The notes: generated from the sequence alone by a model not told the origin. 64,000 nt of DNA from Cytophagales bacterium (GCA_965227315.1 OZ245737.1:859517-923516), one strand, 5' to 3'. Numbered from the stretch's first letter, positions 1 to 64,000 are shown. Numbers and translations are program-made.

Positions 1-488
1 TAAGCCTTCAAACCACTATCGACCCGATCTACATGAAGTTGACAAACCATTCTTTCAACGAATTGATATACGGGATCAGATCTCGCTTTGGAGGGCAGCC
101 CATAGAGATGTCGGAGTCCGGATTAAAATATGCAAGAGCCATTAAATCAGGGCATGCGATTGCCAATGTCGGAGATCAAATACCGCCCAAAACCGGTGCT
201 GATGTACTCTGGATCCCTTTTTTTGGAATTGATACCGCATGGTTCACCGGTCAGGAGCAGCTGAGCAAAATGTTCAAAATGACTCCGCTCTTCCTCTGGG
301 TTGAAAATCCCAAAAGGGGATTTTATGAGATCGAGTTTATTCCCCTGGCAGATCCCCGGAAGCCCTACAAGCAAGGTGAGGTGACAAGAAATTATGTTGA
401 AAAACTTGAGCAAATGATCCGCAGAACACCTACCGATTGGCTCTGGTCGCATAAAAGATGGAAGCATAACAGAGCAGATTTTCAATAA
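1..488 (+). CDS. Lipid A biosynthesis (lauroyl/myristoyl) acyltransferase family protein, C-terminal part; 5' end lies outside the window
   Basis: The frame is open from nt 3 with no stop before the ATG at 33, so the gene starts upstream. The C-terminal motif TPTDWLWSHKRWKH resembles the YLWLHRRFK tail of LpxL/HtrB-family acyltransferases. Confidence 0.65.
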   Translation, partial: SLQTTIDPIYMKLTNHSFNELIYGIRSRFGGQPIEMSESGLKYARAIKSGHAIANVGDQIPPKTGADVLWIPFFGIDTAWFTGQEQLSKMFKMTPLFLWVENPKRGFYEIEFIPLADPRKPYKQGEVTRNYVEKLEQMIRRTPTDWLWSHKRWKHNRADFQ

Positions 489-570
489 CCAGGGGGCACA
501 CAGAAGGGTTTTGGCTTCAGATTAGGTTTGGCTTTATGCATTAACTTGGGTTTTGCAAAATCCAAAGTTT

Positions 571-1242
571 ATGAGGCCATTATTTGTCCCTTTCTTGATC
601 ATATTTCTGCTTTGTTTTACAGGGCCCGATCTCCATGCTCAATCTGATACGGATTCCGTTTACCTTCCCATCAAAAAGGGAAACTGGTTAGCGGTGCTCA
701 ACGGAAATCTATCTTCTGTGAACCTGGATCGCTTTGCCGGCTCGCAATCCCAGATAAACCTTACCAACGAATATGACTTTAATATTTCCTCCGGTTATTT
801 CTTCGTTGATCGACTTGCTTTTGGGATCACCTTTGACGCCTCCAGGGCCGAAACCAGGAGAATTTCAGAAGTGATCACCGAAAGATTTTCGATCGGCCCG
901 TTCGTGCGCTTCTACCTCAAAAAGAATCCCAACGGATCCATGTTCATCACCGGGGGATTGCTTTACGGACAAATCACAGAGACCAACAGGGTCAATATAC
1001 CTCAATCGGATTTTGAAGTTTTGCTATTTGGCAAGGGGCCCGGGGTTTTCGGCGGGCTTGGCTACTCTCATTTTTTGACCAAGCATATAGGTCTTGATGT
1101 CAGCCTCAGGTATGACTTCCTGTACCTTCAGACCGAGGTACATGATAGTAGCACAAATACCAAGACCATAGAAGACATCAGCGCATTAAGGTCATATTTT
1201 GGCTTTGGGTTCGTCATCATCATTCCGGAATTCGCTTTTTAG
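571..1242 (+). CDS. Outer-membrane beta-barrel protein (small porin-like OMP)
   Basis: The ATG at 571 gives signal peptide MRPLFVPFLIIFLLCFTGPDLHAQ. The sequence shows alternating hydrophobic beta-strand patterns and a C-terminal aromatic residue (..PEFAF). The TTG at 553 is an alternative start. Confidence 0.6.
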   Translation: MRPLFVPFLIIFLLCFTGPDLHAQSDTDSVYLPIKKGNWLAVLNGNLSSVNLDRFAGSQSQINLTNEYDFNISSGYFFVDRLAFGITFDASRAETRRISEVITERFSIGPFVRFYLKKNPNGSMFITGGLLYGQITETNRVNIPQSDFEVLLFGKGPGVFGGLGYSHFLTKHIGLDVSLRYDFLYLQTEVHDSSTNTKTIEDISALRSYFGFGFVIIIPEFAF

Positions 1243-2349
1243 ATGAACAGGTTTTTCAAGGCGATACTGTTTCTTCTCTTGTGTGCCGATGTGTTTGGAC
1301 AGGATCCCGACATGGAATATTTCAAAACCGATACTATCGGTTCAGATAAGAATGTACAACTGCTGGGAATACCGGTGGCCTTCTACACGCCCGAAACAGA
1401 TTTCGGATTTGGTGCCGGTGCGCAATGGTTCTTTTACCATAAGAAAAACGTATATAATCAACGTGTTTCCAATCTTTTGGTGACGGCTGTATATACTACC
1501 AAAAATCAGATCCTGATCGACGCCAAGCCTCAAATGTATTTTTTGCGGGGAGACTATTTTCTTGATGGGATCTTCAAATTCAAGATATTCCCAAACACCT
1601 TTTGGGGAATTGGGAACGATACGCCTGAGGAAGCCGCCGAGAGCTACAATATGAAAACCATCATTGTCAAGGCGGCTTTTCTGAAGAGGCTCCCTCCGGA
1701 CCTGAATTTTGGATTTGAATATAATTATGAGCAGGATATCATGCTCGAAGTAGAGCCGGAAGGGCAACTGGCCACAGATACGATTCCCGGTTCCAGGGGA
1801 GCGATCATCTCAGGGGTTTCGGTCATCTTCAATCTCGATGACAGGAGCGATCAATTCAACCCCAAGTCAGGTCAATTGCTTCAGTTCAACGGAGGGTTTT
1901 CAAGTAAGGCCATGGGAGCGACATTCGGATATTCCAAATTCATCATCGATTTCAGAAAGTTCTGGCCTATCGGCAAGAAGTTCGTCTTCGCAGGCCAGGC
2001 ATATCTGGAGAATACTTTTGGAGAGGTTCCCTTTCAAACGATGGCCTGGCTGGGAGGCGGCGAAAGAATGAGGGGCTACTTCCGTGGCAGATACATCGAC
2101 AAAAACATGCTTGTCCTGCAGACCGAGATCAGACATCAATTTCTGCCCCGTTTTCAATGGGCTGCCTTTGCAGCCATGGGAGATGTGGTTCCAACCCCTT
2201 CACAGTACCTGAGAACCGCCAAATACTCCTTCGGAGGGGGAATCAGGTTCCAGGTGTTGAAATCCACCCCTACGTTGATCAGGCTTGACTTTGGAATCAA
2301 TGGTGAAGGAAATTCCGGGGTCTACTTTGGCGTAAACCAGGCCTTCTGA
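1243..2349 (+). CDS. Omp85/BamA-family outer-membrane barrel (surface antigen D15-like), no POTRA region
   Basis: Signal peptide MNRFFKAILFLLLCADVFGQ, the Omp85-type motif GGGERMRGYFRGRY, and a terminal ..GVNQAF. The ATG directly follows the TAG of the preceding OMP gene. Confidence 0.65.
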   Translation: MNRFFKAILFLLLCADVFGQDPDMEYFKTDTIGSDKNVQLLGIPVAFYTPETDFGFGAGAQWFFYHKKNVYNQRVSNLLVTAVYTTKNQILIDAKPQMYFLRGDYFLDGIFKFKIFPNTFWGIGNDTPEEAAESYNMKTIIVKAAFLKRLPPDLNFGFEYNYEQDIMLEVEPEGQLATDTIPGSRGAIISGVSVIFNLDDRSDQFNPKSGQLLQFNGGFSSKAMGATFGYSKFIIDFRKFWPIGKKFVFAGQAYLENTFGEVPFQTMAWLGGGERMRGYFRGRYIDKNMLVLQTEIRHQFLPRFQWAAFAAMGDVVPTPSQYLRTAKYSFGGGIRFQVLKSTPTLIRLDFGINGEGNSGVYFGVNQAF

Positions 2350-4794
2350 TCACTCATCACGAATAATATCCGCCGGGTTGGAGATCGATGAACGATAGGT
2401 TTGTAACCCTATGGTCAACATGACGGAAAGCAGGGTAATACCTATTCCAAGTGCATAATCGGTGAACTGCCAATGAACCCTGATCGCATATTCGGATAGC
2501 ACTTCATTGCTCAAAATAATGCTCAAAGGAAGAGCAACAACCATAGCAAGAACAAAGGGAAGTGCGTATCCCCTGGTCAACAGGTAGGCAATTGAAAGAG
2601 TTGAAGCACCAAGAACCTTCCTTATCCCGATCTCCTTTTCACGCTGCCTGGCAATGAAGCGGATCAGGCCATAGGAGCCAAGCGCTGCTACGATCAATGC
2701 AAGCAATGACAATATTCGAACGATCACGGCCAGGTTTTGATCCGAGCTATATTCTTCGGCCAGAAGATCTTCTAAAAACCTGTAATCAAAAACTTTCTCA
2801 GGGAACAACTCTTCCCATATTTCGCCGATCTTGACGATTTCTCCCTGCAATTCATCTCCCGCCAGGTTAATTGAAAAATTGGTAAAGTGTGGAACCCCGA
2901 TATACATGATCAATGGACCGATCTCCGAGCGGAGCGACTGATAATAAAAATCTGAATAAACCCCGATCACCTTTCCTTCTCTGCCTTCCATGTTGATCAT
3001 TTTTCCAATGGCATTTTCAGGGTTTCCCCAATTAAAGTACTCAACAGCGGTTTCATTGATCAGGAAAGCATCAAGATGGTCCGTACCCCTACCCTTATCC
3101 ATGTCTCTTCCGGCGATAATCTGGATCTCGTAGGTTTGAAGAAAGTCGTAGTCTATGGAAATGGAAGGAATGAACTCCACTTCCTCTGATTCCTTTCCAT
3201 CATAATCTGTCATCCTGGACACCGCCCCAAGTCCGGGCAGAATCGAAGAAATGGTGACTCCCTTGACCTGAGAAATCTCAGCCAACTCTTCCTCAAAAGA
3301 ATTCATCTTTGATCTGAGTTCGCCTGTAACACCACCAAAAATATTGTTGAGGTTCTGGCTGAAGATCGGTACGGTCATCACGCTTTTTGTTTCAAAACCC
3401 AATGGTTTATCGATCATAAAGTTCAGTTGCCTGAACAGGAGAAAAGATCCTGAGACCAGAAGGATGGAAATCGTGAACTGAACCCAAAGCAAAAACTGCC
3501 TGAAAGGAACTTTCCTGGTCCGGTAAGTCCATCCCTTGTCGGCTTTGAGGTTACTGACTATTTCTGTCGATGAGAGCTGTATTGCCGGATATATTCCACC
3601 TGAAATGGACAGAATAAGAAAAAGAAATATCACCCCGGTAATCGCAAGCGGAGACCAAAGGAATGAGAACCTCAGATCACTCTGCATCACCTCATTGATA
3701 CTTGGTATGGCCAGGGCAAACAGAATCAACCCACCGATCAGAGCTGCAAGAAACAGAAGGAAGGATTCACCCATGAATTGAATGGTCAGTGAGGTTCTGC
3801 TGGCCCCCATAGCCTTCTTGAGCGCGACCTCTCTGACCCTCCGAAAGGTTTGGGCCGTACTCAGGCTGATAAAATTTAAAGTTGCCATCAGCATGGTCAC
3901 CAATGCAATGAGCCCAAGCAAGGCTAGCGTCTGAATATCGTTTTGGGGCTCAGGATCAAGATGAGCATCCGAAAGCAGGTGGATGTCCAGAATAGGCTCT
4001 ACATAAAAGGACTGTCCGACCTGAAGTTGTTCCGGAGCAAAGTTCTCCAGCAGGAGATCAAGTTTCTTGTTGATCTCTTTTGGTCTGGCGCCCTTGTTCA
4101 AAAGCATATACGTTGCAGAATGGCTTATCACCCAGTTTTGAGCCAAATTCTTTGACATGAATTCATTGGCTTTGTCGTTTTCCATCTTGAACATGGCCTC
4201 ATAGGGCAAGAGCATGGAAAAATGGAGGTGAGATTGGTCCGGAAAATCCTCAACCACTCCAATGACATTCATATTCAATCTGCCAGCAACCCTGATCACT
4301 TTGCCAAGAGCATTTTCACTCCCAAAGTACTTTAAGGCTGTTTCACGGGTCAGCACTACACCAAACGGATCTTTTAAAAAATCACTTTCATTTCCCTGAA
4401 GACGTTGAATGGTGAAAATGTTCCAAAAGGCAGAGTCCACGAACAATACCCCTTCCTCCTCAAAATCAAGCTTCTCATTATTCTTGGTGATGGAAATTCC
4501 AAGATCGCGCGAATAAACCCTTGAAGAATACTGACACTCCTCTATATTCTCCGCGATCAGGGGCTGAATCGGTGGTGGCACCTGGGCATAGTGATTCCCA
4601 CTGGTTGCCTTGTAAATGATCCGGTAGATCCTGTCCGAATTCTCGTTGAACCTGTCGTAGCTGAATTCATTGTCGACATAGACAATGACGAAAAAGCAAC
4701 AACCAAGTCCAATCGACAATCCAATCACGTTGAGAGCAGTAAAAACCCTGTCTCTCCAGTGATTTCTCAACGCGGATTTAAAGAAAAATTCCAT
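2350..4794 (-). CDS. ABC transporter permease, MacB/FtsX-like with two FtsX domains
   Basis: 814 aa. An N-terminal TM helix is followed by a large periplasmic domain and a 3-TM FtsX block, and this arrangement repeats once. This is the typical Bacteroidota architecture of about 800 aa. Confidence 0.8.
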   Translation of the reverse strand: MEFFFKSALRNHWRDRVFTALNVIGLSIGLGCCFFVIVYVDNEFSYDRFNENSDRIYRIIYKATSGNHYAQVPPPIQPLIAENIEECQYSSRVYSRDLGISITKNNEKLDFEEEGVLFVDSAFWNIFTIQRLQGNESDFLKDPFGVVLTRETALKYFGSENALGKVIRVAGRLNMNVIGVVEDFPDQSHLHFSMLLPYEAMFKMENDKANEFMSKNLAQNWVISHSATYMLLNKGARPKEINKKLDLLLENFAPEQLQVGQSFYVEPILDIHLLSDAHLDPEPQNDIQTLALLGLIALVTMLMATLNFISLSTAQTFRRVREVALKKAMGASRTSLTIQFMGESFLLFLAALIGGLILFALAIPSINEVMQSDLRFSFLWSPLAITGVIFLFLILSISGGIYPAIQLSSTEIVSNLKADKGWTYRTRKVPFRQFLLWVQFTISILLVSGSFLLFRQLNFMIDKPLGFETKSVMTVPIFSQNLNNIFGGVTGELRSKMNSFEEELAEISQVKGVTISSILPGLGAVSRMTDYDGKESEEVEFIPSISIDYDFLQTYEIQIIAGRDMDKGRGTDHLDAFLINETAVEYFNWGNPENAIGKMINMEGREGKVIGVYSDFYYQSLRSEIGPLIMYIGVPHFTNFSINLAGDELQGEIVKIGEIWEELFPEKVFDYRFLEDLLAEEYSSDQNLAVIVRILSLLALIVAALGSYGLIRFIARQREKEIGIRKVLGASTLSIAYLLTRGYALPFVLAMVVALPLSIILSNEVLSEYAIRVHWQFTDYALGIGITLLSVMLTIGLQTYRSSISNPADIIRDE

Positions 4795-4909
4795 TTGTGG
4801 CTTGGGCTACAAAGAAAATACTGAGTAACTTTTGCACCTTGATTTAAATGATAAAAGGGCTCTTACCCCCATAAGTGGAAAGTCTACCTTTTTCTGACCA
4901 GTTACTAAA

Positions 4910-5158
4910 TTGACCGTACCTAGCAAAACCGAGTTCGATGCCAAAAAAAGGGAACAGAAGATCGATATCCTTTTAAAGATGGGCTCATATCTGTACTGGA
5001 AGCGGGAAGAAGGTTATAATCTCTATCTCTACTCCCTCGGGGATTTCTATGTACAGCTCTGGCTTTCGCGCACAACGGCGAAAATCGTGAAGCTGGAGTC
5101 ATTTTCCTCTGACGATGCCCTGCTCCCATTTGTGGATGACATCGAACTACCCGAATAA
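4910..5158 (+). CDS. Hypothetical small protein (82 aa)
   Basis: It is the only ORF in this gap and does not overlap neighbours. It has a non-ATG (TTG) start and no recognisable motif. Confidence 0.35.
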   Translation: MTVPSKTEFDAKKREQKIDILLKMGSYLYWKREEGYNLYLYSLGDFYVQLWLSRTTAKIVKLESFSSDDALLPFVDDIELPE

Positions 5159-5159
5159 A

Positions 5160-6467
5160 CTAACCCTCTTTTTTGAATCGCAGCAGGGGAAGAACAACCA
5201 TTCCCCGATCTCTGAAGCTTTGAAGAACATCGATCACCTCAGCAAACCTTGGGTCTTCAGTATCGAAAGGGTTATCCTGAAAATAGACCCTCTGGATTTT
5301 CTTTAAGTCCAATAAGCAGGAATCGAGGTATTCCATTGAGTTGAAGGACAGGTCCAACTCTTCAAGATCCGCCAGCTGGCAGATCTCATTAGAGAAGAAC
5401 TGAATGTTGTTATGATTCAGATCCAATACCCTCAATTTACCCAGGGATGAGATATTATTGGGGATCTCGGAAAGATGATTGTGGTGAGCATACAGGAATT
5501 CAAGGGAATCACAGAACATTAAGCCCAAAGGCAGTTCGTAGAGCTCGTTGAATGAAAGGTAGATCTTCTTCAGGTTGATCAGCTTTTCTATACCCTCATC
5601 CAGATAGCGTATTTTGTTATAGTAAATATCCAGCTCGGTGAGGTTTGGAAAATCGTATAAATAAGCCGGGTATGTGCTGATCTGATTCTTGTAGAGGATC
5701 AATCGCTCCAAAGACTGCAGTTGGACCAGCTTATGAGGCAACTCTACGATCCGGTTTTCTGCAAGTACCAATTCCTCAAGGGTCATGATCTCGAAGATGG
5801 GTTCCGGAACCTTATCTATGTTAGAACGAGCAAGATTCAGAGATCTCAAATTCCTACCATACCATAAGAATTCATATTGTCCGTGTAATGTATCTCCCAT
5901 CATGGATAGCTTTTCCAGTCGGAGTATATCCCTACCATTAATCTTTCCCGGCACCATTGGATTATAGTTCATAGAAAGGGATCTTAATGCTCTCAGCTTC
6001 CTGAGTCCTTTTGGAAAGGAAACATGATCTGCATTGTTCAAAAGCAATTGGGAAACAGAGCGATTTTTACGAAAACGATATCTACCCTTTGCCGGATCAT
6101 TGAATGAAAGATTCAGGTATTCGAGCGAGTCAAGCTTAAAGAACCACCGGGGTATTTTTTCGATGCTATTTTCAGCAAGGTTCAATCTTTTTAATCGGGT
6201 AAACTTTTTCAGTGATCTGGGAATCTCCTTCAGATCTCCGCCGCTGAGATCAAGATAAACTGTGCTGTCCGGGTTGCTTGCCGACAGGGCTTCCAGAACC
6301 TCAATTTTTCGAATCGAATCCTGCTTTGCCTTTTTTTTCAGGTACAGGGCCCTTCTTTGGGCATCAAGAGAATCCTGGGAGTTGGAGACCCTATCCTGTG
6401 AAAACAGGTTCCCAAGAATAAAAAAGGAGCATAAAGAAAGTAAAACCCTTGCCTGCATGTAGTCCAA
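5160..6467 (-). CDS. Secreted leucine-rich repeat (LRR) protein
   Basis: Signal peptide ..LLSLCSFFILGNLFSQ, followed by about 14 repeats of LxxLxLxxNxIxxIP type, e.g. LKRLNLAENSIEKIP, LEELVLAENRIVELP, LRVLDLNHNNIQFF. Confidence 0.8.
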   Translation of the reverse strand: MDYMQARVLLSLCSFFILGNLFSQDRVSNSQDSLDAQRRALYLKKKAKQDSIRKIEVLEALSASNPDSTVYLDLSGGDLKEIPRSLKKFTRLKRLNLAENSIEKIPRWFFKLDSLEYLNLSFNDPAKGRYRFRKNRSVSQLLLNNADHVSFPKGLRKLRALRSLSMNYNPMVPGKINGRDILRLEKLSMMGDTLHGQYEFLWYGRNLRSLNLARSNIDKVPEPIFEIMTLEELVLAENRIVELPHKLVQLQSLERLILYKNQISTYPAYLYDFPNLTELDIYYNKIRYLDEGIEKLINLKKIYLSFNELYELPLGLMFCDSLEFLYAHHNHLSEIPNNISSLGKLRVLDLNHNNIQFFSNEICQLADLEELDLSFNSMEYLDSCLLDLKKIQRVYFQDNPFDTEDPRFAEVIDVLQSFRDRGMVVLPLLRFKKEG

Positions 6468-6502
6468 AAAAAGTCCAAGGTCTCTCAGTAAACAAATCCG
6501 AT

Positions 6503-6510
6503 TACTTTTG
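6503..6510 (+). promoter_or_regulatory. Candidate Bacteroidota sigma-A -7 element (TAnnTTTG)
   Basis: TACTTTTG is a perfect match to TAnnTTTG and lies 21 nt upstream of the ATG at 6531. No -33 element was checked. Confidence 0.25.
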
Positions 6511-6530
6511 CGGCTCGATTTTGATGTAGG

Positions 6531-7301
6531 ATGAAAAAGATCATCAGTTATCTGATTAGGTTCGTTCCAAGACCATTTTTACAGAGAATTAGTCCGATCG
6601 GTCTGAAGATCGTTGGGATCTTTTATGCCGGGAACAATGTGGAATGTCCGATCATCGAAAAAAAATACAGGAAATTTCTTCCCTATGGAAGGTTGCATCC
6701 GAGGGATAATGCCTTGTGTCCCGGAAGTCTGTCGCTTGAAAGGCACCGGCTGCTTTGGTTGTTCCTGAAAAACGAAACCGATTTTTTCAGCGCCCAAAAG
6801 AAATTCCTTCATGTGGCTCCTGAGCAATGCTACCTCAAACCATTCCGTGCATCAAGAAATTTGGAATATATAACCGCGGACATCGTCTCTCCCCTTGCTG
6901 ATGTCAAAATGGATCTTCATGATATTCCTTTCGGGGAAAGTGAATTTGATGTTCTCATGGCGAATCATGTTATGGAACATGTTAAAGATGATCACAGATG
7001 CATGAGTGAGATCTATCGTGTGTTAAAGCCGAACGGCTTTGCGATCATGCAGGTACCGATCGATTACAACAACCCAAAAACCGAGGAGGATCCTAACATC
7101 ACCGATCCGGCAGAGCGGGAAAGACTTTATTGGCAAAGAGATCATGTTCGCTTGTACGGGCTTGATTATGCGGAAAAGCTCCGTTCCGTAGGTTTTGACG
7201 TCGATGAGATCCCCTATGCAAAAAAACTTGGAGAGGAGGCGATCCGAAGGTATGCCCTTCCGGCTGAAGAAATTATCTACTTCTGTAGAAAACCCGCTTA
7301 A
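6531..7301 (+). CDS. Class I SAM-dependent methyltransferase (Methyltransf_11-like)
   Basis: The motifs LHVAPE...ADI...DLHDIPF...FDVLMANHVMEHV...VLKPNGFAIMQVP match type-11 methyltransferase spacing. Confidence 0.7.
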   Translation: MKKIISYLIRFVPRPFLQRISPIGLKIVGIFYAGNNVECPIIEKKYRKFLPYGRLHPRDNALCPGSLSLERHRLLWLFLKNETDFFSAQKKFLHVAPEQCYLKPFRASRNLEYITADIVSPLADVKMDLHDIPFGESEFDVLMANHVMEHVKDDHRCMSEIYRVLKPNGFAIMQVPIDYNNPKTEEDPNITDPAERERLYWQRDHVRLYGLDYAEKLRSVGFDVDEIPYAKKLGEEAIRRYALPAEEIIYFCRKPA

Positions 7302-8260
7302 AGACCGACTCTTTCACCGATCTGGTATTCGCTCTTGTTATTGGAATCCAGGTTGATCAATTCGGCCAGATAACCCGCAAGGAAGAGTTGGACCCCGACT
7401 ATGATCCCTACCAAAGCGATATAGAACAGGGGTTGATCGACAATATCCCTGACCTTCAGGCCTTGTGAAATACCATAGATCTTTTGAAAAATGATGGTGA
7501 GACTGATGATAAAACCCACCAGGAAAGAAAGCGAGCCCAAAGTACCAAAGAAATGCATTGGTCTCCTCTTGAACTTGGTGATAAACGAAATGGAAAGCAG
7601 ATCCAAAAATCCATAAACAAATCGCTCCAAGCCAAACTTGGTTGAGCCAAATTTCCTGGCACGATGTTCAACCACCTTTTCCCCGATCTTTTTGAATCCC
7701 TTCCACTTTGCCAGAAAGGGAATATAACGATGCATCTCACCATATACATCTATTGACTGCACCACCTCTAACCTGTAAGCCTTGAGTCCGCAGTTAAAAT
7801 CATGGAGTTTTATTCCGGAAAATCCTCTGGCCACCTTATTGAAAAGCTTTGTGGGAATGGTTTTCGTGATCGGGTCAAATCGCTTTTTCTTCCAGCCGGA
7901 TACCATGTCATACCCATCCTTTCGGATCATCCTGTATAATTCAGGGATCTCGTCAGGGCTGTCCTGCATATCGGCATCCATGGTGATCACCACGTTCCCG
8001 GTACAGACTTTGAAACCTTCGTTCAAAGCAGCCGACTTGCCATAATTTCTTCTGAATTTTATTCCCTTGATATTGGGATCCTGTTCCGCCTGCTGCCGAA
8101 TCACTTCCCATGACCTGTCCTCACTCCCGTCATCAACGAGAATGATCTCGTAGGCCAGGCCATTTTCGGAAAGCACACGCTTATTCCAGGCGATCAGTTC
8201 AGGAAGGCTTTCCTCCTCGTTATACAAGGGAACAACAATGGAGATATCAGGATTCGGCAT
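7298..8260 (-). CDS. Family 2 glycosyltransferase (polyprenol-phosphate sugar transferase-like, with C-terminal TM helices)
   Basis: SIVVPLYNEEESL, ILVDDGSEDRS and the DADMQD (DxD) motif, plus two C-terminal TM helices. Confidence 0.85.
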   Translation of the reverse strand: MPNPDISIVVPLYNEEESLPELIAWNKRVLSENGLAYEIILVDDGSEDRSWEVIRQQAEQDPNIKGIKFRRNYGKSAALNEGFKVCTGNVVITMDADMQDSPDEIPELYRMIRKDGYDMVSGWKKKRFDPITKTIPTKLFNKVARGFSGIKLHDFNCGLKAYRLEVVQSIDVYGEMHRYIPFLAKWKGFKKIGEKVVEHRARKFGSTKFGLERFVYGFLDLLSISFITKFKRRPMHFFGTLGSLSFLVGFIISLTIIFQKIYGISQGLKVRDIVDQPLFYIALVGIIVGVQLFLAGYLAELINLDSNNKSEYQIGERVGL

Positions 8261-8803
8261 CTATATGTCTCTCTCCTGCTCTTTTCTTTTCACAATAGCA
8301 CCGACGATCAGAGCGACGATCCCGTAGAAGACCCAAGCGATGAAATACCCCTTGATCATTCCCAGTGCCGTAAATCGGTCATAGGTATCCTGCTCTGCCT
8401 GGTCCAATGCCTCATCTATAGCATCATCCGGGGTATCAAATCTTTCCATAAGAGCTTCCGTATTGTCCAATGAAGCCTGCACTATGACATCCACCGCACC
8501 AGGATCGATCACAACGAAGAGCAAAAGATTGAAAAGTGTGCCGATCAGGCCAGCGACGGCCAGTATCCCAAAAGAGTAGATGAAAGCATTCTTGAAGGAA
8601 ATATAACCCCCCAGTGCTTTCCGGTTCCGGACCGAAAAAACAAATACCATGGCAAAGGAAAAAACGAGGATAAAGGCCAGGTATTTAAGACTGGCAAAGG
8701 CAGTCACATCAACGATGTATGACAACAATCCTATGATCACGCTCAAGAGACCAAAAATGGCTCCATCCTTGATGATCTGTTTCATTGAATCATTTGACTC
8801 CAT
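8261..8803 (-). CDS. DUF4199-like small polytopic membrane protein
   Basis: It has 4-5 TM helices with an acidic helical insert (DNTEALMERFDTPDDAIDEALDQAEQD). The start is taken at MESNDS (8803) rather than 8839 to reduce overlap with the upstream gene. Its stop abuts the GT2 start. Confidence 0.5.
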   Translation of the reverse strand: MESNDSMKQIIKDGAIFGLLSVIIGLLSYIVDVTAFASLKYLAFILVFSFAMVFVFSVRNRKALGGYISFKNAFIYSFGILAVAGLIGTLFNLLLFVVIDPGAVDVIVQASLDNTEALMERFDTPDDAIDEALDQAEQDTYDRFTALGMIKGYFIAWVFYGIVALIVGAIVKRKEQERDI

Positions 8804-9341
8804 GGCTATTTTTTTTACGAAAGTAATTGGGCAGAGCAAAAAATAAAAGCATGAACAAAATGGTAAAAGGAAACCCGATGAGAACTTTTTTGATCAGATC
8901 ATCCATTAGGATCACTCCTACCCCTGTTTTCTCAAGGTTTTGCCTGGCCAATGCAAACTCTTCTTCCCCCGAGAACCGAATGTAGACCTCCTTGTTGCTT
9001 TCCAAAAATTCCATGGCCTCAAGCAAATAGGAATCCACCGTTCCCGGAAATGCCTTGAGGAAAAGCGAAAAGATCATCAGATAAAGAAGGGGGCCTGTAA
9101 TGGCAATACCCAATCCAAAAACGCCCATTTCCAGGATCTTTCGTTTCCCCAGAGTAGAATAATGAAAATGAGCAATGCTACCGCCGACCACAAATGGAAC
9201 AAAGAGCGCCTGAAGAGGACTGTATTGCCGCCCCAGCGGATTGAACCCAAGAAAATAGGTGCCAAAGAGAATAACAGCGTAAACAAGGGCCCCCACCAGG
9301 GAGTATGCCAAAATGGTCTTAAACAGGTTTTGGCTTTTCAA
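8790..9341 (-). CDS. DUF4199-like small polytopic membrane protein (second copy)
   Basis: It has the same architecture as the neighbouring gene: N-terminal TM helices, a helical soluble insert and a terminal TM helix. Confidence 0.45.
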   Translation of the reverse strand: MKSQNLFKTILAYSLVGALVYAVILFGTYFLGFNPLGRQYSPLQALFVPFVVGGSIAHFHYSTLGKRKILEMGVFGLGIAITGPLLYLMIFSLFLKAFPGTVDSYLLEAMEFLESNKEVYIRFSGEEEFALARQNLEKTGVGVILMDDLIKKVLIGFPFTILFMLLFFALPNYFRKKNSHGVK

Positions 9342-9346
9342 TGGCT

Positions 9347-10597
9347 TTAGAGATTGGATTTTAGGCCATTGATCGTTCCCAACAGTCTGGCATGAAATTC
9401 TGATCCTGCAAACGGATCATCATACTCATGCCCCCTGGTACCGGAATACTCCCAGGTGAATCGATTTTGAAATATGGTCAGCTCTGCGTTCTCATCCTTC
9501 TCGATGATTGGCATATCCAACCCAAGGATCCTGGCAGGGCCAAGAGAAAAGAGCTCAGCTATTTTGACCTTTTTCAGGTCCTGCGATGTGCTGGTCCAAA
9601 AAGAAGGGAAACATGTTTCCAGTGTCCTTCCACCAAAGGAAGCAAGATCAAATTCCAGATCCCGGGATTCCGAATCCTGTGGAGAATGAGCCGAACTGAT
9701 CGCATCGATGGTTCCGTCTTCGGCGAATCTTGAAAGTCCCCTGATCGTCTTTTTCGATCTTAAGGGAGGGTCTAGCTTGTACCTAGTGGCATATCCTTCA
9801 AGATGACTCTCATCCAGACAGAAAAGATATGCGGGAACATCACAGCTCACCTTTAAGCCCTCGGATTTGGCCCTCTTAATAAGCCTCAGGCCCTCAAGAG
9901 TACTCAGCTTGGGAAAATGCACCCTGCCTCCATTCATTCTGAGCAGGTCAAGATCTCTTCTGATATGGACGGTCTCTGCTTCCTCTGAGAACCCCTTCAT
10001 GCCAAGTTTGGTACTGATCAACCCCTCGTTGACCTGAGCTCCACGTGATAGTTCCGGGTCCTTGGTCTGGCTAAAGATCGTAGCTTCACGATCATTCAAA
10101 TATCTCAATCCATTTGCGAACATTTCAGGATCTGCCTTTTGCCTTCCATCAATGAAGCCAACTGCTCCAGCTGTTAAGAGATCCTGAAGATCATTTAGCC
10201 GCTCATCCTGAAAATCCTGAGATAAGGCAGCCAGAGGGTGGACATGTATGCCAAAAGATCTCCCCTTCTCGATCAGGCTCAATATCAGATCTCTTGATTG
10301 AATGATCGGATCGGTAAACGGAAGTGTAACCAATCGCGTAAACCCACCTTTTGAAGCCAGCTCAAAGGTTTTGGCGATGCTTTCCTTGAACTCATAGCCG
10401 GGATCATTGATCCTGACATTCATGTCGATCCAACCCGGGCTGAGGCAAAGGCCCTTTTCGGCAATGACCTTGCCTTTCTTTTTAAGATCTTTTGAAATAT
10501 CCCTGATCTTACCCTTGTCTATAAAAACATCAACTCTCTTTTGAAAAAACCTGGACCTGGGGTCCAGGATGAGAGCGTCCTTTAGGGTGTAAGGCAT
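9347..10597 (-). CDS. Dihydroorotase-like amidohydrolase, probably non-catalytic (PyrC-prime-like)
   Basis: 416 aa with a class I DHOase-like layout. The metal-binding D-x-H-x-H is replaced by GWIDMNVRINDPG, and the TDHAPH region reads SSAHSPQ. Confidence 0.7.
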   Translation of the reverse strand: MPYTLKDALILDPRSRFFQKRVDVFIDKGKIRDISKDLKKKGKVIAEKGLCLSPGWIDMNVRINDPGYEFKESIAKTFELASKGGFTRLVTLPFTDPIIQSRDLILSLIEKGRSFGIHVHPLAALSQDFQDERLNDLQDLLTAGAVGFIDGRQKADPEMFANGLRYLNDREATIFSQTKDPELSRGAQVNEGLISTKLGMKGFSEEAETVHIRRDLDLLRMNGGRVHFPKLSTLEGLRLIKRAKSEGLKVSCDVPAYLFCLDESHLEGYATRYKLDPPLRSKKTIRGLSRFAEDGTIDAISSAHSPQDSESRDLEFDLASFGGRTLETCFPSFWTSTSQDLKKVKIAELFSLGPARILGLDMPIIEKDENAELTIFQNRFTWEYSGTRGHEYDDPFAGSEFHARLLGTINGLKSNL

Positions 10598-12613
10598 TTA
10601 GAGAAATCTAATGATCAGTGTTTCAGCGAGTAAAAAAACCAAGGCAAAAATAAGGCAATATTTCCAAAGGGGTCTACCCACAAAATCCATGTTATAGGAT
10701 TTGGAAATTTGCACACCAGACCCGCCTTCAAAGAATCTTACATTATCCCTGCTTTCGGAAAAAGCCTTAAGTTTCGAATAATCGATCACGGATATCTCGG
10801 ATTCCCTGGATGCCGTGTTGATCGCAATGGAACCACACACGGTGTCATTAAGGACCAGGTTAAAAAAGCCAGGCTTCAAGGGCCTTCCTTCCGTTGAGAG
10901 CAAAGCATACTTCCCGACTATCCTTTGATTGGGAATGATCTCCATACCCTCTCCTGACAGGCGGAATAGCTGGTCATCCGGCAATACCGATATCTTCACT
11001 TTCAAGAATTCCCTGTTGTATCTCTGAAACAGGGCCTGATCCTCTGATGAGGTGGAAAAAGCAGCCAAACGGAAAAATACCGGAACAAAAATCGAATGTT
11101 TGACAAAATTTCCATACTCGGGCAGCAAGGGCGAACCCATCATATAGAGCCTCCCCTGACCAACATTTGCATAGGCCAATAAGGGCTTTTCGTTGCGCAA
11201 ATTCAGAATTGATCTGTCCCATCCTTCCAGATCCCTTGTCAACTGAATATAGGGAAGGTCCATGCGCCTATCGAACTCGTCAAATACCCCTTCAAAAAAA
11301 GGATCTCCTTCTGATAAAGGGGCTATTTTGATATCCTGATCGGATTTGACCCTTGAACTGGATAATCCGTTTGACCTCATAAAGGATCGAAGGGCGAGTG
11401 AAGAAGAATCGCCTTCGGGCAAGAGCATCACATGTCCGCCCGATTCCAGGAACTCCTGTAAAAATCCATTTGGAAGATCCTGATAGTCAAGCCCGTCATG
11501 AACAATCAAAAGATCGGTTCTTTCCAAAACAGATAGATCCGGATTTCCGTAAGGCATAAAAGTCAGATCAAAGGCGGGTTCAGAATGGAAGAGGGCTGCC
11601 AGGTAGGGATTTGGCCTCACTCCTATTTCACTGACCCTGATATCACTCAATGGGGTCAGGATAAATCTAAAATGATTATCGCTTGAAATCCCTTCATCAT
11701 TGATCTCAATTGTGCAATTGAAATCCTTGGGGTTTTCCAGGCTTAGCTCAAAGACAAACTCCTCCTGTAGTCGATCTTCAAAGATGATGGTCTTGGAAGC
11801 TCTTTGGTTGCCATCAACGATCAGTCTAAGGCTTGCTTCCAGTCCCGAAAAGTCGCCCGATGCCTTCAGTATTCCTCTCAATTCGAAGCTATTTCCGACC
11901 TCAATAAAAGGTTTGGACAACCATACAGTATCTACATAGAAATTGGCCTTGGTCGTTGTGCTCAGGGGATAAAGGAAGTACTCGTTGAGGCTATCCATTG
12001 CCCATTCCTCAAGATCCCCAAAAGTATTTTCCTGAAAGTCGGAAAACATCCAGACCTCCTTTCTTCGGGATGTTGGCGGAAAAGAGTTGGCTTTCCGAAC
12101 GACCTCGTTTCCCTTCCTGAAATGAAGGGAATAATCCAGATCAGAAAACCGATCCAACAGGGAAGATCTTTCATAGGGGTATTCATCCGCGGAGGAAAAG
12201 GAATTGTCAAAAAAGAAGTAATCCCCGGAAAAATTGGTCTTGTCAATGATCTCACCCATGATGTTTCTTCCGGTGCTCAACCCATCGGCCCCTTCTCCGG
12301 CAACCTCCATGGAAAAAGAATTGTCCAGATAAAATACCCGATCCCAATTGCCGGGATCAGCTTTGTGCACAGCAGGTGGCAGAACAGGCTGAGAAAAAGC
12401 CAGCACCACCATAGAAATGGAAAGGATCCTTGCGAGAAGAACGAGCAAGTGTTTAAGATTCCTCGATTTTGATGAGGTTGTTTTAATTTCCTCAAGCCAA
12501 CGGACATTGGTAAAGGATATCTTTTTTAATCTTTGAAAATTAAAAAGATGGATCAGGATTGGAATCGAGATCAGGCCCAAGGCCCAAAGAATACCTGGAT
12601 TAAGGAATTGCAT
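10598..12613 (-). CDS. BatA-N (N-terminal double-transmembrane domain) membrane protein
   Basis: The N-terminus MQFLNPGILWALGLISIPILIHLFNFQRLKKISF matches the aerotolerance-regulator N-terminal signature. A C-terminal TM helix is present. Confidence 0.7.
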   Translation of the reverse strand: MQFLNPGILWALGLISIPILIHLFNFQRLKKISFTNVRWLEEIKTTSSKSRNLKHLLVLLARILSISMVVLAFSQPVLPPAVHKADPGNWDRVFYLDNSFSMEVAGEGADGLSTGRNIMGEIIDKTNFSGDYFFFDNSFSSADEYPYERSSLLDRFSDLDYSLHFRKGNEVVRKANSFPPTSRRKEVWMFSDFQENTFGDLEEWAMDSLNEYFLYPLSTTTKANFYVDTVWLSKPFIEVGNSFELRGILKASGDFSGLEASLRLIVDGNQRASKTIIFEDRLQEEFVFELSLENPKDFNCTIEINDEGISSDNHFRFILTPLSDIRVSEIGVRPNPYLAALFHSEPAFDLTFMPYGNPDLSVLERTDLLIVHDGLDYQDLPNGFLQEFLESGGHVMLLPEGDSSSLALRSFMRSNGLSSSRVKSDQDIKIAPLSEGDPFFEGVFDEFDRRMDLPYIQLTRDLEGWDRSILNLRNEKPLLAYANVGQGRLYMMGSPLLPEYGNFVKHSIFVPVFFRLAAFSTSSEDQALFQRYNREFLKVKISVLPDDQLFRLSGEGMEIIPNQRIVGKYALLSTEGRPLKPGFFNLVLNDTVCGSIAINTASRESEISVIDYSKLKAFSESRDNVRFFEGGSGVQISKSYNMDFVGRPLWKYCLIFALVFLLAETLIIRFL

Positions 12614-12710
12614 TTATTCTTCTAGCGGGTGTGAAAATAATTTGAATCAGGAATTAAAACGAATACCGGGCCAACTTGATATCCCCTGAAATAAATTGAA
12701 CAGATAATTT

Positions 12711-13301
12711 ATGAGCAATCCCGAAGATTTAAACCGTTTTATCAGGACAAGACGAAGCCTGTATCCCAAGCAATACACTGAAGAAAGGGTGAGTGATGAG
12801 ATCATCAATGAGATCCTGGAAAACGCCATCTGGGCTCCCACACACAAACTAACACAGCCCTGGAAGTTCAGGGTATTCACCGGTGATGGCCGGAAGGTTT
12901 TGGCGGATTTCCAAAGTGAGCTTTACCGCAAAGTGAGTATGGACAAGGGGATCTACAGGGAAGAGAACTTTCAAAAACTCAAGGAAAAGCCCCTGATGGC
13001 ATCGCATATTATTTCCATCGGCATGGTGCGCGATGAAAAAGAAAGGGTTCCGGAGATCGAAGAGATCAGTGCCGTAGCATGCGCGGTACAAAATATCTAT
13101 CTCAGTGTATCGGCATACGGCCTGGGCGGATATTGGGGCACCGGAGGCATTACCTACTTCGAAGAGGCCAAATCCTTTTTCGGTCTTGAAGAAAAGGATC
13201 GATTCATGGGCTTCTTCTACATAGGGATCCCGAATATTCAAAGAGAAATACCTGCCAGAAGGATACCAAAGGAAGATAAGGTGACCTGGGTGGAAAACTA
13301 A
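12711..13301 (+). CDS. Nitroreductase family protein
   Basis: RRSLYPKQY...ILENAIWAPTHKLTQPWKFRVF is a typical FMN nitroreductase N-terminus. Confidence 0.8.
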   Translation: MSNPEDLNRFIRTRRSLYPKQYTEERVSDEIINEILENAIWAPTHKLTQPWKFRVFTGDGRKVLADFQSELYRKVSMDKGIYREENFQKLKEKPLMASHIISIGMVRDEKERVPEIEEISAVACAVQNIYLSVSAYGLGGYWGTGGITYFEEAKSFFGLEEKDRFMGFFYIGIPNIQREIPARRIPKEDKVTWVEN

Positions 13302-14053
13302 ACCCCTTCTTCGGTAATCAATGCCGGTGATAAGCCCCTGGCCTGATCGATCTCTTCCATGATATCCATAAGAATATCCTCCACGGCCATGTTGGTATAT
13401 TTCCTGGGTTCCTTAAAGGCTACCAGAAGTCTCATCCCCTTCTTTTTAACCCAAAGCCCCTTTTTTTCAAATCCTTTTCTGAATCCTTCCACTTTCACGG
13501 GAACCACTATGGGATCGGCCTCAAGTATGATCTTGGCGGTGCCCTTTCTTGGAGGCGAAAAGGGCTTGGTTGTACCCTGCGGGAAGGTCACGACCCAGCC
13601 CGCCCCAAGTGCTTTTACGATCTTTTGTTGATCCTCTGGATTCACCTGCCTTTTCACGTCCTTTCCCTTTTCTCTCCAGGTCCTTCTCACGGTGATCGCA
13701 CCGGCCAGAGAAAACAAAAATGGTATGATGCCTCCTTTTTTCATGGTCTCACGAGCGGCCACATAATAACTTGTGACAAATGGCGGAAAAAGGTAAAACG
13801 GGTATTTCAGATTTGCCCTGGGCCTGTTCTTCATCATATTAAAACCATGATTGATGGCCGTGACATCCGCGAAATATGTCTGATGGTTGGATACAAAGAG
13901 CACATTGGATTTTGGCAATGACTCCAGATTTTTCAGCCCCGAAAAGCGGATCCTTTGCATCCTGGAGAATACATACCAGCTGATCGTCCCAAATACGACA
14001 ACAAGAATCCCTTTCAGAAAGTAGATATTGCCAAATGGATCTCTAAGTTTCAA
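13298..14053 (-). CDS. PlsC-family 1-acyl-sn-glycerol-3-phosphate acyltransferase-like protein
   Basis: An N-terminal TM helix, the HX4D motif in VSNHQTYFAD, and FPQGTT as block III. Confidence 0.7.
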   Translation of the reverse strand: MKLRDPFGNIYFLKGILVVVFGTISWYVFSRMQRIRFSGLKNLESLPKSNVLFVSNHQTYFADVTAINHGFNMMKNRPRANLKYPFYLFPPFVTSYYVAARETMKKGGIIPFLFSLAGAITVRRTWREKGKDVKRQVNPEDQQKIVKALGAGWVVTFPQGTTKPFSPPRKGTAKIILEADPIVVPVKVEGFRKGFEKKGLWVKKKGMRLLVAFKEPRKYTNMAVEDILMDIMEEIDQARGLSPALITEEGV

Positions 14054-14403
14054 GTCGATTGATCGGGTAGGTTTGGAAAGCCTATAAAAATGCCTTCTTC
14101 GCTTTCTTTAATTGGAAAAAACACTAGTTCGGTTGTTCGATTCTCAAGTTCGGAGCCTGTGCCTAAATCATAAATATACGAATGGAGATAACAAACGATC
14201 TCTCCTTTGTTGGTACAATAACCCCTTGAAAGCGGAACCCGACTATGAGGGCATTCGTCAAAAAATGCTCTGAGTTTATCGCCATTCCTGACAAGACATA
14301 CCCGCTGCTCCTTATACCTTAAGGCTCTTGGTTTCAGGTCATCCAGCTTCTCCCGTGCCTCTTCAAAACTCCTGAATACCCTGACCCACTTAAGCGCTTC
14401 CAA
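14050..14403 (-). CDS. Small Rieske [2Fe-2S] domain protein
   Basis: The CxH ... CxxH pair is present: ECPHSRV and IVCYLHSY. Confidence 0.7.
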   Translation of the reverse strand: MEALKWVRVFRSFEEAREKLDDLKPRALRYKEQRVCLVRNGDKLRAFFDECPHSRVPLSRGYCTNKGEIVCYLHSYIYDLGTGSELENRTTELVFFPIKESEEGIFIGFPNLPDQST

Positions 14404-15304
14404 TTCCCATATACTTTTCCAGGTACGAAACGATCAAGTCCCCTTCATCCGGATCGAACCATTTAATCTCTTTGTCCTTCCTAAACCAGGTCATTTGCTT
14501 TTTGGCGAAGTTCCTTGTGTTGGCCTTGATCTGTTCTCTGGCCTCATCGAATGATGTATTTCCCTCCAATGCCTCAAATATCTCAACATATCCCACAGAA
14601 TTCAGGGCCTTGGCCTCCTTAAAAGGTAAAAGAGTCCGGACCTCATTCACCAGCCCCTCCGCGAACATCCTATCTACCCTTTGACCGATCCTATGATTCA
14701 AAATATCCCTGTCCATTCTCAAGCCCACCTTCACCACCTTATAGTCTTTCTTTTTTGTTCTTTTCGCAGCTGTCAATTCGGAAAATGAAACTCCGGTTTG
14801 CCTCATCACCTCGAGTGCACGGATAACCCTTCTGGGATTCTTCCGGTCTATCTTCTCATAATAGATCGGATCCTTTTCGCGCAACTCTTCATTGAGCGTA
14901 TCCAGACCCTGATTGATCAGTATGGATTCCAGATCTTCTCTGATCTCCTGGTTCTCAGGTGGAAGATCATGAAATCCGTTTAAAACGGCATCAATAAACA
15001 AACCCGAACCTCCCACCATGATCAATCGCTCATTTGACCGGAAGTAATCTTGAATAAAATCATCCGCCAACTTCGCATAAGATGCTGCACTCAGGTGATC
15101 CTCCGGTTTTCTGAAAGCCACAAAATGGTGCTTTACGTTCTTTTTTTCCAGATCAGTGGGAGCAGCGGTACCGATTTCCATCCCGGAATACAATTGTCTT
15201 GAGTCCGCCGATATGATCTCAGCGCCAAACCTTTTGCCAAGGAGAATGGCCATTTCGGTTTTTCCAACCGCGGTGGGTCCAACAATGAGGATGAGGACTT
15301 TCAA
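14390..15304 (-). CDS. miaA: tRNA dimethylallyltransferase
   Basis: P-loop IVGPTAVGKTEMAI, DSRQLYSGMEIGTA, and a length of 304 aa. The start codon is TTG. Confidence 0.9.
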   Translation of the reverse strand: MKVLILIVGPTAVGKTEMAILLGKRFGAEIISADSRQLYSGMEIGTAAPTDLEKKNVKHHFVAFRKPEDHLSAASYAKLADDFIQDYFRSNERLIMVGGSGLFIDAVLNGFHDLPPENQEIREDLESILINQGLDTLNEELREKDPIYYEKIDRKNPRRVIRALEVMRQTGVSFSELTAAKRTKKKDYKVVKVGLRMDRDILNHRIGQRVDRMFAEGLVNEVRTLLPFKEAKALNSVGYVEIFEALEGNTSFDEAREQIKANTRNFAKKQMTWFRKDKEIKWFDPDEGDLIVSYLEKYMGIGSA

Positions 15305-15400
15305 AATCTAGAAGACAATGGGAAGTACAGCGGAATAATATTGAAATCCAATGGTTAAAATCACAAATTTCGTTCATTTGTGTTGTCCAAATTGTCAATT

Positions 15401-15769
15401 ATGGCTGGTAAAGTTCTTGTATTGGAAGATAGTCTGGTGGTCCAAAAACTGATCAGGCAGGTGCTTGTATTGCAGGGCTATGAGGTAAGTCCTGCAAAGG
15501 ATGGTCGGGAAGGACTTGATATCGCCAAAAAAGAGGAGTTTGATTTCATTTTGGTAGACCTTTTGATGCCGGTTATGGATGGCCTTGAGTTCCTCAAAAA
15601 GCTTCGATCTTCAAAAGGAAAGAATGCAAATACCGTTGCGATCGTCATTTCCGGAAATGAGTCCAATTTGAAACTGGAAGACCTGAAGGAGCTTCATGTA
15701 CTGGAGATCCTGGAAAAGCCAATTGATTTTGACAAGCTGAGTATAATCCTGAAAAACCTTAAAAGTTAA
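15401..15769 (+). CDS. Single-domain response regulator (CheY-like receiver)
   Basis: VLVLEDS...FDFILVDLLMPVMDG...ISG, with the phospho-acceptor Asp in context. The ATG at 15401 is preferred over the GTG at 15380. Confidence 0.8.
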   Translation: MAGKVLVLEDSLVVQKLIRQVLVLQGYEVSPAKDGREGLDIAKKEEFDFILVDLLMPVMDGLEFLKKLRSSKGKNANTVAIVISGNESNLKLEDLKELHVLEILEKPIDFDKLSIILKNLKS

Positions 15770-15774
15770 AGTTC

Positions 15775-16050
15775 TTGCCGGTTAAGTTCTCCAATCATTA
15801 TTTGAATAAACTTGAAGATCTTTTTTCCGAGACGGAATATATTCTTCGCTACGAAAAAGGAAATTTTAAATCCGGGTATTGTCTACTCAAAGATGACAAA
15901 GTGGCTCTGATCAATAAATTTCACCCGCTGGAAAGAAAAATTTCAAATCTCATCGACATTATTCGGCAGATCGAGGTCGATCCTGAGATATTCTCCGACA
16001 AGAACAAGGTGCTCTACCGCCAATTGATGCAAGCTGAAATAAAGCTTTGA
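15775..16050 (+). CDS. Hypothetical protein (91 aa)
   Basis: An ORF with a TTG start that overlaps the next gene's start by 4 nt. No motif was recognised. Confidence 0.4.
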   Translation: MPVKFSNHYLNKLEDLFSETEYILRYEKGNFKSGYCLLKDDKVALINKFHPLERKISNLIDIIRQIEVDPEIFSDKNKVLYRQLMQAEIKL

Positions 16051-16808
16051 GAATTACATTTCTGGGTACCGGAACTTCACAGGGCGTTCCTGTAATTGCC
16101 TGCGATTGCAGGGTCTGCCAAAGCGATGATCCCAGAGACAAGAGGCTCAGAACATCCATCCTGGTGGAATGGGGCGATCTGAATCTTGTGGTGGACACCG
16201 GACCTGACTTCAGGGAACAAATGCTGAGGAACAAGGTGAAAAGACTTGACGCCATATTGATTACCCATGGTCATCGGGACCATATTGCCGGATTGGATGA
16301 AGTAAGATCTTTCAATTTCAAACAGGGCTCTTCCATTCCCCTATTTGCACAACTCATCACCACGGATAAGCTGAAAAAGGATTTTTCATACATATTCTCG
16401 GAACATGATTATCCCGGCTTGCCAAGGATAGAATTGGAACCCCGAGAGAATGAGATCTTTATGATCGGAGACAAGCCAATTATACCAGTTGAGGTCATGC
16501 ATTATAAATTGCCGGTTTGGGGATTTCGCTTCGACGATTTCACCTATATCACCGATGCGAAGAGCATATCGGATCAAGAACTCGACAAGATCAGGGGTTC
16601 AAAAACCCTGGTACTCAACGCCCTGCAAAAAGAGTCGCATATTTCACATTTGACCTTGAGCGAAGCCCTGGAACTTATTCGGGTTCTAAAGCCAGAAAAG
16701 GCGTATCTGACCCATATCAGTCATAATCTCGGGCTTCATAAAGAGGTGTCGAAAGAGTTACCCATAGGAGTGGAACTCGCCTATGATGGATTAAGTATCG
16801 AGGCATAA
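16047..16808 (+). CDS. MBL-fold metallo-hydrolase (PhnP/GPMetallo-like)
   Basis: MRITFLGTGTSQGVP and the THGHRDHIAG motif (HxHxDH). Confidence 0.8.
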   Translation: MRITFLGTGTSQGVPVIACDCRVCQSDDPRDKRLRTSILVEWGDLNLVVDTGPDFREQMLRNKVKRLDAILITHGHRDHIAGLDEVRSFNFKQGSSIPLFAQLITTDKLKKDFSYIFSEHDYPGLPRIELEPRENEIFMIGDKPIIPVEVMHYKLPVWGFRFDDFTYITDAKSISDQELDKIRGSKTLVLNALQKESHISHLTLSEALELIRVLKPEKAYLTHISHNLGLHKEVSKELPIGVELAYDGLSIEA

Positions 16809-18352
16809 TGGCCTATTCCTACCTTGTATTGAAAAAGTTTGTCCCCGGCATCAATAGGGCATTATCGGGTTCGATCTTCCGGACCAGCCTCTCTTATAAG
16901 AAGAATTGCCTGGCCCTCCTTTTTGAAGGCGAAAAGGGAAAAGATATTGCCTTGCTCGTTGAATTAAATCCGGGCAGGGAGATCATTGAGATCCGGGATC
17001 AATATAACCCTCCGAAAAAGAATTACTCGGAGCTCTTCCTCCCCCTGCGCGGATCAAAAAATCAAGGAGCATATCTCCAACACCTGGAGCGGGTGATCAA
17101 TCTGAAATTTGAAAATGGTTTTCTCCTCTCCATACAATTGTTTGGCAGCAACTCAAACCTGAGACTTTCCCAATCGGGAAAACAGGTGGAGGGCTTTAAA
17201 ACCAAGGAAGAAAGATCAGGCGTTAGGCTGGATCAACGGCCTGTTAGTATCACCATAGATCACATGATCTCCGACACCGCAGCTTTGAAAAAGAGCTTTC
17301 CCTTTGTAGATAAATGGACCGCCCAATATTTGGAGTCAAAGGATTTTTTTGGACTTTCCCTTGAAAGACAACAAACAGCACTTAACGAAATCTTTCTAAG
17401 TGAAGATCCATCATCAGAGCTTTTCATCCATCCTGAGGACCCTCCTCAGCTGAGCCCTTTTCAGCTCGGGGGTTGGGTGAGCCTTGGAGCTGATCCCGTG
17501 ATTTCATTCAGGGAATATGCCTGGCGGTCAAGAAATTATTTCGAATTCAAAAAACCCCGGGAATCAGAGATCAAAAAACGAAAGAAGGAGATCCAAAAAC
17601 TCGACGAACTACTGATTAGATTAGAAAAGGATCTGAGTCAAAAACTGGAAAGCGATCCATTTTCAAAAAAAGCAGATCTGCTCATGGCCAACCTGCACAT
17701 CTTCCAGGAAGGTATCAACGAGGCGGAGGTGGACGATTTTTATACCGGAAAGAAGATCAAACTGAAGATCAAGGAAAATATCAGTCCACAGAAGCAGGCA
17801 GAAAAATGGTATTCAAAGTCGAAAAACAGAAATCTGGAGATCGAACAACTGGAAGATCGGCTGAGAAAAAACAAAGAGCTCCTGTTAAAAAAAGAAGAGG
17901 ATCTCAAAATGATCTCATCGGTCCACAGTATTCGTGAATTCAATAAAATGTCAAAAAAGGCTGAAAAAAGGCCTTCACCATCGCAGGAACAACAAACCCT
18001 TCCTTACAAGGTTCATAATTTCCAGGGCTTTGAGATCAGGGTTGGAAGAAGCGGAGCCAAAAATGACCTGCTTCTCAGTTCGTTCTCAAAAAGGTCCGAT
18101 CTGTGGTTTCACGTCAGAGATGCAGCGGGATCACATGTGATCCTGGTCCGGGCTCAGGAGGAAAGCATCCCGGAGGAGGTTATACAAAGGGCAGCCGGGC
18201 TGGCCATATACAATTCGAAACGAAGAAATGAGATGAATTGTCCGGTGATCATGACCGAAAGAAAGTACGTCAGAAAAATAAAAGGAGCCGCCCCCGGCCT
18301 TGTCAAGGTCGAGAGAGAAAAGGTGGTTTTTGCTAATCCCGTGAATTCTTGA
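16808..18352 (+). CDS. NFACT-family RNA-binding protein (RqcH/FbpA-like, with DUF814/NFACT-R)
   Basis: An NFACT-N-like LERVINLKF...GSNSNLRL, a long coiled-coil K/E-rich middle, and the NFACT-R motif WFHVRDAAGSHVILV. Confidence 0.7.
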   Translation: MAYSYLVLKKFVPGINRALSGSIFRTSLSYKKNCLALLFEGEKGKDIALLVELNPGREIIEIRDQYNPPKKNYSELFLPLRGSKNQGAYLQHLERVINLKFENGFLLSIQLFGSNSNLRLSQSGKQVEGFKTKEERSGVRLDQRPVSITIDHMISDTAALKKSFPFVDKWTAQYLESKDFFGLSLERQQTALNEIFLSEDPSSELFIHPEDPPQLSPFQLGGWVSLGADPVISFREYAWRSRNYFEFKKPRESEIKKRKKEIQKLDELLIRLEKDLSQKLESDPFSKKADLLMANLHIFQEGINEAEVDDFYTGKKIKLKIKENISPQKQAEKWYSKSKNRNLEIEQLEDRLRKNKELLLKKEEDLKMISSVHSIREFNKMSKKAEKRPSPSQEQQTLPYKVHNFQGFEIRVGRSGAKNDLLLSSFSKRSDLWFHVRDAAGSHVILVRAQEESIPEEVIQRAAGLAIYNSKRRNEMNCPVIMTERKYVRKIKGAAPGLVKVEREKVVFANPVNS

Positions 18353-19349
18353 TCTGTCCCTTGCTGGCAGGGTTTATCAGGAACAGGATATAGGCGATCA
18401 ATCCAAGGAACAGGGTAATGATCAATGTGCCTCCATTGTCTACAATTGCAAAATCCTTTCCATCCTGGCCAGGGAGTCCAAAGGCAATGAACAACTGCCA
18501 AACCACATAGTGAAAAGGCCCCATACCATTTGGCACTGGTAAAACCCAACCGAGGCCACCGATAAAAAACACCACAAAGGCAAAATAGAAACTCAGGCTC
18601 TCTGTTTCCTTCAGAGAGAGAAAGAAGGCGTAGGTCAGCAGTACCAGGAAGGCCCAAAGAAAAAACGTGTAGACGGTAAACCGCAGAGGGTGCTTGAGTG
18701 TTCGAACGCTTTTCGCCGACTTCCACAACTCGTCGGCAAAATCATAAACCTTCTGTCCGACTTTTCCACCTTTGGATTTGATCCTGGTATTCTTGAGTAT
18801 CCAAAAACCGATCAAGCCCAAGAACACAAAGACCCCGATCCCAAACCAAAGTCTGGTCGATCCAACCATGCCGGATAGTCTTGAGAACACATTGTATATG
18901 AGGTCTTTCAATAGGGAAAATTCCAGGAAAAAGATCACCAGGATACCCATACCCAAAACAAACAGGTCCGCTACCCTTTCTATGATAACCGTACCAAGAG
19001 ATTTGGCCACTGGCACATCCTCACTTCGGTATAGTGTTGAACAGCGGGCGATCTCACCCAGTCTTGGTGTAAGGCTATTTACACCATAGCATATGAGTAC
19101 TGAGTTCAGTGTATTGAGAAAAGAGACTTTGTTCCCGGCTTCCTCCAGCAATAATTGCCACCTAAGCGTGCGAAATACATGACTGAAAAAGAGGAATAAA
19201 CCGGCCAACAGCACATAACCCCAACGGACATCCTTAAGGTCATCTATAATAACCCCAATCGGTCTATCCCTGAGTGTAATGATGAGAAAGAAGGCGGCGA
19301 TGCCGGCTCCCACCAAAAATTTTAGTACCTCCCTGAGCCAGTTTTTCAT
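18333..19349 (-). CDS. UPF0104 / lysylphosphatidylglycerol-synthase-TM-like (flippase-like) membrane protein
   Basis: About 8 TM helices and an RTLRWQLLL motif after TM2. Confidence 0.55.
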   Translation of the reverse strand: MKNWLREVLKFLVGAGIAAFFLIITLRDRPIGVIIDDLKDVRWGYVLLAGLFLFFSHVFRTLRWQLLLEEAGNKVSFLNTLNSVLICYGVNSLTPRLGEIARCSTLYRSEDVPVAKSLGTVIIERVADLFVLGMGILVIFFLEFSLLKDLIYNVFSRLSGMVGSTRLWFGIGVFVFLGLIGFWILKNTRIKSKGGKVGQKVYDFADELWKSAKSVRTLKHPLRFTVYTFFLWAFLVLLTYAFFLSLKETESLSFYFAFVVFFIGGLGWVLPVPNGMGPFHYVVWQLFIAFGLPGQDGKDFAIVDNGGTLIITLFLGLIAYILFLINPASKGQIKNSRD

Positions 19350-19403
19350 GAAAGCCGCAAAGAAAAGATAATTAGGAAACTAATTCCTCTTTGAGATGTA
19401 TGA

Positions 19404-22247
19404 TTAGTTTGAAGAATCGCGAACTTTTAGCACCATTCCGGAATAGAGAACATTGCTGTCAAGTCCGTTCATTTGGCGAAGCCTTGAAACACTTAGGTTA
19501 TATTTTTTGGCGATATCAAACATAGTATCACCCTCTTTGACCACATATTTCCCCGGGCTGACCTCACCGTATGCGGTCTCCTGAGGCTCAACGATCAGCC
19601 TCCATCCGATCTGGATCCTGTTGGAACTGAGACCATTGATCTCCTTGAGCTGGTCAACACTCATCCCATGCATTTTCGCGATACTGTAAAGCGTGTTCAG
19701 GGGTTCAACCACATAGTATTCCTGCCCCTCCTTTAAGGGTGGTAATTGAAGTTGCTCCGTTTTCAACATAGAACCGGAACTGGCCCGCTGAGCCGATGCC
19801 ATGGTCACCGGTGCTATCAACCCGTTATCTCCGGTTCTCCTGACCCTCAATGGCGTCAGTGCATCGATCTGATCTTTGTCCAGATTGTTCACCCTCATCA
19901 ATTCTTCCTTGGGCATGTTAAATAATTCCGCAACGTCAGCAAGGCTGGATTGGGATTCCACTACGTAGGTCATCATCAGGGTTTCGTATCTATGCCCTCC
20001 GGTCACCATGAATTCAGCCCTTCGGTTGATCCTTCTTCCAACTGCGCTTTCATTGCTTCCAAGAGGTTGTAACTCACCCATTGCATTGATCACAAGAGAG
20101 CTTGGCTTTGCTCCTCTGTTCTCAAGATACTTCTCAATCTCTTCACCTCTTTTCTGGGAAAGATCCTTGTTGTAATCTTCTCCCCCAATGGCATCCGCAT
20201 AAGCTGATATTTCCACTTTTGAATCGGGATTGTCCTTTAAATAGGTCGCCAATTCATCCAGGGTCATTTCTGCCTCTCTCCGGATCTTATAATCGTTAAA
20301 GTCAAAATAGATATTCTCGAATACCGTTGCTCCCATCGGGGCTTCGGCTTTTGTCCAGATCAGCTTGGTTTCACCACTGATGTATTTTACATCAGAGATC
20401 AGGGAAAGAAAATCCTCATCTACCACAATGTTGTAATTCCTATCTGAATCAAGATTCTCAAACCTAACGGCACCCAAATGATCGGTCGTAGTCCTTTTCA
20501 GGATATTTCCTTCATCATCAACCAGAAGCACAGGTACATCAACAGCAGGCTCACCGGATTCTGCGACCATAATGGTCGATAGAATGGCAAACTTTCCGAT
20601 CTCTTGCAGTTGGTCTCTCAGGATCACAGCGAGAACCTTCCCATGTCTTGTTTCGGAAAGGTCAATATCCCCGTTAGCGCCGGAATAGAAAACAGTGGAA
20701 TTCAGATCATCGCGTTCCTCCTCAAGCATGACCTGATAACCTTTATCGGAGGTTAGGTCATCAAACTCCACCTGTCCATACTGGTCTGTTTGAGCTCTTT
20801 TTATCAGGTTACCCACCTCATCCGTCAGAAGAACAGGTACATCATGTGCAGGATCTCCGGATTCCGAATAGGTCAGGGTGGCTAAAACCTTAAAAACATC
20901 CTTAAAATTGACACTATCACTATTGACCTTGGCAAGAATGATCTCCTTGGATTCAATATTGAAGTAATAGATATCATCACTACCTGCTCCACCTTCCCTA
21001 TTGCTGGCCATAAGGCCCTTTTTATCTCCCAAATGGAAGTAAAAATCATCCCTGTTCGAATTAAAAGGAAGTCCCAGGTTCCGTGGCTCTCCGCCATCTT
21101 CGAAGAAATACTCAAAGATGTCCAACCCGCCGAAACCCTTTTGTCCGTTACTCACAAAGAACAAAAGCTTCTCCTTGGCATAATACTGAGGAGCCATGTC
21201 AAGAAACGGGGTATTCACCTTCGGGCCAAGATTCCTTGCAGGATTCCAATCTTCCCCAGGGCCTGACTTCGTGCTATACCAGATATCATTGTTCCCAAGA
21301 CCATCGGGTCGATCACTCACAAAGAAGATCGTATCGCCTGTTGGCGTGAGGGTCGGTTGCTTGGTTTCAAAGCCTGGTGTGTTGATCTCATCCGGTAACC
21401 TTTGAGGTTGGATCCACTTCCCGTCCTTTAGTTCGGAAACATAAATTGCGCATGGGTATTCATCTTCAAGGCAACTCGTATAGTATATCTTCTGGCCCCC
21501 ATTTGTAAATTCTGCTGCACCATCGTTCCTAACAGTATTGATATCCGAGAAGTTATCCCGGTCGTCATATTGCTCCCATTTATTGGGACCCGTCTTCTTG
21601 AATCGAAAGATGTCGGTGTATTGACCTCCGAGTCTTACATCGATCTCATTTCCCTTGGTTCCCTCCCTTGAAGAGGCAAGAATGATGGACGAGTCGTTCT
21701 CAAAAAAGGCCGGGGCATATTCCGAAAATTCCGTGTTTACAGGGCTTGGAAGCAGCTCAAACTTATAGTCTCGTAAAGGTTTTTTAAGCTCGTTCATGGC
21801 AAGTTCACAGCCCGCCTGCTCCAGTTTTGCCTCAGTTGTATAGATGGTATCCTCCTCCACTTCCGGCTGATAAGCGGAAAGGAATTTGTCAAATTCTCCC
21901 ACCGCTCGTTGGTATCTTCCATTGCTCTTCAACATCATGGCATACCAGAACCTGACCAGCGGATATTCTTTGTCCGCTCCCAATTTGCCAGCCTGCAGAT
22001 ACTGCTTTTCGGCCTTCAGATAGTCAAAATACAACCTGTAGCATTCGGCAAGCCTGTAGTTCAGATAGTAGTTATTGGGATCATCCTTTAGGGCCCGATT
22101 GTAATAATCTGATGCCAGGTAATACTCTCCGTTTTCGAAGTACTTATCTGCAACTTCAATTTCCGCATCCGACTTTTTTTGAGCCAAAGCCCCGGAGAAG
22201 GGCATGGATACAATGATAAAGAACAGCAGCGCGATTATATTTTTCAT
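19404..22247 (-). CDS. PorE-like OmpA-family protein: TPR, PD40 beta-propeller, 2x CarboxypepD_reg-like, OmpA_C, 3x LysM
   Basis: Signal peptide ..SMPFSGALAQ. TPR region (YYNRALKDDPNNYYLNYRLAECY). PD40-type repeats (TGDTIFFVSDRPDGLGNNDIWYS). Two VPVLL(T/V)D(E/D)xGN units. OmpA motifs (NIYFDFNDY...NRRAEF). Three LysM units (YVVKEGDTMFDIAKKYNLSVSRLRQMNGL and two more). Confidence 0.85.
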   Translation of the reverse strand: MKNIIALLFFIIVSMPFSGALAQKKSDAEIEVADKYFENGEYYLASDYYNRALKDDPNNYYLNYRLAECYRLYFDYLKAEKQYLQAGKLGADKEYPLVRFWYAMMLKSNGRYQRAVGEFDKFLSAYQPEVEEDTIYTTEAKLEQAGCELAMNELKKPLRDYKFELLPSPVNTEFSEYAPAFFENDSSIILASSREGTKGNEIDVRLGGQYTDIFRFKKTGPNKWEQYDDRDNFSDINTVRNDGAAEFTNGGQKIYYTSCLEDEYPCAIYVSELKDGKWIQPQRLPDEINTPGFETKQPTLTPTGDTIFFVSDRPDGLGNNDIWYSTKSGPGEDWNPARNLGPKVNTPFLDMAPQYYAKEKLLFFVSNGQKGFGGLDIFEYFFEDGGEPRNLGLPFNSNRDDFYFHLGDKKGLMASNREGGAGSDDIYYFNIESKEIILAKVNSDSVNFKDVFKVLATLTYSESGDPAHDVPVLLTDEVGNLIKRAQTDQYGQVEFDDLTSDKGYQVMLEEERDDLNSTVFYSGANGDIDLSETRHGKVLAVILRDQLQEIGKFAILSTIMVAESGEPAVDVPVLLVDDEGNILKRTTTDHLGAVRFENLDSDRNYNIVVDEDFLSLISDVKYISGETKLIWTKAEAPMGATVFENIYFDFNDYKIRREAEMTLDELATYLKDNPDSKVEISAYADAIGGEDYNKDLSQKRGEEIEKYLENRGAKPSSLVINAMGELQPLGSNESAVGRRINRRAEFMVTGGHRYETLMMTYVVESQSSLADVAELFNMPKEELMRVNNLDKDQIDALTPLRVRRTGDNGLIAPVTMASAQRASSGSMLKTEQLQLPPLKEGQEYYVVEPLNTLYSIAKMHGMSVDQLKEINGLSSNRIQIGWRLIVEPQETAYGEVSPGKYVVKEGDTMFDIAKKYNLSVSRLRQMNGLDSNVLYSGMVLKVRDSSN

Positions 22248-22313
22248 AATGCTGGTTGAAGAGATCAGCCTATTTTTTCTAAAGAAATAAAAAAAAATCC
22301 AGCCGAGAAAGTT

Positions 22314-24653
22314 CTATTCCTCGTCCTCAGGAGCCTTTACTATGTAAAATTCCACCCTACGACTATATGCAGAGCCCTTTTCTTCAGGGTCGGTTACACC
22401 GGGAATACTCACGGTACTGAGGTCAATTGTTACTTTGGTTTCCTCTCCCATCGGGTATAGTACAAGGGAACTTTCATCTACCTGGCGAAGTCTTAGGTAT
22501 TCCAAAACCGAATTAGCCCGGGCAGCGGATAGCTTGCGGTTGAACTCGGCATTTCCGACCGTGTCCGTATAGGCTGAAATATCCACCTGGATAGTCGAAT
22601 TGTCCTTATAATACCTACCTAGGTCATCCAGAGTCTGCTTTGCATATTGATTCAGATCCTTGGAGCCAAAATCAAAATAAATGTTCTCGAACTTCACGTT
22701 CTCGATCACCGATTCATAGCGCTTGAGGTTCAATTCATTGAATACCACGGAATTATCCGGATTATAATTTGGATCTTCCCGATCCAGGATCACTTTGTAA
22801 TTCCTGTCCGTATCAAGATTTTCGAACCTCATAAAGCCCTTTTGGTTTGTTCTTCCTTTCTTGATGACATTTCCATCTTCATCTAAAAGCAAAACAGGAA
22901 CTCCACCCGCCGGTTCTCCTCCCTCTTCATAGGAGATACTTCCCAAGAGGGCAAAACCTTTAAAATCACCCAATGAATAGTCGGAACCCTTGTTATCCAT
23001 TTTTAAGGTCGCCTGTGGCTGATCCTTGAAATACACCAGACTCAGGTTATCGACGACCTCAATATCATTGATGAAATACCTCATGTCCGCTTGTAGTGCC
23101 GGATCATCAGAATCGATGACAATCCGATAACTTCTATCCGTGGGGATCTCTTCGAAGCGAACGAGTCCATCCGAATCCGTGGTAGTGGTTTTCAGGATCT
23201 TGCCGTTGTCATCGACCAACATCACCTTGACATTAGAGGCCGGATTGTCTCCTGATCCCGAATAATGGATCCTGGTCAGAGCGGTATACTGTTTGAAATC
23301 GTCGAGATACTCGTTCGCAACCATTTTGATGAATTTCTTCCGGCTGGCATATTCAAAAGCATAGATATCGGTCTTTCCCTTACCACCCTCACGGTCGGAT
23401 GAAAAGTAACCCTTTCGTTTTCCCAGAACCAGATAAAAGTCATTTCTACTTGAGTTGAATGGCATTCCAAGATCCTTCACAAAATCCAGGTTATCCCCTG
23501 TGGCCATATAGAGATCAACACCGCCAAATCCCTCGCGTCCGTCAGAGGCAAAAAAGAACGTATGCTCCTTTGGATAATAAGATGGAGAAATATCGGCAAA
23601 CGGAGTGTTGATCCTCGGGCCCATGTTTTTAGCGGCTCCCCATTCCTCGGCCTTGGTTTTGGTAGAGTACCAAATATCCTGCATCCCCTCACCACCTGGT
23701 CTCTCCGAAACGAAAAACAGGGTATCGCCCTTGGGAGTGATAAAGGGGTGTTTATTCTCGGTTTTTGGTGGGTTGATGTTCTCGTTCAGTTTTTCGGTGT
23801 ACCAGGATTTACCCTTTTTCTTGGCCACGAAAATGGCGCAGTTCCCGTCTTCCTCCTGACAGGCTGTGTAATAGAATTTCTTTCCTCCTTTAACAAAGGA
23901 TCCCGGACCATCATTTTTAAAGGTATTCGATACCGATAGGAAGGCTGAACCATTGCTGATTGACCATCTGTTGGTCCTTTTGTTCCATTTCACATAGAAA
24001 TTATCGGAATAGAAGATCTCAGCTTCCTTGTCTTTATTGTCCTGTTTTACCCCTTTTCGATCGGAAGTCAATACAAACATCGAATCGGATACGAGTCCCG
24101 GCGCATACTCATCCGCACCGGTATTAATTGGTCTGTCAAGATTCTCAAAACGAATATCCCTTTCCTTTTTCTGAAGTTCCTTTAATGCGATCCTGCAACC
24201 TTCGGCTTCAAGCACCGCCTTCTCCTTCAGGATCTGGTCCTGCTCCGAGCTTCCATGAAAATTTTCCACAAAGTGATCAAGGATCCCCTTGGCCTCTTCG
24301 AATTGGCCGTTCATCTTGGTGGTCACCCCATACCAGAAATACGCATGAGGAAATTCATCAGCAGCCCCTTTTGCTACGACCTCATAATATTTCTCGGCCT
24401 TGGGGTAGTCGAAAAGCTCATAGTACAATTCCGCCAATTGATAGTTGGCATAGTAATTTTTGGGGTTTTCGTCTATTTCCTTTTCATAGTATTCAAGCGC
24501 ACTGTAACCCTCACCCATTTTCAGGTATTTGTCTGCGATCTTTACATTCTGGGTTAGATATTCCTTTTTAACCTGGTTATCCTGGCCGACCGAAGAGGTC
24601 ACGACGAATAGAACTGCTACCATGGGCAGCAGAAGTCTAAGGTAAACTTTCAT
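22314..24653 (-). CDS. PorE-like OmpA-family protein: TPR, PD40 beta-propeller, 2x CarboxypepD_reg-like, OmpA_C
   Basis: A paralog of the downstream gene: TPR (YYEKEIDENPKNYYANYQLAELY), PD40 repeats (KGDTLFFVSERPGGEGMQDIWYS), VPVLLLDEDGNVIKK, and OmpA (NIYFDFGSKDL...SRRVEFYIV). Confidence 0.85.
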   Translation of the reverse strand: MKVYLRLLLPMVAVLFVVTSSVGQDNQVKKEYLTQNVKIADKYLKMGEGYSALEYYEKEIDENPKNYYANYQLAELYYELFDYPKAEKYYEVVAKGAADEFPHAYFWYGVTTKMNGQFEEAKGILDHFVENFHGSSEQDQILKEKAVLEAEGCRIALKELQKKERDIRFENLDRPINTGADEYAPGLVSDSMFVLTSDRKGVKQDNKDKEAEIFYSDNFYVKWNKRTNRWSISNGSAFLSVSNTFKNDGPGSFVKGGKKFYYTACQEEDGNCAIFVAKKKGKSWYTEKLNENINPPKTENKHPFITPKGDTLFFVSERPGGEGMQDIWYSTKTKAEEWGAAKNMGPRINTPFADISPSYYPKEHTFFFASDGREGFGGVDLYMATGDNLDFVKDLGMPFNSSRNDFYLVLGKRKGYFSSDREGGKGKTDIYAFEYASRKKFIKMVANEYLDDFKQYTALTRIHYSGSGDNPASNVKVMLVDDNGKILKTTTTDSDGLVRFEEIPTDRSYRIVIDSDDPALQADMRYFINDIEVVDNLSLVYFKDQPQATLKMDNKGSDYSLGDFKGFALLGSISYEEGGEPAGGVPVLLLDEDGNVIKKGRTNQKGFMRFENLDTDRNYKVILDREDPNYNPDNSVVFNELNLKRYESVIENVKFENIYFDFGSKDLNQYAKQTLDDLGRYYKDNSTIQVDISAYTDTVGNAEFNRKLSAARANSVLEYLRLRQVDESSLVLYPMGEETKVTIDLSTVSIPGVTDPEEKGSAYSRRVEFYIVKAPEDEE

Positions 24654-24671
24654 ATGTCGAAATTAGGAAAT

Positions 24672-25715
24672 TTAGATTTTCGGAGTAGAGAATCTTCTCC
24701 GTTTCTTTTCCTTGGCCTGACGTAGGGTCAATGTGATCTCATATGCGCCCAATCCTCCGGTAACACGCGAAAGAGAACTGGCATTAAAATCATAGCTGAA
24801 TCCCAGGGTATAGTATTGATTGTCGAGCCCGATCGAAAGGATAGCGGCATCTCCTACCCTATACCAGCCTCCAAGGACGAGGTCGGTCTTTGCCAATAGA
24901 CCAAGGGGCGTATCGAACATCCTATAGGTATAATACAGACCTGCATTGACCTGCATAAGGCCTGCAGTATACTGGACAAGGATATTGGGAGAAATATCGG
25001 ATTTTGAATTCATATGGATCTCAAATCCACCATGGTATTTAAAAAGCAAGGGAACCCTAGATGTTTGCCCATCGATGAAGGACTCATTGGGCATATTAAC
25101 ATTGCTGATCACCAATCCATTATAGGCACTCATACCGGTAAACAGATATGATTGTTTGGGATTATAATAAAAGAGTACTCCCAGGTTAAACACCGGGTAT
25201 ATCACATTATCCTTTAATGTGCCTTCTCCTGAATTCAGGTTTGGATTAAACCCGGAATGAGGGTCAAATTGGCTACCAAATTCAAGGCTGGCAAAGTCAA
25301 AGTTCTTCTGCACAACGCCGATCTGTCCCCCGAAAGAGAACACTCTCAGCTTCTTCCTGTCCAGGGGAAGGTTATAGGCAAATGAGCCCATCACCATGTT
25401 GGTTGTAAAGTTTCCATCACCGGCCCTGTCCTTAAAAAAGGTCAAACCAGCTCCGCCATAATGCTTCTTGCGGAACCCTCTTTGCCTTAACGGAGCGATC
25501 AGCGATACCTGAGTGGTGATATAGGGCTGAACCGCGGTCGCCCATTGGGATCGAAAGGCCGAATTCAAGGCAAGCGTCTCGTAATTGCCAACAAGCGCGG
25601 GGTTGAGAAACAATGATGAGGCATAGTATTGCGAAAAAGTAGCTTGCTGCGCCCTCGCACCCAGGGAGAAGATCCCCAACAGCAGAAAAAGCAATATCGT
25701 TTTTCTCAATCTCAT
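24672..25715 (-). CDS. PorP/SprF-family type IX secretion system membrane protein
   Basis: Signal peptide, then AQQATFSQYYASSLFLNPALVGN (the PorP/SprF N-terminal signature), followed by a beta-barrel-like remainder. The ATG at 25715-25713 directly abuts the TAG of the adhesin gene at 25718-25716. Confidence 0.85.
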   Translation of the reverse strand: MRLRKTILLFLLLGIFSLGARAQQATFSQYYASSLFLNPALVGNYETLALNSAFRSQWATAVQPYITTQVSLIAPLRQRGFRKKHYGGAGLTFFKDRAGDGNFTTNMVMGSFAYNLPLDRKKLRVFSFGGQIGVVQKNFDFASLEFGSQFDPHSGFNPNLNSGEGTLKDNVIYPVFNLGVLFYYNPKQSYLFTGMSAYNGLVISNVNMPNESFIDGQTSRVPLLFKYHGGFEIHMNSKSDISPNILVQYTAGLMQVNAGLYYTYRMFDTPLGLLAKTDLVLGGWYRVGDAAILSIGLDNQYYTLGFSYDFNASSLSRVTGGLGAYEITLTLRQAKEKKRRRFSTPKI

Positions 25716-28700
25716 CTATCTGATCAGGTTCACAGTTCCGGCCTTTTCAAACGACTCTCCGGATCGGAATTTGCCTTTAATATAGTAAGTATAAACGCCT
25801 TGTGGCACATTTCCTCCACCAAGGCTGGTGCTTGTTCCATCCCAGCCCACAAATTTGGCTTCTCCGATATCGGTTGTGCTATAGACCTTGGTTCCCCATC
25901 TGTTGTAGATGGTCAATTCGAATTCCGATGCCTGAACATTGTATCCGTAAACCTTGAACGTGCGGTTTTCAGCGTTTGAACTGTTTGGTGAGAAGGCATT
26001 CGGCAAATAGACCTGTTCGTTGTTTGTTACCGTAAACGGCAGGAAGAAGGTATCGGTACAGCCATTGGCGTTCTCTGCAAGGACACCTGTCATGAATTCA
26101 CCGGCTGAAGCATAAACATGAACAGGATCTACTCCAACACCTGTAGCATCACCGAAATCCCAGAAATATTCAAATGCTGTTTTATCCTCCAGTACAAACT
26201 GTACCGGTTGATCGATCTCACCAACAGGCACCGAAGTCACATACCTCGCTGAGGGAGCATCCAGGAAGCTGATCACCGTATCATCTTCAACCACCAGGCA
26301 TGGATTCGACACTTCCACATTGAAATTCACGGCACCCTGATCCAGGTCAGATGGCACATAGAATGCGGTATCCTGATCAGGATTGATCAGATTGCCCAAA
26401 CCATCGGTGGTCCAAAGTATGCTAATGCTATCACCAGTAAAGAGTCCTGTGAGGAGGACGGTGTCGTTGTTACAATAGGTGTTGGTGTCTACAAGGATGA
26501 CCACCCCGGGATTTTGCAATTCATACACTTCAAAAACTTCAGATGTGTCTTTGCAGTCATCTCCGTTGATCAGAATCAATTGCCATAGCCCTGGTTCATC
26601 TACCGTCACAGTACTGCTTGGGAATGAATCTTGTGTAAACAGATTTCTCCATAGATAGGAAATAACATTGTTATCAGCACTGCTCAGAACCGTGGAATCT
26701 CCCGGACAAATAATACTATCTCCCAAGATCGTGGCATTTGGTATTCCAAACACGGTCATAAAGGCAGAATTCGAAAGTTCCGAGCATCCCCCTAGAGTGG
26801 TGACCCGGACGCTGTAATCGCCGGTGCTGTCTACTACATAAACCGAATCAGTCGCGCCCTGGATAGAATCTCCATCTCTGAACCATTGATAGGTATAGCT
26901 GGTATCCTGAGGAGTAGCGATGAGGATCACGGGCTCATTCGCGCAGAAACTCTGAGGATTGGTTGGCAACATGATCACCTCTGCCAATGTATCCACCTGA
27001 ATAAAGAAGGTATCGAACCTGGTACAGGTTTCAAGTGTGGCTTCAAGGACCACATAAGAGTTTTGCTTGGCCAAGCCCCAGTTCACCAATAACTGACTAC
27101 CGGTCCATGTAATATTGTTGGGGCCATTTGGCTGCTGATCGTTGATAAATGGAGTGATCAGAGTATTCGGTTTCACATTGCTGAGCGTATAGCTTCTGGT
27201 GCTGCCATCGGCACAGGCAGCAACCGGCCAGTCGTCGATCACGATATTTCCGGGATCTTCAGAAATATGAATTGCCAGAAGCGAATCGGTACGACAACCC
27301 GCAGCATTTGTTTGCTGAAGCTCGACGGTGAATGATCCGTTTTGCTGAATAACAAGGACCAGGGTATCATTTGTTACCCCGCCAAGCTGAGATACCACGG
27401 TAACACCCTGTTGTACATCCCAGAAATAAGTATGAGTCGGATCAGGATTGGTGCTCCAGAAAGAGATGGTATCAAATTCCAATTCACAGATGGTATCCCC
27501 GGGAATTGAGCTGGCAATACCTGTAACAGGAGCCGGTGTTAAGGTAACATCCTTGTAAACCGAATCGTAGCAGGGTCCGTTGGTCACGCTGAATGCAACC
27601 CAACCTGTAGGCCCGGTTCCCCATTGAACCGTGACAGTACCCTGACCTGAACTGATGATGGTTCCATTCGGAGAAACATATGAATTATAATTCACTGTCG
27701 ACCATGGACTGAGGCTGTCAACATTGTAAACAACCACCGAACCTTCGCAGGTATCGGTACTACCGCTGAACTCCGCGAATACATTCCTGAATGTCTTAAT
27801 AACTATGGTATCCGTGGATTCACAATTCGCAGAATTGGGGTCTATTCTGGATACCACCAGCGTATCCTGACCGAAATTGCTGAATTGTATGGTATCACGG
27901 AATCCAAGGAAGCCCACACCTGAGAAATTATGCGGCTGGTTCGCAGAACCAGCAGTCAGGTTCCAATCATAACTATCGCCAACTCCAAGGGAGGCTTCAA
28001 AAATTCCCGTACTATCCTGACATATCTCTACCGGTCCTGTTATGGTTACGCCGGGTTTGTTAAAGATCCTGATCGTGGTATCCGTATCAACAGGGCAAAG
28101 CACCACACCGGAAGGATCAGGGCTGAATGTCAGGACAGAAGCCACAGGACTTATCCAGTCAATTGTTACAGTAGCCGTACCCGTGGCAGGAGGCTGGATC
28201 GAGCCATTCGCATTGCTCAAACTCCATGAGCCCGGCACATCAGCCGTATATACCTCAGCTTCCGGCGCACAGACGGTATCCAAACCTGTGATATTATATT
28301 GTTGAAGGGTATCTACGATTACCGTCACCTGGGTGGAGGTATCTGTACATCCGTTGCTGTTGATGATCATCAAAGAGTAATCTCCAGCAGAATCGGTCAC
28401 CATATTGGAGGATCCGAGTGTAGGTCCGAATACAGTATCCACACCATTGTAAACCCATGTATAGATGCTGGTCGGGAATACACTGTCAGCAGCCAGGGTT
28501 ACCGAATTGCCAGGATAAGCACAGAATCGTGCTGTTCCGGCTATGGTATCGACTCCAACCCATGGAAGCGGGTTCAACTCCAGATACACCGTATCAGAAA
28601 CGGCATCGCAACTTCCATCATTGATACTCACATAGTATCCATCTTCCACGAAGATGTCTATTTCATCAAAAGGAGGACTTGGATTAGGAATAGCTCCCTG

Positions 28701-29363
28701 TGCTATACCGAACCAGGAGTATGTAATTATACCACTGGCGGTGGCAGATAAGGTAAATGTATCACCATCGCAAATCGAAACCGTTCCGAAAGTATCCAGG
28801 GTTACAATTGGCAATGCCCTAACTGTGATCGCCAATGAATCAGATATTCCCAAACATCCAAGCGGAGTTTCATAGGTCGCAAAATACCTTCCGGAGTCCT
28901 GTGCAAAGATCTGGAATTGACCATTGGTCAGTAAGGTGTCATAAGGCGTCACCACACCGAGGGAATCTCTGAACCAACGGATACTTGCGGTATCGTAGTT
29001 GGAGAAATTATTCAATTGGATCAACGGCGGAGTTGGGCTTCCGAAGCAAATATCCGTTGAGCCGGATATCACGGATATACCTTCCTGTGCGACGATCTGA
29101 ACTTCAACATTCACAGTATCGGACAGTGTGAAGCAACCGTTAAGTCCAACAACAACGCAATGGAAATCTCCGTCGATCACAAATCCACCATTGCCGAATA
29201 CGATCTTACTCGAATCAATACCACGGAATACGGTATCAGGCTGTACACCAGCTGTATTGATCCAATAATAGGTTTGCCCTGCCACTTGTGGTACCTCCAA
29301 ACTATCACGTTCAATATCGCAAATGGCAATGTCCGTATTATCTACCAGGGTAGCATCCGGCAC
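25716..29363 (-). CDS. C-terminal segment of the giant adhesin: Ig-like Cys-framed modules, a PKD-like domain and a T9SS type B (gliding-motility-associated) C-terminal sorting domain. It has no signal peptide of its own.
   Basis: The C-terminus VYLPNAFSPNSSNAENRTFKV...LTIYNRWGTKVY...WDGT...PQGVYTYYIKG...GTVNLIR matches the type B CTD. A PKD-like YFWDFGDATG..PVHVY lies upstream of it. The called start is a GTG and the frame stays open upstream into the 7010-aa ORF. Confidence 0.85.
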   Translation of the reverse strand: MPDATLVDNTDIAICDIERDSLEVPQVAGQTYYWINTAGVQPDTVFRGIDSSKIVFGNGGFVIDGDFHCVVVGLNGCFTLSDTVNVEVQIVAQEGISVISGSTDICFGSPTPPLIQLNNFSNYDTASIRWFRDSLGVVTPYDTLLTNGQFQIFAQDSGRYFATYETPLGCLGISDSLAITVRALPIVTLDTFGTVSICDGDTFTLSATASGIITYSWFGIAQGAIPNPSPPFDEIDIFVEDGYYVSINDGSCDAVSDTVYLELNPLPWVGVDTIAGTARFCAYPGNSVTLAADSVFPTSIYTWVYNGVDTVFGPTLGSSNMVTDSAGDYSLMIINSNGCTDTSTQVTVIVDTLQQYNITGLDTVCAPEAEVYTADVPGSWSLSNANGSIQPPATGTATVTIDWISPVASVLTFSPDPSGVVLCPVDTDTTIRIFNKPGVTITGPVEICQDSTGIFEASLGVGDSYDWNLTAGSANQPHNFSGVGFLGFRDTIQFSNFGQDTLVVSRIDPNSANCESTDTIVIKTFRNVFAEFSGSTDTCEGSVVVYNVDSLSPWSTVNYNSYVSPNGTIISSGQGTVTVQWGTGPTGWVAFSVTNGPCYDSVYKDVTLTPAPVTGIASSIPGDTICELEFDTISFWSTNPDPTHTYFWDVQQGVTVVSQLGGVTNDTLVLVIQQNGSFTVELQQTNAAGCRTDSLLAIHISEDPGNIVIDDWPVAACADGSTRSYTLSNVKPNTLITPFINDQQPNGPNNITWTGSQLLVNWGLAKQNSYVVLEATLETCTRFDTFFIQVDTLAEVIMLPTNPQSFCANEPVILIATPQDTSYTYQWFRDGDSIQGATDSVYVVDSTGDYSVRVTTLGGCSELSNSAFMTVFGIPNATILGDSIICPGDSTVLSSADNNVISYLWRNLFTQDSFPSSTVTVDEPGLWQLILINGDDCKDTSEVFEVYELQNPGVVILVDTNTYCNNDTVLLTGLFTGDSISILWTTDGLGNLINPDQDTAFYVPSDLDQGAVNFNVEVSNPCLVVEDDTVISFLDAPSARYVTSVPVGEIDQPVQFVLEDKTAFEYFWDFGDATGVGVDPVHVYASAGEFMTGVLAENANGCTDTFFLPFTVTNNEQVYLPNAFSPNSSNAENRTFKVYGYNVQASEFELTIYNRWGTKVYSTTDIGEAKFVGWDGTSTSLGGGNVPQGVYTYYIKGKFRSGESFEKAGTVNLIR

Positions 29364-29374
29364 AGGTAGAACAG

Positions 29375-29435
29375 TTACACTGATGGTTGCCGTATCCGTA
29401 AAACACCCATTGTTGCAAGTCCTACCACCTGGTAA
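29375..29435 (-). other. Frameshift junction joining the 7010-aa and 1215-aa ORFs (apparent 1-nt deletion, most plausibly at about 29408-29413)
   Basis: The upstream frame reads ..DYQVVGLATMGVLRIRQPSV*. The downstream frame, read 5' of its called start, gives ..NNGCFTDTATISVTVLPVPDATLV. That supplies the conserved second Cys and the V.V..P end of the module begun in the upstream ORF. The span 25716-50407 is 24692 nt, which is 2 mod 3. Confidence 0.75.
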
Positions 29436-32400
29436 TCGGTATCTACCAATGGCACCACAGGCTCAATACCATTGGTATTGACCGTACCGGTACTCCAGTA
29501 GAATGAATCCGCCACCAAAGGTGCATTGATCGAAGCCGATAGCTCGGTGGTATCGCCAAGGCAAACAGGATTTGGAACTGCTCCTGAAGTCAGTTTTGGT
29601 TTTGGCAAGACGATCAGCGTATCATAAAGAATGCTGTTACAGGTTCCTTCCACAAAGGTCCACTCATATACAATTTCAAGAGGCTTGGTCAGCGTATCAG
29701 GGAGAGACTGAGAACTCAATATGCCTATTGAATCAAGTCCGCCATTATAGATGAAAATGGAGAATGGTCCGGGCTGAACCCTGAAAACCGTATGGTTAAA
29801 GGTCGGTCCCGCCGGCAGGTTGACCAGGTAGAGAGAGGTAGAATCACCATAACATACCGTATCGTCAGCAAGCCTGATCCTCACATTTGGATATTGTGTC
29901 AATAGTATGGTCACCGTGTCATAGTTCACGCAATCATTGAAGTCTCTGATCTTCAAGGCAAGATTCGATGGAGAGTTTCCGGCGCCGGGCAAATAGGTCG
30001 TAGGGTTGAGTAGCTCGGCTCCCGGTGCTATGAAACCAGGAGGATCAAGAGCGCTCCAGAAGAAGGTATCAATTCCAATAGGGTTTCCGGCATCCGGTAC
30101 GGAATGAACATTCACCAGCGGATTTGATGGACTAGCCGGACAATAGGCCAGGGTGTCGTTCAGGCTGATTGAGCTTCCATCGGTGGAGAAATTCTGAAGA
30201 GGCAGTGGATTCACAAAAACCTGGACCGAATCCATACTTGAGCAGGTATTTTGGTTATTGGTCAAAGCGATATAGAAGATCGTATCCGTTGAAGCCCGGT
30301 AATGAATGGTATCGGTCGTTTTGCCGTTAGACCACAGGATATCCAGCATCCCATAGCTTTGGTAATTGACAGTATCCGTGATCCTCAACACTGTATCCAG
30401 CCCAAAACACATATCAAAGGAATCATTCTGGATGTTGAATGAAGGAAGTTGCAGGGATCTTACGAACTGTGAATCGATCGCAACACAACCGATCGGATCT
30501 GTTACGGTGAGGTAAACCATGGTGTCACCTATATAATTCGCGGTGAAATTCGGGAACTGAAGGGTGTCATCATCAAACAATCCTGAAGGAGCCCATTGGA
30601 AATCGAATGTTCCGTCAAATCCACCTCCCGCGGTAAAGAAACCTCCCATTTGAACAGTCGAGAATTGGCAGAGGGAATCCACAATTGCATTTGGATCGAA
30701 TGTGATTGGTGGATTCACCGTAATGGTCACGGTTCTGACCTCAACGCAAATTCCCAGGCTATCACGGATTGTAACCGAGAACTGATGCGGGATCTGATTC
30801 GCATTGCCAAGAGGATTGAACAGCGGATTTCTTGCATTCGGATCATCCAGGAAGTTGACGGAAGTAGAGGGTATCGAGGACCATACAAAAGTATATGGTT
30901 CGGTTCCGCCTGTTACGGTCACAGATCCATCATATAGCGTATCACCCAGATAAATGGAATCTCCAAAACACAGGGTTGTATCATTGATCAGACCCGCCGA
31001 GATCGAATCATTGACAAAAACGAATAAGCTATCCTCATCGGTACAACCAAAGCTATCACTCACCACCACGTTGTATTGCAATCTCATAGCAGAGTCAGCA
31101 GTCAATGCCGGGTTTGCCAGGCTGGCATCATCCAGCTTGATATTTGGAGTCCAGGTATAACTCAATGGTCCTCCCGGAATACCTGGCAGGTTATTTCCTG
31201 TAGGATTACCGCCTAAGGACGAATCCTGACCATAACAGAGGTAAAGCGTATCAAATACTCCTGGTGCGGTCAAACGATTCGCATCGGCAATGATCCTGTT
31301 GGAGACAGCAATATGAACCGTATCGAAATTATCGCAGAGGAAGCCATTGTCCTGAACCCTGATCACATAATCATACAAGCCAGCTATGATACCATCCATA
31401 GTAGCGGTGTCGTTCAACAGAGTACCACCCAGGTTAGTACCCGGCGTCCAGGTGTAGGTGAATGGTCCTTCATCGCTGATCACATCCGCGATCAATAAGA
31501 GTGAATCCTGGAAGCATGCGATGGAATCAGCATTGCCGAGCAGATCTATGGACCTGGCGTTTACCATCAGAGTATCCCTGACACGGATCTGGATCACCGA
31601 ATCAACAATGCAACTCGCCATGAAGGGGTCCATGTCATCAGTGACCGAAAGAGTCAGCAAGTGAACCCCGGAAGAGTCACCATAGAAATCAGGTTGAAGA
31701 AGTGTATCGTCGTTCAAATAGGTGTTTGGACTCCACAGGTAGCTGAAGTTACCTGATCCTCCAACCACATTGGCCGGGATAGGTTGAATCGTATCCTCGA
31801 AACAGATCACCGTTGAATCGCCTGGGAAAGATGAGATAGAAATCTGTGGGTTCAGTCGAATAACCACCTGATCAACTACCTCACAGATCTGCATACTGGC
31901 AGTATCATAGACGGTCAGCGTAAATGTCACGTCAACCGGCCCGGGCAACGGAGTCACATTATGGATCAATATCGGGTTGGCCGAATCTCCGGAATTGATC
32001 AGGCCGGGGAAATTCGGGATATAAGTCCACTGATATTTAAATGCACCCTGTCCCCCACTTGCTGTCGGCAAACCACCCAGGATCATTGTATCTCCGTAAC
32101 AAACCACGGTATCGACACCGGCATCAACCATGATAGTATCATTCACCCGCATTTGGATGGTATCCCTTCCAATACATCCTATGCTGTCCGTACCGGTCAA
32201 ATAAACCTGATAGAGTCCGGATTGGATTCCCTTGAAGTATGGGTCAGCAATGGTATCGCTTGGGCTGAAAATACCGGCGATCACAGGGTTAGATTCCCAC
32301 TGGTAACTATGCATTCCGATTCCACCCGAATCTCTTGGCTGAACATCGAGCTGAAGGCTGTCCATAAAACAGACTATTGAATCGGGTGCCACCGCGTTTG

Positions 32401-35400
32401 CAACCACTTTGGGGTTATAGACTATCCGTACGGTGTCATATACCTGGCATCCCGCCACGGTATCGGTGATCTCGACCACATAGGTGACATCATCTCCTAC
32501 ATCGATGCTATTGATCACCAATGGGTTAAAAGAAGTGCTATCCGCAGGATCATCGAAATAGGTTGTCGGTCTCCAAATCGGAGTCAGGTTGATGTTCCCT
32601 GAGCCTCCCATGGCTGTGGGGGTTCCGCCAAGCACAGCGCTATCCTCAAAACAGATAATCGTATCATTTCCTGCAAATGGAATGATCTCAGGATTAACCT
32701 GAACCATAACCGTATCTATATCGAAGCACAGGCTATCATCCGTAACCTCGACGATGAAATTGAATGTGTTGACCGTATCTCCAGAGAAAATCGGGTTAGC
32801 AGCATTGGTATCGCTTAGTAAGCCATCATCATCCAGTCCCGTGGACAGTGTCCATGAGTAGGTATATGGAGGATTACCACCGGAGGCAGTCACAGAATCG
32901 GGTACAATACCACCCAGCGTATGCGCCTGGTCGAAGCAGATCAATGTATCATACCCGGCAAAGGCCATCGGATTCTCAAGTTCGATCACATGGAACAGCC
33001 TTGTGGTATCTGTACAGGTGATCACGTTTCCTCCAAATTGTGGGAAAGTGGTGTAGGATTTAGTCAGCACGGCATAATACACACCGGTGGTATCGATCCA
33101 TACCTGATGGGTATCAGCGGCAATGAGGGTGTTTCCAACCGTATCATACCAGTCTACCCTCAGCTCCGGACCCTGGTTATTGTCGATTGAGATCAGGGCG
33201 GAATCCGTATCATCACAGAAAACCGTATCGTGTACAAGGTCGAAGATCAATGAATCATCCAGGAAGTTCACTTTGATTCCGACCGTGTCGGTAAACTGAG
33301 CACAGGTAGCGGGATTCAATCCATTCAGTACTTCCGCATAGTAATTTCCTTCGGTAGTGACTACAAGGGTGTCTGTATTTGCACCTACAATGATGCCATT
33401 GTCATCATACCATTGATAGGAAGGTGCATTATCAGGTTGGTAGAAACCGCCTTTCGCAAACACATGACCATTGTTTTTAAGCTCCAGGTTGAAGGAATTG
33501 GAAGTTGCATCTCCGATGAGATCACCGTCATCGAATATCCCGACCGAATCCATTTGCCATAAGGCAAGCAATCCATGCTCCGTTCCGGAAAGCGGCACAA
33601 GGCTGTTGTTGGCAAAGAATACCCTTGGATGGGCATTTTCCCAGAACCTCACCTCATCAATACTTCCGGGGAATTCGCTCGCCGGCAATGTGGCACATCC
33701 GAAATTCTGATCGATGCCTACCACCAGATCACAGGCAGGCCCCGGAGTGAAGTCGGGCATCACAATATTTTCAGTGGAGTCATAGGCAGATCCTACGCCA
33801 ACCACATGAATGGCCTTGCCTCTGATATTGTCCCACGAAACCGCTACATGGAACCAGTCGCTGGTATTCCAATTGCCATTACTTCCGGTAAGGATAAGTT
33901 GATCGGTACCAGCACCATTGGCGGCGACATCGGTTTCAAACATAATGTCTCCGTTTACATCAAATGCAATTCTGAAATAATCGTTTGCATCCTGATTCTT
34001 CATCATCAAGACGGAGTTTGCTAGCGAGGCGAGGTTATCAATCTTAAAGAAGAGTTCTACGGAGAAACCATTATCTGGTACGAGGTCAAGAAGATTGTTG
34101 GCCTCACCATAACCGGCACCAGTTGTTGACCAATAATTGGTATTCACGGAATTGATCACCAACTCAACAGACCCGTCCTCACAAATGGTGTCCGTCTCAT
34201 AGCGAACGCTATCATCAAATTGTGGTGCATTCCGGATCACCTGGCTGCGACTTGGCTCGGTACACTCTTCCTTGGTGATGGCCACGGTATAAATTCCTGT
34301 CTTGGTAGACCCAAAGTCCCTGCTTGTTGCTCCGGGGATGGTATCCCAGCCGTAGAACCACTGGTAGGTTACGGCAGGAGGTCCGATTTCATTGCTTTCG
34401 AAGGCGACGGAATCACCAAAACATCCCACGGCGATCGGAGATCCCGAACCGAGGAGCAGGTTCAGCGTGGTGTCGATGATCACTTCCCTTAATGGAAGGA
34501 CGTTCGAAGTAGCTGCACAGTTGCCATTTGACACTTCAACCGTTACATCACCGGTGGTATCATAAACAAAGAAATTGCTTGTAAACAATGGTTGAATCGT
34601 GCCATCGACCCTCCATACATATCCCGGGTTGGAAAGTGGAGCTCTGTAATATCCCGAATCAATTCCAAAGAAGGAATTCACAAATGATCCTCCTGCAAAT
34701 CCGGTAACCACTTCTTTTGGTGTGGACCCGGTAGTATCCTCAAAGTTCCACAGTGCAAACAGGTTGGGCTCGGTTCCCCTTAACGGTGTATTCCTGTTAT
34801 GAGCTATCGAGATCGAATCCATAGCATAATCCCAAATTCTCACCTCATCGATCAAGCCGGTCATGAAATAAGGATTTGCTCCTGGTCCCTGTGAGCGCAA
34901 TCCCATATAAATGGTATTTGCTCCCGGACTAACCGCCGTATTATTAAATACACCCGCCATCTCCTTTTGTCCGTCGACATACAGGGTCACTCCATCCAAA
35001 TTAGTGTTGATTGCGGAGTCATAGACAACCGCGATATGATGATACTGATAGTCCCTGAGGTCCGTTGTACCAGTGATCCGGTTGTTACCCGCCTGGTTCA
35101 AGGACAATTCAAGAGCACCATTTGCCCCATTGATCCGGACGATCCAGTTGTTCGTTCCGCCTGTACCCCAGGAAATTATTCCCATGGCCGTATCGGTTTT
35201 CACCCAGGCTTCAACCGATTTGGATCCCGGGCCCCCAAGACCATTGATTCCGGTGTTGATGTATCCGGCCCTGCTTCCTGCAGCATGCCCCTGGACTCCC
35301 GGCACCCAGAGCAATACACTATCGTCTTTGCAAAGGATGCTATCGCCTAATCTGATACTCAACAGAGAATCAATTCTTGGCTTGATGCTGACCTGAGCAT

Positions 35401-38400
35401 AACCCATGGTGTCAATACATGAAGCGTTGGCAGCAAGAATTTGATAAACCCCGGTCCATCCTGCCTCATATGTGGAATCGTTGGCCCCCGCAATGGTATC
35501 ATTTCCATACATCCAGGTCAGGTTGTAATCGGCCGCGACCGAAGGCCCGACAAGGCTTAGCGTGATCGTCTCACCAAAACAGGTATCCGCAACTGCCGCA
35601 ACCGTGCTATCGGCAAATGGAAGCGGTGTTTCTACGATGATGGCCCTGGAAGAATCCGCACAGCCCCTTCCATTATCCACCTTCAGATAGTAATTGCCTG
35701 CCGTATCTACACGCAATGAATCGGCCGTTCCCACAATCTGACCTGAAATGGCCTCTATCCATGTGAAACTGACTCCACCCGAACTGTCTTGGGCAAAGAA
35801 AGTAACAGCCGTATCGCCATAGCAGAAGGTCGTATCCCCTACGATCAGCACACTTGGATCTGTTTCCAGGATGGTGATGGAATCATAGGCGAATGTCTGC
35901 GTGGCACAACTGGCGCTGGAATTCAATTCCAGGCTTACGACATCAAATCCTTTTAGCTCATTGGTCGCATATGTTGTTCCGATATGTCTTAGGGTATCAT
36001 TGACATACCAGCGATATCCCGGATTGGCTCCTTGTCCTCTTACACTATCAACTTCAAATGTGATCAGCTCATCAGGGCAGATCGGATTCATGGGATCCAT
36101 GCTCAGGAACACCTCAGGAGTAACACTACCCGGTAGTGTATTCACTCCATAGGTGAAGAAGACGGAATCCGTTGGGGCCAGACAACCACTTGAGGCATTG
36201 GTAACGGTTACCCTGTAAGTTTCCCCGGCATTTACACCGGTCTGAATACTTGTGAGGTCTGCACCTGCTGCAACCAACTGAACAGAAGGTGAAATTCTTC
36301 TCCAGACATATTGAGAACCAAATCCAAGTCCTACGACATTGGCGCTAAGGTTCGTCAGATCACCATTACATGTCGGATCAGGATCCTGGGTAATGGTCAC
36401 CGAAGGAGTGTTGTTGATCGTAATGGTATCAAAATCTATAGCTGTGGCGGTTCCTGCACCACAGGCAAGACCCTTATTCAGTTCCACGGAAATGAAGAAC
36501 GGACCAGCTCCGGTAAAGGAACGAATGATGGTATCACCGTTGCCGAAGAATGTTCCATTTTCCCTCCAGGCATAGCTTGGGTTATCTCCTTCTCCGGTAG
36601 AAAGCGCTACAAGTCTTACCAGGGACCCGCTACAGATCTCTGTTCCCGGAGTCACCTCGATATCAACCGTTGGGATAATTGGGTCTTGAAGGTCAATTAC
36701 AAGTGTATCCCTATCCGTTGGGACAGCTCCGCATCCGTTTGAGACCAGTTCTACAACCACTTCGTCGCCATCAGCAAGCATGTTCGAGTTGTAGGTTCCA
36801 GATGAATTGGTTGCCACAAGCCCACCGTTGACAAACCAGTTGTAAACCGGGCTGGTGCCCTCACCGGATACCGTGGTTGAGAAAGTGACATTGTCACCCG
36901 AACAAACAGGGTTTGCAGGAGACTGGGCAAGGCTTACGCTTGGTGTCACAACAGGATCTACCGTAGTCGACTGGAATGCAAGGAAGCTCTGTCCGGTGTT
37001 GCACGAGTTCGGGTCAGCAGTCAGGTTCAGGGTGATCAGGTTGGTCCCCGGACCGATCTCAAATGAGTTCGATGGTGCGCCCGCCACGGTTGTCAATGTG
37101 ATCTGATCAAGATTTGAGATCGGTGGTCCGGCGGGTGGAATGACATTCCATTGATAACTTGGATTTGCACCCCCGCCAATGACATTGGCAGTATAGGTTA
37201 CAGTCTGTCCGATACATAGATCTCCTGAAGGGCTTTGGTCTATAGATACCTGCAGTGGAACCGTAAGGCTGCCCTGAATAAAGATCGTATCAGCTGCGGT
37301 TGGCATGGAGGCGCAGCCTGGAGGATTGCTTGAAGTCATGATGACCGCCACTTCATCTCCATCCTGAATGTTGACGAAGGTTACATTGTCTAAGCCTGTT
37401 CCCTGAGCCTGAAGCCCTCCGTTGAGAAACCATTGATAAGAAGGAGAAGTACCGCCACCGGAAGGATTAGCAGTGAAATCCACATCATCACCAATACAAA
37501 CGGGGTTGTCAGGGCTTTGTGAGATCGAAACCTCAGGAGTAATTGGGTCCTGGATCTGGATGATATAGGAATCATTAACGATTGCTCCTGAAGATTTACA
37601 AGAAGCGTTGCTATTGAGCTGGACTGAGATTGAGTCGCCGCTTACAGTATTTCCAGGGTAGAGGTAGCTGGTTCCAAAGGCAACCGGGTTTGTACCCAGG
37701 TACCAGGTCGGAACCGCTGTTCCCTGTCCAACCATGATAGCTTCAAATTCCACATCCTCATTTGGACAAACAGGTCCGTTAGGATTGGCGCTGATAGAGA
37801 TCGAGGGCGTTACTGAATTGTCAACAACAACCAAAACCGAATCAAGCACTACATCCGGGGAATAGCAACTTGGCGCTTTGGACATCCTCACTTTCACATA
37901 ATAGCTTCCGGCCGGGGTGAAAGTGGTATCGAATATTGTACTGTCCGTACCAGCGGGATTATTATCAATAAACCACTCATAAACCGGATTTGCGCCCCCA
38001 CCCACATTGGAAGCCTCAAACTGAACCGGGTCATTGATACAAACCGGTGAAGCCGGACTTTGAACAATACTCACCGTAGTCGTACCGCCTGTTGTGGTAT
38101 TGATCGTAACCTGATCCGTAACCGAACCGACAGTTGCACAGGCAGCTGTGGTAGTGAGTGTGAAGCTAAATTCGTCACCATCATTCCAATTTGTGGACAG
38201 GACAGTCAAGGAGTCATCGGTACCGATTACAGCGCCTCCGTTTCTTCTCCAGGCATAGGTATCCGAAGGTCCAGCTCCGGTGATGTTGGCAACAAGGAGC
38301 AGATCGTCGGTGGCACAAACAGGATTTGCCGGGAACTGATCAATGCTCACCACAGGAGTAATTGAGTCTACCACGATCATCAGGGTGGTATCTTCCACGA

Positions 38401-41400
38401 TCCCCGCAGGTGCAGGAATACATCCCATTCCGGTCACATCCAGTGTAACTCTAACAAGATCTCCATCCGTTGGTGAATATGAATAAGAGTTGCCGGTTGA
38501 AACGATCGGACCACCATTCACCGTCCATGCCCATACAGGAGCGTTTCCTGTATCAGTAGCAACTACCGTGAAGTCTACCAATTCCCCATCACAAACCGAG
38601 CCCGGAGGATCCTGAACCAGGGAAACGGTTGGCGGCACATTGGGATTCACCAGGACTTCAGCCGAATCTGTGATGTTGGCATCAGGTGCGGCCACTCCGC
38701 AGCCATTGGCATCGGATATGGAATCGATATAGTAAGTGGTATTGACAGTGGGGTTTACAACGATATTGTCTCCCGAAGTATAGGGGAATATGTCTGTTGT
38801 ATTTGTTCCGTCGGTGTACCTGACAAAATATGGTGCGGTTCCGGTAGTAAAATTCACCTGAATGTTTGCAGAAGAACCATCACAAATGGATTGGTTCAAA
38901 GGCGTCATATTAGCAGCAGCGGTTGGATTCACAAGGGAAGTGGCATTGCTGGTGATAACTGTAGCCGCACAGAATGGTGGCGTACTGGTCGTAGCTGAGA
39001 CAAGCGTATAAGTGGTCAATGCCGGATTTGTTGGCACATGCCAGATCGTATCCCCTGAAGTATAGGGAGAAGGAACGACAGGATTAGCGCCTATATCCGC
39101 AACAATGGTGATCAGATATGGCCCTGCTCCTCCTACGAAATTCACAACCAATGGAATAGAGTCACCTTCGCAGATCACCGCACCACCGGTCAAGTTGGCC
39201 GAATCTACAGGGTCAAAGAACTCAACATCCATTTCATCAAATGAGTCAGCACAGGTTCCGTTGGAAATCGTCCACCTCAAAGTATGCGTTCCAAGGAATC
39301 CGTTGGAATAGGCTGAGGAATTGAATTGAGAGCTATCACTGAAGGTCACCTGTCCAGGGCCCGATTGCCATGTCCAAACTCCATTTCCTACACCTGGGTC
39401 CGGGTTGTTGGCCGCAAGTATCGCCGAATCTCCGCAGAGTCCCAATTGGTCTCCTCCCGCATTCGCAGTTGTTGGGTTCGCAAAGAACCAAACCAGGATC
39501 TGATCCCTGAGGGTATCACAGGATCCGTTAAAGGATTTCCATTCCAACAATACCTCCACTGTATCCTCCGTACCGGTGAAAACCACTGAGGCCGTGGCGT
39601 TCGGCAAAGTAGGATCGTTAAACGACACTCTCGGGATAGCACTGATATCCTTCCACCTACCCTGCCCTGAGGTAATGTTATTTGCAGAAAGAACAATTGA
39701 ATTAGAACATATTTCAGCACTGTCGGGGCCGGCATCGGGTATCGTCGGATCGGCAAAGAAGTCCACCGTGATCGAACTTGCACTTGGGGTACATGAACCG
39801 GAACTGATCGTCCAGGTCAACTGATACTGCCCGTAAACTCCATTATGCCTTGCAATGGTGTTGAACAGTGTATCATCATCAAAGGTGATCACTCCACCGG
39901 CGGGAGCAAGAGTTGTTGTCCATTGTCCCGTTCCTACTATAGGATTATTAGCTGCCAGTTCTACGGTATCGGCACAAATACTATCTGTAACCGCACCGGC
40001 AACCGAGGTAGTTGGGTCCTCATCAAAAGTGATCAGAACGGTATCACCCACCGATGGGCATGGATCATTGGCAACCGTCCATGATAATTTGTAGGTGCCA
40101 TACAATCCCGGACCCGTTGTATGAACTACGGAAGTCGGACTGTTTCCATTAACAAAATTGATATTTCCTGATACGGGATGCTCAGTCCAAAAAGAGGAGA
40201 ATGGACCAGGATTTGATGCCGCCAGGGTTGTGAACGTGTCGCAAACCGATTGGTCCGGGCCTGCAAAAACCGGAATTAAAACCCGATCTCTGAATCCAAC
40301 CGTAACCGAATCCTGATCCACGGGGCAATTACCGTTGCTGGTGGTCCACATCAAAATGTAATTTCCATCCGTAGATCCATAAGCTTCAGATTTTGGATCT
40401 GCAGGATTATCAAAGGTCACAACTGCAGGACCTGAAACAAACGACCACATTCCTGATCCAACAGTGACTATATCGGCGTTCAAACCCACGGTGTCACCGC
40501 AAACGGAGGTATCGTTTCCGGCAAATGCAGGAGTCGGATTATCAAAGAAGGTGATCTGAACCGTATCGGCTGAGTCGAGGCATACTCCGTTGCCAAGGCT
40601 CCAGCTCAATTCATATACTCCGAAACCACCTGCCGTAAAGTCTGTGTTGAATACCGTGCTGTCCACAAAGACGTGACCTGCCGGACCGCTCACTACCTGC
40701 CAGTAACCATACTCACCTGCTGCAGGCATGTTACCAGCCAATGTGGTGGTCAGCTGACAGACCGAATCAGGGGTACCTGCGTTCGGAACCGTAGGATCAT
40801 CGAAGAAGGTGATCTGAACCGTATCGGCTGAATCCAGGCATACTCCGTTGCCAAGGCTCCAGCTCAATTCATATACTCCGAAACCACCTGCCGTAAAGTC
40901 TGTGTTGAATACCGTGCTGTCCACAAAGACGTGACCTGCCGGACCGCTCACTACCTGCCAGTAACCATACTCACCTGCTGCAGGCATGTTACCAGCCAAT
41001 GTGGTGGTCAGCTGACAGACCGAATCAGGTGTGCCTGCATTCGGAACCGTAGGATCATCGAAGAAGGTGATCTGAACCGTATCGGCTGAATCCAGGCATA
41101 CTCCGTTGCCAAGGCTCCAGCTCAATTCATATACTCCGAAACCACCTGCCGTAAAGTCTGTGTTGAATACCGTGCTGTCCACAAAGACGTGACCTGCCGG
41201 ACCGCTCACTACCTGCCAGTAACCATACTCGCCTGCTGCAGGCATGTTACCAGCCAATGTGGTGGTCAGCTGACAGACCGAATCAGGTGTGCCTGCATTC
41301 GGAACCGTAGGATCATCGAAGAAGGTGATCTGAACCGTATCGGCTGAATCCAGGCATACTCCGTTGCCAAGGCTCCAGCTCAATTCATATACTCCGAAAC

Positions 41401-44400
41401 CACCTGCCGTAAAGTCTGTGTTGAATACCGTGCTGTCCACAAAGACGTGACCTGCCGGACCGCTCACTACCTGCCAGTAACCATACTCACCTGCTGCAGG
41501 CATATTACCAGCCAATGTGGTGGTCAGCTGACAGACCGAATCAGGTGTGCCTGCATTCGGAACCGTAGGATCATCGAAGAAGGTGATCTGAACCGTGTCG
41601 GCTGAATCCAGGCATACTCCGTTGCCAAGGCTCCAGCTCAGTTCATATACTCCAAAACCACCTGCCGTAAAGTCTGTGTTGAATACCGTGCTGTCCACAA
41701 AGACGTGACCTGCCGGACCGCTCACTACCTGCCAGTAACCATACTCACCTGCTGCAGGCATGTTACCAGCCAATGTGGTGGTCAGCTGACAGACCGAATC
41801 AGGTGTGCCTGCATTCGGAACTGTAGCAATGTCAAAATAGGTAATCTCTACGGTATCCGCTCTATCAACGCAAGCACCGTTTGTAACCCTCCATTCAATT
41901 TCATAAACGCCGAAAACACTGGCCGTTGCTGTTGTATTGGGGAGAGAACTATCTCCAAATGTGATTATACCCGGGCCTGATATCTGTGACCACTGGGTTG
42001 TTCCCGCACTTGGGGTATTTCCCATTAAGTTGTAAACCAATCCACAGATTGAATCATCAGCACCAGCGATAGCTGTATCGGGTTGCTCGAAGAACTCGAA
42101 GATGACCGAATCAACCGAAGGGGTGCAAGGTCCGTTGCTTACGGTCCAATAAAATTTGTATACCCCGTATGCATCTACATTGACCGTTGCTGCTGGGTTG
42201 AGGCTATCATTGCTGAAATTGGCATTTCCGGGGTTTCCGACAATGTCAGCCGTCCAGATACCAGAGCCAATAGTCGGTGGAACCGCTTGAAGCGCCGTCG
42301 AAAACCCGCAGGCAGAATCAGGATCGGGGCCAGCATCAGCCGTACTCGGGTTATCAAAGAATGACAATTCAACAGTGTCAATACTAGGAGTACAGTTGCC
42401 GTTAGTAATTGTCCAGGTGACCAAATAAACTCCAAAATCAGATGCGGTTATTGGGGTATTCGGGTCATTTGGGAAAAAGAAAGTAATGTCATTGGGTCCC
42501 GGCGGAGTGGATATTGTATCCCATACACCAATACCTACTGTAGGGGTATTGCCATCCATGGTATAGTTTGTCCCACATAGACTTGTATCCGACCCGGCAT
42601 TAGAAGTCGTCGGATCTTGATCAAAACGAACAAAGACGGTATCTGCAGAATCAAGGCAGACACCATTTCCTATACTCCAACTCAGCTCATACAATCCATA
42701 GTTTCCTCCTGTAAAGTCTGTGTTGAATACCGTGCTGTCTACAAAGGCGTGACCAGCCGGACCGCTCAATACCTGCCAGTAGCCATATTCACCCGCCCCA
42801 GCCGGATTTGCTCCCAGCGTTGCGGTGAGACCACAAACAGTGTCGTTCATTCCTGCATTGGGCACGGTCGCAAAATCAAAGAAGGTGATCTGAACCGTGT
42901 CGGCTGAATCCAGGCATACTCCGTTGCCAAGGCTCCAGCTCAATTCATATACTCCGAAGCCGCCAGCTGTAAAGTCTGTGTTGAATACCGTGCTGTCTAC
43001 AAAGACGTGACCTGCCGGACCGCTCACTACCTGCCAGTAACCATACTCGCCTGCTGCAGGCATATTACCAGCCAATGTCGTGGTCAGCTGACAGACCGAA
43101 TCAGGGGTACCTGCATTCGGAATCGTAGGATCATCAAAGAAGGTGATCTGAACCGTGTCGGCTGAGTCAAGGCATACTCCGTTGCCAAGGCTCCAGCTCA
43201 ATTCATATACTCCGAAGCCGCCAGCTGTAAAGTCTGTGTTGAATACCGTGCTGTCTACAAAGACGTGACCTGCCGGACCGCTCACTACCTGCCAGTAACC
43301 ATACTCGCCTGCTGCAGGCATATTACCAGCCAATGTCGTGGTCAACTGACAGACCGAATCAGGTGTGCCTGCATTCGGAATCGTAGGATCATCAAAGAAG
43401 GTGATCTGAACCGTGTCGGCTGAGTCGAGGCATACTCCGTTGCCAAGGCTCCAGCTCAATTCATATACTCCGAAGCCGCCAGCTGTAAAGTCTGTGTTGA
43501 ATACCGTGCTGTCTACAAAGACGTGACCTGCAGGACCGCTCACTACCTGCCAGTAACCATACTCAGCCGGTCCTGGCATATTACCAGCCAATGTCGTGGT
43601 CAGCTGACAGACCGAATCAGGGGTACCTGCGTTCGGAATCGTAGGATCATCAAAGAAGGTGATCTGAACCGTGTCGGCTGAGTCAAGGCATACTCCGTTG
43701 CCAAGGCTCCAGCTCAATTCATATACTCCGAAGCCGCCAGCTGTAAAGTCTGTGTTGAATACCGTGCTGTCTACAAAGACGTGACCTGCCGGACCGCTCA
43801 CTACCTGCCAGTAACCATACTCAGCCGGTCCTGGCATATTACCAGCCAATGTCGTGGTCAGCTGACAGACCGAATCAGGGGTACCTGCGTTCGGAATCGT
43901 AGGATCATCAAAGAAGGTGATCTGAACCGTGTCGGCTGAGTCAAGGCATACTCCGTTGCCAAGGCTCCAGCTCAATTCATATACTCCGAAGCCGCCAGCT
44001 GTAAAGTCTGTGTTGAATACCGTGCTGTCTACAAAGACGTGACCTGCCGGACCGCTCACTACCTGCCAGTAACCATACTCAGCCGGTCCTGGCATATTAC
44101 CAGCCAATGTCGTGGTCAGCTGACAGACCGAATCAGGGGTACCTGCGTTCGGAATCGTAGGATCATCAAAGAAGGTGATCTGAACCGTGTCGGCTGAGTC
44201 AAGGCATACTCCGTTGCCAAGGCTCCAGCTCAATTCATATACTCCGAAGCCGCCAGCTGTAAAGTCTGTGTTGAATACCGTGCTGTCTACAAAGACGTGA
44301 CCTGCCGGACCGCTCACTACCTGCCAGTAACCATACTCGCCTGCTGCAGGCATATTACCAGCCAATGTCGTGGTCAGCTGACAGACCGAATCAGGGGTAC

Positions 44401-47400
44401 CTGCGTTCGGAATCGTAGGATCATCAAAGAAGGTGATCTGAACCGTGTCGGCTGAGTCGAGGCATACTCCGTTGCCAAGGCTCCAGCTCAATTCATATAC
44501 TCCGAAACCACCTGCCGTAAAGTCTGTGTTGAATACCGTGCTGTCCACAAAGACGTGACCTGCCGGACCGCTCACTACCTGCCAGTAACCATACTCACCT
44601 GCTGCAGGCATGTTACCAGCCAATGTGGTGGTCAGCTGACAGACCGAATCAGGGGTACCTGCGTTCGGAACCGTAGGATCATCGAAGAAGGTGATCTGAA
44701 CCGTATCGGCTGAATCCAGGCATACTCCGTTGCCAAGGCTCCAGCTCAATTCATATACTCCGAAACCACCTGCCGTAAAGTCTGTGTTGAATACCGTGCT
44801 GTCCACAAAGACGTGACCTGCCGGACCGCTCACTACCTGCCAGTAACCATACTCACCTGCTGCAGGCATGTTACCAGCCAATGTGGTGGTCAGCTGACAG
44901 ACCGAATCAGGTGTGCCTGCATTCGGAACCGTAGGATCATCGAAGAAGGTGATCTGAACCGTATCGGCTGAATCCAGGCATACTCCGTTGCCAAGGCTCC
45001 AGCTCAATTCATATACTCCGAAACCACCTGCCGTAAAGTCTGTGTTGAATACCGTGCTGTCCACAAAGACGTGACCTGCCGGACCGCTCACTACCTGCCA
45101 GTAACCATACTCGCCTGCTGCAGGCATGTTACCAGCCAATGTCGTGGTCAGCTGACAGACCGAATCAGGTGTGCCTGCATTCGGAACTGTAGGATCACCG
45201 AAAAAGACCAACTGCATCACATCCTGTGATTCAGGACAAGTACCATTTTGTGAATTCCAAAACACTGAGAAAGTATCAGGGCTTGAAACAATACCCGCAA
45301 CGTCTACCCGCACATTCGGATCCGTCGTATCATTTCCAAAGAAAAATAATGTTGAAGGCCCTGTAGCCGTCCAGTACCCCAAGCCGGTACCTATGGGAGT
45401 TCCGGACAGAAAGGCCGTCGTGCCGCAAGAATCGATATCAGGACCCGCATCAGGCGGTGAAGGAGAATCATGGAAAACTATCTGCACGATATCACTGCTG
45501 GTATCACAATCACCGATAATTGTCCACTCCAATTCAAAAGTGTCGGAGCTCTGAGTGAATCCACCAACGAGATCAACAATTGTGGTATCACTCAACGGAT
45601 CGACAATGTTAATTGTAAGAGGGCCGCTGATCTGTGTCCAGGTTCCTGCTCCAAATGTTGGTGCGTTTGCGGTCATTCGGATCAGGGTTCCGCACGAATC
45701 GATGTCCGTTCCGGCATCGGCAGGAGTAACCGTTGGCAATGTATCTACATAAAAACTATCCACGGAGAAACAGCCTGGAGACCTTGTAACGGTAAGGAAA
45801 TAGATCTCAGGGCCTGTGTTTGTGATTAGGGCAGTTGCAGAATTGGAAATCTGAAGGCCTCCGGGCGATCCCACATTCCAGCTATAGCTAAAGGTAAATG
45901 TCGGGTCAATCGAAACAGAATCCGCATAAACCAGGGTATCGCTTCCCAGGCAATAAACGATGGTATCATTGGTTGGAGGATTCAAATAGGAAATGACCGG
46001 CTCAAAACAAACCAGTACCGGGTCGGCAAACTCAGAACTATTCCCTCCCGACTCCTGGGTCACAGTGAGGCTGTCCAATCCGGCAATAATTGCTCCGGGA
46101 TTGATCTGCTTGCTCCAAAACCCTCCTGCGTTGGCTACAATTGTGGTATCCAAAAATTGTCTGCCTTGCTCGGATCCGTCAGCAAACAGGGATACGATTG
46201 CCCCCAACGAGGCATCTTTACCATAGAGAATTCCTGTAATACCAAGGCTATCAATAGTCGGAGCTGCAATACCAGACTGCACATCCCCGATCAAAGAAAT
46301 TCCCTCAACCGCATTATCATAAATTGAATTGTTTCTCCAAGCGTTTTGAGCTATTCCACCGCTGTTCGCTTCTATGCCGGGGCCCAGGTTGTTGGCAATA
46401 ATATTGGAGGTATCGGTGTTAAAAGAACCGAAGGTATTGAGACTTGCCCCTGCCCCGTTCAACAAAATGCCCGCCGCACCATTGGCACGCGGAGTGAAAG
46501 CGTCAATGCCGACACCGATCCAGTTCCTAAAAAAGAAGTTGTTATTGGCATTGACAAAAATTCCATTGTTCGTGTTCGATGAGATGATATTTCTGCGATT
46601 AGGGAGCGTGTCTCCCACAACATGATTCAGGCCATTGAGCCTAATACCAATATCATTCGCTGCAGCGTTTCCAAGAGTATCAATTCCAATGAAATTTCCG
46701 TAGATACTGTCGTTTGTCCCAGTCAATGTTTCGATTCCTGCATTTCCACCTAGGAAATTGATGATCGCCAATCCTCTGACCGCAACTCCGCTGGCGTCAA
46801 GTACAATTCCCGAGAAGCTTCCACCCTGTCCATCAAGCTGTATATCCGGAATCCCATCGTTGTCATATCCCGGTTGCGACCAACCATCGATGAGCGTGTT
46901 GGCGCCTGTTACGTTGGGCAGGGCAGAATCGAGAACAATTTCATGAGGTCCCCCACCGGGAATTGAAAATGAAATGATCGAACCTGGAGTCAAATTTGCC
47001 TCTCTAATCGCATTTCTGAAGGTACCACAGGTATTGTCATCAACCGTTTTACTCACCGCGAGACCGCCGTCAACTGTGATCTCTATAAATGCCGAATCCC
47101 AGCAGGTGGTTGCTGTTTCCTGAAAGATCGCCCAAACCGTATCCACAAATCCTACAATTTCCACAGAAGGGTCATAATCTGCGGTGTTGGTGGAAATATT
47201 AATAAGAGAAGAACTACCAACAATCTGTTTCCATGACCAGGTCCCGGGATTAGCAGGAAGGACAGTACTACTCATTCCGAACAGACCGCCGCTGATACAA
47301 ACAATTTGATTGCTTCCCTGATCGATGCCAACGGAAGGGTTGGCATTAATTGTAATCGTTGTTCCAACCAGAGCTGTATCGGTACATCCAAATGGAGTGG

Positions 47401-50400
47401 TTACCACAACATTATAAAGATGTGTTCCAATCGAATCGGCATAAAGGGTATCGGTTGTAGCACCGGCAATCGGGTTTCCATTGATCAGCCATTGGAAAGT
47501 CTCACCGTCCAATGAATCCTCGGAAAGAATTGCAAATCCATTTTCACAGTACGGCCCGGAAGATTGCTCGGTGATCGTCACAACCGGAAGTGGCTCTGCC
47601 TCGATCCATACTGAGTCGTATTCGAAACAGCTCGGATCATCAAAATCCGAAACCCTGACCGTATAGAATTGAGAACTTGCCGGGTTGACCGAGATAAAGG
47701 ATTTTGTTTGACCAACCAATACCGGGTCGGTGCGCCCACCATCATACCATTCGAAAAGCAGACCATTGCTTCCCAGGATAGTCCCAGCAACAGTGGCAGA
47801 ATCAACCCGAACTACAGTATCTCTGGTTGAGCAATTGTAGATACTGTCATGCGGGAGGGATACAACAGTATTTAGAAAATTGATATCGGGGCGTGAACAA
47901 ATTGCGAAGGGGGCAGAAAAATCTGATGATCTGTCTCCATCATCCTGTATGGCCGTGAGGTTTGTTAATCCGGGATTGATCCCTCCAAGGTTTAGGTCAA
48001 ACTCCCAGTTACCTCCGGCGGTTGCCACAGTATCTCCAAGATATTGCTCTCCTTCTTCGGCGGCATCGGCAAAAACCTGGATCCTGGCATTTGGTTGGGA
48101 AGTTCCTTCCAGGATAGTTCCCACCGGATTAAGATCATTAATCACCGGGGAATCAATGTCGTTTTGAACGCCCGGATCTACGAAATCTATTCCCAGTCCA
48201 CCATTTGAATAGATCTGGTTCTCAAAAAAGCGGTTGTCGTCTGCGCTACCCCTAACTCCTATGCCTTCATTGGCTGAATTGGCAATATCATTTGCAATGA
48301 TCGAATCGTTTTGTGCAGTACCCGAAAGATTGATACCGGCAGTCGATCCGGCAAGCGGGGTCCCGCCGGTGCTAATTCCAATACTATTGTTCTTTACGTC
48401 ATTGGCGCTTCCTGACTCGAGGCTGATCTCGTAGGTACCATGTCCTCCAATGTAGTTTCGCCCTCCAGCGGTTCCATCTCCGATCTGATTATTGGATGCT
48501 CCACCATCCACCCTGATACCATAGGCAGCATTGGCAACGGTGGCGTTTCCAAGATTATCCGTACCGATATAATTCCCTAATATTTGGTTGCCTTGTCCGG
48601 CTCCTCCGGATATTCGAATGTCCGAATCTCCATTTCCGGAGATCACATTTAGCCCTGAAGGGGTTCCGTCTCCAATCGAATTGTTTGCCGAGCCATCAAT
48701 AAAAACCCCGTTTACCCCATTGGGTATTGCTGCATTTCCGCTAGCGTTAAGCCCTATATAGTTTCCGATTACGAAATGAACACCAACACCCTCAATCTCA
48801 ATTCCATCATCGGAATTCCCAGAAATTATATTTCTTTCAGCAGGCGTTGTGCCGCCAATTCTGCAATTTGTTGCTAGCGAAGTGATGTTTACACCTTCTA
48901 TATTGGCAGAGGCCGCAACCGCAGTACCTGCAAGGTTGGTCCCGATCCTGTTGCCAATCGCAACCGCATTTGCTCCTTCAACCCAAATGGCCGAAACAAA
49001 GTTGAATAGGTGGAGATATTGGAAAGTGATATTATCTCCATCGGCTCTCATTTTCGATACAGCACCACCATCGATCGATACGGAAGGAATGTCATCTCCG
49101 TCAATATCACCGTCAATTACGGTTCCATTTCCATTTCCTGCCGAGACGATCAACTCATTGCCCAAAACCACTGTCTGACCGGTCATCACAGGATCAAAAC
49201 GTATGGTGTCCGCTCCCAAATTGCTATTGGCATATGCGGCCGCCACACTGAGGCATCCACAAGAATCCGGATCATCGGCCGTATTGATGACGATCCTTGG
49301 GTCATTGATCTGAATACTCAGTGAGTCCTGGGCTTCACAACCATCGTCATCGATCTTCCTGGCAAAGATCTTATCGGGACCTGTGGCAATATTGGTAAAG
49401 GTGTAGGTCACAGTATCCTGGTTGCCAACGGCAAGATTTCCATTCGCCAGGGTATGGCTCCAGATCAGGGAATCCGTAGGACTGGAAATAGGAAGCACAT
49501 AAAAATCCTGCACTTCATCCCAGCAATAAGGACCGGGATCGTCAACAGTAAGTGTCAAAGGGATCTGATTCTTAACAAAAAGATCTACCGTGCTGGTAAA
49601 GTGATTGGCCGGTATGGTATGTGTACATCCATTGGAATCGGTCACAGAAACCACAGCATAATCGGTGTATTGAATTCCAGCCGGTCGCGGAGGCATCATG
49701 AGGGTGTCAGTACCTTTCACATTATTGAAAACGAAACCGCCGGGGTTGAGAACAACCGTGAACCCTCCGGCAACGGTATCTGCTTCCCCTGTCACCCTGA
49801 TCCCGATGGGAATGGAATCGCCATCACAAATGGAATCCTTAACCGTATATAGGGTTGCCCCTATAGAGTCCTTATAAAAGAAATTGGATGGAGCAATATT
49901 TCTTGCCGAAACGCTTGCTACTCCTCCTGTAAATGTCAGTATGGTACCTGTTGGCGGGTTGGTTCTCCAGGAAAGCACACTTGAGTCGCATTTGTCAAGA
50001 ATGGGGATAACAATAGTACCAACCGTGGTATAGGTCAATGGAACCTGTACAGCAGCTCCCGGCGTAAGACTTTTAACCACATTGATCCCGACAACATTTA
50101 ATAAGGTGTTTCGGGATATGGTCATAGGATCATAACCTCCAACGTTATGCCACGCACCTCCGGTCGGGTCTAGTCTGGCATTATCAATATCAAGGTCAGG
50201 GGCGGTCGAGTCTACATTTGGTCTTAACCAAAAGTTTGAACTTCCAAGATCATCGGCAATACCGATTCGGCGTATTTCAATTAATACTCTGATGGAGTCT
50301 TTGGAAGCATCCAGGGATTGAGTGGCCCTAAGCTCCAGGTCAAGCTGAGAATATGCCCCAATGGAGCACAGCAGAAGTATGGATATCAGGTAGAGTTTCC

Positions 50401-50407
50401 TCAGCAT
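29375..50407 (-). CDS. N-terminal segment of the giant T9SS adhesin (7010 aa): signal peptide, N-terminal domain, 2x parallel beta-helix segments, about 25 Ig-like 87-aa modules, about 12 Ig-like modules of 95-100 aa, 2x LamG-like domains and 13 SprB-repeat-like modules. It has no CTD.
   Basis: An uninterrupted 21-kb ORF. Signal peptide MLRKLYLISILLLCSIGAYSQ. Beta-helix repeats (NxIGGN..DGIxI). LamG signatures GLIDEVRIWDY and GSIDEVRFWEN. Modules are framed by paired Cys residues. Confidence 0.9.
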   Translation of the reverse strand: MLRKLYLISILLLCSIGAYSQLDLELRATQSLDASKDSIRVLIEIRRIGIADDLGSSNFWLRPNVDSTAPDLDIDNARLDPTGGAWHNVGGYDPMTISRNTLLNVVGINVVKSLTPGAAVQVPLTYTTVGTIVIPILDKCDSSVLSWRTNPPTGTILTFTGGVASVSARNIAPSNFFYKDSIGATLYTVKDSICDGDSIPIGIRVTGEADTVAGGFTVVLNPGGFVFNNVKGTDTLMMPPRPAGIQYTDYAVVSVTDSNGCTHTIPANHFTSTVDLFVKNQIPLTLTVDDPGPYCWDEVQDFYVLPISSPTDSLIWSHTLANGNLAVGNQDTVTYTFTNIATGPDKIFARKIDDDGCEAQDSLSIQINDPRIVINTADDPDSCGCLSVAAAYANSNLGADTIRFDPVMTGQTVVLGNELIVSAGNGNGTVIDGDIDGDDIPSVSIDGGAVSKMRADGDNITFQYLHLFNFVSAIWVEGANAVAIGNRIGTNLAGTAVAASANIEGVNITSLATNCRIGGTTPAERNIISGNSDDGIEIEGVGVHFVIGNYIGLNASGNAAIPNGVNGVFIDGSANNSIGDGTPSGLNVISGNGDSDIRISGGAGQGNQILGNYIGTDNLGNATVANAAYGIRVDGGASNNQIGDGTAGGRNYIGGHGTYEISLESGSANDVKNNSIGISTGGTPLAGSTAGINLSGTAQNDSIIANDIANSANEGIGVRGSADDNRFFENQIYSNGGLGIDFVDPGVQNDIDSPVINDLNPVGTILEGTSQPNARIQVFADAAEEGEQYLGDTVATAGGNWEFDLNLGGINPGLTNLTAIQDDGDRSSDFSAPFAICSRPDINFLNTVVSLPHDSIYNCSTRDTVVRVDSATVAGTILGSNGLLFEWYDGGRTDPVLVGQTKSFISVNPASSQFYTVRVSDFDDPSCFEYDSVWIEAEPLPVVTITEQSSGPYCENGFAILSEDSLDGETFQWLINGNPIAGATTDTLYADSIGTHLYNVVVTTPFGCTDTALVGTTITINANPSVGIDQGSNQIVCISGGLFGMSSTVLPANPGTWSWKQIVGSSSLINISTNTADYDPSVEIVGFVDTVWAIFQETATTCWDSAFIEITVDGGLAVSKTVDDNTCGTFRNAIREANLTPGSIISFSIPGGGPHEIVLDSALPNVTGANTLIDGWSQPGYDNDGIPDIQLDGQGGSFSGIVLDASGVAVRGLAIINFLGGNAGIETLTGTNDSIYGNFIGIDTLGNAAANDIGIRLNGLNHVVGDTLPNRRNIISSNTNNGIFVNANNNFFFRNWIGVGIDAFTPRANGAAGILLNGAGASLNTFGSFNTDTSNIIANNLGPGIEANSGGIAQNAWRNNSIYDNAVEGISLIGDVQSGIAAPTIDSLGITGILYGKDASLGAIVSLFADGSEQGRQFLDTTIVANAGGFWSKQINPGAIIAGLDSLTVTQESGGNSSEFADPVLVCFEPVISYLNPPTNDTIVYCLGSDTLVYADSVSIDPTFTFSYSWNVGSPGGLQISNSATALITNTGPEIYFLTVTRSPGCFSVDSFYVDTLPTVTPADAGTDIDSCGTLIRMTANAPTFGAGTWTQISGPLTINIVDPLSDTTIVDLVGGFTQSSDTFELEWTIIGDCDTSSDIVQIVFHDSPSPPDAGPDIDSCGTTAFLSGTPIGTGLGYWTATGPSTLFFFGNDTTDPNVRVDVAGIVSSPDTFSVFWNSQNGTCPESQDVMQLVFFGDPTVPNAGTPDSVCQLTTTLAGNMPAAGEYGYWQVVSGPAGHVFVDSTVFNTDFTAGGFGVYELSWSLGNGVCLDSADTVQITFFDDPTVPNAGTPDSVCQLTTTLAGNMPAAGEYGYWQVVSGPAGHVFVDSTVFNTDFTAGGFGVYELSWSLGNGVCLDSADTVQITFFDDPTVPNAGTPDSVCQLTTTLAGNMPAAGEYGYWQVVSGPAGHVFVDSTVFNTDFTAGGFGVYELSWSLGNGVCLDSADTVQITFFDDPTIPNAGTPDSVCQLTTTLAGNMPAAGEYGYWQVVSGPAGHVFVDSTVFNTDFTAGGFGVYELSWSLGNGVCLDSADTVQITFFDDPTIPNAGTPDSVCQLTTTLAGNMPGPAEYGYWQVVSGPAGHVFVDSTVFNTDFTAGGFGVYELSWSLGNGVCLDSADTVQITFFDDPTIPNAGTPDSVCQLTTTLAGNMPGPAEYGYWQVVSGPAGHVFVDSTVFNTDFTAGGFGVYELSWSLGNGVCLDSADTVQITFFDDPTIPNAGTPDSVCQLTTTLAGNMPGPAEYGYWQVVSGPAGHVFVDSTVFNTDFTAGGFGVYELSWSLGNGVCLDSADTVQITFFDDPTIPNAGTPDSVCQLTTTLAGNMPAAGEYGYWQVVSGPAGHVFVDSTVFNTDFTAGGFGVYELSWSLGNGVCLDSADTVQITFFDDPTIPNAGTPDSVCQLTTTLAGNMPAAGEYGYWQVVSGPAGHVFVDSTVFNTDFTAGGFGVYELSWSLGNGVCLDSADTVQITFFDFATVPNAGMNDTVCGLTATLGANPAGAGEYGYWQVLSGPAGHAFVDSTVFNTDFTGGNYGLYELSWSIGNGVCLDSADTVFVRFDQDPTTSNAGSDTSLCGTNYTMDGNTPTVGIGVWDTISTPPGPNDITFFFPNDPNTPITASDFGVYLVTWTITNGNCTPSIDTVELSFFDNPSTADAGPDPDSACGFSTALQAVPPTIGSGIWTADIVGNPGNANFSNDSLNPAATVNVDAYGVYKFYWTVSNGPCTPSVDSVIFEFFEQPDTAIAGADDSICGLVYNLMGNTPSAGTTQWSQISGPGIITFGDSSLPNTTATASVFGVYEIEWRVTNGACVDRADTVEITYFDIATVPNAGTPDSVCQLTTTLAGNMPAAGEYGYWQVVSGPAGHVFVDSTVFNTDFTAGGFGVYELSWSLGNGVCLDSADTVQITFFDDPTVPNAGTPDSVCQLTTTLAGNMPAAGEYGYWQVVSGPAGHVFVDSTVFNTDFTAGGFGVYELSWSLGNGVCLDSADTVQITFFDDPTVPNAGTPDSVCQLTTTLAGNMPAAGEYGYWQVVSGPAGHVFVDSTVFNTDFTAGGFGVYELSWSLGNGVCLDSADTVQITFFDDPTVPNAGTPDSVCQLTTTLAGNMPAAGEYGYWQVVSGPAGHVFVDSTVFNTDFTAGGFGVYELSWSLGNGVCLDSADTVQITFFDDPTVPNAGTPDSVCQLTTTLAGNMPAAGEYGYWQVVSGPAGHVFVDSTVFNTDFTAGGFGVYELSWSLGNGVCLDSADTVQITFFDNPTPAFAGNDTSVCGDTVGLNADIVTVGSGMWSFVSGPAVVTFDNPADPKSEAYGSTDGNYILMWTTSNGNCPVDQDSVTVGFRDRVLIPVFAGPDQSVCDTFTTLAASNPGPFSSFWTEHPVSGNINFVNGNSPTSVVHTTGPGLYGTYKLSWTVANDPCPSVGDTVLITFDEDPTTSVAGAVTDSICADTVELAANNPIVGTGQWTTTLAPAGGVITFDDDTLFNTIARHNGVYGQYQLTWTISSGSCTPSASSITVDFFADPTIPDAGPDSAEICSNSIVLSANNITSGQGRWKDISAIPRVSFNDPTLPNATASVVFTGTEDTVEVLLEWKSFNGSCDTLRDQILVWFFANPTTANAGGDQLGLCGDSAILAANNPDPGVGNGVWTWQSGPGQVTFSDSSQFNSSAYSNGFLGTHTLRWTISNGTCADSFDEMDVEFFDPVDSANLTGGAVICEGDSIPLVVNFVGGAGPYLITIVADIGANPVVPSPYTSGDTIWHVPTNPALTTYTLVSATTSTPPFCAATVITSNATSLVNPTAAANMTPLNQSICDGSSANIQVNFTTGTAPYFVRYTDGTNTTDIFPYTSGDNIVVNPTVNTTYYIDSISDANGCGVAAPDANITDSAEVLVNPNVPPTVSLVQDPPGSVCDGELVDFTVVATDTGNAPVWAWTVNGGPIVSTGNSYSYSPTDGDLVRVTLDVTGMGCIPAPAGIVEDTTLMIVVDSITPVVSIDQFPANPVCATDDLLLVANITGAGPSDTYAWRRNGGAVIGTDDSLTVLSTNWNDGDEFSFTLTTTAACATVGSVTDQVTINTTTGGTTTVSIVQSPASPVCINDPVQFEASNVGGGANPVYEWFIDNNPAGTDSTIFDTTFTPAGSYYVKVRMSKAPSCYSPDVVLDSVLVVVDNSVTPSISISANPNGPVCPNEDVEFEAIMVGQGTAVPTWYLGTNPVAFGTSYLYPGNTVSGDSISVQLNSNASCKSSGAIVNDSYIIQIQDPITPEVSISQSPDNPVCIGDDVDFTANPSGGGTSPSYQWFLNGGLQAQGTGLDNVTFVNIQDGDEVAVIMTSSNPPGCASMPTAADTIFIQGSLTVPLQVSIDQSPSGDLCIGQTVTYTANVIGGGANPSYQWNVIPPAGPPISNLDQITLTTVAGAPSNSFEIGPGTNLITLNLTADPNSCNTGQSFLAFQSTTVDPVVTPSVSLAQSPANPVCSGDNVTFSTTVSGEGTSPVYNWFVNGGLVATNSSGTYNSNMLADGDEVVVELVSNGCGAVPTDRDTLVIDLQDPIIPTVDIEVTPGTEICSGSLVRLVALSTGEGDNPSYAWRENGTFFGNGDTIIRSFTGAGPFFISVELNKGLACGAGTATAIDFDTITINNTPSVTITQDPDPTCNGDLTNLSANVVGLGFGSQYVWRRISPSVQLVAAGADLTSIQTGVNAGETYRVTVTNASSGCLAPTDSVFFTYGVNTLPGSVTPEVFLSMDPMNPICPDELITFEVDSVRGQGANPGYRWYVNDTLRHIGTTYATNELKGFDVVSLELNSSASCATQTFAYDSITILETDPSVLIVGDTTFCYGDTAVTFFAQDSSGGVSFTWIEAISGQIVGTADSLRVDTAGNYYLKVDNGRGCADSSRAIIVETPLPFADSTVAAVADTCFGETITLSLVGPSVAADYNLTWMYGNDTIAGANDSTYEAGWTGVYQILAANASCIDTMGYAQVSIKPRIDSLLSIRLGDSILCKDDSVLLWVPGVQGHAAGSRAGYINTGINGLGGPGSKSVEAWVKTDTAMGIISWGTGGTNNWIVRINGANGALELSLNQAGNNRITGTTDLRDYQYHHIAVVYDSAINTNLDGVTLYVDGQKEMAGVFNNTAVSPGANTIYMGLRSQGPGANPYFMTGLIDEVRIWDYAMDSISIAHNRNTPLRGTEPNLFALWNFEDTTGSTPKEVVTGFAGGSFVNSFFGIDSGYYRAPLSNPGYVWRVDGTIQPLFTSNFFVYDTTGDVTVEVSNGNCAATSNVLPLREVIIDTTLNLLLGSGSPIAVGCFGDSVAFESNEIGPPAVTYQWFYGWDTIPGATSRDFGSTKTGIYTVAITKEECTEPSRSQVIRNAPQFDDSVRYETDTICEDGSVELVINSVNTNYWSTTGAGYGEANNLLDLVPDNGFSVELFFKIDNLASLANSVLMMKNQDANDYFRIAFDVNGDIMFETDVAANGAGTDQLILTGSNGNWNTSDWFHVAVSWDNIRGKAIHVVGVGSAYDSTENIVMPDFTPGPACDLVVGIDQNFGCATLPASEFPGSIDEVRFWENAHPRVFFANNSLVPLSGTEHGLLALWQMDSVGIFDDGDLIGDATSNSFNLELKNNGHVFAKGGFYQPDNAPSYQWYDDNGIIVGANTDTLVVTTEGNYYAEVLNGLNPATCAQFTDTVGIKVNFLDDSLIFDLVHDTVFCDDTDSALISIDNNQGPELRVDWYDTVGNTLIAADTHQVWIDTTGVYYAVLTKSYTTFPQFGGNVITCTDTTRLFHVIELENPMAFAGYDTLICFDQAHTLGGIVPDSVTASGGNPPYTYSWTLSTGLDDDGLLSDTNAANPIFSGDTVNTFNFIVEVTDDSLCFDIDTVMVQVNPEIIPFAGNDTIICFEDSAVLGGTPTAMGGSGNINLTPIWRPTTYFDDPADSTSFNPLVINSIDVGDDVTYVVEITDTVAGCQVYDTVRIVYNPKVVANAVAPDSIVCFMDSLQLDVQPRDSGGIGMHSYQWESNPVIAGIFSPSDTIADPYFKGIQSGLYQVYLTGTDSIGCIGRDTIQMRVNDTIMVDAGVDTVVCYGDTMILGGLPTASGGQGAFKYQWTYIPNFPGLINSGDSANPILIHNVTPLPGPVDVTFTLTVYDTASMQICEVVDQVVIRLNPQISISSFPGDSTVICFEDTIQPIPANVVGGSGNFSYLWSPNTYLNDDTLLQPDFYGDSSGVHLLTLSVTDDMDPFMASCIVDSVIQIRVRDTLMVNARSIDLLGNADSIACFQDSLLLIADVISDEGPFTYTWTPGTNLGGTLLNDTATMDGIIAGLYDYVIRVQDNGFLCDNFDTVHIAVSNRIIADANRLTAPGVFDTLYLCYGQDSSLGGNPTGNNLPGIPGGPLSYTWTPNIKLDDASLANPALTADSAMRLQYNVVVSDSFGCTDEDSLFVFVNDSISAGLINDTTLCFGDSIYLGDTLYDGSVTVTGGTEPYTFVWSSIPSTSVNFLDDPNARNPLFNPLGNANQIPHQFSVTIRDSLGICVEVRTVTITVNPPITFDPNAIVDSLCQFSTVQMGGFFTAGGGFDGTFDFQWAPSGLFDDDTLQFPNFTANYIGDTMVYLTVTDPIGCVAIDSQFVRSLQLPSFNIQNDSFDMCFGLDTVLRITDTVNYQSYGMLDILWSNGKTTDTIHYRASTDTIFYIALTNNQNTCSSMDSVQVFVNPLPLQNFSTDGSSISLNDTLAYCPASPSNPLVNVHSVPDAGNPIGIDTFFWSALDPPGFIAPGAELLNPTTYLPGAGNSPSNLALKIRDFNDCVNYDTVTILLTQYPNVRIRLADDTVCYGDSTSLYLVNLPAGPTFNHTVFRVQPGPFSIFIYNGGLDSIGILSSQSLPDTLTKPLEIVYEWTFVEGTCNSILYDTLIVLPKPKLTSGAVPNPVCLGDTTELSASINAPLVADSFYWSTGTVNTNGIEPVVPLVDTDYQVVGLATMGVLRIRQPSV
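40541..41830 (-). repeat. In-frame tandem array A: 5 near-identical copies of a 258-bp (86-aa) unit
   Basis: The anchor gtgatctgaacc recurs at 40551, 40809, 41067, 41325 and 41583, exactly 258 nt apart. Unit peptide: DPTVPNAGTPDSVCQLTTTLAGNMPAAGEYGYWQVVSGPAGHVFVDSTVFNTDFTAGGFGVYELSWSLGNGVCLDSADTVQITFFD. Confidence 0.95.
42875..45196 (-). repeat. In-frame tandem array B: 9 near-identical copies of the same 258-bp unit
   Basis: The anchor gtgatctgaacc recurs at 42885, 43143, 43401, 43659, 43917, 44175, 44433, 44691 and 44949, exactly 258 nt apart. In N-to-C order the copies are three V/AAG, one I/AAG, three I/GPA and two I/AAG. Confidence 0.95.
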
Positions 50408-50502
50408 ACCGGCTTAGTACGTATTAATATTTTCTTCCAATGGCCAAAATAAAGATATTCTCATATCCAATTCTCAATTTCTTTTACTCCCCGGAATGTT
50501 GA

Positions 50503-51768
50503 TTATTTACTTGCCTCTATCAGGGTGGTGGTGTACACCCGCCCGTCTGCAAAAAGTTTAATTATATAGGCTCCGGATGGCAAGCCCAGATCAACGGTTT
50601 CGAACCTCCACTCGTAGGCACCCGAGAACAAATGCTGATCCTCGATCTCCTGAACCTTGATCCCCTTGAGGTCATATACCTCGATCAAAACATCCGATTC
50701 CTTCACCAGGTCGAGATAAATATTGGTATTGCCAAAATATGGGTTGGGATAAACACCTACTCTCGATGCAATTACGCCTTGCCCTAAGGTATTGGCTGTA
50801 TAGTTGAAAGGATCAGAAACAGATTTCCCACAAGTGTTTGAAACCTCCACAGTATAGGACCCGCTTTGCGTGGGAACCAAAGTTTGCTCTGTGGAGCCGG
50901 TCAATACATTTCCGTTTAAGTACCATTGATTGCCTTCCTCGGAAGAGCTGGTAAGGGTGCCTTGATTTTCTGCGATAAATGGTTTTTCAGGTTGTTGCAC
51001 AACGTTGATCACGAGAGGATCTGAGAATTTTTCCACCGAACAGCTTCTATGTCCCACCCTATATGAACCAGTCGCATTCACTGAAAATGTAGAGTCAGTT
51101 CCGGAGATCAGTACAACACCATCCTTTTCCCAAATGACTTCATGATTTTTTGGATTCTGCGTTGCCAGGGTCACAGTGGTGCCCGCACAGACCTTAACAG
51201 GGCCGTCATAGATCAGCGAAGGTTCGGCAGGTGCTTCAAACAATGGCAAACTCGGATTGCTCATCACAAAGCTCAGCTCCGACTTGATGGATTTTGGCCA
51301 TGGGCTGATCTCATATTCCGTAACCTGGCCCCATTTGGTATCCCACTCTATATGACTTTCCGAACAGGTATTCAGTATAGGTATCCTTACTGTACCGACG
51401 GGTTTGGCGACCGTTTCGACGAATACACCGGAGCCGTTTCCGTTGTTGTTTTCATTGATGCGAAGAACAAGAAGATTATTGGCATGAAGGCTCATGGCGA
51501 TGTATGAAGACGGATCGGAGGAAACATCAAATGACCTGGGTTGACTCATATCTATATATGCACCTCCCAGATCCAATACACCGGGCAAAACCCTGAACGG
51601 AATATCTGTACCACCCAAAGCCACCTGAGGACCATTCACCACCTTGGCCGACACCTGCAATACGATCTCATTGCCATCTCTGCTTTGCTGCGCCTCAAAC
51701 ACGACCTCTGCCATCGAAGGCAAGGACAGGAACAGTACAAATGCAAGCAGTGAGTAAAGTCTTTTCAT
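50503..51768 (-). CDS. Secreted protein with a T9SS type A (Por) C-terminal sorting domain. Its N-terminal domain is homologous to that of the giant adhesin.
   Basis: Signal peptide ..LFLSLPSMAE. The type A CTD is VYPNPYFGNTNIYLDL...IEVYDLKGIKV...LPSGAYIIKLFADGRVYTTTLI. Ig-like Cys-framed modules lie in the middle. Confidence 0.85.
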   Translation of the reverse strand: MKRLYSLLAFVLFLSLPSMAEVVFEAQQSRDGNEIVLQVSAKVVNGPQVALGGTDIPFRVLPGVLDLGGAYIDMSQPRSFDVSSDPSSYIAMSLHANNLLVLRINENNNGNGSGVFVETVAKPVGTVRIPILNTCSESHIEWDTKWGQVTEYEISPWPKSIKSELSFVMSNPSLPLFEAPAEPSLIYDGPVKVCAGTTVTLATQNPKNHEVIWEKDGVVLISGTDSTFSVNATGSYRVGHRSCSVEKFSDPLVINVVQQPEKPFIAENQGTLTSSSEEGNQWYLNGNVLTGSTEQTLVPTQSGSYTVEVSNTCGKSVSDPFNYTANTLGQGVIASRVGVYPNPYFGNTNIYLDLVKESDVLIEVYDLKGIKVQEIEDQHLFSGAYEWRFETVDLGLPSGAYIIKLFADGRVYTTTLIEASK

Positions 51769-51774
51769 ATTTAC

Positions 51775-53586
51775 TTATATCCCCGGAACAGCTGAAAAGT
51801 AAATCCAATTATTGCCCAAAGTCACTCTTTGATAGTCCATGGTATTGATCCGCACCGCAGCATCGGTCATATCAACATCTTCATTCCTGTACCCGACCTG
51901 CAAATTGGTCAAACCATCAAAAATTCCATAGATCGTTTGAATAGCATTCAGATCAGCGGCGTTGACCTCTCTGTCATAATTTGTATTGCCTTCCCATAGA
52001 TAAGAAACCGACATATTGTAACCGGATCCACCTACTCCATAAATATTTGCAGGATTGCCAAAATCAACATCCAGACCGACCGGAACCGTATTGCTCAATG
52101 GCACCGCCGTCGCCGACATCACGGCAAGATGGTTCCTATGAGTCACCACGACATAAAATGGTCCGTCAGCAGCTCTGGCATTTGCAAAAGTCACATAATC
52201 CTTCACCCCACTTGCAAAATCCCGAATCGAACCATCGGTCATCAACCATGCACTGATTGAATCAATGGTGGTGTTGGCCTGTATTCCCGTCCTCAAATAG
52301 ATCTTGATACTGTCTACTGCGGTGTCAGCCGCGCTCAGGGGAATAGTATATCCCGGGATCATGGGCACGCCATAACCGGGTTGTTCGAATCTGCTTTCCA
52401 TGGTATCGCGGATATGGAACATCAATCTGGCATCCATTTGGGTATCGTTGTCCCCTGACAAAGCACCACCAAGGAAGGCCCTGATCCTTAAGTTCAACTG
52501 TGTAGCCTTACCAATGGCTACAATCACATTGTCAGGCGATCTGAGCTCTGCCTCAACAGCCATGGAATCCCCGGAGGTGGTGATATTGGATCTTCCCATG
52601 GAGTAAAAAATATTGACTCCGTCATTTCTGGTTTGCGCCACCACTGCCGCGGAAGAATTCGGTATATCATTGGTATCGATCGTCGGGCGGGCAAAGAAAC
52701 TATCAAGGTCGCTGACAAAATCTTGAACAACCCAAAAGTTGGAAAAATCAACGCTTCCAAGGCCAAGGGAATCATATGATACGATCCCGGGATCGGTGTA
52801 TTTTACCTTGATCCAAGGCTCAGATCCGGAGTAGCTCGTGGAAACCATTTCCATAGGTCTGAATTGATTTGCCAATCCGGTATTACCCACAGGAAAATAA
52901 AGATTATCACCTGATGAACTGGGTTGTCTATATAAGGAGTCGGCATAACTTCTTTTGTTTCCTCCTACAATCGTTCCGCCCTGATTCACGCGCAGGGAAT
53001 CGTGCCCATCGCTATTTTCCATATCGATCCGGCCATTGGTGAGGGTAAGCTGATCGGTATGAACGGCACTCCAAAACCTTGTGGTGTTGAATCCGGCTGT
53101 TGCCATTTCGAGATTTCCCAGATCCAATAATCCAAGGAGGTCTGTTCTTACGCTTTTGTTTCCCGTACCGAAAAAGCCAAGCGTTCCCGAAGTGGAACGG
53201 AAGTTTGCTGTATCATTTACAGAACCCCTTTTAACCCTGAAAATATTGGAGACCTCAACCAAACCAAGATTATTTGTTGAAGCAGAATCGAAAATGGCCA
53301 CTCGGTCACCGGAAAGGACTCCGGTACCCGAATTGAGAAAAAACGTTCCCGCATTTCTCAGTGCGAAAGTGTCATTGATCACAATGGAGCCTTCATTGGT
53401 CAGCTGAGCGCTGTCAATGACAAACATTCGATCCGTAGAGAGTAGTGCATTAGAACCCCTTAAAACAAAGGTCCCTCCCCTGATGGTCAACTGAGCACAA
53501 GCTTCATGGACCATGGTAAGGCAGGTCAAGCTAAGTATTAAGAACAGGCTCGGCAGCGGCCGTATTCCTATGTAATTTTTTTGCAT
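51775..53586 (-). CDS. Secreted hypothetical protein (603 aa) with an N-terminal beta-helix-like repeat region and a C-terminal dockerin-like segment
   Basis: The start is taken at ATG 53586, giving MQKNYIGIRPLPSLFLILSLTCLTMVHEACAQ (a signal peptide). The longer ORF start at 53724 would overlap the divergent plsC-like gene. The stop lies 6 nt from the next gene's start. Confidence 0.6.
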   Translation of the reverse strand: MQKNYIGIRPLPSLFLILSLTCLTMVHEACAQLTIRGGTFVLRGSNALLSTDRMFVIDSAQLTNEGSIVINDTFALRNAGTFFLNSGTGVLSGDRVAIFDSASTNNLGLVEVSNIFRVKRGSVNDTANFRSTSGTLGFFGTGNKSVRTDLLGLLDLGNLEMATAGFNTTRFWSAVHTDQLTLTNGRIDMENSDGHDSLRVNQGGTIVGGNKRSYADSLYRQPSSSGDNLYFPVGNTGLANQFRPMEMVSTSYSGSEPWIKVKYTDPGIVSYDSLGLGSVDFSNFWVVQDFVSDLDSFFARPTIDTNDIPNSSAAVVAQTRNDGVNIFYSMGRSNITTSGDSMAVEAELRSPDNVIVAIGKATQLNLRIRAFLGGALSGDNDTQMDARLMFHIRDTMESRFEQPGYGVPMIPGYTIPLSAADTAVDSIKIYLRTGIQANTTIDSISAWLMTDGSIRDFASGVKDYVTFANARAADGPFYVVVTHRNHLAVMSATAVPLSNTVPVGLDVDFGNPANIYGVGGSGYNMSVSYLWEGNTNYDREVNAADLNAIQTIYGIFDGLTNLQVGYRNEDVDMTDAAVRINTMDYQRVTLGNNWIYFSAVPGI

Positions 53587-53686
53587 TATCCGACGACTAA
53601 AAATAAGCAAAAATCGATGCAAGGATACCCCTTGTACGGGAAATAAACCAAAAAGTTTAGGCTTAAATCCTGGTCTTACGATTATT

Positions 53687-54472
53687 TTGCCGCTGATGGC
53701 TTGGTTATTCACAGTTTGGGTCATACTTACCTTCGTGGCGGTTTTTCTGTTGCTGCTTCCGGCATACTATGTATTCCTCCTAAATCCGAAATGGAACCGC
53801 ATGGCTCACAAAATCACACGACTATGGGGAATTATCCATTTCAGCATCGCTGGCATCAGAACCAAGGCGCTTTGGGAATTCGAACCTGAGCCCAAAAAAA
53901 ACTATATCTATTGCCCGAACCACTTTTCATACGTAGATATTCCCATCATGGCCCGAACCCTGCCCGGCTACTACCAATTTGTTGGTAAGAGGTCGCTGTC
54001 CAAAATTCCGGTCTTCGGTTATATGTACCGCAAACTTTACATTCTCGTCGAAAGGGAAAGCCGGATAGACAGTTACAGGGCTTTGCAGAATTGTCTTGAC
54101 GCCCTGGACAAGAAGATCAGCATAGTCATTTTTCCCGAAGGAGGTATTCTGACCCCAAATCCTCCGCAAATGACGAGATTAAAGGATGGTGCATTCAGAA
54201 TGGCCATCGAAAAAAAGGTACCCATAGTGCCTGTATCCATTCCATTCAATTGGATATTTTTGCAGGGAAGCAAGCTTGACCCTTCTGTTCTTCCATTGAA
54301 GATCACATATCATAAACCCATAGAGACCAGGGAAATGAACATGGGTGATATTGCAGAACTTAAGGAGCGAACTAGAAAAATAATCCAGGATTCGCTGGAC
54401 AGTGAATTTCAAAATGAAGATCGACAAGGAAACAGTAGAGAAGTTAGCCCATCTGGCAAGATTGAAGCTTGA
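53687..54472 (+). CDS. PlsC-family 1-acyl-sn-glycerol-3-phosphate acyltransferase
   Basis: An N-terminal TM helix, HX4D in CPNHFSYVDIP, and the FPEGG block. The start is either TTG 53687 or ATG 53696. Confidence 0.8.
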   Translation: MPLMAWLFTVWVILTFVAVFLLLLPAYYVFLLNPKWNRMAHKITRLWGIIHFSIAGIRTKALWEFEPEPKKNYIYCPNHFSYVDIPIMARTLPGYYQFVGKRSLSKIPVFGYMYRKLYILVERESRIDSYRALQNCLDALDKKISIVIFPEGGILTPNPPQMTRLKDGAFRMAIEKKVPIVPVSIPFNWIFLQGSKLDPSVLPLKITYHKPIETREMNMGDIAELKERTRKIIQDSLDSEFQNEDRQGNSREVSPSGKIEA

Positions 54473-54707
54473 TGAAGAGAGTTCTGAAAAAATGACCGAG
54501 GATCTTAACCAGATCCTTGAATGGGTAGAACAATTGAAAGCAATCGATACCGAAGGGGTAGAGCCACTGACCGGCATGTCTGAAGAAGAGAATGTGATGA
54601 GAGAGGACGTGGCAAAGGATACCCTCTCCCATGAAGAGGCTTTGAAAAACGCTCCAAAGAAAGATTCCAACTATTTCCGCGTTCCTAAAGTTCTGGGATC
54701 AGAATAA
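54414..54707 (+). CDS. gatC: Asp-tRNA(Asn)/Glu-tRNA(Gln) amidotransferase subunit C
   Basis: MKIDKETVEKLAHLARLKLDEESSEKMTEDLNQILEWVEQLKAIDTEGVEPL is a typical GatC sequence, and the protein is about 97 aa. ATG 54402 is an alternative start. Confidence 0.85.
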   Translation: MKIDKETVEKLAHLARLKLDEESSEKMTEDLNQILEWVEQLKAIDTEGVEPLTGMSEEENVMREDVAKDTLSHEEALKNAPKKDSNYFRVPKVLGSE

Positions 54708-54710
54708 CAC

Positions 54711-57524
54711 TTGTCTAATTTGAACAGAGAGCAGTATTTGTTCGGAGGGGTGATCCTCCTGGGATTGGTGTATATCCTTATCTCATCCCTAGAGCCATTC
54801 TATACCTTGCTTAGGTTTGAGAATGTCTATGAAACCCTATCTATTCCGATCTACCCCATACCCTACCCTTTTCTCGAGGAATGGGTAGGCATTGATGCGA
54901 TCCTGAACTGGAAAAAAGCCGTTGCACAAAAACCAGGTTTTTCATCGGAAGCAGTATTGATCAGCTATCTGTTGTTGTCTTTGGGGTTAGGCTCAATTCA
55001 TGTTTCAGGTCTTAAAATGAAGACCTGGCCTTCTCTGATATCCCTGGGATTGATCATTCTGTTTTTCGGGACTATCCCCTATGAAGAAATCGATCTGCAA
55101 AATGCCCCGAGTCGTTGGCCGGTGATCCTTGTGCTTCTGGTTGGATCCCTGACCTTTTTGCTAAGAAACCGCCTGGCAAACCGTACCCTTCCTGGCTTTT
55201 TATTGTTAAGCCTCTTCTATGGCCTGACCTTTTTTCTGATCCAAGAACTTTCCGGTGCAGATCAGCCCGCATTCTTTCTTCTTCAACTCGTGACCCCCGG
55301 CATGCTGATCTCAGCCCTGCTTCTCCTGATATTGGTGGCTCATGAACCCCTACATCTTTTTGCCAGATTGACATCCAGAAAAGGCAGCCTAAGATCCAAC
55401 GGTTTCCTTCATTTTTCCTTTTTTACCCTGTTGTATTTGGGCAACCTGCTCCTGTACTATCTCTCTACCAACACCGCTCTTATCGCAGGTTTTGACCTGA
55501 TCGACCCGGCATACTTCCTTCTTCTTTCAGGCATCATCGGCTTTTTTCTTTTTGATTTCCTCGCCAGGGGTTTTGGCATCTGGCATGATGATTCGGGACC
55601 GAGGATGTTTTTTACGGGACTGGCGCTCATCGCCATTTCTTTTTATAGCTGGGCTGTTCAGAATTTTAATGACGCATACCTCGATGTCATATCCGACCTG
55701 AGCCTTTTCACCATGCTCGGGGTGGGATTTTTGTTCGCCATATATATAGGAGTCAATTTCGGGAATATCTATGGGTCCAGGGTTGCGTTTGAGGCCGTAC
55801 TTCTGAAGGGCAGAACATTTCCCCTATTCATGGTTTGGGTTGGCGGCCTGACCATCGTCATTCTTCTGGTCCTCAGATCCGGGAAGTTTCAACTCTACCA
55901 GGCCCAGGGAGCATATTATACCGCACTTGCCGATGCCTATTCCCAGGAAGGAGAGGATAAGTTTGCGAAGATCTTTCATGAGAGGTCGGCGGGATTTGCC
56001 TACAGGAATCATAAGGCATTGTATTCGCTTGCCTGGGGTGAACTGCAAAAAAACAAACCAAGGCAGGCCTTGATCTATATCGAGCAGGCAATTCAAAAGG
56101 AAGCCTATGAAGAGGATTATATTCTCGCCGCTGAGATCTACGGAAGGTCCGATGCCCCCTTTGATGAAAACTTCCGACTGAGAGAAGGGTTCAGCCAAAG
56201 CCCGGGCTCCGCTCCCATTACGGTCAATTTAGGCTTGTCCCATTTTTCCATGGGACTCATTGACTCGGCTGCGTACTACTTTATGCAAGCGGGTGAACCT
56301 GGGACTGAAAACCTCAAGGCTCTGGAAATCAAATCCAAAAGGGTTTTTGTTCAGGATCCTCCCGGGTTCCAGTCCTCAAATGCCAATGACTGGCTTCAAG
56401 CATTTTATGGGCGAGAAGTGCCGCCGGAAGCCTATGAAACCGAGAACCTGACTTTCCCGGCCTATTATAATCAGTCTCTTTTCGGTGCGCTGAAAGAAGG
56501 TCGCTATCCATTGGCCTTTCCAGATACATTACAAAAAAATGACCCCTTAAACCGGGCCAACCTGGATCTGGTATATGCCTTGAAATACATCAGAGAATCC
56601 AGATTTGATTCTGCTTCTTACCGTATCATGAAGGCCAACCAAAGATCAGGTGATGCCTATTTCATGAATTTTGCTGCCAGAGCCTTCCTATCCCTCGGGG
56701 CATATCATTGGGCCGCCGATTGGATCTTGAAACTGCGGGAAAAGGGAAATCTTGATCTTGAAGAAGCCTATCTGTTCTGTCTCATCGAACAGGGGAAAAT
56801 GGAAGAAGCGGAAAAGTATTATATCGATCTGGTCAGAACCGCAAATGATGAAAGAAGTGCCAGGCTTTCCGATCCCGATCTTCAGGCTGGTCTTAGGATC
56901 TTTTCAAATGAGAATCAGGATCCTTACCTGCTTCTCTCGGATGTCAAAGATCAGGAAAAAAGAAACCGGGTTGCGATCTGGTTAATGAGAGAAATGGAAC
57001 CGGAGACAGCATTGGAGTTTTTGAATTCAATATCAATTCCCCAAACAACTGGTATAGAGTTGATCGATGGCTTATTGCTTCAATACCTTCGTTCCGGAGA
57101 TACAATTGGTTTTCTTGAAGCCCTCCCGGATCAGGAATTCGAGTCCGGCCTCTTGCACCTCGGAAATTCCATCTCCCGACAAAAAGAGAATAAACCCGAA
57201 GCAGCTCTGACAGAAGCAAGACTGGCCTATGCAAGAAAACCCTGGATCGATGAGGTTGTGATCCAATTGAATACCTGCCTGCTTGATATTGACAGTATAG
57301 GGTTGGCCTATGATCTTATGCTGAACCATGTTGGGAATTTTGGACGCAGCCCAAAGACAAGTATAGCATTGGCGGTAACTTCCCTGCATTATGGCTTGGA
57401 AGAAAATCTCAAAACCGAACTGGCATACCTTGAAAACCATTTAGGATCTGGGGAGTATAAAGAAGCGGAAGCTTCCCTTGAACAACTGAAAATGGAACTG
57501 AGGAATTGGGATGAAAACCGATAA
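54711..57524 (+). CDS. Large polytopic membrane protein with a C-terminal TPR-like soluble region (function unknown)
   Basis: 937 aa. There are about 10 hydrophobic helices in the first 400 aa or so, then a helical-repeat region. The start codon is TTG. Confidence 0.55.
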   Translation: MSNLNREQYLFGGVILLGLVYILISSLEPFYTLLRFENVYETLSIPIYPIPYPFLEEWVGIDAILNWKKAVAQKPGFSSEAVLISYLLLSLGLGSIHVSGLKMKTWPSLISLGLIILFFGTIPYEEIDLQNAPSRWPVILVLLVGSLTFLLRNRLANRTLPGFLLLSLFYGLTFFLIQELSGADQPAFFLLQLVTPGMLISALLLLILVAHEPLHLFARLTSRKGSLRSNGFLHFSFFTLLYLGNLLLYYLSTNTALIAGFDLIDPAYFLLLSGIIGFFLFDFLARGFGIWHDDSGPRMFFTGLALIAISFYSWAVQNFNDAYLDVISDLSLFTMLGVGFLFAIYIGVNFGNIYGSRVAFEAVLLKGRTFPLFMVWVGGLTIVILLVLRSGKFQLYQAQGAYYTALADAYSQEGEDKFAKIFHERSAGFAYRNHKALYSLAWGELQKNKPRQALIYIEQAIQKEAYEEDYILAAEIYGRSDAPFDENFRLREGFSQSPGSAPITVNLGLSHFSMGLIDSAAYYFMQAGEPGTENLKALEIKSKRVFVQDPPGFQSSNANDWLQAFYGREVPPEAYETENLTFPAYYNQSLFGALKEGRYPLAFPDTLQKNDPLNRANLDLVYALKYIRESRFDSASYRIMKANQRSGDAYFMNFAARAFLSLGAYHWAADWILKLREKGNLDLEEAYLFCLIEQGKMEEAEKYYIDLVRTANDERSARLSDPDLQAGLRIFSNENQDPYLLLSDVKDQEKRNRVAIWLMREMEPETALEFLNSISIPQTTGIELIDGLLLQYLRSGDTIGFLEALPDQEFESGLLHLGNSISRQKENKPEAALTEARLAYARKPWIDEVVIQLNTCLLDIDSIGLAYDLMLNHVGNFGRSPKTSIALAVTSLHYGLEENLKTELAYLENHLGSGEYKEAEASLEQLKMELRNWDENR

Positions 57525-57576
57525 TCATATAAGTCTCAACACAGGAATGTTATTTTTATAGATTCGCCGCAGATTC

Positions 57577-58284
57577 ATGGAGATCATTCAAACCAGAGAT
57601 ATTGCAAAGATCTACAAGATGGGAAACCAGGTGGTCGAGGCCTTAAAGACCATCAGTATCAGCATCGACAAGGGAGAGTATGTTGCCTTCATGGGGCCTT
57701 CCGGTTCGGGAAAGTCCACATTGATGAATATTGTTGGTTGCCTGGATACGCCTTCTTCAGGAACCTATATTTTGAACAATAATGACGTGAGCCGGTTAAC
57801 GGAGAACGAACTGGCAGAGATCAGGAACAAGGAGATCGGTTTTGTTTTTCAAACTTTCAACCTTCTTCCCAGATCTTCGGCATTGGAAAACGTAGAACTG
57901 CCTCTGGTATATGCAGGGCTCAGAAAATCGGAAAGACGTGAGCGGGCAATGGCGGCATTGGAAAGTGTTGATCTGGCTGACAGAGTGACCCATAAACCCA
58001 ATGAACTTTCTGGCGGTCAGCGACAAAGGGTTGCCGTGGCCAGGGCTTTGGTCAATGATCCGAGCATAATCCTCGCAGACGAGCCAACAGGTAATTTGGA
58101 CACAAAAACTTCATATGGCATCATGGATCTTTTCCATAAATTGCATGAGATGGGCAATACCATCATCATGGTGACACACGAAGAGGATATAGCCTCCTAT
58201 GCCCACCGCGTGGTGAGGCTCCGCGATGGTTTGGTTGAGGAGGATTTCGAGAACAAGGACATTCGCAAACCAGAACCGGTCTGA
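57577..58284 (+). CDS. ABC transporter ATP-binding protein (MacB/LolD-like)
   Basis: Walker [10 protein letters not shown], signature [15 protein letters not shown], and Walker [12 protein letters not shown]. Confidence 0.9.
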
Positions 58285-58835
58285 TGAAGGTTTACACAAA
58301 AACAGGAGATAAGGGTGAAACTTCCCTTTTTGGAGGCAAAAGGGTTGCCAAATCGCATTTCCGTATCGAAGCATATGGCACCATCGATGAGTTGAATGCC
58401 TACATGGGTTTAGTGCGCGATCAGGAGGTCAACCAAAGCAGGCGGCAGATCTTGAAAAATATTCAGGACCGCCTTTTTACGATCGGATCAATACTGGCTG
58501 CCGATCCTGATAAATCAAATCTACAGGTCCCGGACCTCCACCAGGCCGATATCGATGATCTGGAAAGAGAAATGGACCTGATGGACAATCAGCTTCCTCC
58601 AATGAGGAATTTTATCTTACCCGGTGGCAATCAATCGGTTAGTTTTTGCCATATCGCCAGAACGGTTTGCCGTAGGGCAGAAAGAAGAGTTGTCATCCTT
58701 AACGAGAAGGAAAAAACATTTAATCTTGTACTACAATACCTCAACAGGCTTTCCGATTATCTTTTTGTCTTGGGCAGGAAGATGGGTCAGGAACTAGAGG
58801 CCGAAGAGGTACCCTGGACACCCAGGAAATCCTGA
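58284..58835 (+). CDS. PduO-type ATP:cob(I)alamin adenosyltransferase
   Basis: [24 protein letters not shown]...RIEAYGTIDELNA. The start overlaps the preceding stop (TGATG). Confidence 0.85.
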   Translation: MKVYTKTGDKGETSLFGGKRVAKSHFRIEAYGTIDELNAYMGLVRDQEVNQSRRQILKNIQDRLFTIGSILAADPDKSNLQVPDLHQADIDDLEREMDLMDNQLPPMRNFILPGGNQSVSFCHIARTVCRRAERRVVILNEKEKTFNLVLQYLNRLSDYLFVLGRKMGQELEAEEVPWTPRKS

Positions 58836-58880
58836 CCTGAACAGCAGCACATTTAACTGAACACTATTTACTAAGAAGAA

Positions 58881-59945
58881 ATGCAAACAACGCTTGAAAT
58901 AGACATCCGTAAAACAGAGATCTCAAGGATCGACCAGGTAGATTTCGACAATTTGCCCTTTGGGAGGATCTTCTCCGACCATATGTTCATTTCGGATTAT
59001 GAGAACGAATCCTGGAAAAACCCGCATATCATGCCATACCAGGATCTTCACTTGAGTCCAGCCAATTCAGCGATCCATTACGGACAATCCATTTTTGAAG
59101 GAATGAAGGCTTTCAAATCCGCTGATGGCAGGGTTTTGCTTTTCAGGCCTTATGAGAATTTTCAGCGCTTCAACAGATCCGCAGAAAGGATGTGCATGCC
59201 CCAGGTTTCGGAAGAGCTATTCATCGATGGATTGAGAACTTTGATCAATCTGGATAGGGATTGGGTACCGTCTCAGGAAGGTGAAGCGCTTTATGTTCGT
59301 CCATTCATGTTTGCCATGGATGATTATATCGGCATCAAACCTTCTGACACCTATAAATTCATGATCTTCACCTGTCCTGTGGGAGCATATTATGCCGACC
59401 CGGTAAGGGTAAAGATCGAAACACACTTTACCAGGGCCGTAAAAGGAGGCGTTGGATTCGCTAAAGCAGCAGGCAATTATGCCGCATCGCTCTATCCTTC
59501 CAAAATGGCCCGTGAACAAGGCTTCCACCAATTGATCTGGACCGACGGACAGGAACACAAGTATGTGGAAGAGTCCGGAACCATGAATGTCATTTTTGTG
59601 ATCGACGGAGCACTGAGAACCGCACCTACAAGTGAAACCATTCTCAAGGGCGTAACGCGGGACAGCGTATTGACCATTGCCCGCGATTGGGGGATGGAGG
59701 TCAATGAAAGTCCACTGGAGGTTGCCGAACTTGTGGAGAGCCTGAGAGCCGGAAAGGTTTCCGGGGCCTTTGGAGCAGGAACAGCTGCCACAGTTGCTCC
59801 GATATCTGCCATCGGTCATGAGGATGAGGTCTTCGACCTGGGTTATACCAAGGAGTCGGCGCTATCGACCAAACTTATGACCGAACTCGAGGCGATCAAG
59901 CGAGGCCAGATCGAAGACCGCTTTGGCTGGAATATGGTGATCTAG
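58881..59945 (+). CDS. ilvE: Branched-chain amino acid aminotransferase
   Basis: 354 aa, with class IV aminotransferase motifs (YGQSIFEGMKAFK, GGVGFAKAAGNYA, EESGTMNVF-like). Confidence 0.85.
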   Translation: MQTTLEIDIRKTEISRIDQVDFDNLPFGRIFSDHMFISDYENESWKNPHIMPYQDLHLSPANSAIHYGQSIFEGMKAFKSADGRVLLFRPYENFQRFNRSAERMCMPQVSEELFIDGLRTLINLDRDWVPSQEGEALYVRPFMFAMDDYIGIKPSDTYKFMIFTCPVGAYYADPVRVKIETHFTRAVKGGVGFAKAAGNYAASLYPSKMAREQGFHQLIWTDGQEHKYVEESGTMNVIFVIDGALRTAPTSETILKGVTRDSVLTIARDWGMEVNESPLEVAELVESLRAGKVSGAFGAGTAATVAPISAIGHEDEVFDLGYTKESALSTKLMTELEAIKRGQIEDRFGWNMVI

Positions 59946-59962
59946 ATTATTTTTGCTTCCAT

Positions 59963-61049
59963 ATGACAGGAGAACAACTGAAAGACTTGAAGGCACGCAT
60001 CACGGCCTTGAGGGGGTATCTTTGACTACGATAAGCGTAAGTTCGAGGTAGAAGAAAAAGAGCAGATCAGCGCACAGCCCGGTTTCTGGGAAAACCCGGC
60101 AAAAGCCGAAGCCATGTTAAAGGAGATCAAGAATCTCAAGGTATGGACCAATGCCTATGAAGAGGTCAATACCATGGTGGAAGACCTGGAAACCCTACAG
60201 GAATTCCTAGATGCCGGTGAAGGAGATCCCGAAGAAGTACAAAGCAATTTCAACGCTGCATTGACCAAAATTGAAGACCTGGAGTTGAAGCGTATGCTGA
60301 ACAAACAGGAAGATCAATTGAATGCGGTACTTGAAATAAACCCGGGCGCCGGAGGCACGGAATCCAATGACTGGGCCGAAATGCTGTACCGCATGTACCT
60401 GATGTGGGGAGAAAAGAACGGTTACAAGGTGAAGCAGGTTGATTTCCAACCCGGTGAGGTAGCCGGAATAAAGTCTGCAAGTCTGGAATTTGAGGGTGAG
60501 TTCGCGTACGGATATTTAAAGGCGGAAAACGGTGTGCATCGTCTGGTCAGGATCTCCCCTTTCGACAGCGGAGGTCGCCGACATACCAGTTTTGCCTCGG
60601 TATATGTATATCCTGTGGTGGATGATACCATCAAGATCGAGGTCAATCCGGCCGATATCAGCTGGGATACCTTCCGATCCGGTGGCAAGGGCGGCCAGAA
60701 TGTCAACAAGGTCGAGACCGCAGTTAGATTGAGGCATGCTCCAAGTGGCCTGATCATCGAATGCCAGCAGGAAAGATCACAGTTGCAGAATAAGGAAAAA
60801 GCGATGAATCTGCTGAAATCAAAATTGTATCAGTTGGAGATCGATAAGCGGAATGCGGAAAGGGATGAGATCGAGAGCGGAAAGATGAACATCGACTTCG
60901 GCAGCCAGATCAGGAATTACGTGTTGCACCCCTACAAGCTGGTCAAGGATGCCCGAACTTCTCATGAGCGCAGCGATGTCCAGAATGTCCTCGATGGGGA
61001 TATCAATGATTACCTCAAGGCTTATCTTCTGGAACAGGCGAAGAACTAG
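59963..61049 (+). CDS. prfB: Peptide chain release factor 2, made by a programmed +1 frameshift: join(59963..60022, 60024..61049), 361 aa
   Basis: Frame 0 reads [20 protein letters not shown] then TGA at 60023. The +1 frame continues [25 protein letters not shown]... into the 311-aa ORF, which carries [14 protein letters not shown] and [12 protein letters not shown]. The span of 1087 nt is 1 mod 3. Confidence 0.9.
60011..60026 (+). promoter_or_regulatory. RF2 autoregulatory +1 recoding site (internal SD-like AGGGGG, then CTT TGA C)
   Basis: The sequence AGGGGGTATCTTTGAC is identical in layout to the classical prfB frameshift cassette. Confidence 0.85.
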
Positions 61050-61254
61050 TCCGGATATCAAATAGAAAATTTCCGGATGAAATTCACTTATTGATTATTC
61101 TTTTAATCACTCAGAATTCAAAACCGCGGTACATTATCCGGACGACCTGAACCTACCATGCTTATCAATCTCGCTCCGCGTTTCTTAATTTAGCGGTTAC
61201 CTAAATTTAAAACCGAGTATCAACCCATTGAAAAGGGTTGGCCATGATGCCACC

Positions 61255-61794
61255 ATGAAGGATGCCGAAATTCTTGACCGCATAAAAGCTGGGGATGAGA
61301 CCGCGATGGACTTCATTTATGAGAAGTATTATCGCATGATGGTGAAGATGGTCAGAAAAAACAGCGGCACCGAGGAAGAGGCGAGAGATGTCTACCAGGA
61401 CGCTGTGATCGTTTTCTGGCAGAAGGCCAGGAAACCTGAATTCGTGTTGACGTCGAGGATCAGTACATACCTTTACAGTGTATGCAACAATCTTTGGCTG
61501 AAAGAGCTGGAAAGAAAAAGCCGGCTCAGCGGGGAGACGGCAGATAGCGCAGTGGTTCATGACCACGAGCAACAGGAAAAGATCCGAGCCGTGAGAGCCT
61601 GTATCGAGGAACTAGGTGACACCTGCAAAAAAGTATTGAGCTATTACTATTTTGATGGAATGAGTATGAAGGTAATAGCGGAAAGACTGGGATTCGCGAA
61701 TGCGGAGACCGCGAAAACGAAAAAATATAAATGTAAGAAGGCCCTGGATCAGTTGATCAGGTCGAAATTCAGGGCTTCGGACTTTATGGATTAG
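61255..61794 (+). CDS. Sigma-70 family (ECF-type) RNA polymerase sigma factor
   Basis: Region 2 (RDVYQDAVIVFWQK...YLYSVCNNLW) and a region 4 helix-turn-helix (MSMKVIAERLGFANAETAKTKKYKCKKAL). The ATG at 61255 is preferred over the TTG at 61228. Confidence 0.8.
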   Translation: MKDAEILDRIKAGDETAMDFIYEKYYRMMVKMVRKNSGTEEEARDVYQDAVIVFWQKARKPEFVLTSRISTYLYSVCNNLWLKELERKSRLSGETADSAVVHDHEQQEKIRAVRACIEELGDTCKKVLSYYYFDGMSMKVIAERLGFANAETAKTKKYKCKKALDQLIRSKFRASDFMD

Positions 61795-61795
61795 T

Positions 61796-62710
61796 ATGGC
61801 AGATTTGAGTCAATTTGAAGAAAAGATGGATCAATTCCTTCGCGGAGAGATGTCTCCGACCGAAGCGGATGAATTCCGTCAATCGCTCGAATCCGATCCG
61901 TTGATGAAATCGGAGTTCGAACTCAACGATGCCGTTGTGCAGGGCATCAAAACCTTTCGTAGAGCTGAGCTTAAGGCAAGACTTGCCTCTATTCCGATAA
62001 GCCCTGTACCGGTTAATTTCTGGGCAGGTGTCGGCGGAGCCGCTGTTGTTGGGGCCATTACGGCCACCGTGGTTTACAATATTGTCGTTGACGAGCCTGA
62101 GGTCATCGAAGAGGAAACCACCATCACCGAAGAAGAGATCAGGGAACTCACGCAACCAAAGCAAGAAGCATACGACATTTCAGAAGAACTATCAGACAAT
62201 AGTCAACCGGAAGATCAGGAAACCCAAGAAGTGGTCAACCACAGTGTTACTATTGCTGAAACTCCCTCGGGAGCAGAAGCTGACAATTCCACAATAGAAT
62301 CCATTGTGGAAGAGTCGGCTGATGAAAACTTAGCACAGCCACAGACCCAGGTCATGCTGCCTCCTACTCCTGAAGAGAGTTCGGATTTTGAAACCTCAGC
62401 CCCGGTGGTTAGCGATTCCGAGGATAATGAGTCGTCCAGAATGGAAAAAATGGATGTGCAGATCAAGCAGCATCCTGAGTATAATTTCCATTATAAATAT
62501 TCTGACCATAAGCTTTTCCTCTATGGTTCCCTTCAAAAAGAACCGTACAGGTTGCTTGAACTTGATCAGAATGGCATAACCAATCTTTACCTCGCCTATG
62601 ATGGCAAGTACTACTGGTTGAAGGATCAGACCTTAACCCCTGAACCGCTCAAGCCGATCAGGGATAGAAACCTTCTGAAGAACCTCAGGGAATTGGATTC
62701 ATCAAATTAA
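61796..62710 (+). CDS. Putative anti-sigma factor-like membrane protein
   Basis: It starts 2 nt after the sigma gene. It has a short cytoplasmic helical N-domain, one TM helix (FWAGVGGAAVVGAITATVVYNIVV), an acidic low-complexity linker and a C-terminal globular domain. The assignment rests on position and topology only. Confidence 0.45.
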   Translation: MADLSQFEEKMDQFLRGEMSPTEADEFRQSLESDPLMKSEFELNDAVVQGIKTFRRAELKARLASIPISPVPVNFWAGVGGAAVVGAITATVVYNIVVDEPEVIEEETTITEEEIRELTQPKQEAYDISEELSDNSQPEDQETQEVVNHSVTIAETPSGAEADNSTIESIVEESADENLAQPQTQVMLPPTPEESSDFETSAPVVSDSEDNESSRMEKMDVQIKQHPEYNFHYKYSDHKLFLYGSLQKEPYRLLELDQNGITNLYLAYDGKYYWLKDQTLTPEPLKPIRDRNLLKNLRELDSSN

Positions 62711-62747
62711 CGACTGAGGTTTTCGGGCAAAATTCATATTCATATTT

Positions 62748-63665
62748 TTGCCCGAAATTTCACCTTCCTTGAAGCGTACATCACGGATTAAGAAAAAGAT
62801 CAGACTTGGACAGTTCCCAAGCACCAATGTGGTCGTCACCATGACCTTCGCATTGATGATGCTCGGTGCCTTTGGGCTCCTTGTCGTTCATGCCCGCAAG
62901 TTGGAAGGGGTCATCAAAAACCAACTTGAGGTCCAGCTTTTCCTCAAAAAGAACCTCCCTCAAAACCAGATAGACCAGGTTCGCCAGGTAATTGCCAGCA
63001 AACCATTCGTCTTGAAAAAAGATGGAAAACCCCAGATCAGTTTCATCTCCAAAGAGGAAGCAGCAGAAAAATTCATCGCCGAAACCGGGGAGGATTTCAC
63101 TCAGTTTTTGGGAGAAAATCCTCTTCGGGATTCCTATTCGATCCGGATCAAGGAAGAAAACCTGGAAAGCGATAACCTGTTGAGGATCAAAAAACAACTG
63201 GAGGAAATACCAGGGATTTTTGAGGTTTCATATACCGAAGACCTGATCGACAACGTTGATACCAATATTCAAAAAGCTGGAATTGTACTTTCGGGGATCT
63301 TCCTCATTATGCTGATCAGCAGTATTATGCTCATCAATAATTCGATCAAGTTGGCCCTTTTTTCCCAACGCTTCCTGATCCGCTCCATGCAACTGGTAGG
63401 CGCAAAATCCCTGTTTATACAGCGGCCGTACATCGCCAGAGGAACCATCCAGGGCCTAACATCAGGACTGATCGCCTGTATTGTGTTAAGCCTGCTTCTC
63501 CATTCGGCTTATGACCGCATCGAGGACTTGAGAATGCTTCATGATGCTCAAATGGTAGGAATAGTGTACGGTAGTCTGATCATCATCGGTATACTCGTGG
63601 GGTTGATCAGCTCTATGCGATCGGTAAGAAAATATTTAAAACTAAGTTTAGACGAACTCTATTAA
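62748..63665 (+). CDS. ftsX: Cell division protein FtsX-like permease
   Basis: A basic N-terminus, TM1 (VVVTMTFALMMLGAFGLLVVH), a periplasmic domain and a 3-TM FtsX block. The gene order ftsX-DUF3098-uppP is present. The start is uncertain (TTG at 62748 or 62769). Confidence 0.7.
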   Translation: MPEISPSLKRTSRIKKKIRLGQFPSTNVVVTMTFALMMLGAFGLLVVHARKLEGVIKNQLEVQLFLKKNLPQNQIDQVRQVIASKPFVLKKDGKPQISFISKEEAAEKFIAETGEDFTQFLGENPLRDSYSIRIKEENLESDNLLRIKKQLEEIPGIFEVSYTEDLIDNVDTNIQKAGIVLSGIFLIMLISSIMLINNSIKLALFSQRFLIRSMQLVGAKSLFIQRPYIARGTIQGLTSGLIACIVLSLLLHSAYDRIEDLRMLHDAQMVGIVYGSLIIIGILVGLISSMRSVRKYLKLSLDELY

Positions 63666-63666
63666 C

Positions 63667-63891
63667 ATGTCGAAAAAAAGCACCTTGCCTTTCGGTAAGA
63701 AAAATTATCAGCTAATGATCCTCGGGATCGTGGTGATCCTCATTGGGTTTATCCTGATGAGTCTTGATGGTCAGGATTTCGGTTTTGGATTTCTAGGGCT
63801 GACCCTTGGCCCCTTGGTTGTTTTCGCCGGATTCGTGATCGGCTTCTTCGCAATCCTGAAAAAACCGGAAGAAGCAGGTGACGATAATTGA
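63667..63891 (+). CDS. DUF3098-like small two-TM membrane protein
   Basis: 74 aa, [32 protein letters not shown], located between ftsX and uppP. Confidence 0.55.
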
Positions 63892-64000
63892 GGCCATTAT
63901 CCTTGGCCTCATCCAGGGATTAACGGAATTCCTACCCGTAAGCAGTAGCGGACATCTGGAGATCGCAAAATATCTCCTCGGGTCCAGTCAACTGCCAGAG
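63878..64000 (+). CDS. uppP: Undecaprenyl-diphosphate phosphatase, N-terminal fragment (continues beyond the window)
   Basis: The translation (V)[34 protein letters not shown] contains the UppP/BacA signature [13 protein letters not shown]. The GTG start at 63878 is tentative. Confidence 0.85.

Follow-up and report, generated by a model that had tools for sequence, protein, structure and literature searches.

The closest known relative of the locus analyzed here is GhpA from Aureispira sp. CCB-QB1. This T9SS substrate forms a heptameric stem, 240 nm long and built from Ig-like repeats; its fibers are uniform in length (240 ± 4 nm), and PorP and PorE homologues are encoded downstream (bioRxiv 10.1101/2024.01.29.577165). 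More generally, type B T9SS cargo binds PorP-like proteins, and the gene arrangement that sets our locus apart from that of SprB has been proposed to be that of a nonmobile, wall-tethered cargo (PMC9143113). In the Periscope Proteins (Rib, SasG, Sgo_0707, and CdrA), which are defined by a repeat number that differs from strain to strain, long tandem DNA repeats of high similarity encode folded stalk domains, and the proposed mechanism is a change in stalk length via intragenic recombination (PMC8201768).

A giant gene with a GhpA-like layout

We analyzed a window of 64,000 nucleotides from a Cytophagales bacterium (GCA_965227315.1, OZ245737.1:859517-923516), in which positions are counted from the first base. 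The repeats lie on the minus strand, within the following genes:

29375..50407, minus strand: main ORF of the giant gene, 7010 aa, with signal peptide, β-helix head, and 25-module zone
29405..29420 (at ~29412), minus strand: 1-nt deletion that splits the gene, GCAACAATGG in the window versus GCAACCAATGG or GCAACCAACGG in relatives
25716..29363, minus strand: 3' continuation of the giant gene in another frame, 1215-aa ORF with Ig_7, PKD, and CHU_C
24672..25715, minus strand: PorP/SprF-family outer membrane protein gene, directly downstream (PF11751, E 2e-41; TIGR03519, 200.6 bits versus 90.55)
22314..24653, minus strand: PorE-like gene (TPR, PD40, CarboxypepD_reg, OmpA; T9SS_PorE, E 2.7e-61, 207.7 bits versus a cutoff of 600)
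19404..22247, minus strand: second PorE-like paralogue, with C-terminal LysM repeats (profile match)

The main ORF opens with a putative N-terminal Sec signal peptide (MLRKLYLISILLLCSIGAYSQ, read from the sequence), has a head of two parallel β-helix segments, and also contains additional Ig/PKD-like modules along with a pair of LamG-like domains. Restoring one C, which is present in both relatives, yields a single uninterrupted ORF of 8230 aa, and only then is the CHU_C domain in frame with the main ORF. The Pfam model of this type B T9SS sorting domain in the tail (PF13585) reaches 54 bits, above its cutoff of 27; the type B NCBIfam model TIGR04131, at 24.3 bits, stays below its cutoff of 35. 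The PorP/SprF-family protein is presumably the cognate anchor or shuttle, and the PorE-like matches have E values of 1e-61 to 1e-78, yet fall far under the NCBIfam PorE cutoff.

We propose, with a probability of roughly 75%, that the repeats code for a section of the stalk in a giant cell-surface fiber, 8230 aa long after the one restored base. Such a fiber would leave the cell via the T9SS and be retained at the outer membrane through the PorP-like protein, while the PorE-like proteins would tie it to peptidoglycan, so that it would be static rather than mobile. The predicted localization places the anchor at one end (CHU_C and the adjacent PorP-family gene) and the head at the other (signal peptide and β-helix head). 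The modules would then act as rigid spacers, very roughly 4 nm each, that project the two-β-helix head, and they are probably O-glycosylated. The rod shape, glycosylation, oligomeric state, and module length in this proposal are taken over from GhpA and would hold here by analogy. If unequal recombination added or removed units, the fiber would become longer or shorter.

Like GhpA, the protein is giant, starts with a signal peptide, contains Ig-like modules in a long series, and ends in a T9SS sorting domain, and the ghpA-ghpB-ghpC layout corresponds to the giant gene, PorP/SprF gene, and PorE-like genes here. The two differ in size (5898 aa in GhpA versus 8230 aa), in the number of PorE genes (one versus two PorE-like genes), and in their repeats, which are described as "slightly varying" in GhpA, whereas 14 homogenized units are found here. 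They also differ at the N terminus, where GhpA carries its hook and our protein two parallel β-helix segments; a phmmer search with aa 1-1556 as the query, run over the sequences of the whole PDB and thus comparing sequence only, found no match at an E value of ≤1, the GhpA hook (residues 26-1402) included. The GhpA stem is heptameric and hollow. SprB of Flavobacterium johnsoniae, with its partner SprF, shares with our locus a giant repetitive type B T9SS cargo beside a PorP/SprF-family gene (PMC9143113). We rejected an SprB-type adhesin with many PF13573 repeats, as this model matched a single stretch at 17.3 bits versus a cutoff of 28.

Anatomy of the repeat array

The earlier note had reported nine in-frame 258-nt tandem units at 42875-45196. 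Our own in-frame dissection recovers the same nine units at 42878-45199, with a 3-nt offset, the phase of a repeat being arbitrary. They are real but are not the whole array, since five further units lie beyond a stretch of diverged modules. From the N to the C terminus of the protein, the module zone reads as follows:

45200..45739, minus strand: diverged modules M1 and M2, start of the module zone, aa 1557-1736
42878..45199, minus strand: block A, nine near-identical 258-nt units A1-A9, aa 1737-2510
41834..42877, minus strand: diverged modules D1-D4 between the two homogenized blocks, aa 2511-2858
40544..41833, minus strand: block B, five near-identical units B1-B5, aa 2859-3288
39215..40543, minus strand: diverged modules E1-E5, end of the module zone, aa 3289-3731

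In total, 14 near-identical units (9 A and 5 B) are embedded in 25 consecutive modules of ∼86 aa (39215-45739), all of which are in frame without breaks. Tandem Repeats Finder reported a single array at 40536-45197 (period 258, 18.0 copies, score 5315), and a second repeat search found 15 in-register copies at 258-nt spacing with one gap of 1044 nt, so that these two tools and the in-frame dissection agree on the presence of the repeats. Each A unit is exactly 258 nt (86 aa) and contains two cysteines (C15 and C74), and the N-to-C order of variants described previously, V/AAG ×3, I/AAG ×1, I/GPA ×3, and I/AAG ×2, is confirmed. Outside the two blocks, D1 shares 73% protein identity with the unit, and the synonymous divergence between them is saturated (pS of 0.72 to 0.76); for D2-D4, the identity is 31 to 48%. 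Modules orthologous to E1-E5 were found in contig L003 of a metagenome-assembled genome (MAG).

Fold and family of the unit

The AlphaFold2 model of one unit is an all-β Ig-like sandwich (mean pLDDT of 95.7), for which the best Foldseek match is the base of GhpA, a module of its rod-like stem (9fly_A; TM score of 0.81, root mean square deviation of 1.6 Å, 26% identity), followed by PKD domains of AAVR and KIAA proteins (TM score of 0.76 to 0.77). Together with the domain content of the gene, this supports the earlier assignment of Ig-like modules to a surface-filament gene. In sequence, too, GhpA is the sole PDB match of the module: the module profile finds 11 consecutive modules at GhpA residues 4757-5716 (E 1.3e-95), so that the 86-aa module of the window is of the same type as these 11. 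They adjoin the C-terminal sorting domain of GhpA, and the solved base fragment (residues 4151-5009) covers the first of them; GhpA structures include PDB 9fly, 9flp, and others.

A Pfam scan of unit A2 found no family at an E value of ≤1, and we therefore rejected the unit as a scored member of PF22352 (K319L-like PKD). This model matched weakly in 2 of the 13 distinct modules of the window (best E value of 0.0015) and strongly, together with CHU_C, in close relatives (e.g., P0014, E 2.8e-104). Given that the unit itself is unscored, that its relatives score strongly, and that the fold is PKD-like, the unit is a divergent relative of PF22352. As no Pfam model detects the homogenized unit, this part of the stalk goes unnoticed in domain-based annotation.

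Variation among units and history of the array

The description of the units as "almost identical" in DNA proved too strong, since they differ at 0 to 27 of 258 positions (median of 12 over 91 unit pairs; 89.5 to 100% DNA identity, n = 14), but the protein is nearly invariant (93 to 100% pairwise identity). Among the 31 variable columns, ∼22 are synonymous. Some units are very close: A5 and A6 are identical, A7 is 2 nt away from both, and B2-B4 are mutually 1 to 2 nt apart. Near identity also links the two blocks, as A2 equals B4 exactly despite a separation of 3882 nt, B5 differs from A3 by 1 nt, and the triplets A1-A3 and B3-B5 show 4 differences in 774 nt. The longest exact repeat, of 695 nt, joins blocks A and B (at 40566 and 44448); there is a further exact repeat of 548 nt and a perfectly periodic stretch of 806 nt from the end of A4 to A7.

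The units fall into two main lineages, with haplotype 1 in A1-A2, haplotype 2 in A4-A9, and a mosaic in A3, a pattern shared with B5; A8 and A9 are lineage-2 units with short lineage-1 patches. Lineage 2 is marked by diagnostic bases at unit positions 138, 168, 171, 174, and 177. The lineages differ by a dS of 0.23 to 0.30 (dN of 0.005), and the same gene compared with a relative of 94.7% DNA identity gives a dS of 0.28 to 0.30, so that the lineage split is about as deep as the distance of this genome to its 95%-identical relative. By the four-gamete test, all four gametes occurred at 61 of the 210 informative site pairs, which are thus incompatible. Of the two processes invoked by the earlier note, gene conversion is thus evident, from these site pairs and from the A3/B5 mosaic, whereas very recent amplification holds for some neighbors (A5, A6, and A7; B2-B4) and not for the array as a whole, because of the divergence between the lineages. 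The DNA history shown by these comparisons is layered, with a lineage split, recent copying within each lineage, a three-unit block duplicated or converted between A and B, and short conversion tracts. Synonymous markers within the units suffice to read this history; arrays that are identical in DNA do not permit such a reading. The amino acid sequence of the units is under ordinary purifying selection (omega of ∼0.02 to 0.07), which is as strong as in the rest of the gene (∼0.03). A partial unit of another species differs from all window units by the same amount (22 to 25 of 129 nt), and this equal distance fits concerted evolution.

The array in relatives

The known relatives are all metagenome derived, and none of their short-read assemblies spans the array: one contig ends just after M2 (the start of A1 in the window), another has its first base within an A/B-type module, and the remaining contigs break off at other points of the gene. 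The earlier remark that the array is very hard to assemble from short reads is borne out by these contigs and by the exact repeats of up to 695 nt and the 806-nt periodic stretch, which short reads cannot resolve, so that such genes are likely truncated in short-read MAGs. The closest relative is 95% identical over aa 1-1751, and its M2 is followed by a module that begins DAPTSPIAGTDIDTCG and not, as in the window, GDPTVPNAGTPDSVCQ; we read this as a structural difference at the edge of the array rather than a difference in copy number. Upstream of the E1 orthologue, another species has A/B-type modules, and in a more distant MAG E1 is preceded by one diverged module instead of five identical ones.

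Alternative explanations

Units A4-A9 may have entered this gene through homologous recombination with a related strain whose homogenized unit bears other synonymous markers; we consider this a tentative possibility. The dS and dN between the lineages match the between-strain values for the same gene, and A4-A9 form one contiguous lineage-2 tract. However, a donor sequence is lacking, and the mosaics A3, A8, and A9, at or inside the tract, fit intragenic conversion equally well. The partial unit of the other species is equidistant from both lineages and does not discriminate on this point.

That the array is an actively variable length switch of the Periscope type, in which unit number changes within the population to tune the projection of the head, seems somewhat unlikely to us. 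The resemblance is that long, highly similar DNA repeats encode folded domains, here Ig-like, in the proposed stalk of a surface protein, and the 14 units of 86 aa pass the Periscope repeat screen (>50 aa, ≥80% identity; PMC8201768). The changed module after M2 in the closest relative and the diverged module before E1 in the more distant MAG are also in line with a variable array. The anchors, in contrast, differ (sortase or an outer membrane partner there, T9SS/PorP here), and the units here are up to 10% apart in DNA while almost identical in protein. The lineages coexisted until they reached a dS of ∼0.25 to 0.3, suggesting a turnover too slow to homogenize the array, whereas two members of the family have units identical in DNA (median of 0 differences). 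Moreover, the GhpA fibers are uniform in length, and the assemblies of relatives all stop short of spanning the array.

We consider it unlikely that the giant gene is a recently inactivated pseudogene whose array has no present function in this genome. The deletion at ∼29412 shifts the reading frame ahead of the final 1215 aa, to which the T9SS sorting domain belongs, and if the deletion is real, the product could not be secreted by the T9SS here. Nevertheless, no other disruption is found in 24.7 kb, both relatives are intact at the site, and omega is ∼0.03 against the closest relative over >3,000 codons. Since the missing base sits within a CC dinucleotide, a sequencing indel error is conceivable.

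Finally, the copy number and arrangement are quite unlikely to be an assembly product, i.e., units collapsed or expanded, or a chimera in which the lineages represent two strains. In favor of such an origin, the count of I/GPA units is ambiguous for reads shorter than the exact repeats (695 and 548 nt) and the 806-nt periodicity, the between-lineage dS (0.23 to 0.30) equals the dS to a related strain (0.28 to 0.30), all known relatives come from metagenomes, and a long-read indel error could account for the 1-nt deletion at another point of this gene. Against it, the 3.57-Mb source contig argues for a long-read assembly, 25 of 25 modules are in frame without breaks, A/B-type modules also precede the E1 orthologue of another species, and a simple two-strain chimera predicts neither one mosaic unit present twice 3.9 kb apart (A3/B5, 1 nt) nor lineage-1 patches within the lineage-2 units A8 and A9.

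A possible role of the unit and distribution of the family

Beyond the proposed fiber stalk, a more far-reaching reading would be a wall-tethered, GhpA-type multistranded fiber with a new two-β-helix head in uncultured Cytophagales, in which copy number sets length and the unit is more than a spacer, with a specific role such as lateral packing of protomers or display of a glycan array. We regard this combination as very doubtful. The specific role is suggested by the unit's amino acid sequence, which is fixed across a dS of ∼0.3, by its C-terminal half, of which 38 of 43 residues are identical in a relative (only 13 to 25 of 43 in the flanking modules), and by four D-[ST]-x glycosylation sequons per unit, which are kept in all copies.

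Giant T9SS fibers are abundant in environmental Bacteroidota; 13,087 representative proteins are hit by the module profile, and GhpA is the only such fiber that has been solved or studied functionally. The conceptual gain from our locus is small, since the principle of a homogenized Ig-like stalk is familiar; the locus provides a fully resolved example that combines the GhpA module type and operon layout with a different head. Among the best 150 of the 13,087 matches, 40 carry at least two modules at ≥95% identity and 24 carry at least five. Repeat blocks are therefore common in the family, and the locus is a well-dissected example of them rather than a new phenomenon.

Organization and distribution of the module array

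The repeats lie within a minus-strand open reading frame (ORF) of 7010 amino acids (29375..50407), where Tandem Repeats Finder reported one array at 40536-45197 (period 258, 18.0 copies, 83% matches, score 5315). An independent repeat search placed 15 copies in register at 258-nt spacing, interrupted by a single gap of 1044 nt. In-frame cutting of the coding strand resolved this region into two blocks of homogenized Ig-like units on either side of diverged modules:

42878-45199, minus strand: block A, units A1 to A9, each of 258 nt and 86 amino acids
41834-42877, minus strand: four diverged modules, D1 to D4, separating block A from block B
40544-41833, minus strand: block B, five units, B1 to B5, near-identical to the units of block A

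The earlier note had described nine in-frame 258-nt units, which the in-frame cutting recovered as A1-A9, and its order of sub-variants from N to C terminus (V/AAG x3, I/AAG x1, I/GPA x3, I/AAG x2) was borne out. These nine units are present but form only part of the structure, to which B1-B5 and D1-D4 have to be added. A hidden Markov model (HMM) built from the units matched 25 consecutive modules over amino acids 1559-3731, arranged from N to C terminus as M1-M2, A1-A9, D1-D4, B1-B5, and E1-E5; we set the boundaries of the module zone at amino acids 1557-3731 (39215-45739 in the window). Six positions (A8, G9, C15, W34, W67, and C74) are invariant across 13 distinct modules. The earlier observation is thus confirmed yet incomplete, and its interpretation is supported in part.

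A search of 1.84 billion representative proteins with the module profile yielded 13,087 representatives at an E value of ≤0.001. The best matches are giant proteins, in which the profile matched as many as 74 stretches. Among the best 150 of the 13,087, at least two modules with ≥95% identity were found in 40 proteins and at least five in 24, the extreme being 34 of 40 modules with ≥95% identity. Given that 40 of these 150 top members carry near-identical modules, homogenized blocks are a regular feature of the family.

Unit lineages and exchange between units

The 14 near-identical units vary at 31 columns (about 22 synonymous), and their pairwise differences range from 0 to 27 per 258 nt, with a median of 12. 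Because of this spread, the description of the copies as almost identical at the DNA level applies to some subsets but not to the whole set. A5 and A6 are identical, with A7 2 nt away from both; A2 is identical to B4, with B2 and B3 each 1 nt off this sequence; and A3 and B5 are 1 nt apart. By their synonymous variants, most units fall into lineage 1 (A1, A2, and B1-B4) or lineage 2 (A4-A9), which differ at 12 to 16 synonymous sites and by one conservative replacement, V/I (dS, 0.23-0.30; dN, 0.005). The AAG-to-GPA change, carried only by A5-A7, consists of six clustered substitutions within 10 nt.

The repeat history is layered. A3 and B5 share the same mosaic, with a lineage-1 core and lineage-2 ends, and A8 and A9 contain short patches of lineage 1. 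All four gametes were observed in 61 of 210 informative site pairs. Such a four-gamete pattern, together with the mosaics, is what gene conversion or unequal exchange among units leaves behind, in agreement with the gene conversion proposed earlier. The triplets A1-A3 and B3-B5 show only 4 differences over 774 nt, including an exact repeat of 695 nt offset by 3882 nt, which shows that a multiunit block moved recently between blocks A and B. D1, which has 73% protein identity to the unit and saturated synonymous sites, is an old escapee from the same unit lineage.

The same locus in the Logan assembly of SRR20820735 has 94.7% DNA identity over 21 kb, and a comparison of the giant gene between this strain and the window gave a dS of 0.28-0.30 and a dN of 0.008-0.011 (omega, about 0.03). 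By this measure, lineages 1 and 2 are as distant from each other as the two strains. Some copies are recent, as the earlier note had proposed for the array, but very recent amplification is insufficient alone, since the distance between the lineages equals that between the strains. A split of the two lineages long ago inside the giant gene fits this distance, as does the import of a lineage tract from a related strain; an array consensus merged from two strains would fit as well but is less likely.

The units are under purifying selection. We rejected unusually strong selection on them, since their omega of 0.02-0.07 matches the value of about 0.03 for the rest of the gene, and their amino acid conservation is that seen across the gene.

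In two other family members from JGI metagenomes (contigs L005 and L006), the units are DNA identical (median of 0 differences; mean pS, 0.001-0.01), showing that the window's array is unusually rich in synonymous markers. These giants (L005, 3001-22248; L006, 3001-17397) belong to the same module family and have much larger homogenized arrays, in which 34 of 40 modules (L005) and 33 of 48 (L006) reach ≥95% identity. Both show a higher-order periodicity, alternating between 86 and 87 amino acids in one and recurring as an irregular spacing of 81-83 amino acids in the other. Their sorting tails are of type A, not type B, or none was called.

The array in relatives

The source contig of the window is 3.57 Mb long, and none of the relatives found spans the array. 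A scan of species-representative genomes returned two short contigs of metagenome-assembled genomes (MAGs) only, a JGI metagenome scan with an A9-D1-D4-B1 query returned no relative, and a word-index protein search, whose matches were no longer than about 1,100 amino acids, gave no candidate for the unit. The difficulty of short-read assembly anticipated for these repeats is evident: no short-read assembly crosses the region, with one contig stopping at the upstream edge of the array and another starting inside an A/B-type module.

The upstream contig of the Logan strain (SRR20820735_216129) has 95% amino acid identity to amino acids 1-1751 of the window protein. After M2, its positions 15520-15589 encode the module start DAPTSPIAGTDIDTCGDSAVV, compared with GDPTVPNAGTPDSVCQLTTTL in A1 of the window, and the contig stops 21 amino acids in; this strain may have a different repeated unit after M2. 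The downstream contig, SRR20820735_27481, encodes a partial product of 5405 amino acids. The arrangement upstream of E1 in this strain is probably unlike the window's, because a collinear product of this length would end inside D4, with a k-mer assembler having crossed five near-identical units. GCA_028282565.1 (Cytophagales bacterium PL24a_bin.2) contains three fragments of the gene, none of which enters the array.

The MAG Cytophagales IP31a_bin.1 (L003) is more distant, with about 46% identity. Its contig opens inside an A/B-type module, followed by a 70%-identical module and then by orthologues of E1-E5. The C-terminal half of this first module (L003, 1-130) is identical to the window unit at 38 of 43 positions, versus 13 to 25 of 43 for the flanking modules, suggesting from this single partial module that the amplified module is the most conserved. 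At the DNA level, this partial unit is equally distant from each of the window units, as concerted evolution predicts. By these contig sequences, the array region differs structurally between close relatives.

Module fold and comparison with GhpA

AlphaFold2, run with the 13 distinct window modules, modeled unit A2 as an all-beta Ig-like sandwich (pLDDT, 95.7; pTM, 0.83). Its top structural match was the base of GhpA, the Aureispira grappling-hook protein (9fly_A; TM, 0.81; rmsd, 1.6 Å; 26% identity), followed by PKD domains of AAVR and KIAA proteins. GhpA is also the only PDB sequence match for every part from the module zone onward, and the module profile matched 11 consecutive GhpA modules (residues 4757-5716; E, 1.3e-95). 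Pfam did not recognize the homogenized unit; K319L-like_PKD and CHU_C score strongly in close family members. GhpA is a T9SS substrate of 5898 amino acids, seven copies of which assemble into a hollow stem, 240 nm long, that is built of Ig-like repeats and bears O-glycans, and its gene is followed by ghpB (PorP) and ghpC (PorE) (bioRxiv 10.1101/2024.01.29.577165). Among characterized proteins, the closest relative of this giant T9SS surface fiber with its homogenized Ig/PKD-like stalk is GhpA.

The head of the window protein is unlike that of GhpA, and residues 1-1556 had no PDB match by sequence. The segment from about amino acid 380 to 1560 (45728-49270, minus strand) is internally duplicated (34% identity; E, 1e-27). 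In the model of one of the two copies (pLDDT, 88.6), a right-handed parallel beta-helix precedes a beta-sandwich. Structural neighbors of this copy are capsule depolymerases, pectin esterases, tailspikes, and PL6 lyases. The locus is valuable mainly as a well-resolved case in which the unit lineages can be read, and also as a candidate for a GhpA-like fiber with a different head.

The giant gene and the genes downstream

The giant gene and the genes following it comprise these features:

29375..50407, minus strand: main ORF, 7010 amino acids, with its stop at 29375
29405-29420, minus strand: 1-nt deletion (C), GCAACAATGG in the window versus GCAACCAATGG or GCAACCAACGG in two relatives
25716..29363, minus strand: tail ORF in another frame, 1215 amino acids, with Ig_7, PKD, and a CHU_C type B T9SS sorting domain
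directly downstream of the giant gene: PorP/SprF-family gene (TIGR03519, 200.6 bits versus a cutoff of 90.55)
19404-24653, minus strand: a tandem pair of PorE-like paralogues, one of 779 amino acids with TPR, PD40, CarboxypepD_reg, and OmpA, and one of 947 amino acids with added C-terminal LysM repeats

The missing C splits the giant gene into the 7010- and 1215-amino-acid ORFs and parts the body from the T9SS sorting domain. When it is put back at the junction, a single ORF of 8230 amino acids results, running from the signal peptide through the sorting domain; the loss of this base is due either to an indel introduced during assembly or to a frameshift mutation of very recent origin. A PorP-like partner keeps type B cargo on the surface, and PorP-PorE-like complexes have been proposed to tether nonmobile cargo to the cell wall (PMC9143113). 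Both PorE-like paralogues score far under the NCBIfam PorE cutoff. Membership of the giant protein in SprB was rejected, the SprB repeat being subthreshold.

The motif D-[ST]-[AILVMT] is the O-glycosylation motif of Bacteroidota. The giant protein (25716-50407, minus strand) contains 254 such sequons, or 3.1 per 100 amino acids compared with 0.61 expected from composition, a five-fold enrichment, and each homogenized unit carries four (DSV, DST, DSA, and DTV). This enrichment suggests that the stalk is heavily glycosylated, as on GhpA. The giant protein would be exported by the T9SS and the fiber anchored through PorP and PorE. Its stalk would be extended and glycosylated, each unit adding very roughly 4 nm by analogy with roughly 60 Ig-like GhpA modules in 240 nm, and unequal recombination would change the length of the fiber.

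Neighboring features in the window

Beside the giant gene lie two large ORFs, one of 649 amino acids (51775-53724, minus strand) and one of 937 amino acids (54711-57524, plus strand), neither of which matched Pfam or NCBIfam. In the related contigs L007 (SRR20820735_216129) and L008, the equivalent positions are occupied by called genes of about the same size (603 or 649 and 934 amino acids). The stretch between the giant gene and these ORFs (50503-51768) encodes a 421-amino-acid protein whose T9SS tail is of type A. Farther away, a leucine-rich-repeat protein of 435 amino acids (LRR_8; E, 7e-33) is encoded at 5160-6467 (minus strand) amid housekeeping genes. For prfB, encoding release factor 2, the window contains the classic site of programmed +1 frameshifting (AGGGGG TAT CTT TGA C, 60005-60030, plus strand), an ordinary, known feature; the ORF downstream of it (60114-61049) has PCRF and RF-1 domains, with the N terminus missing in this frame.
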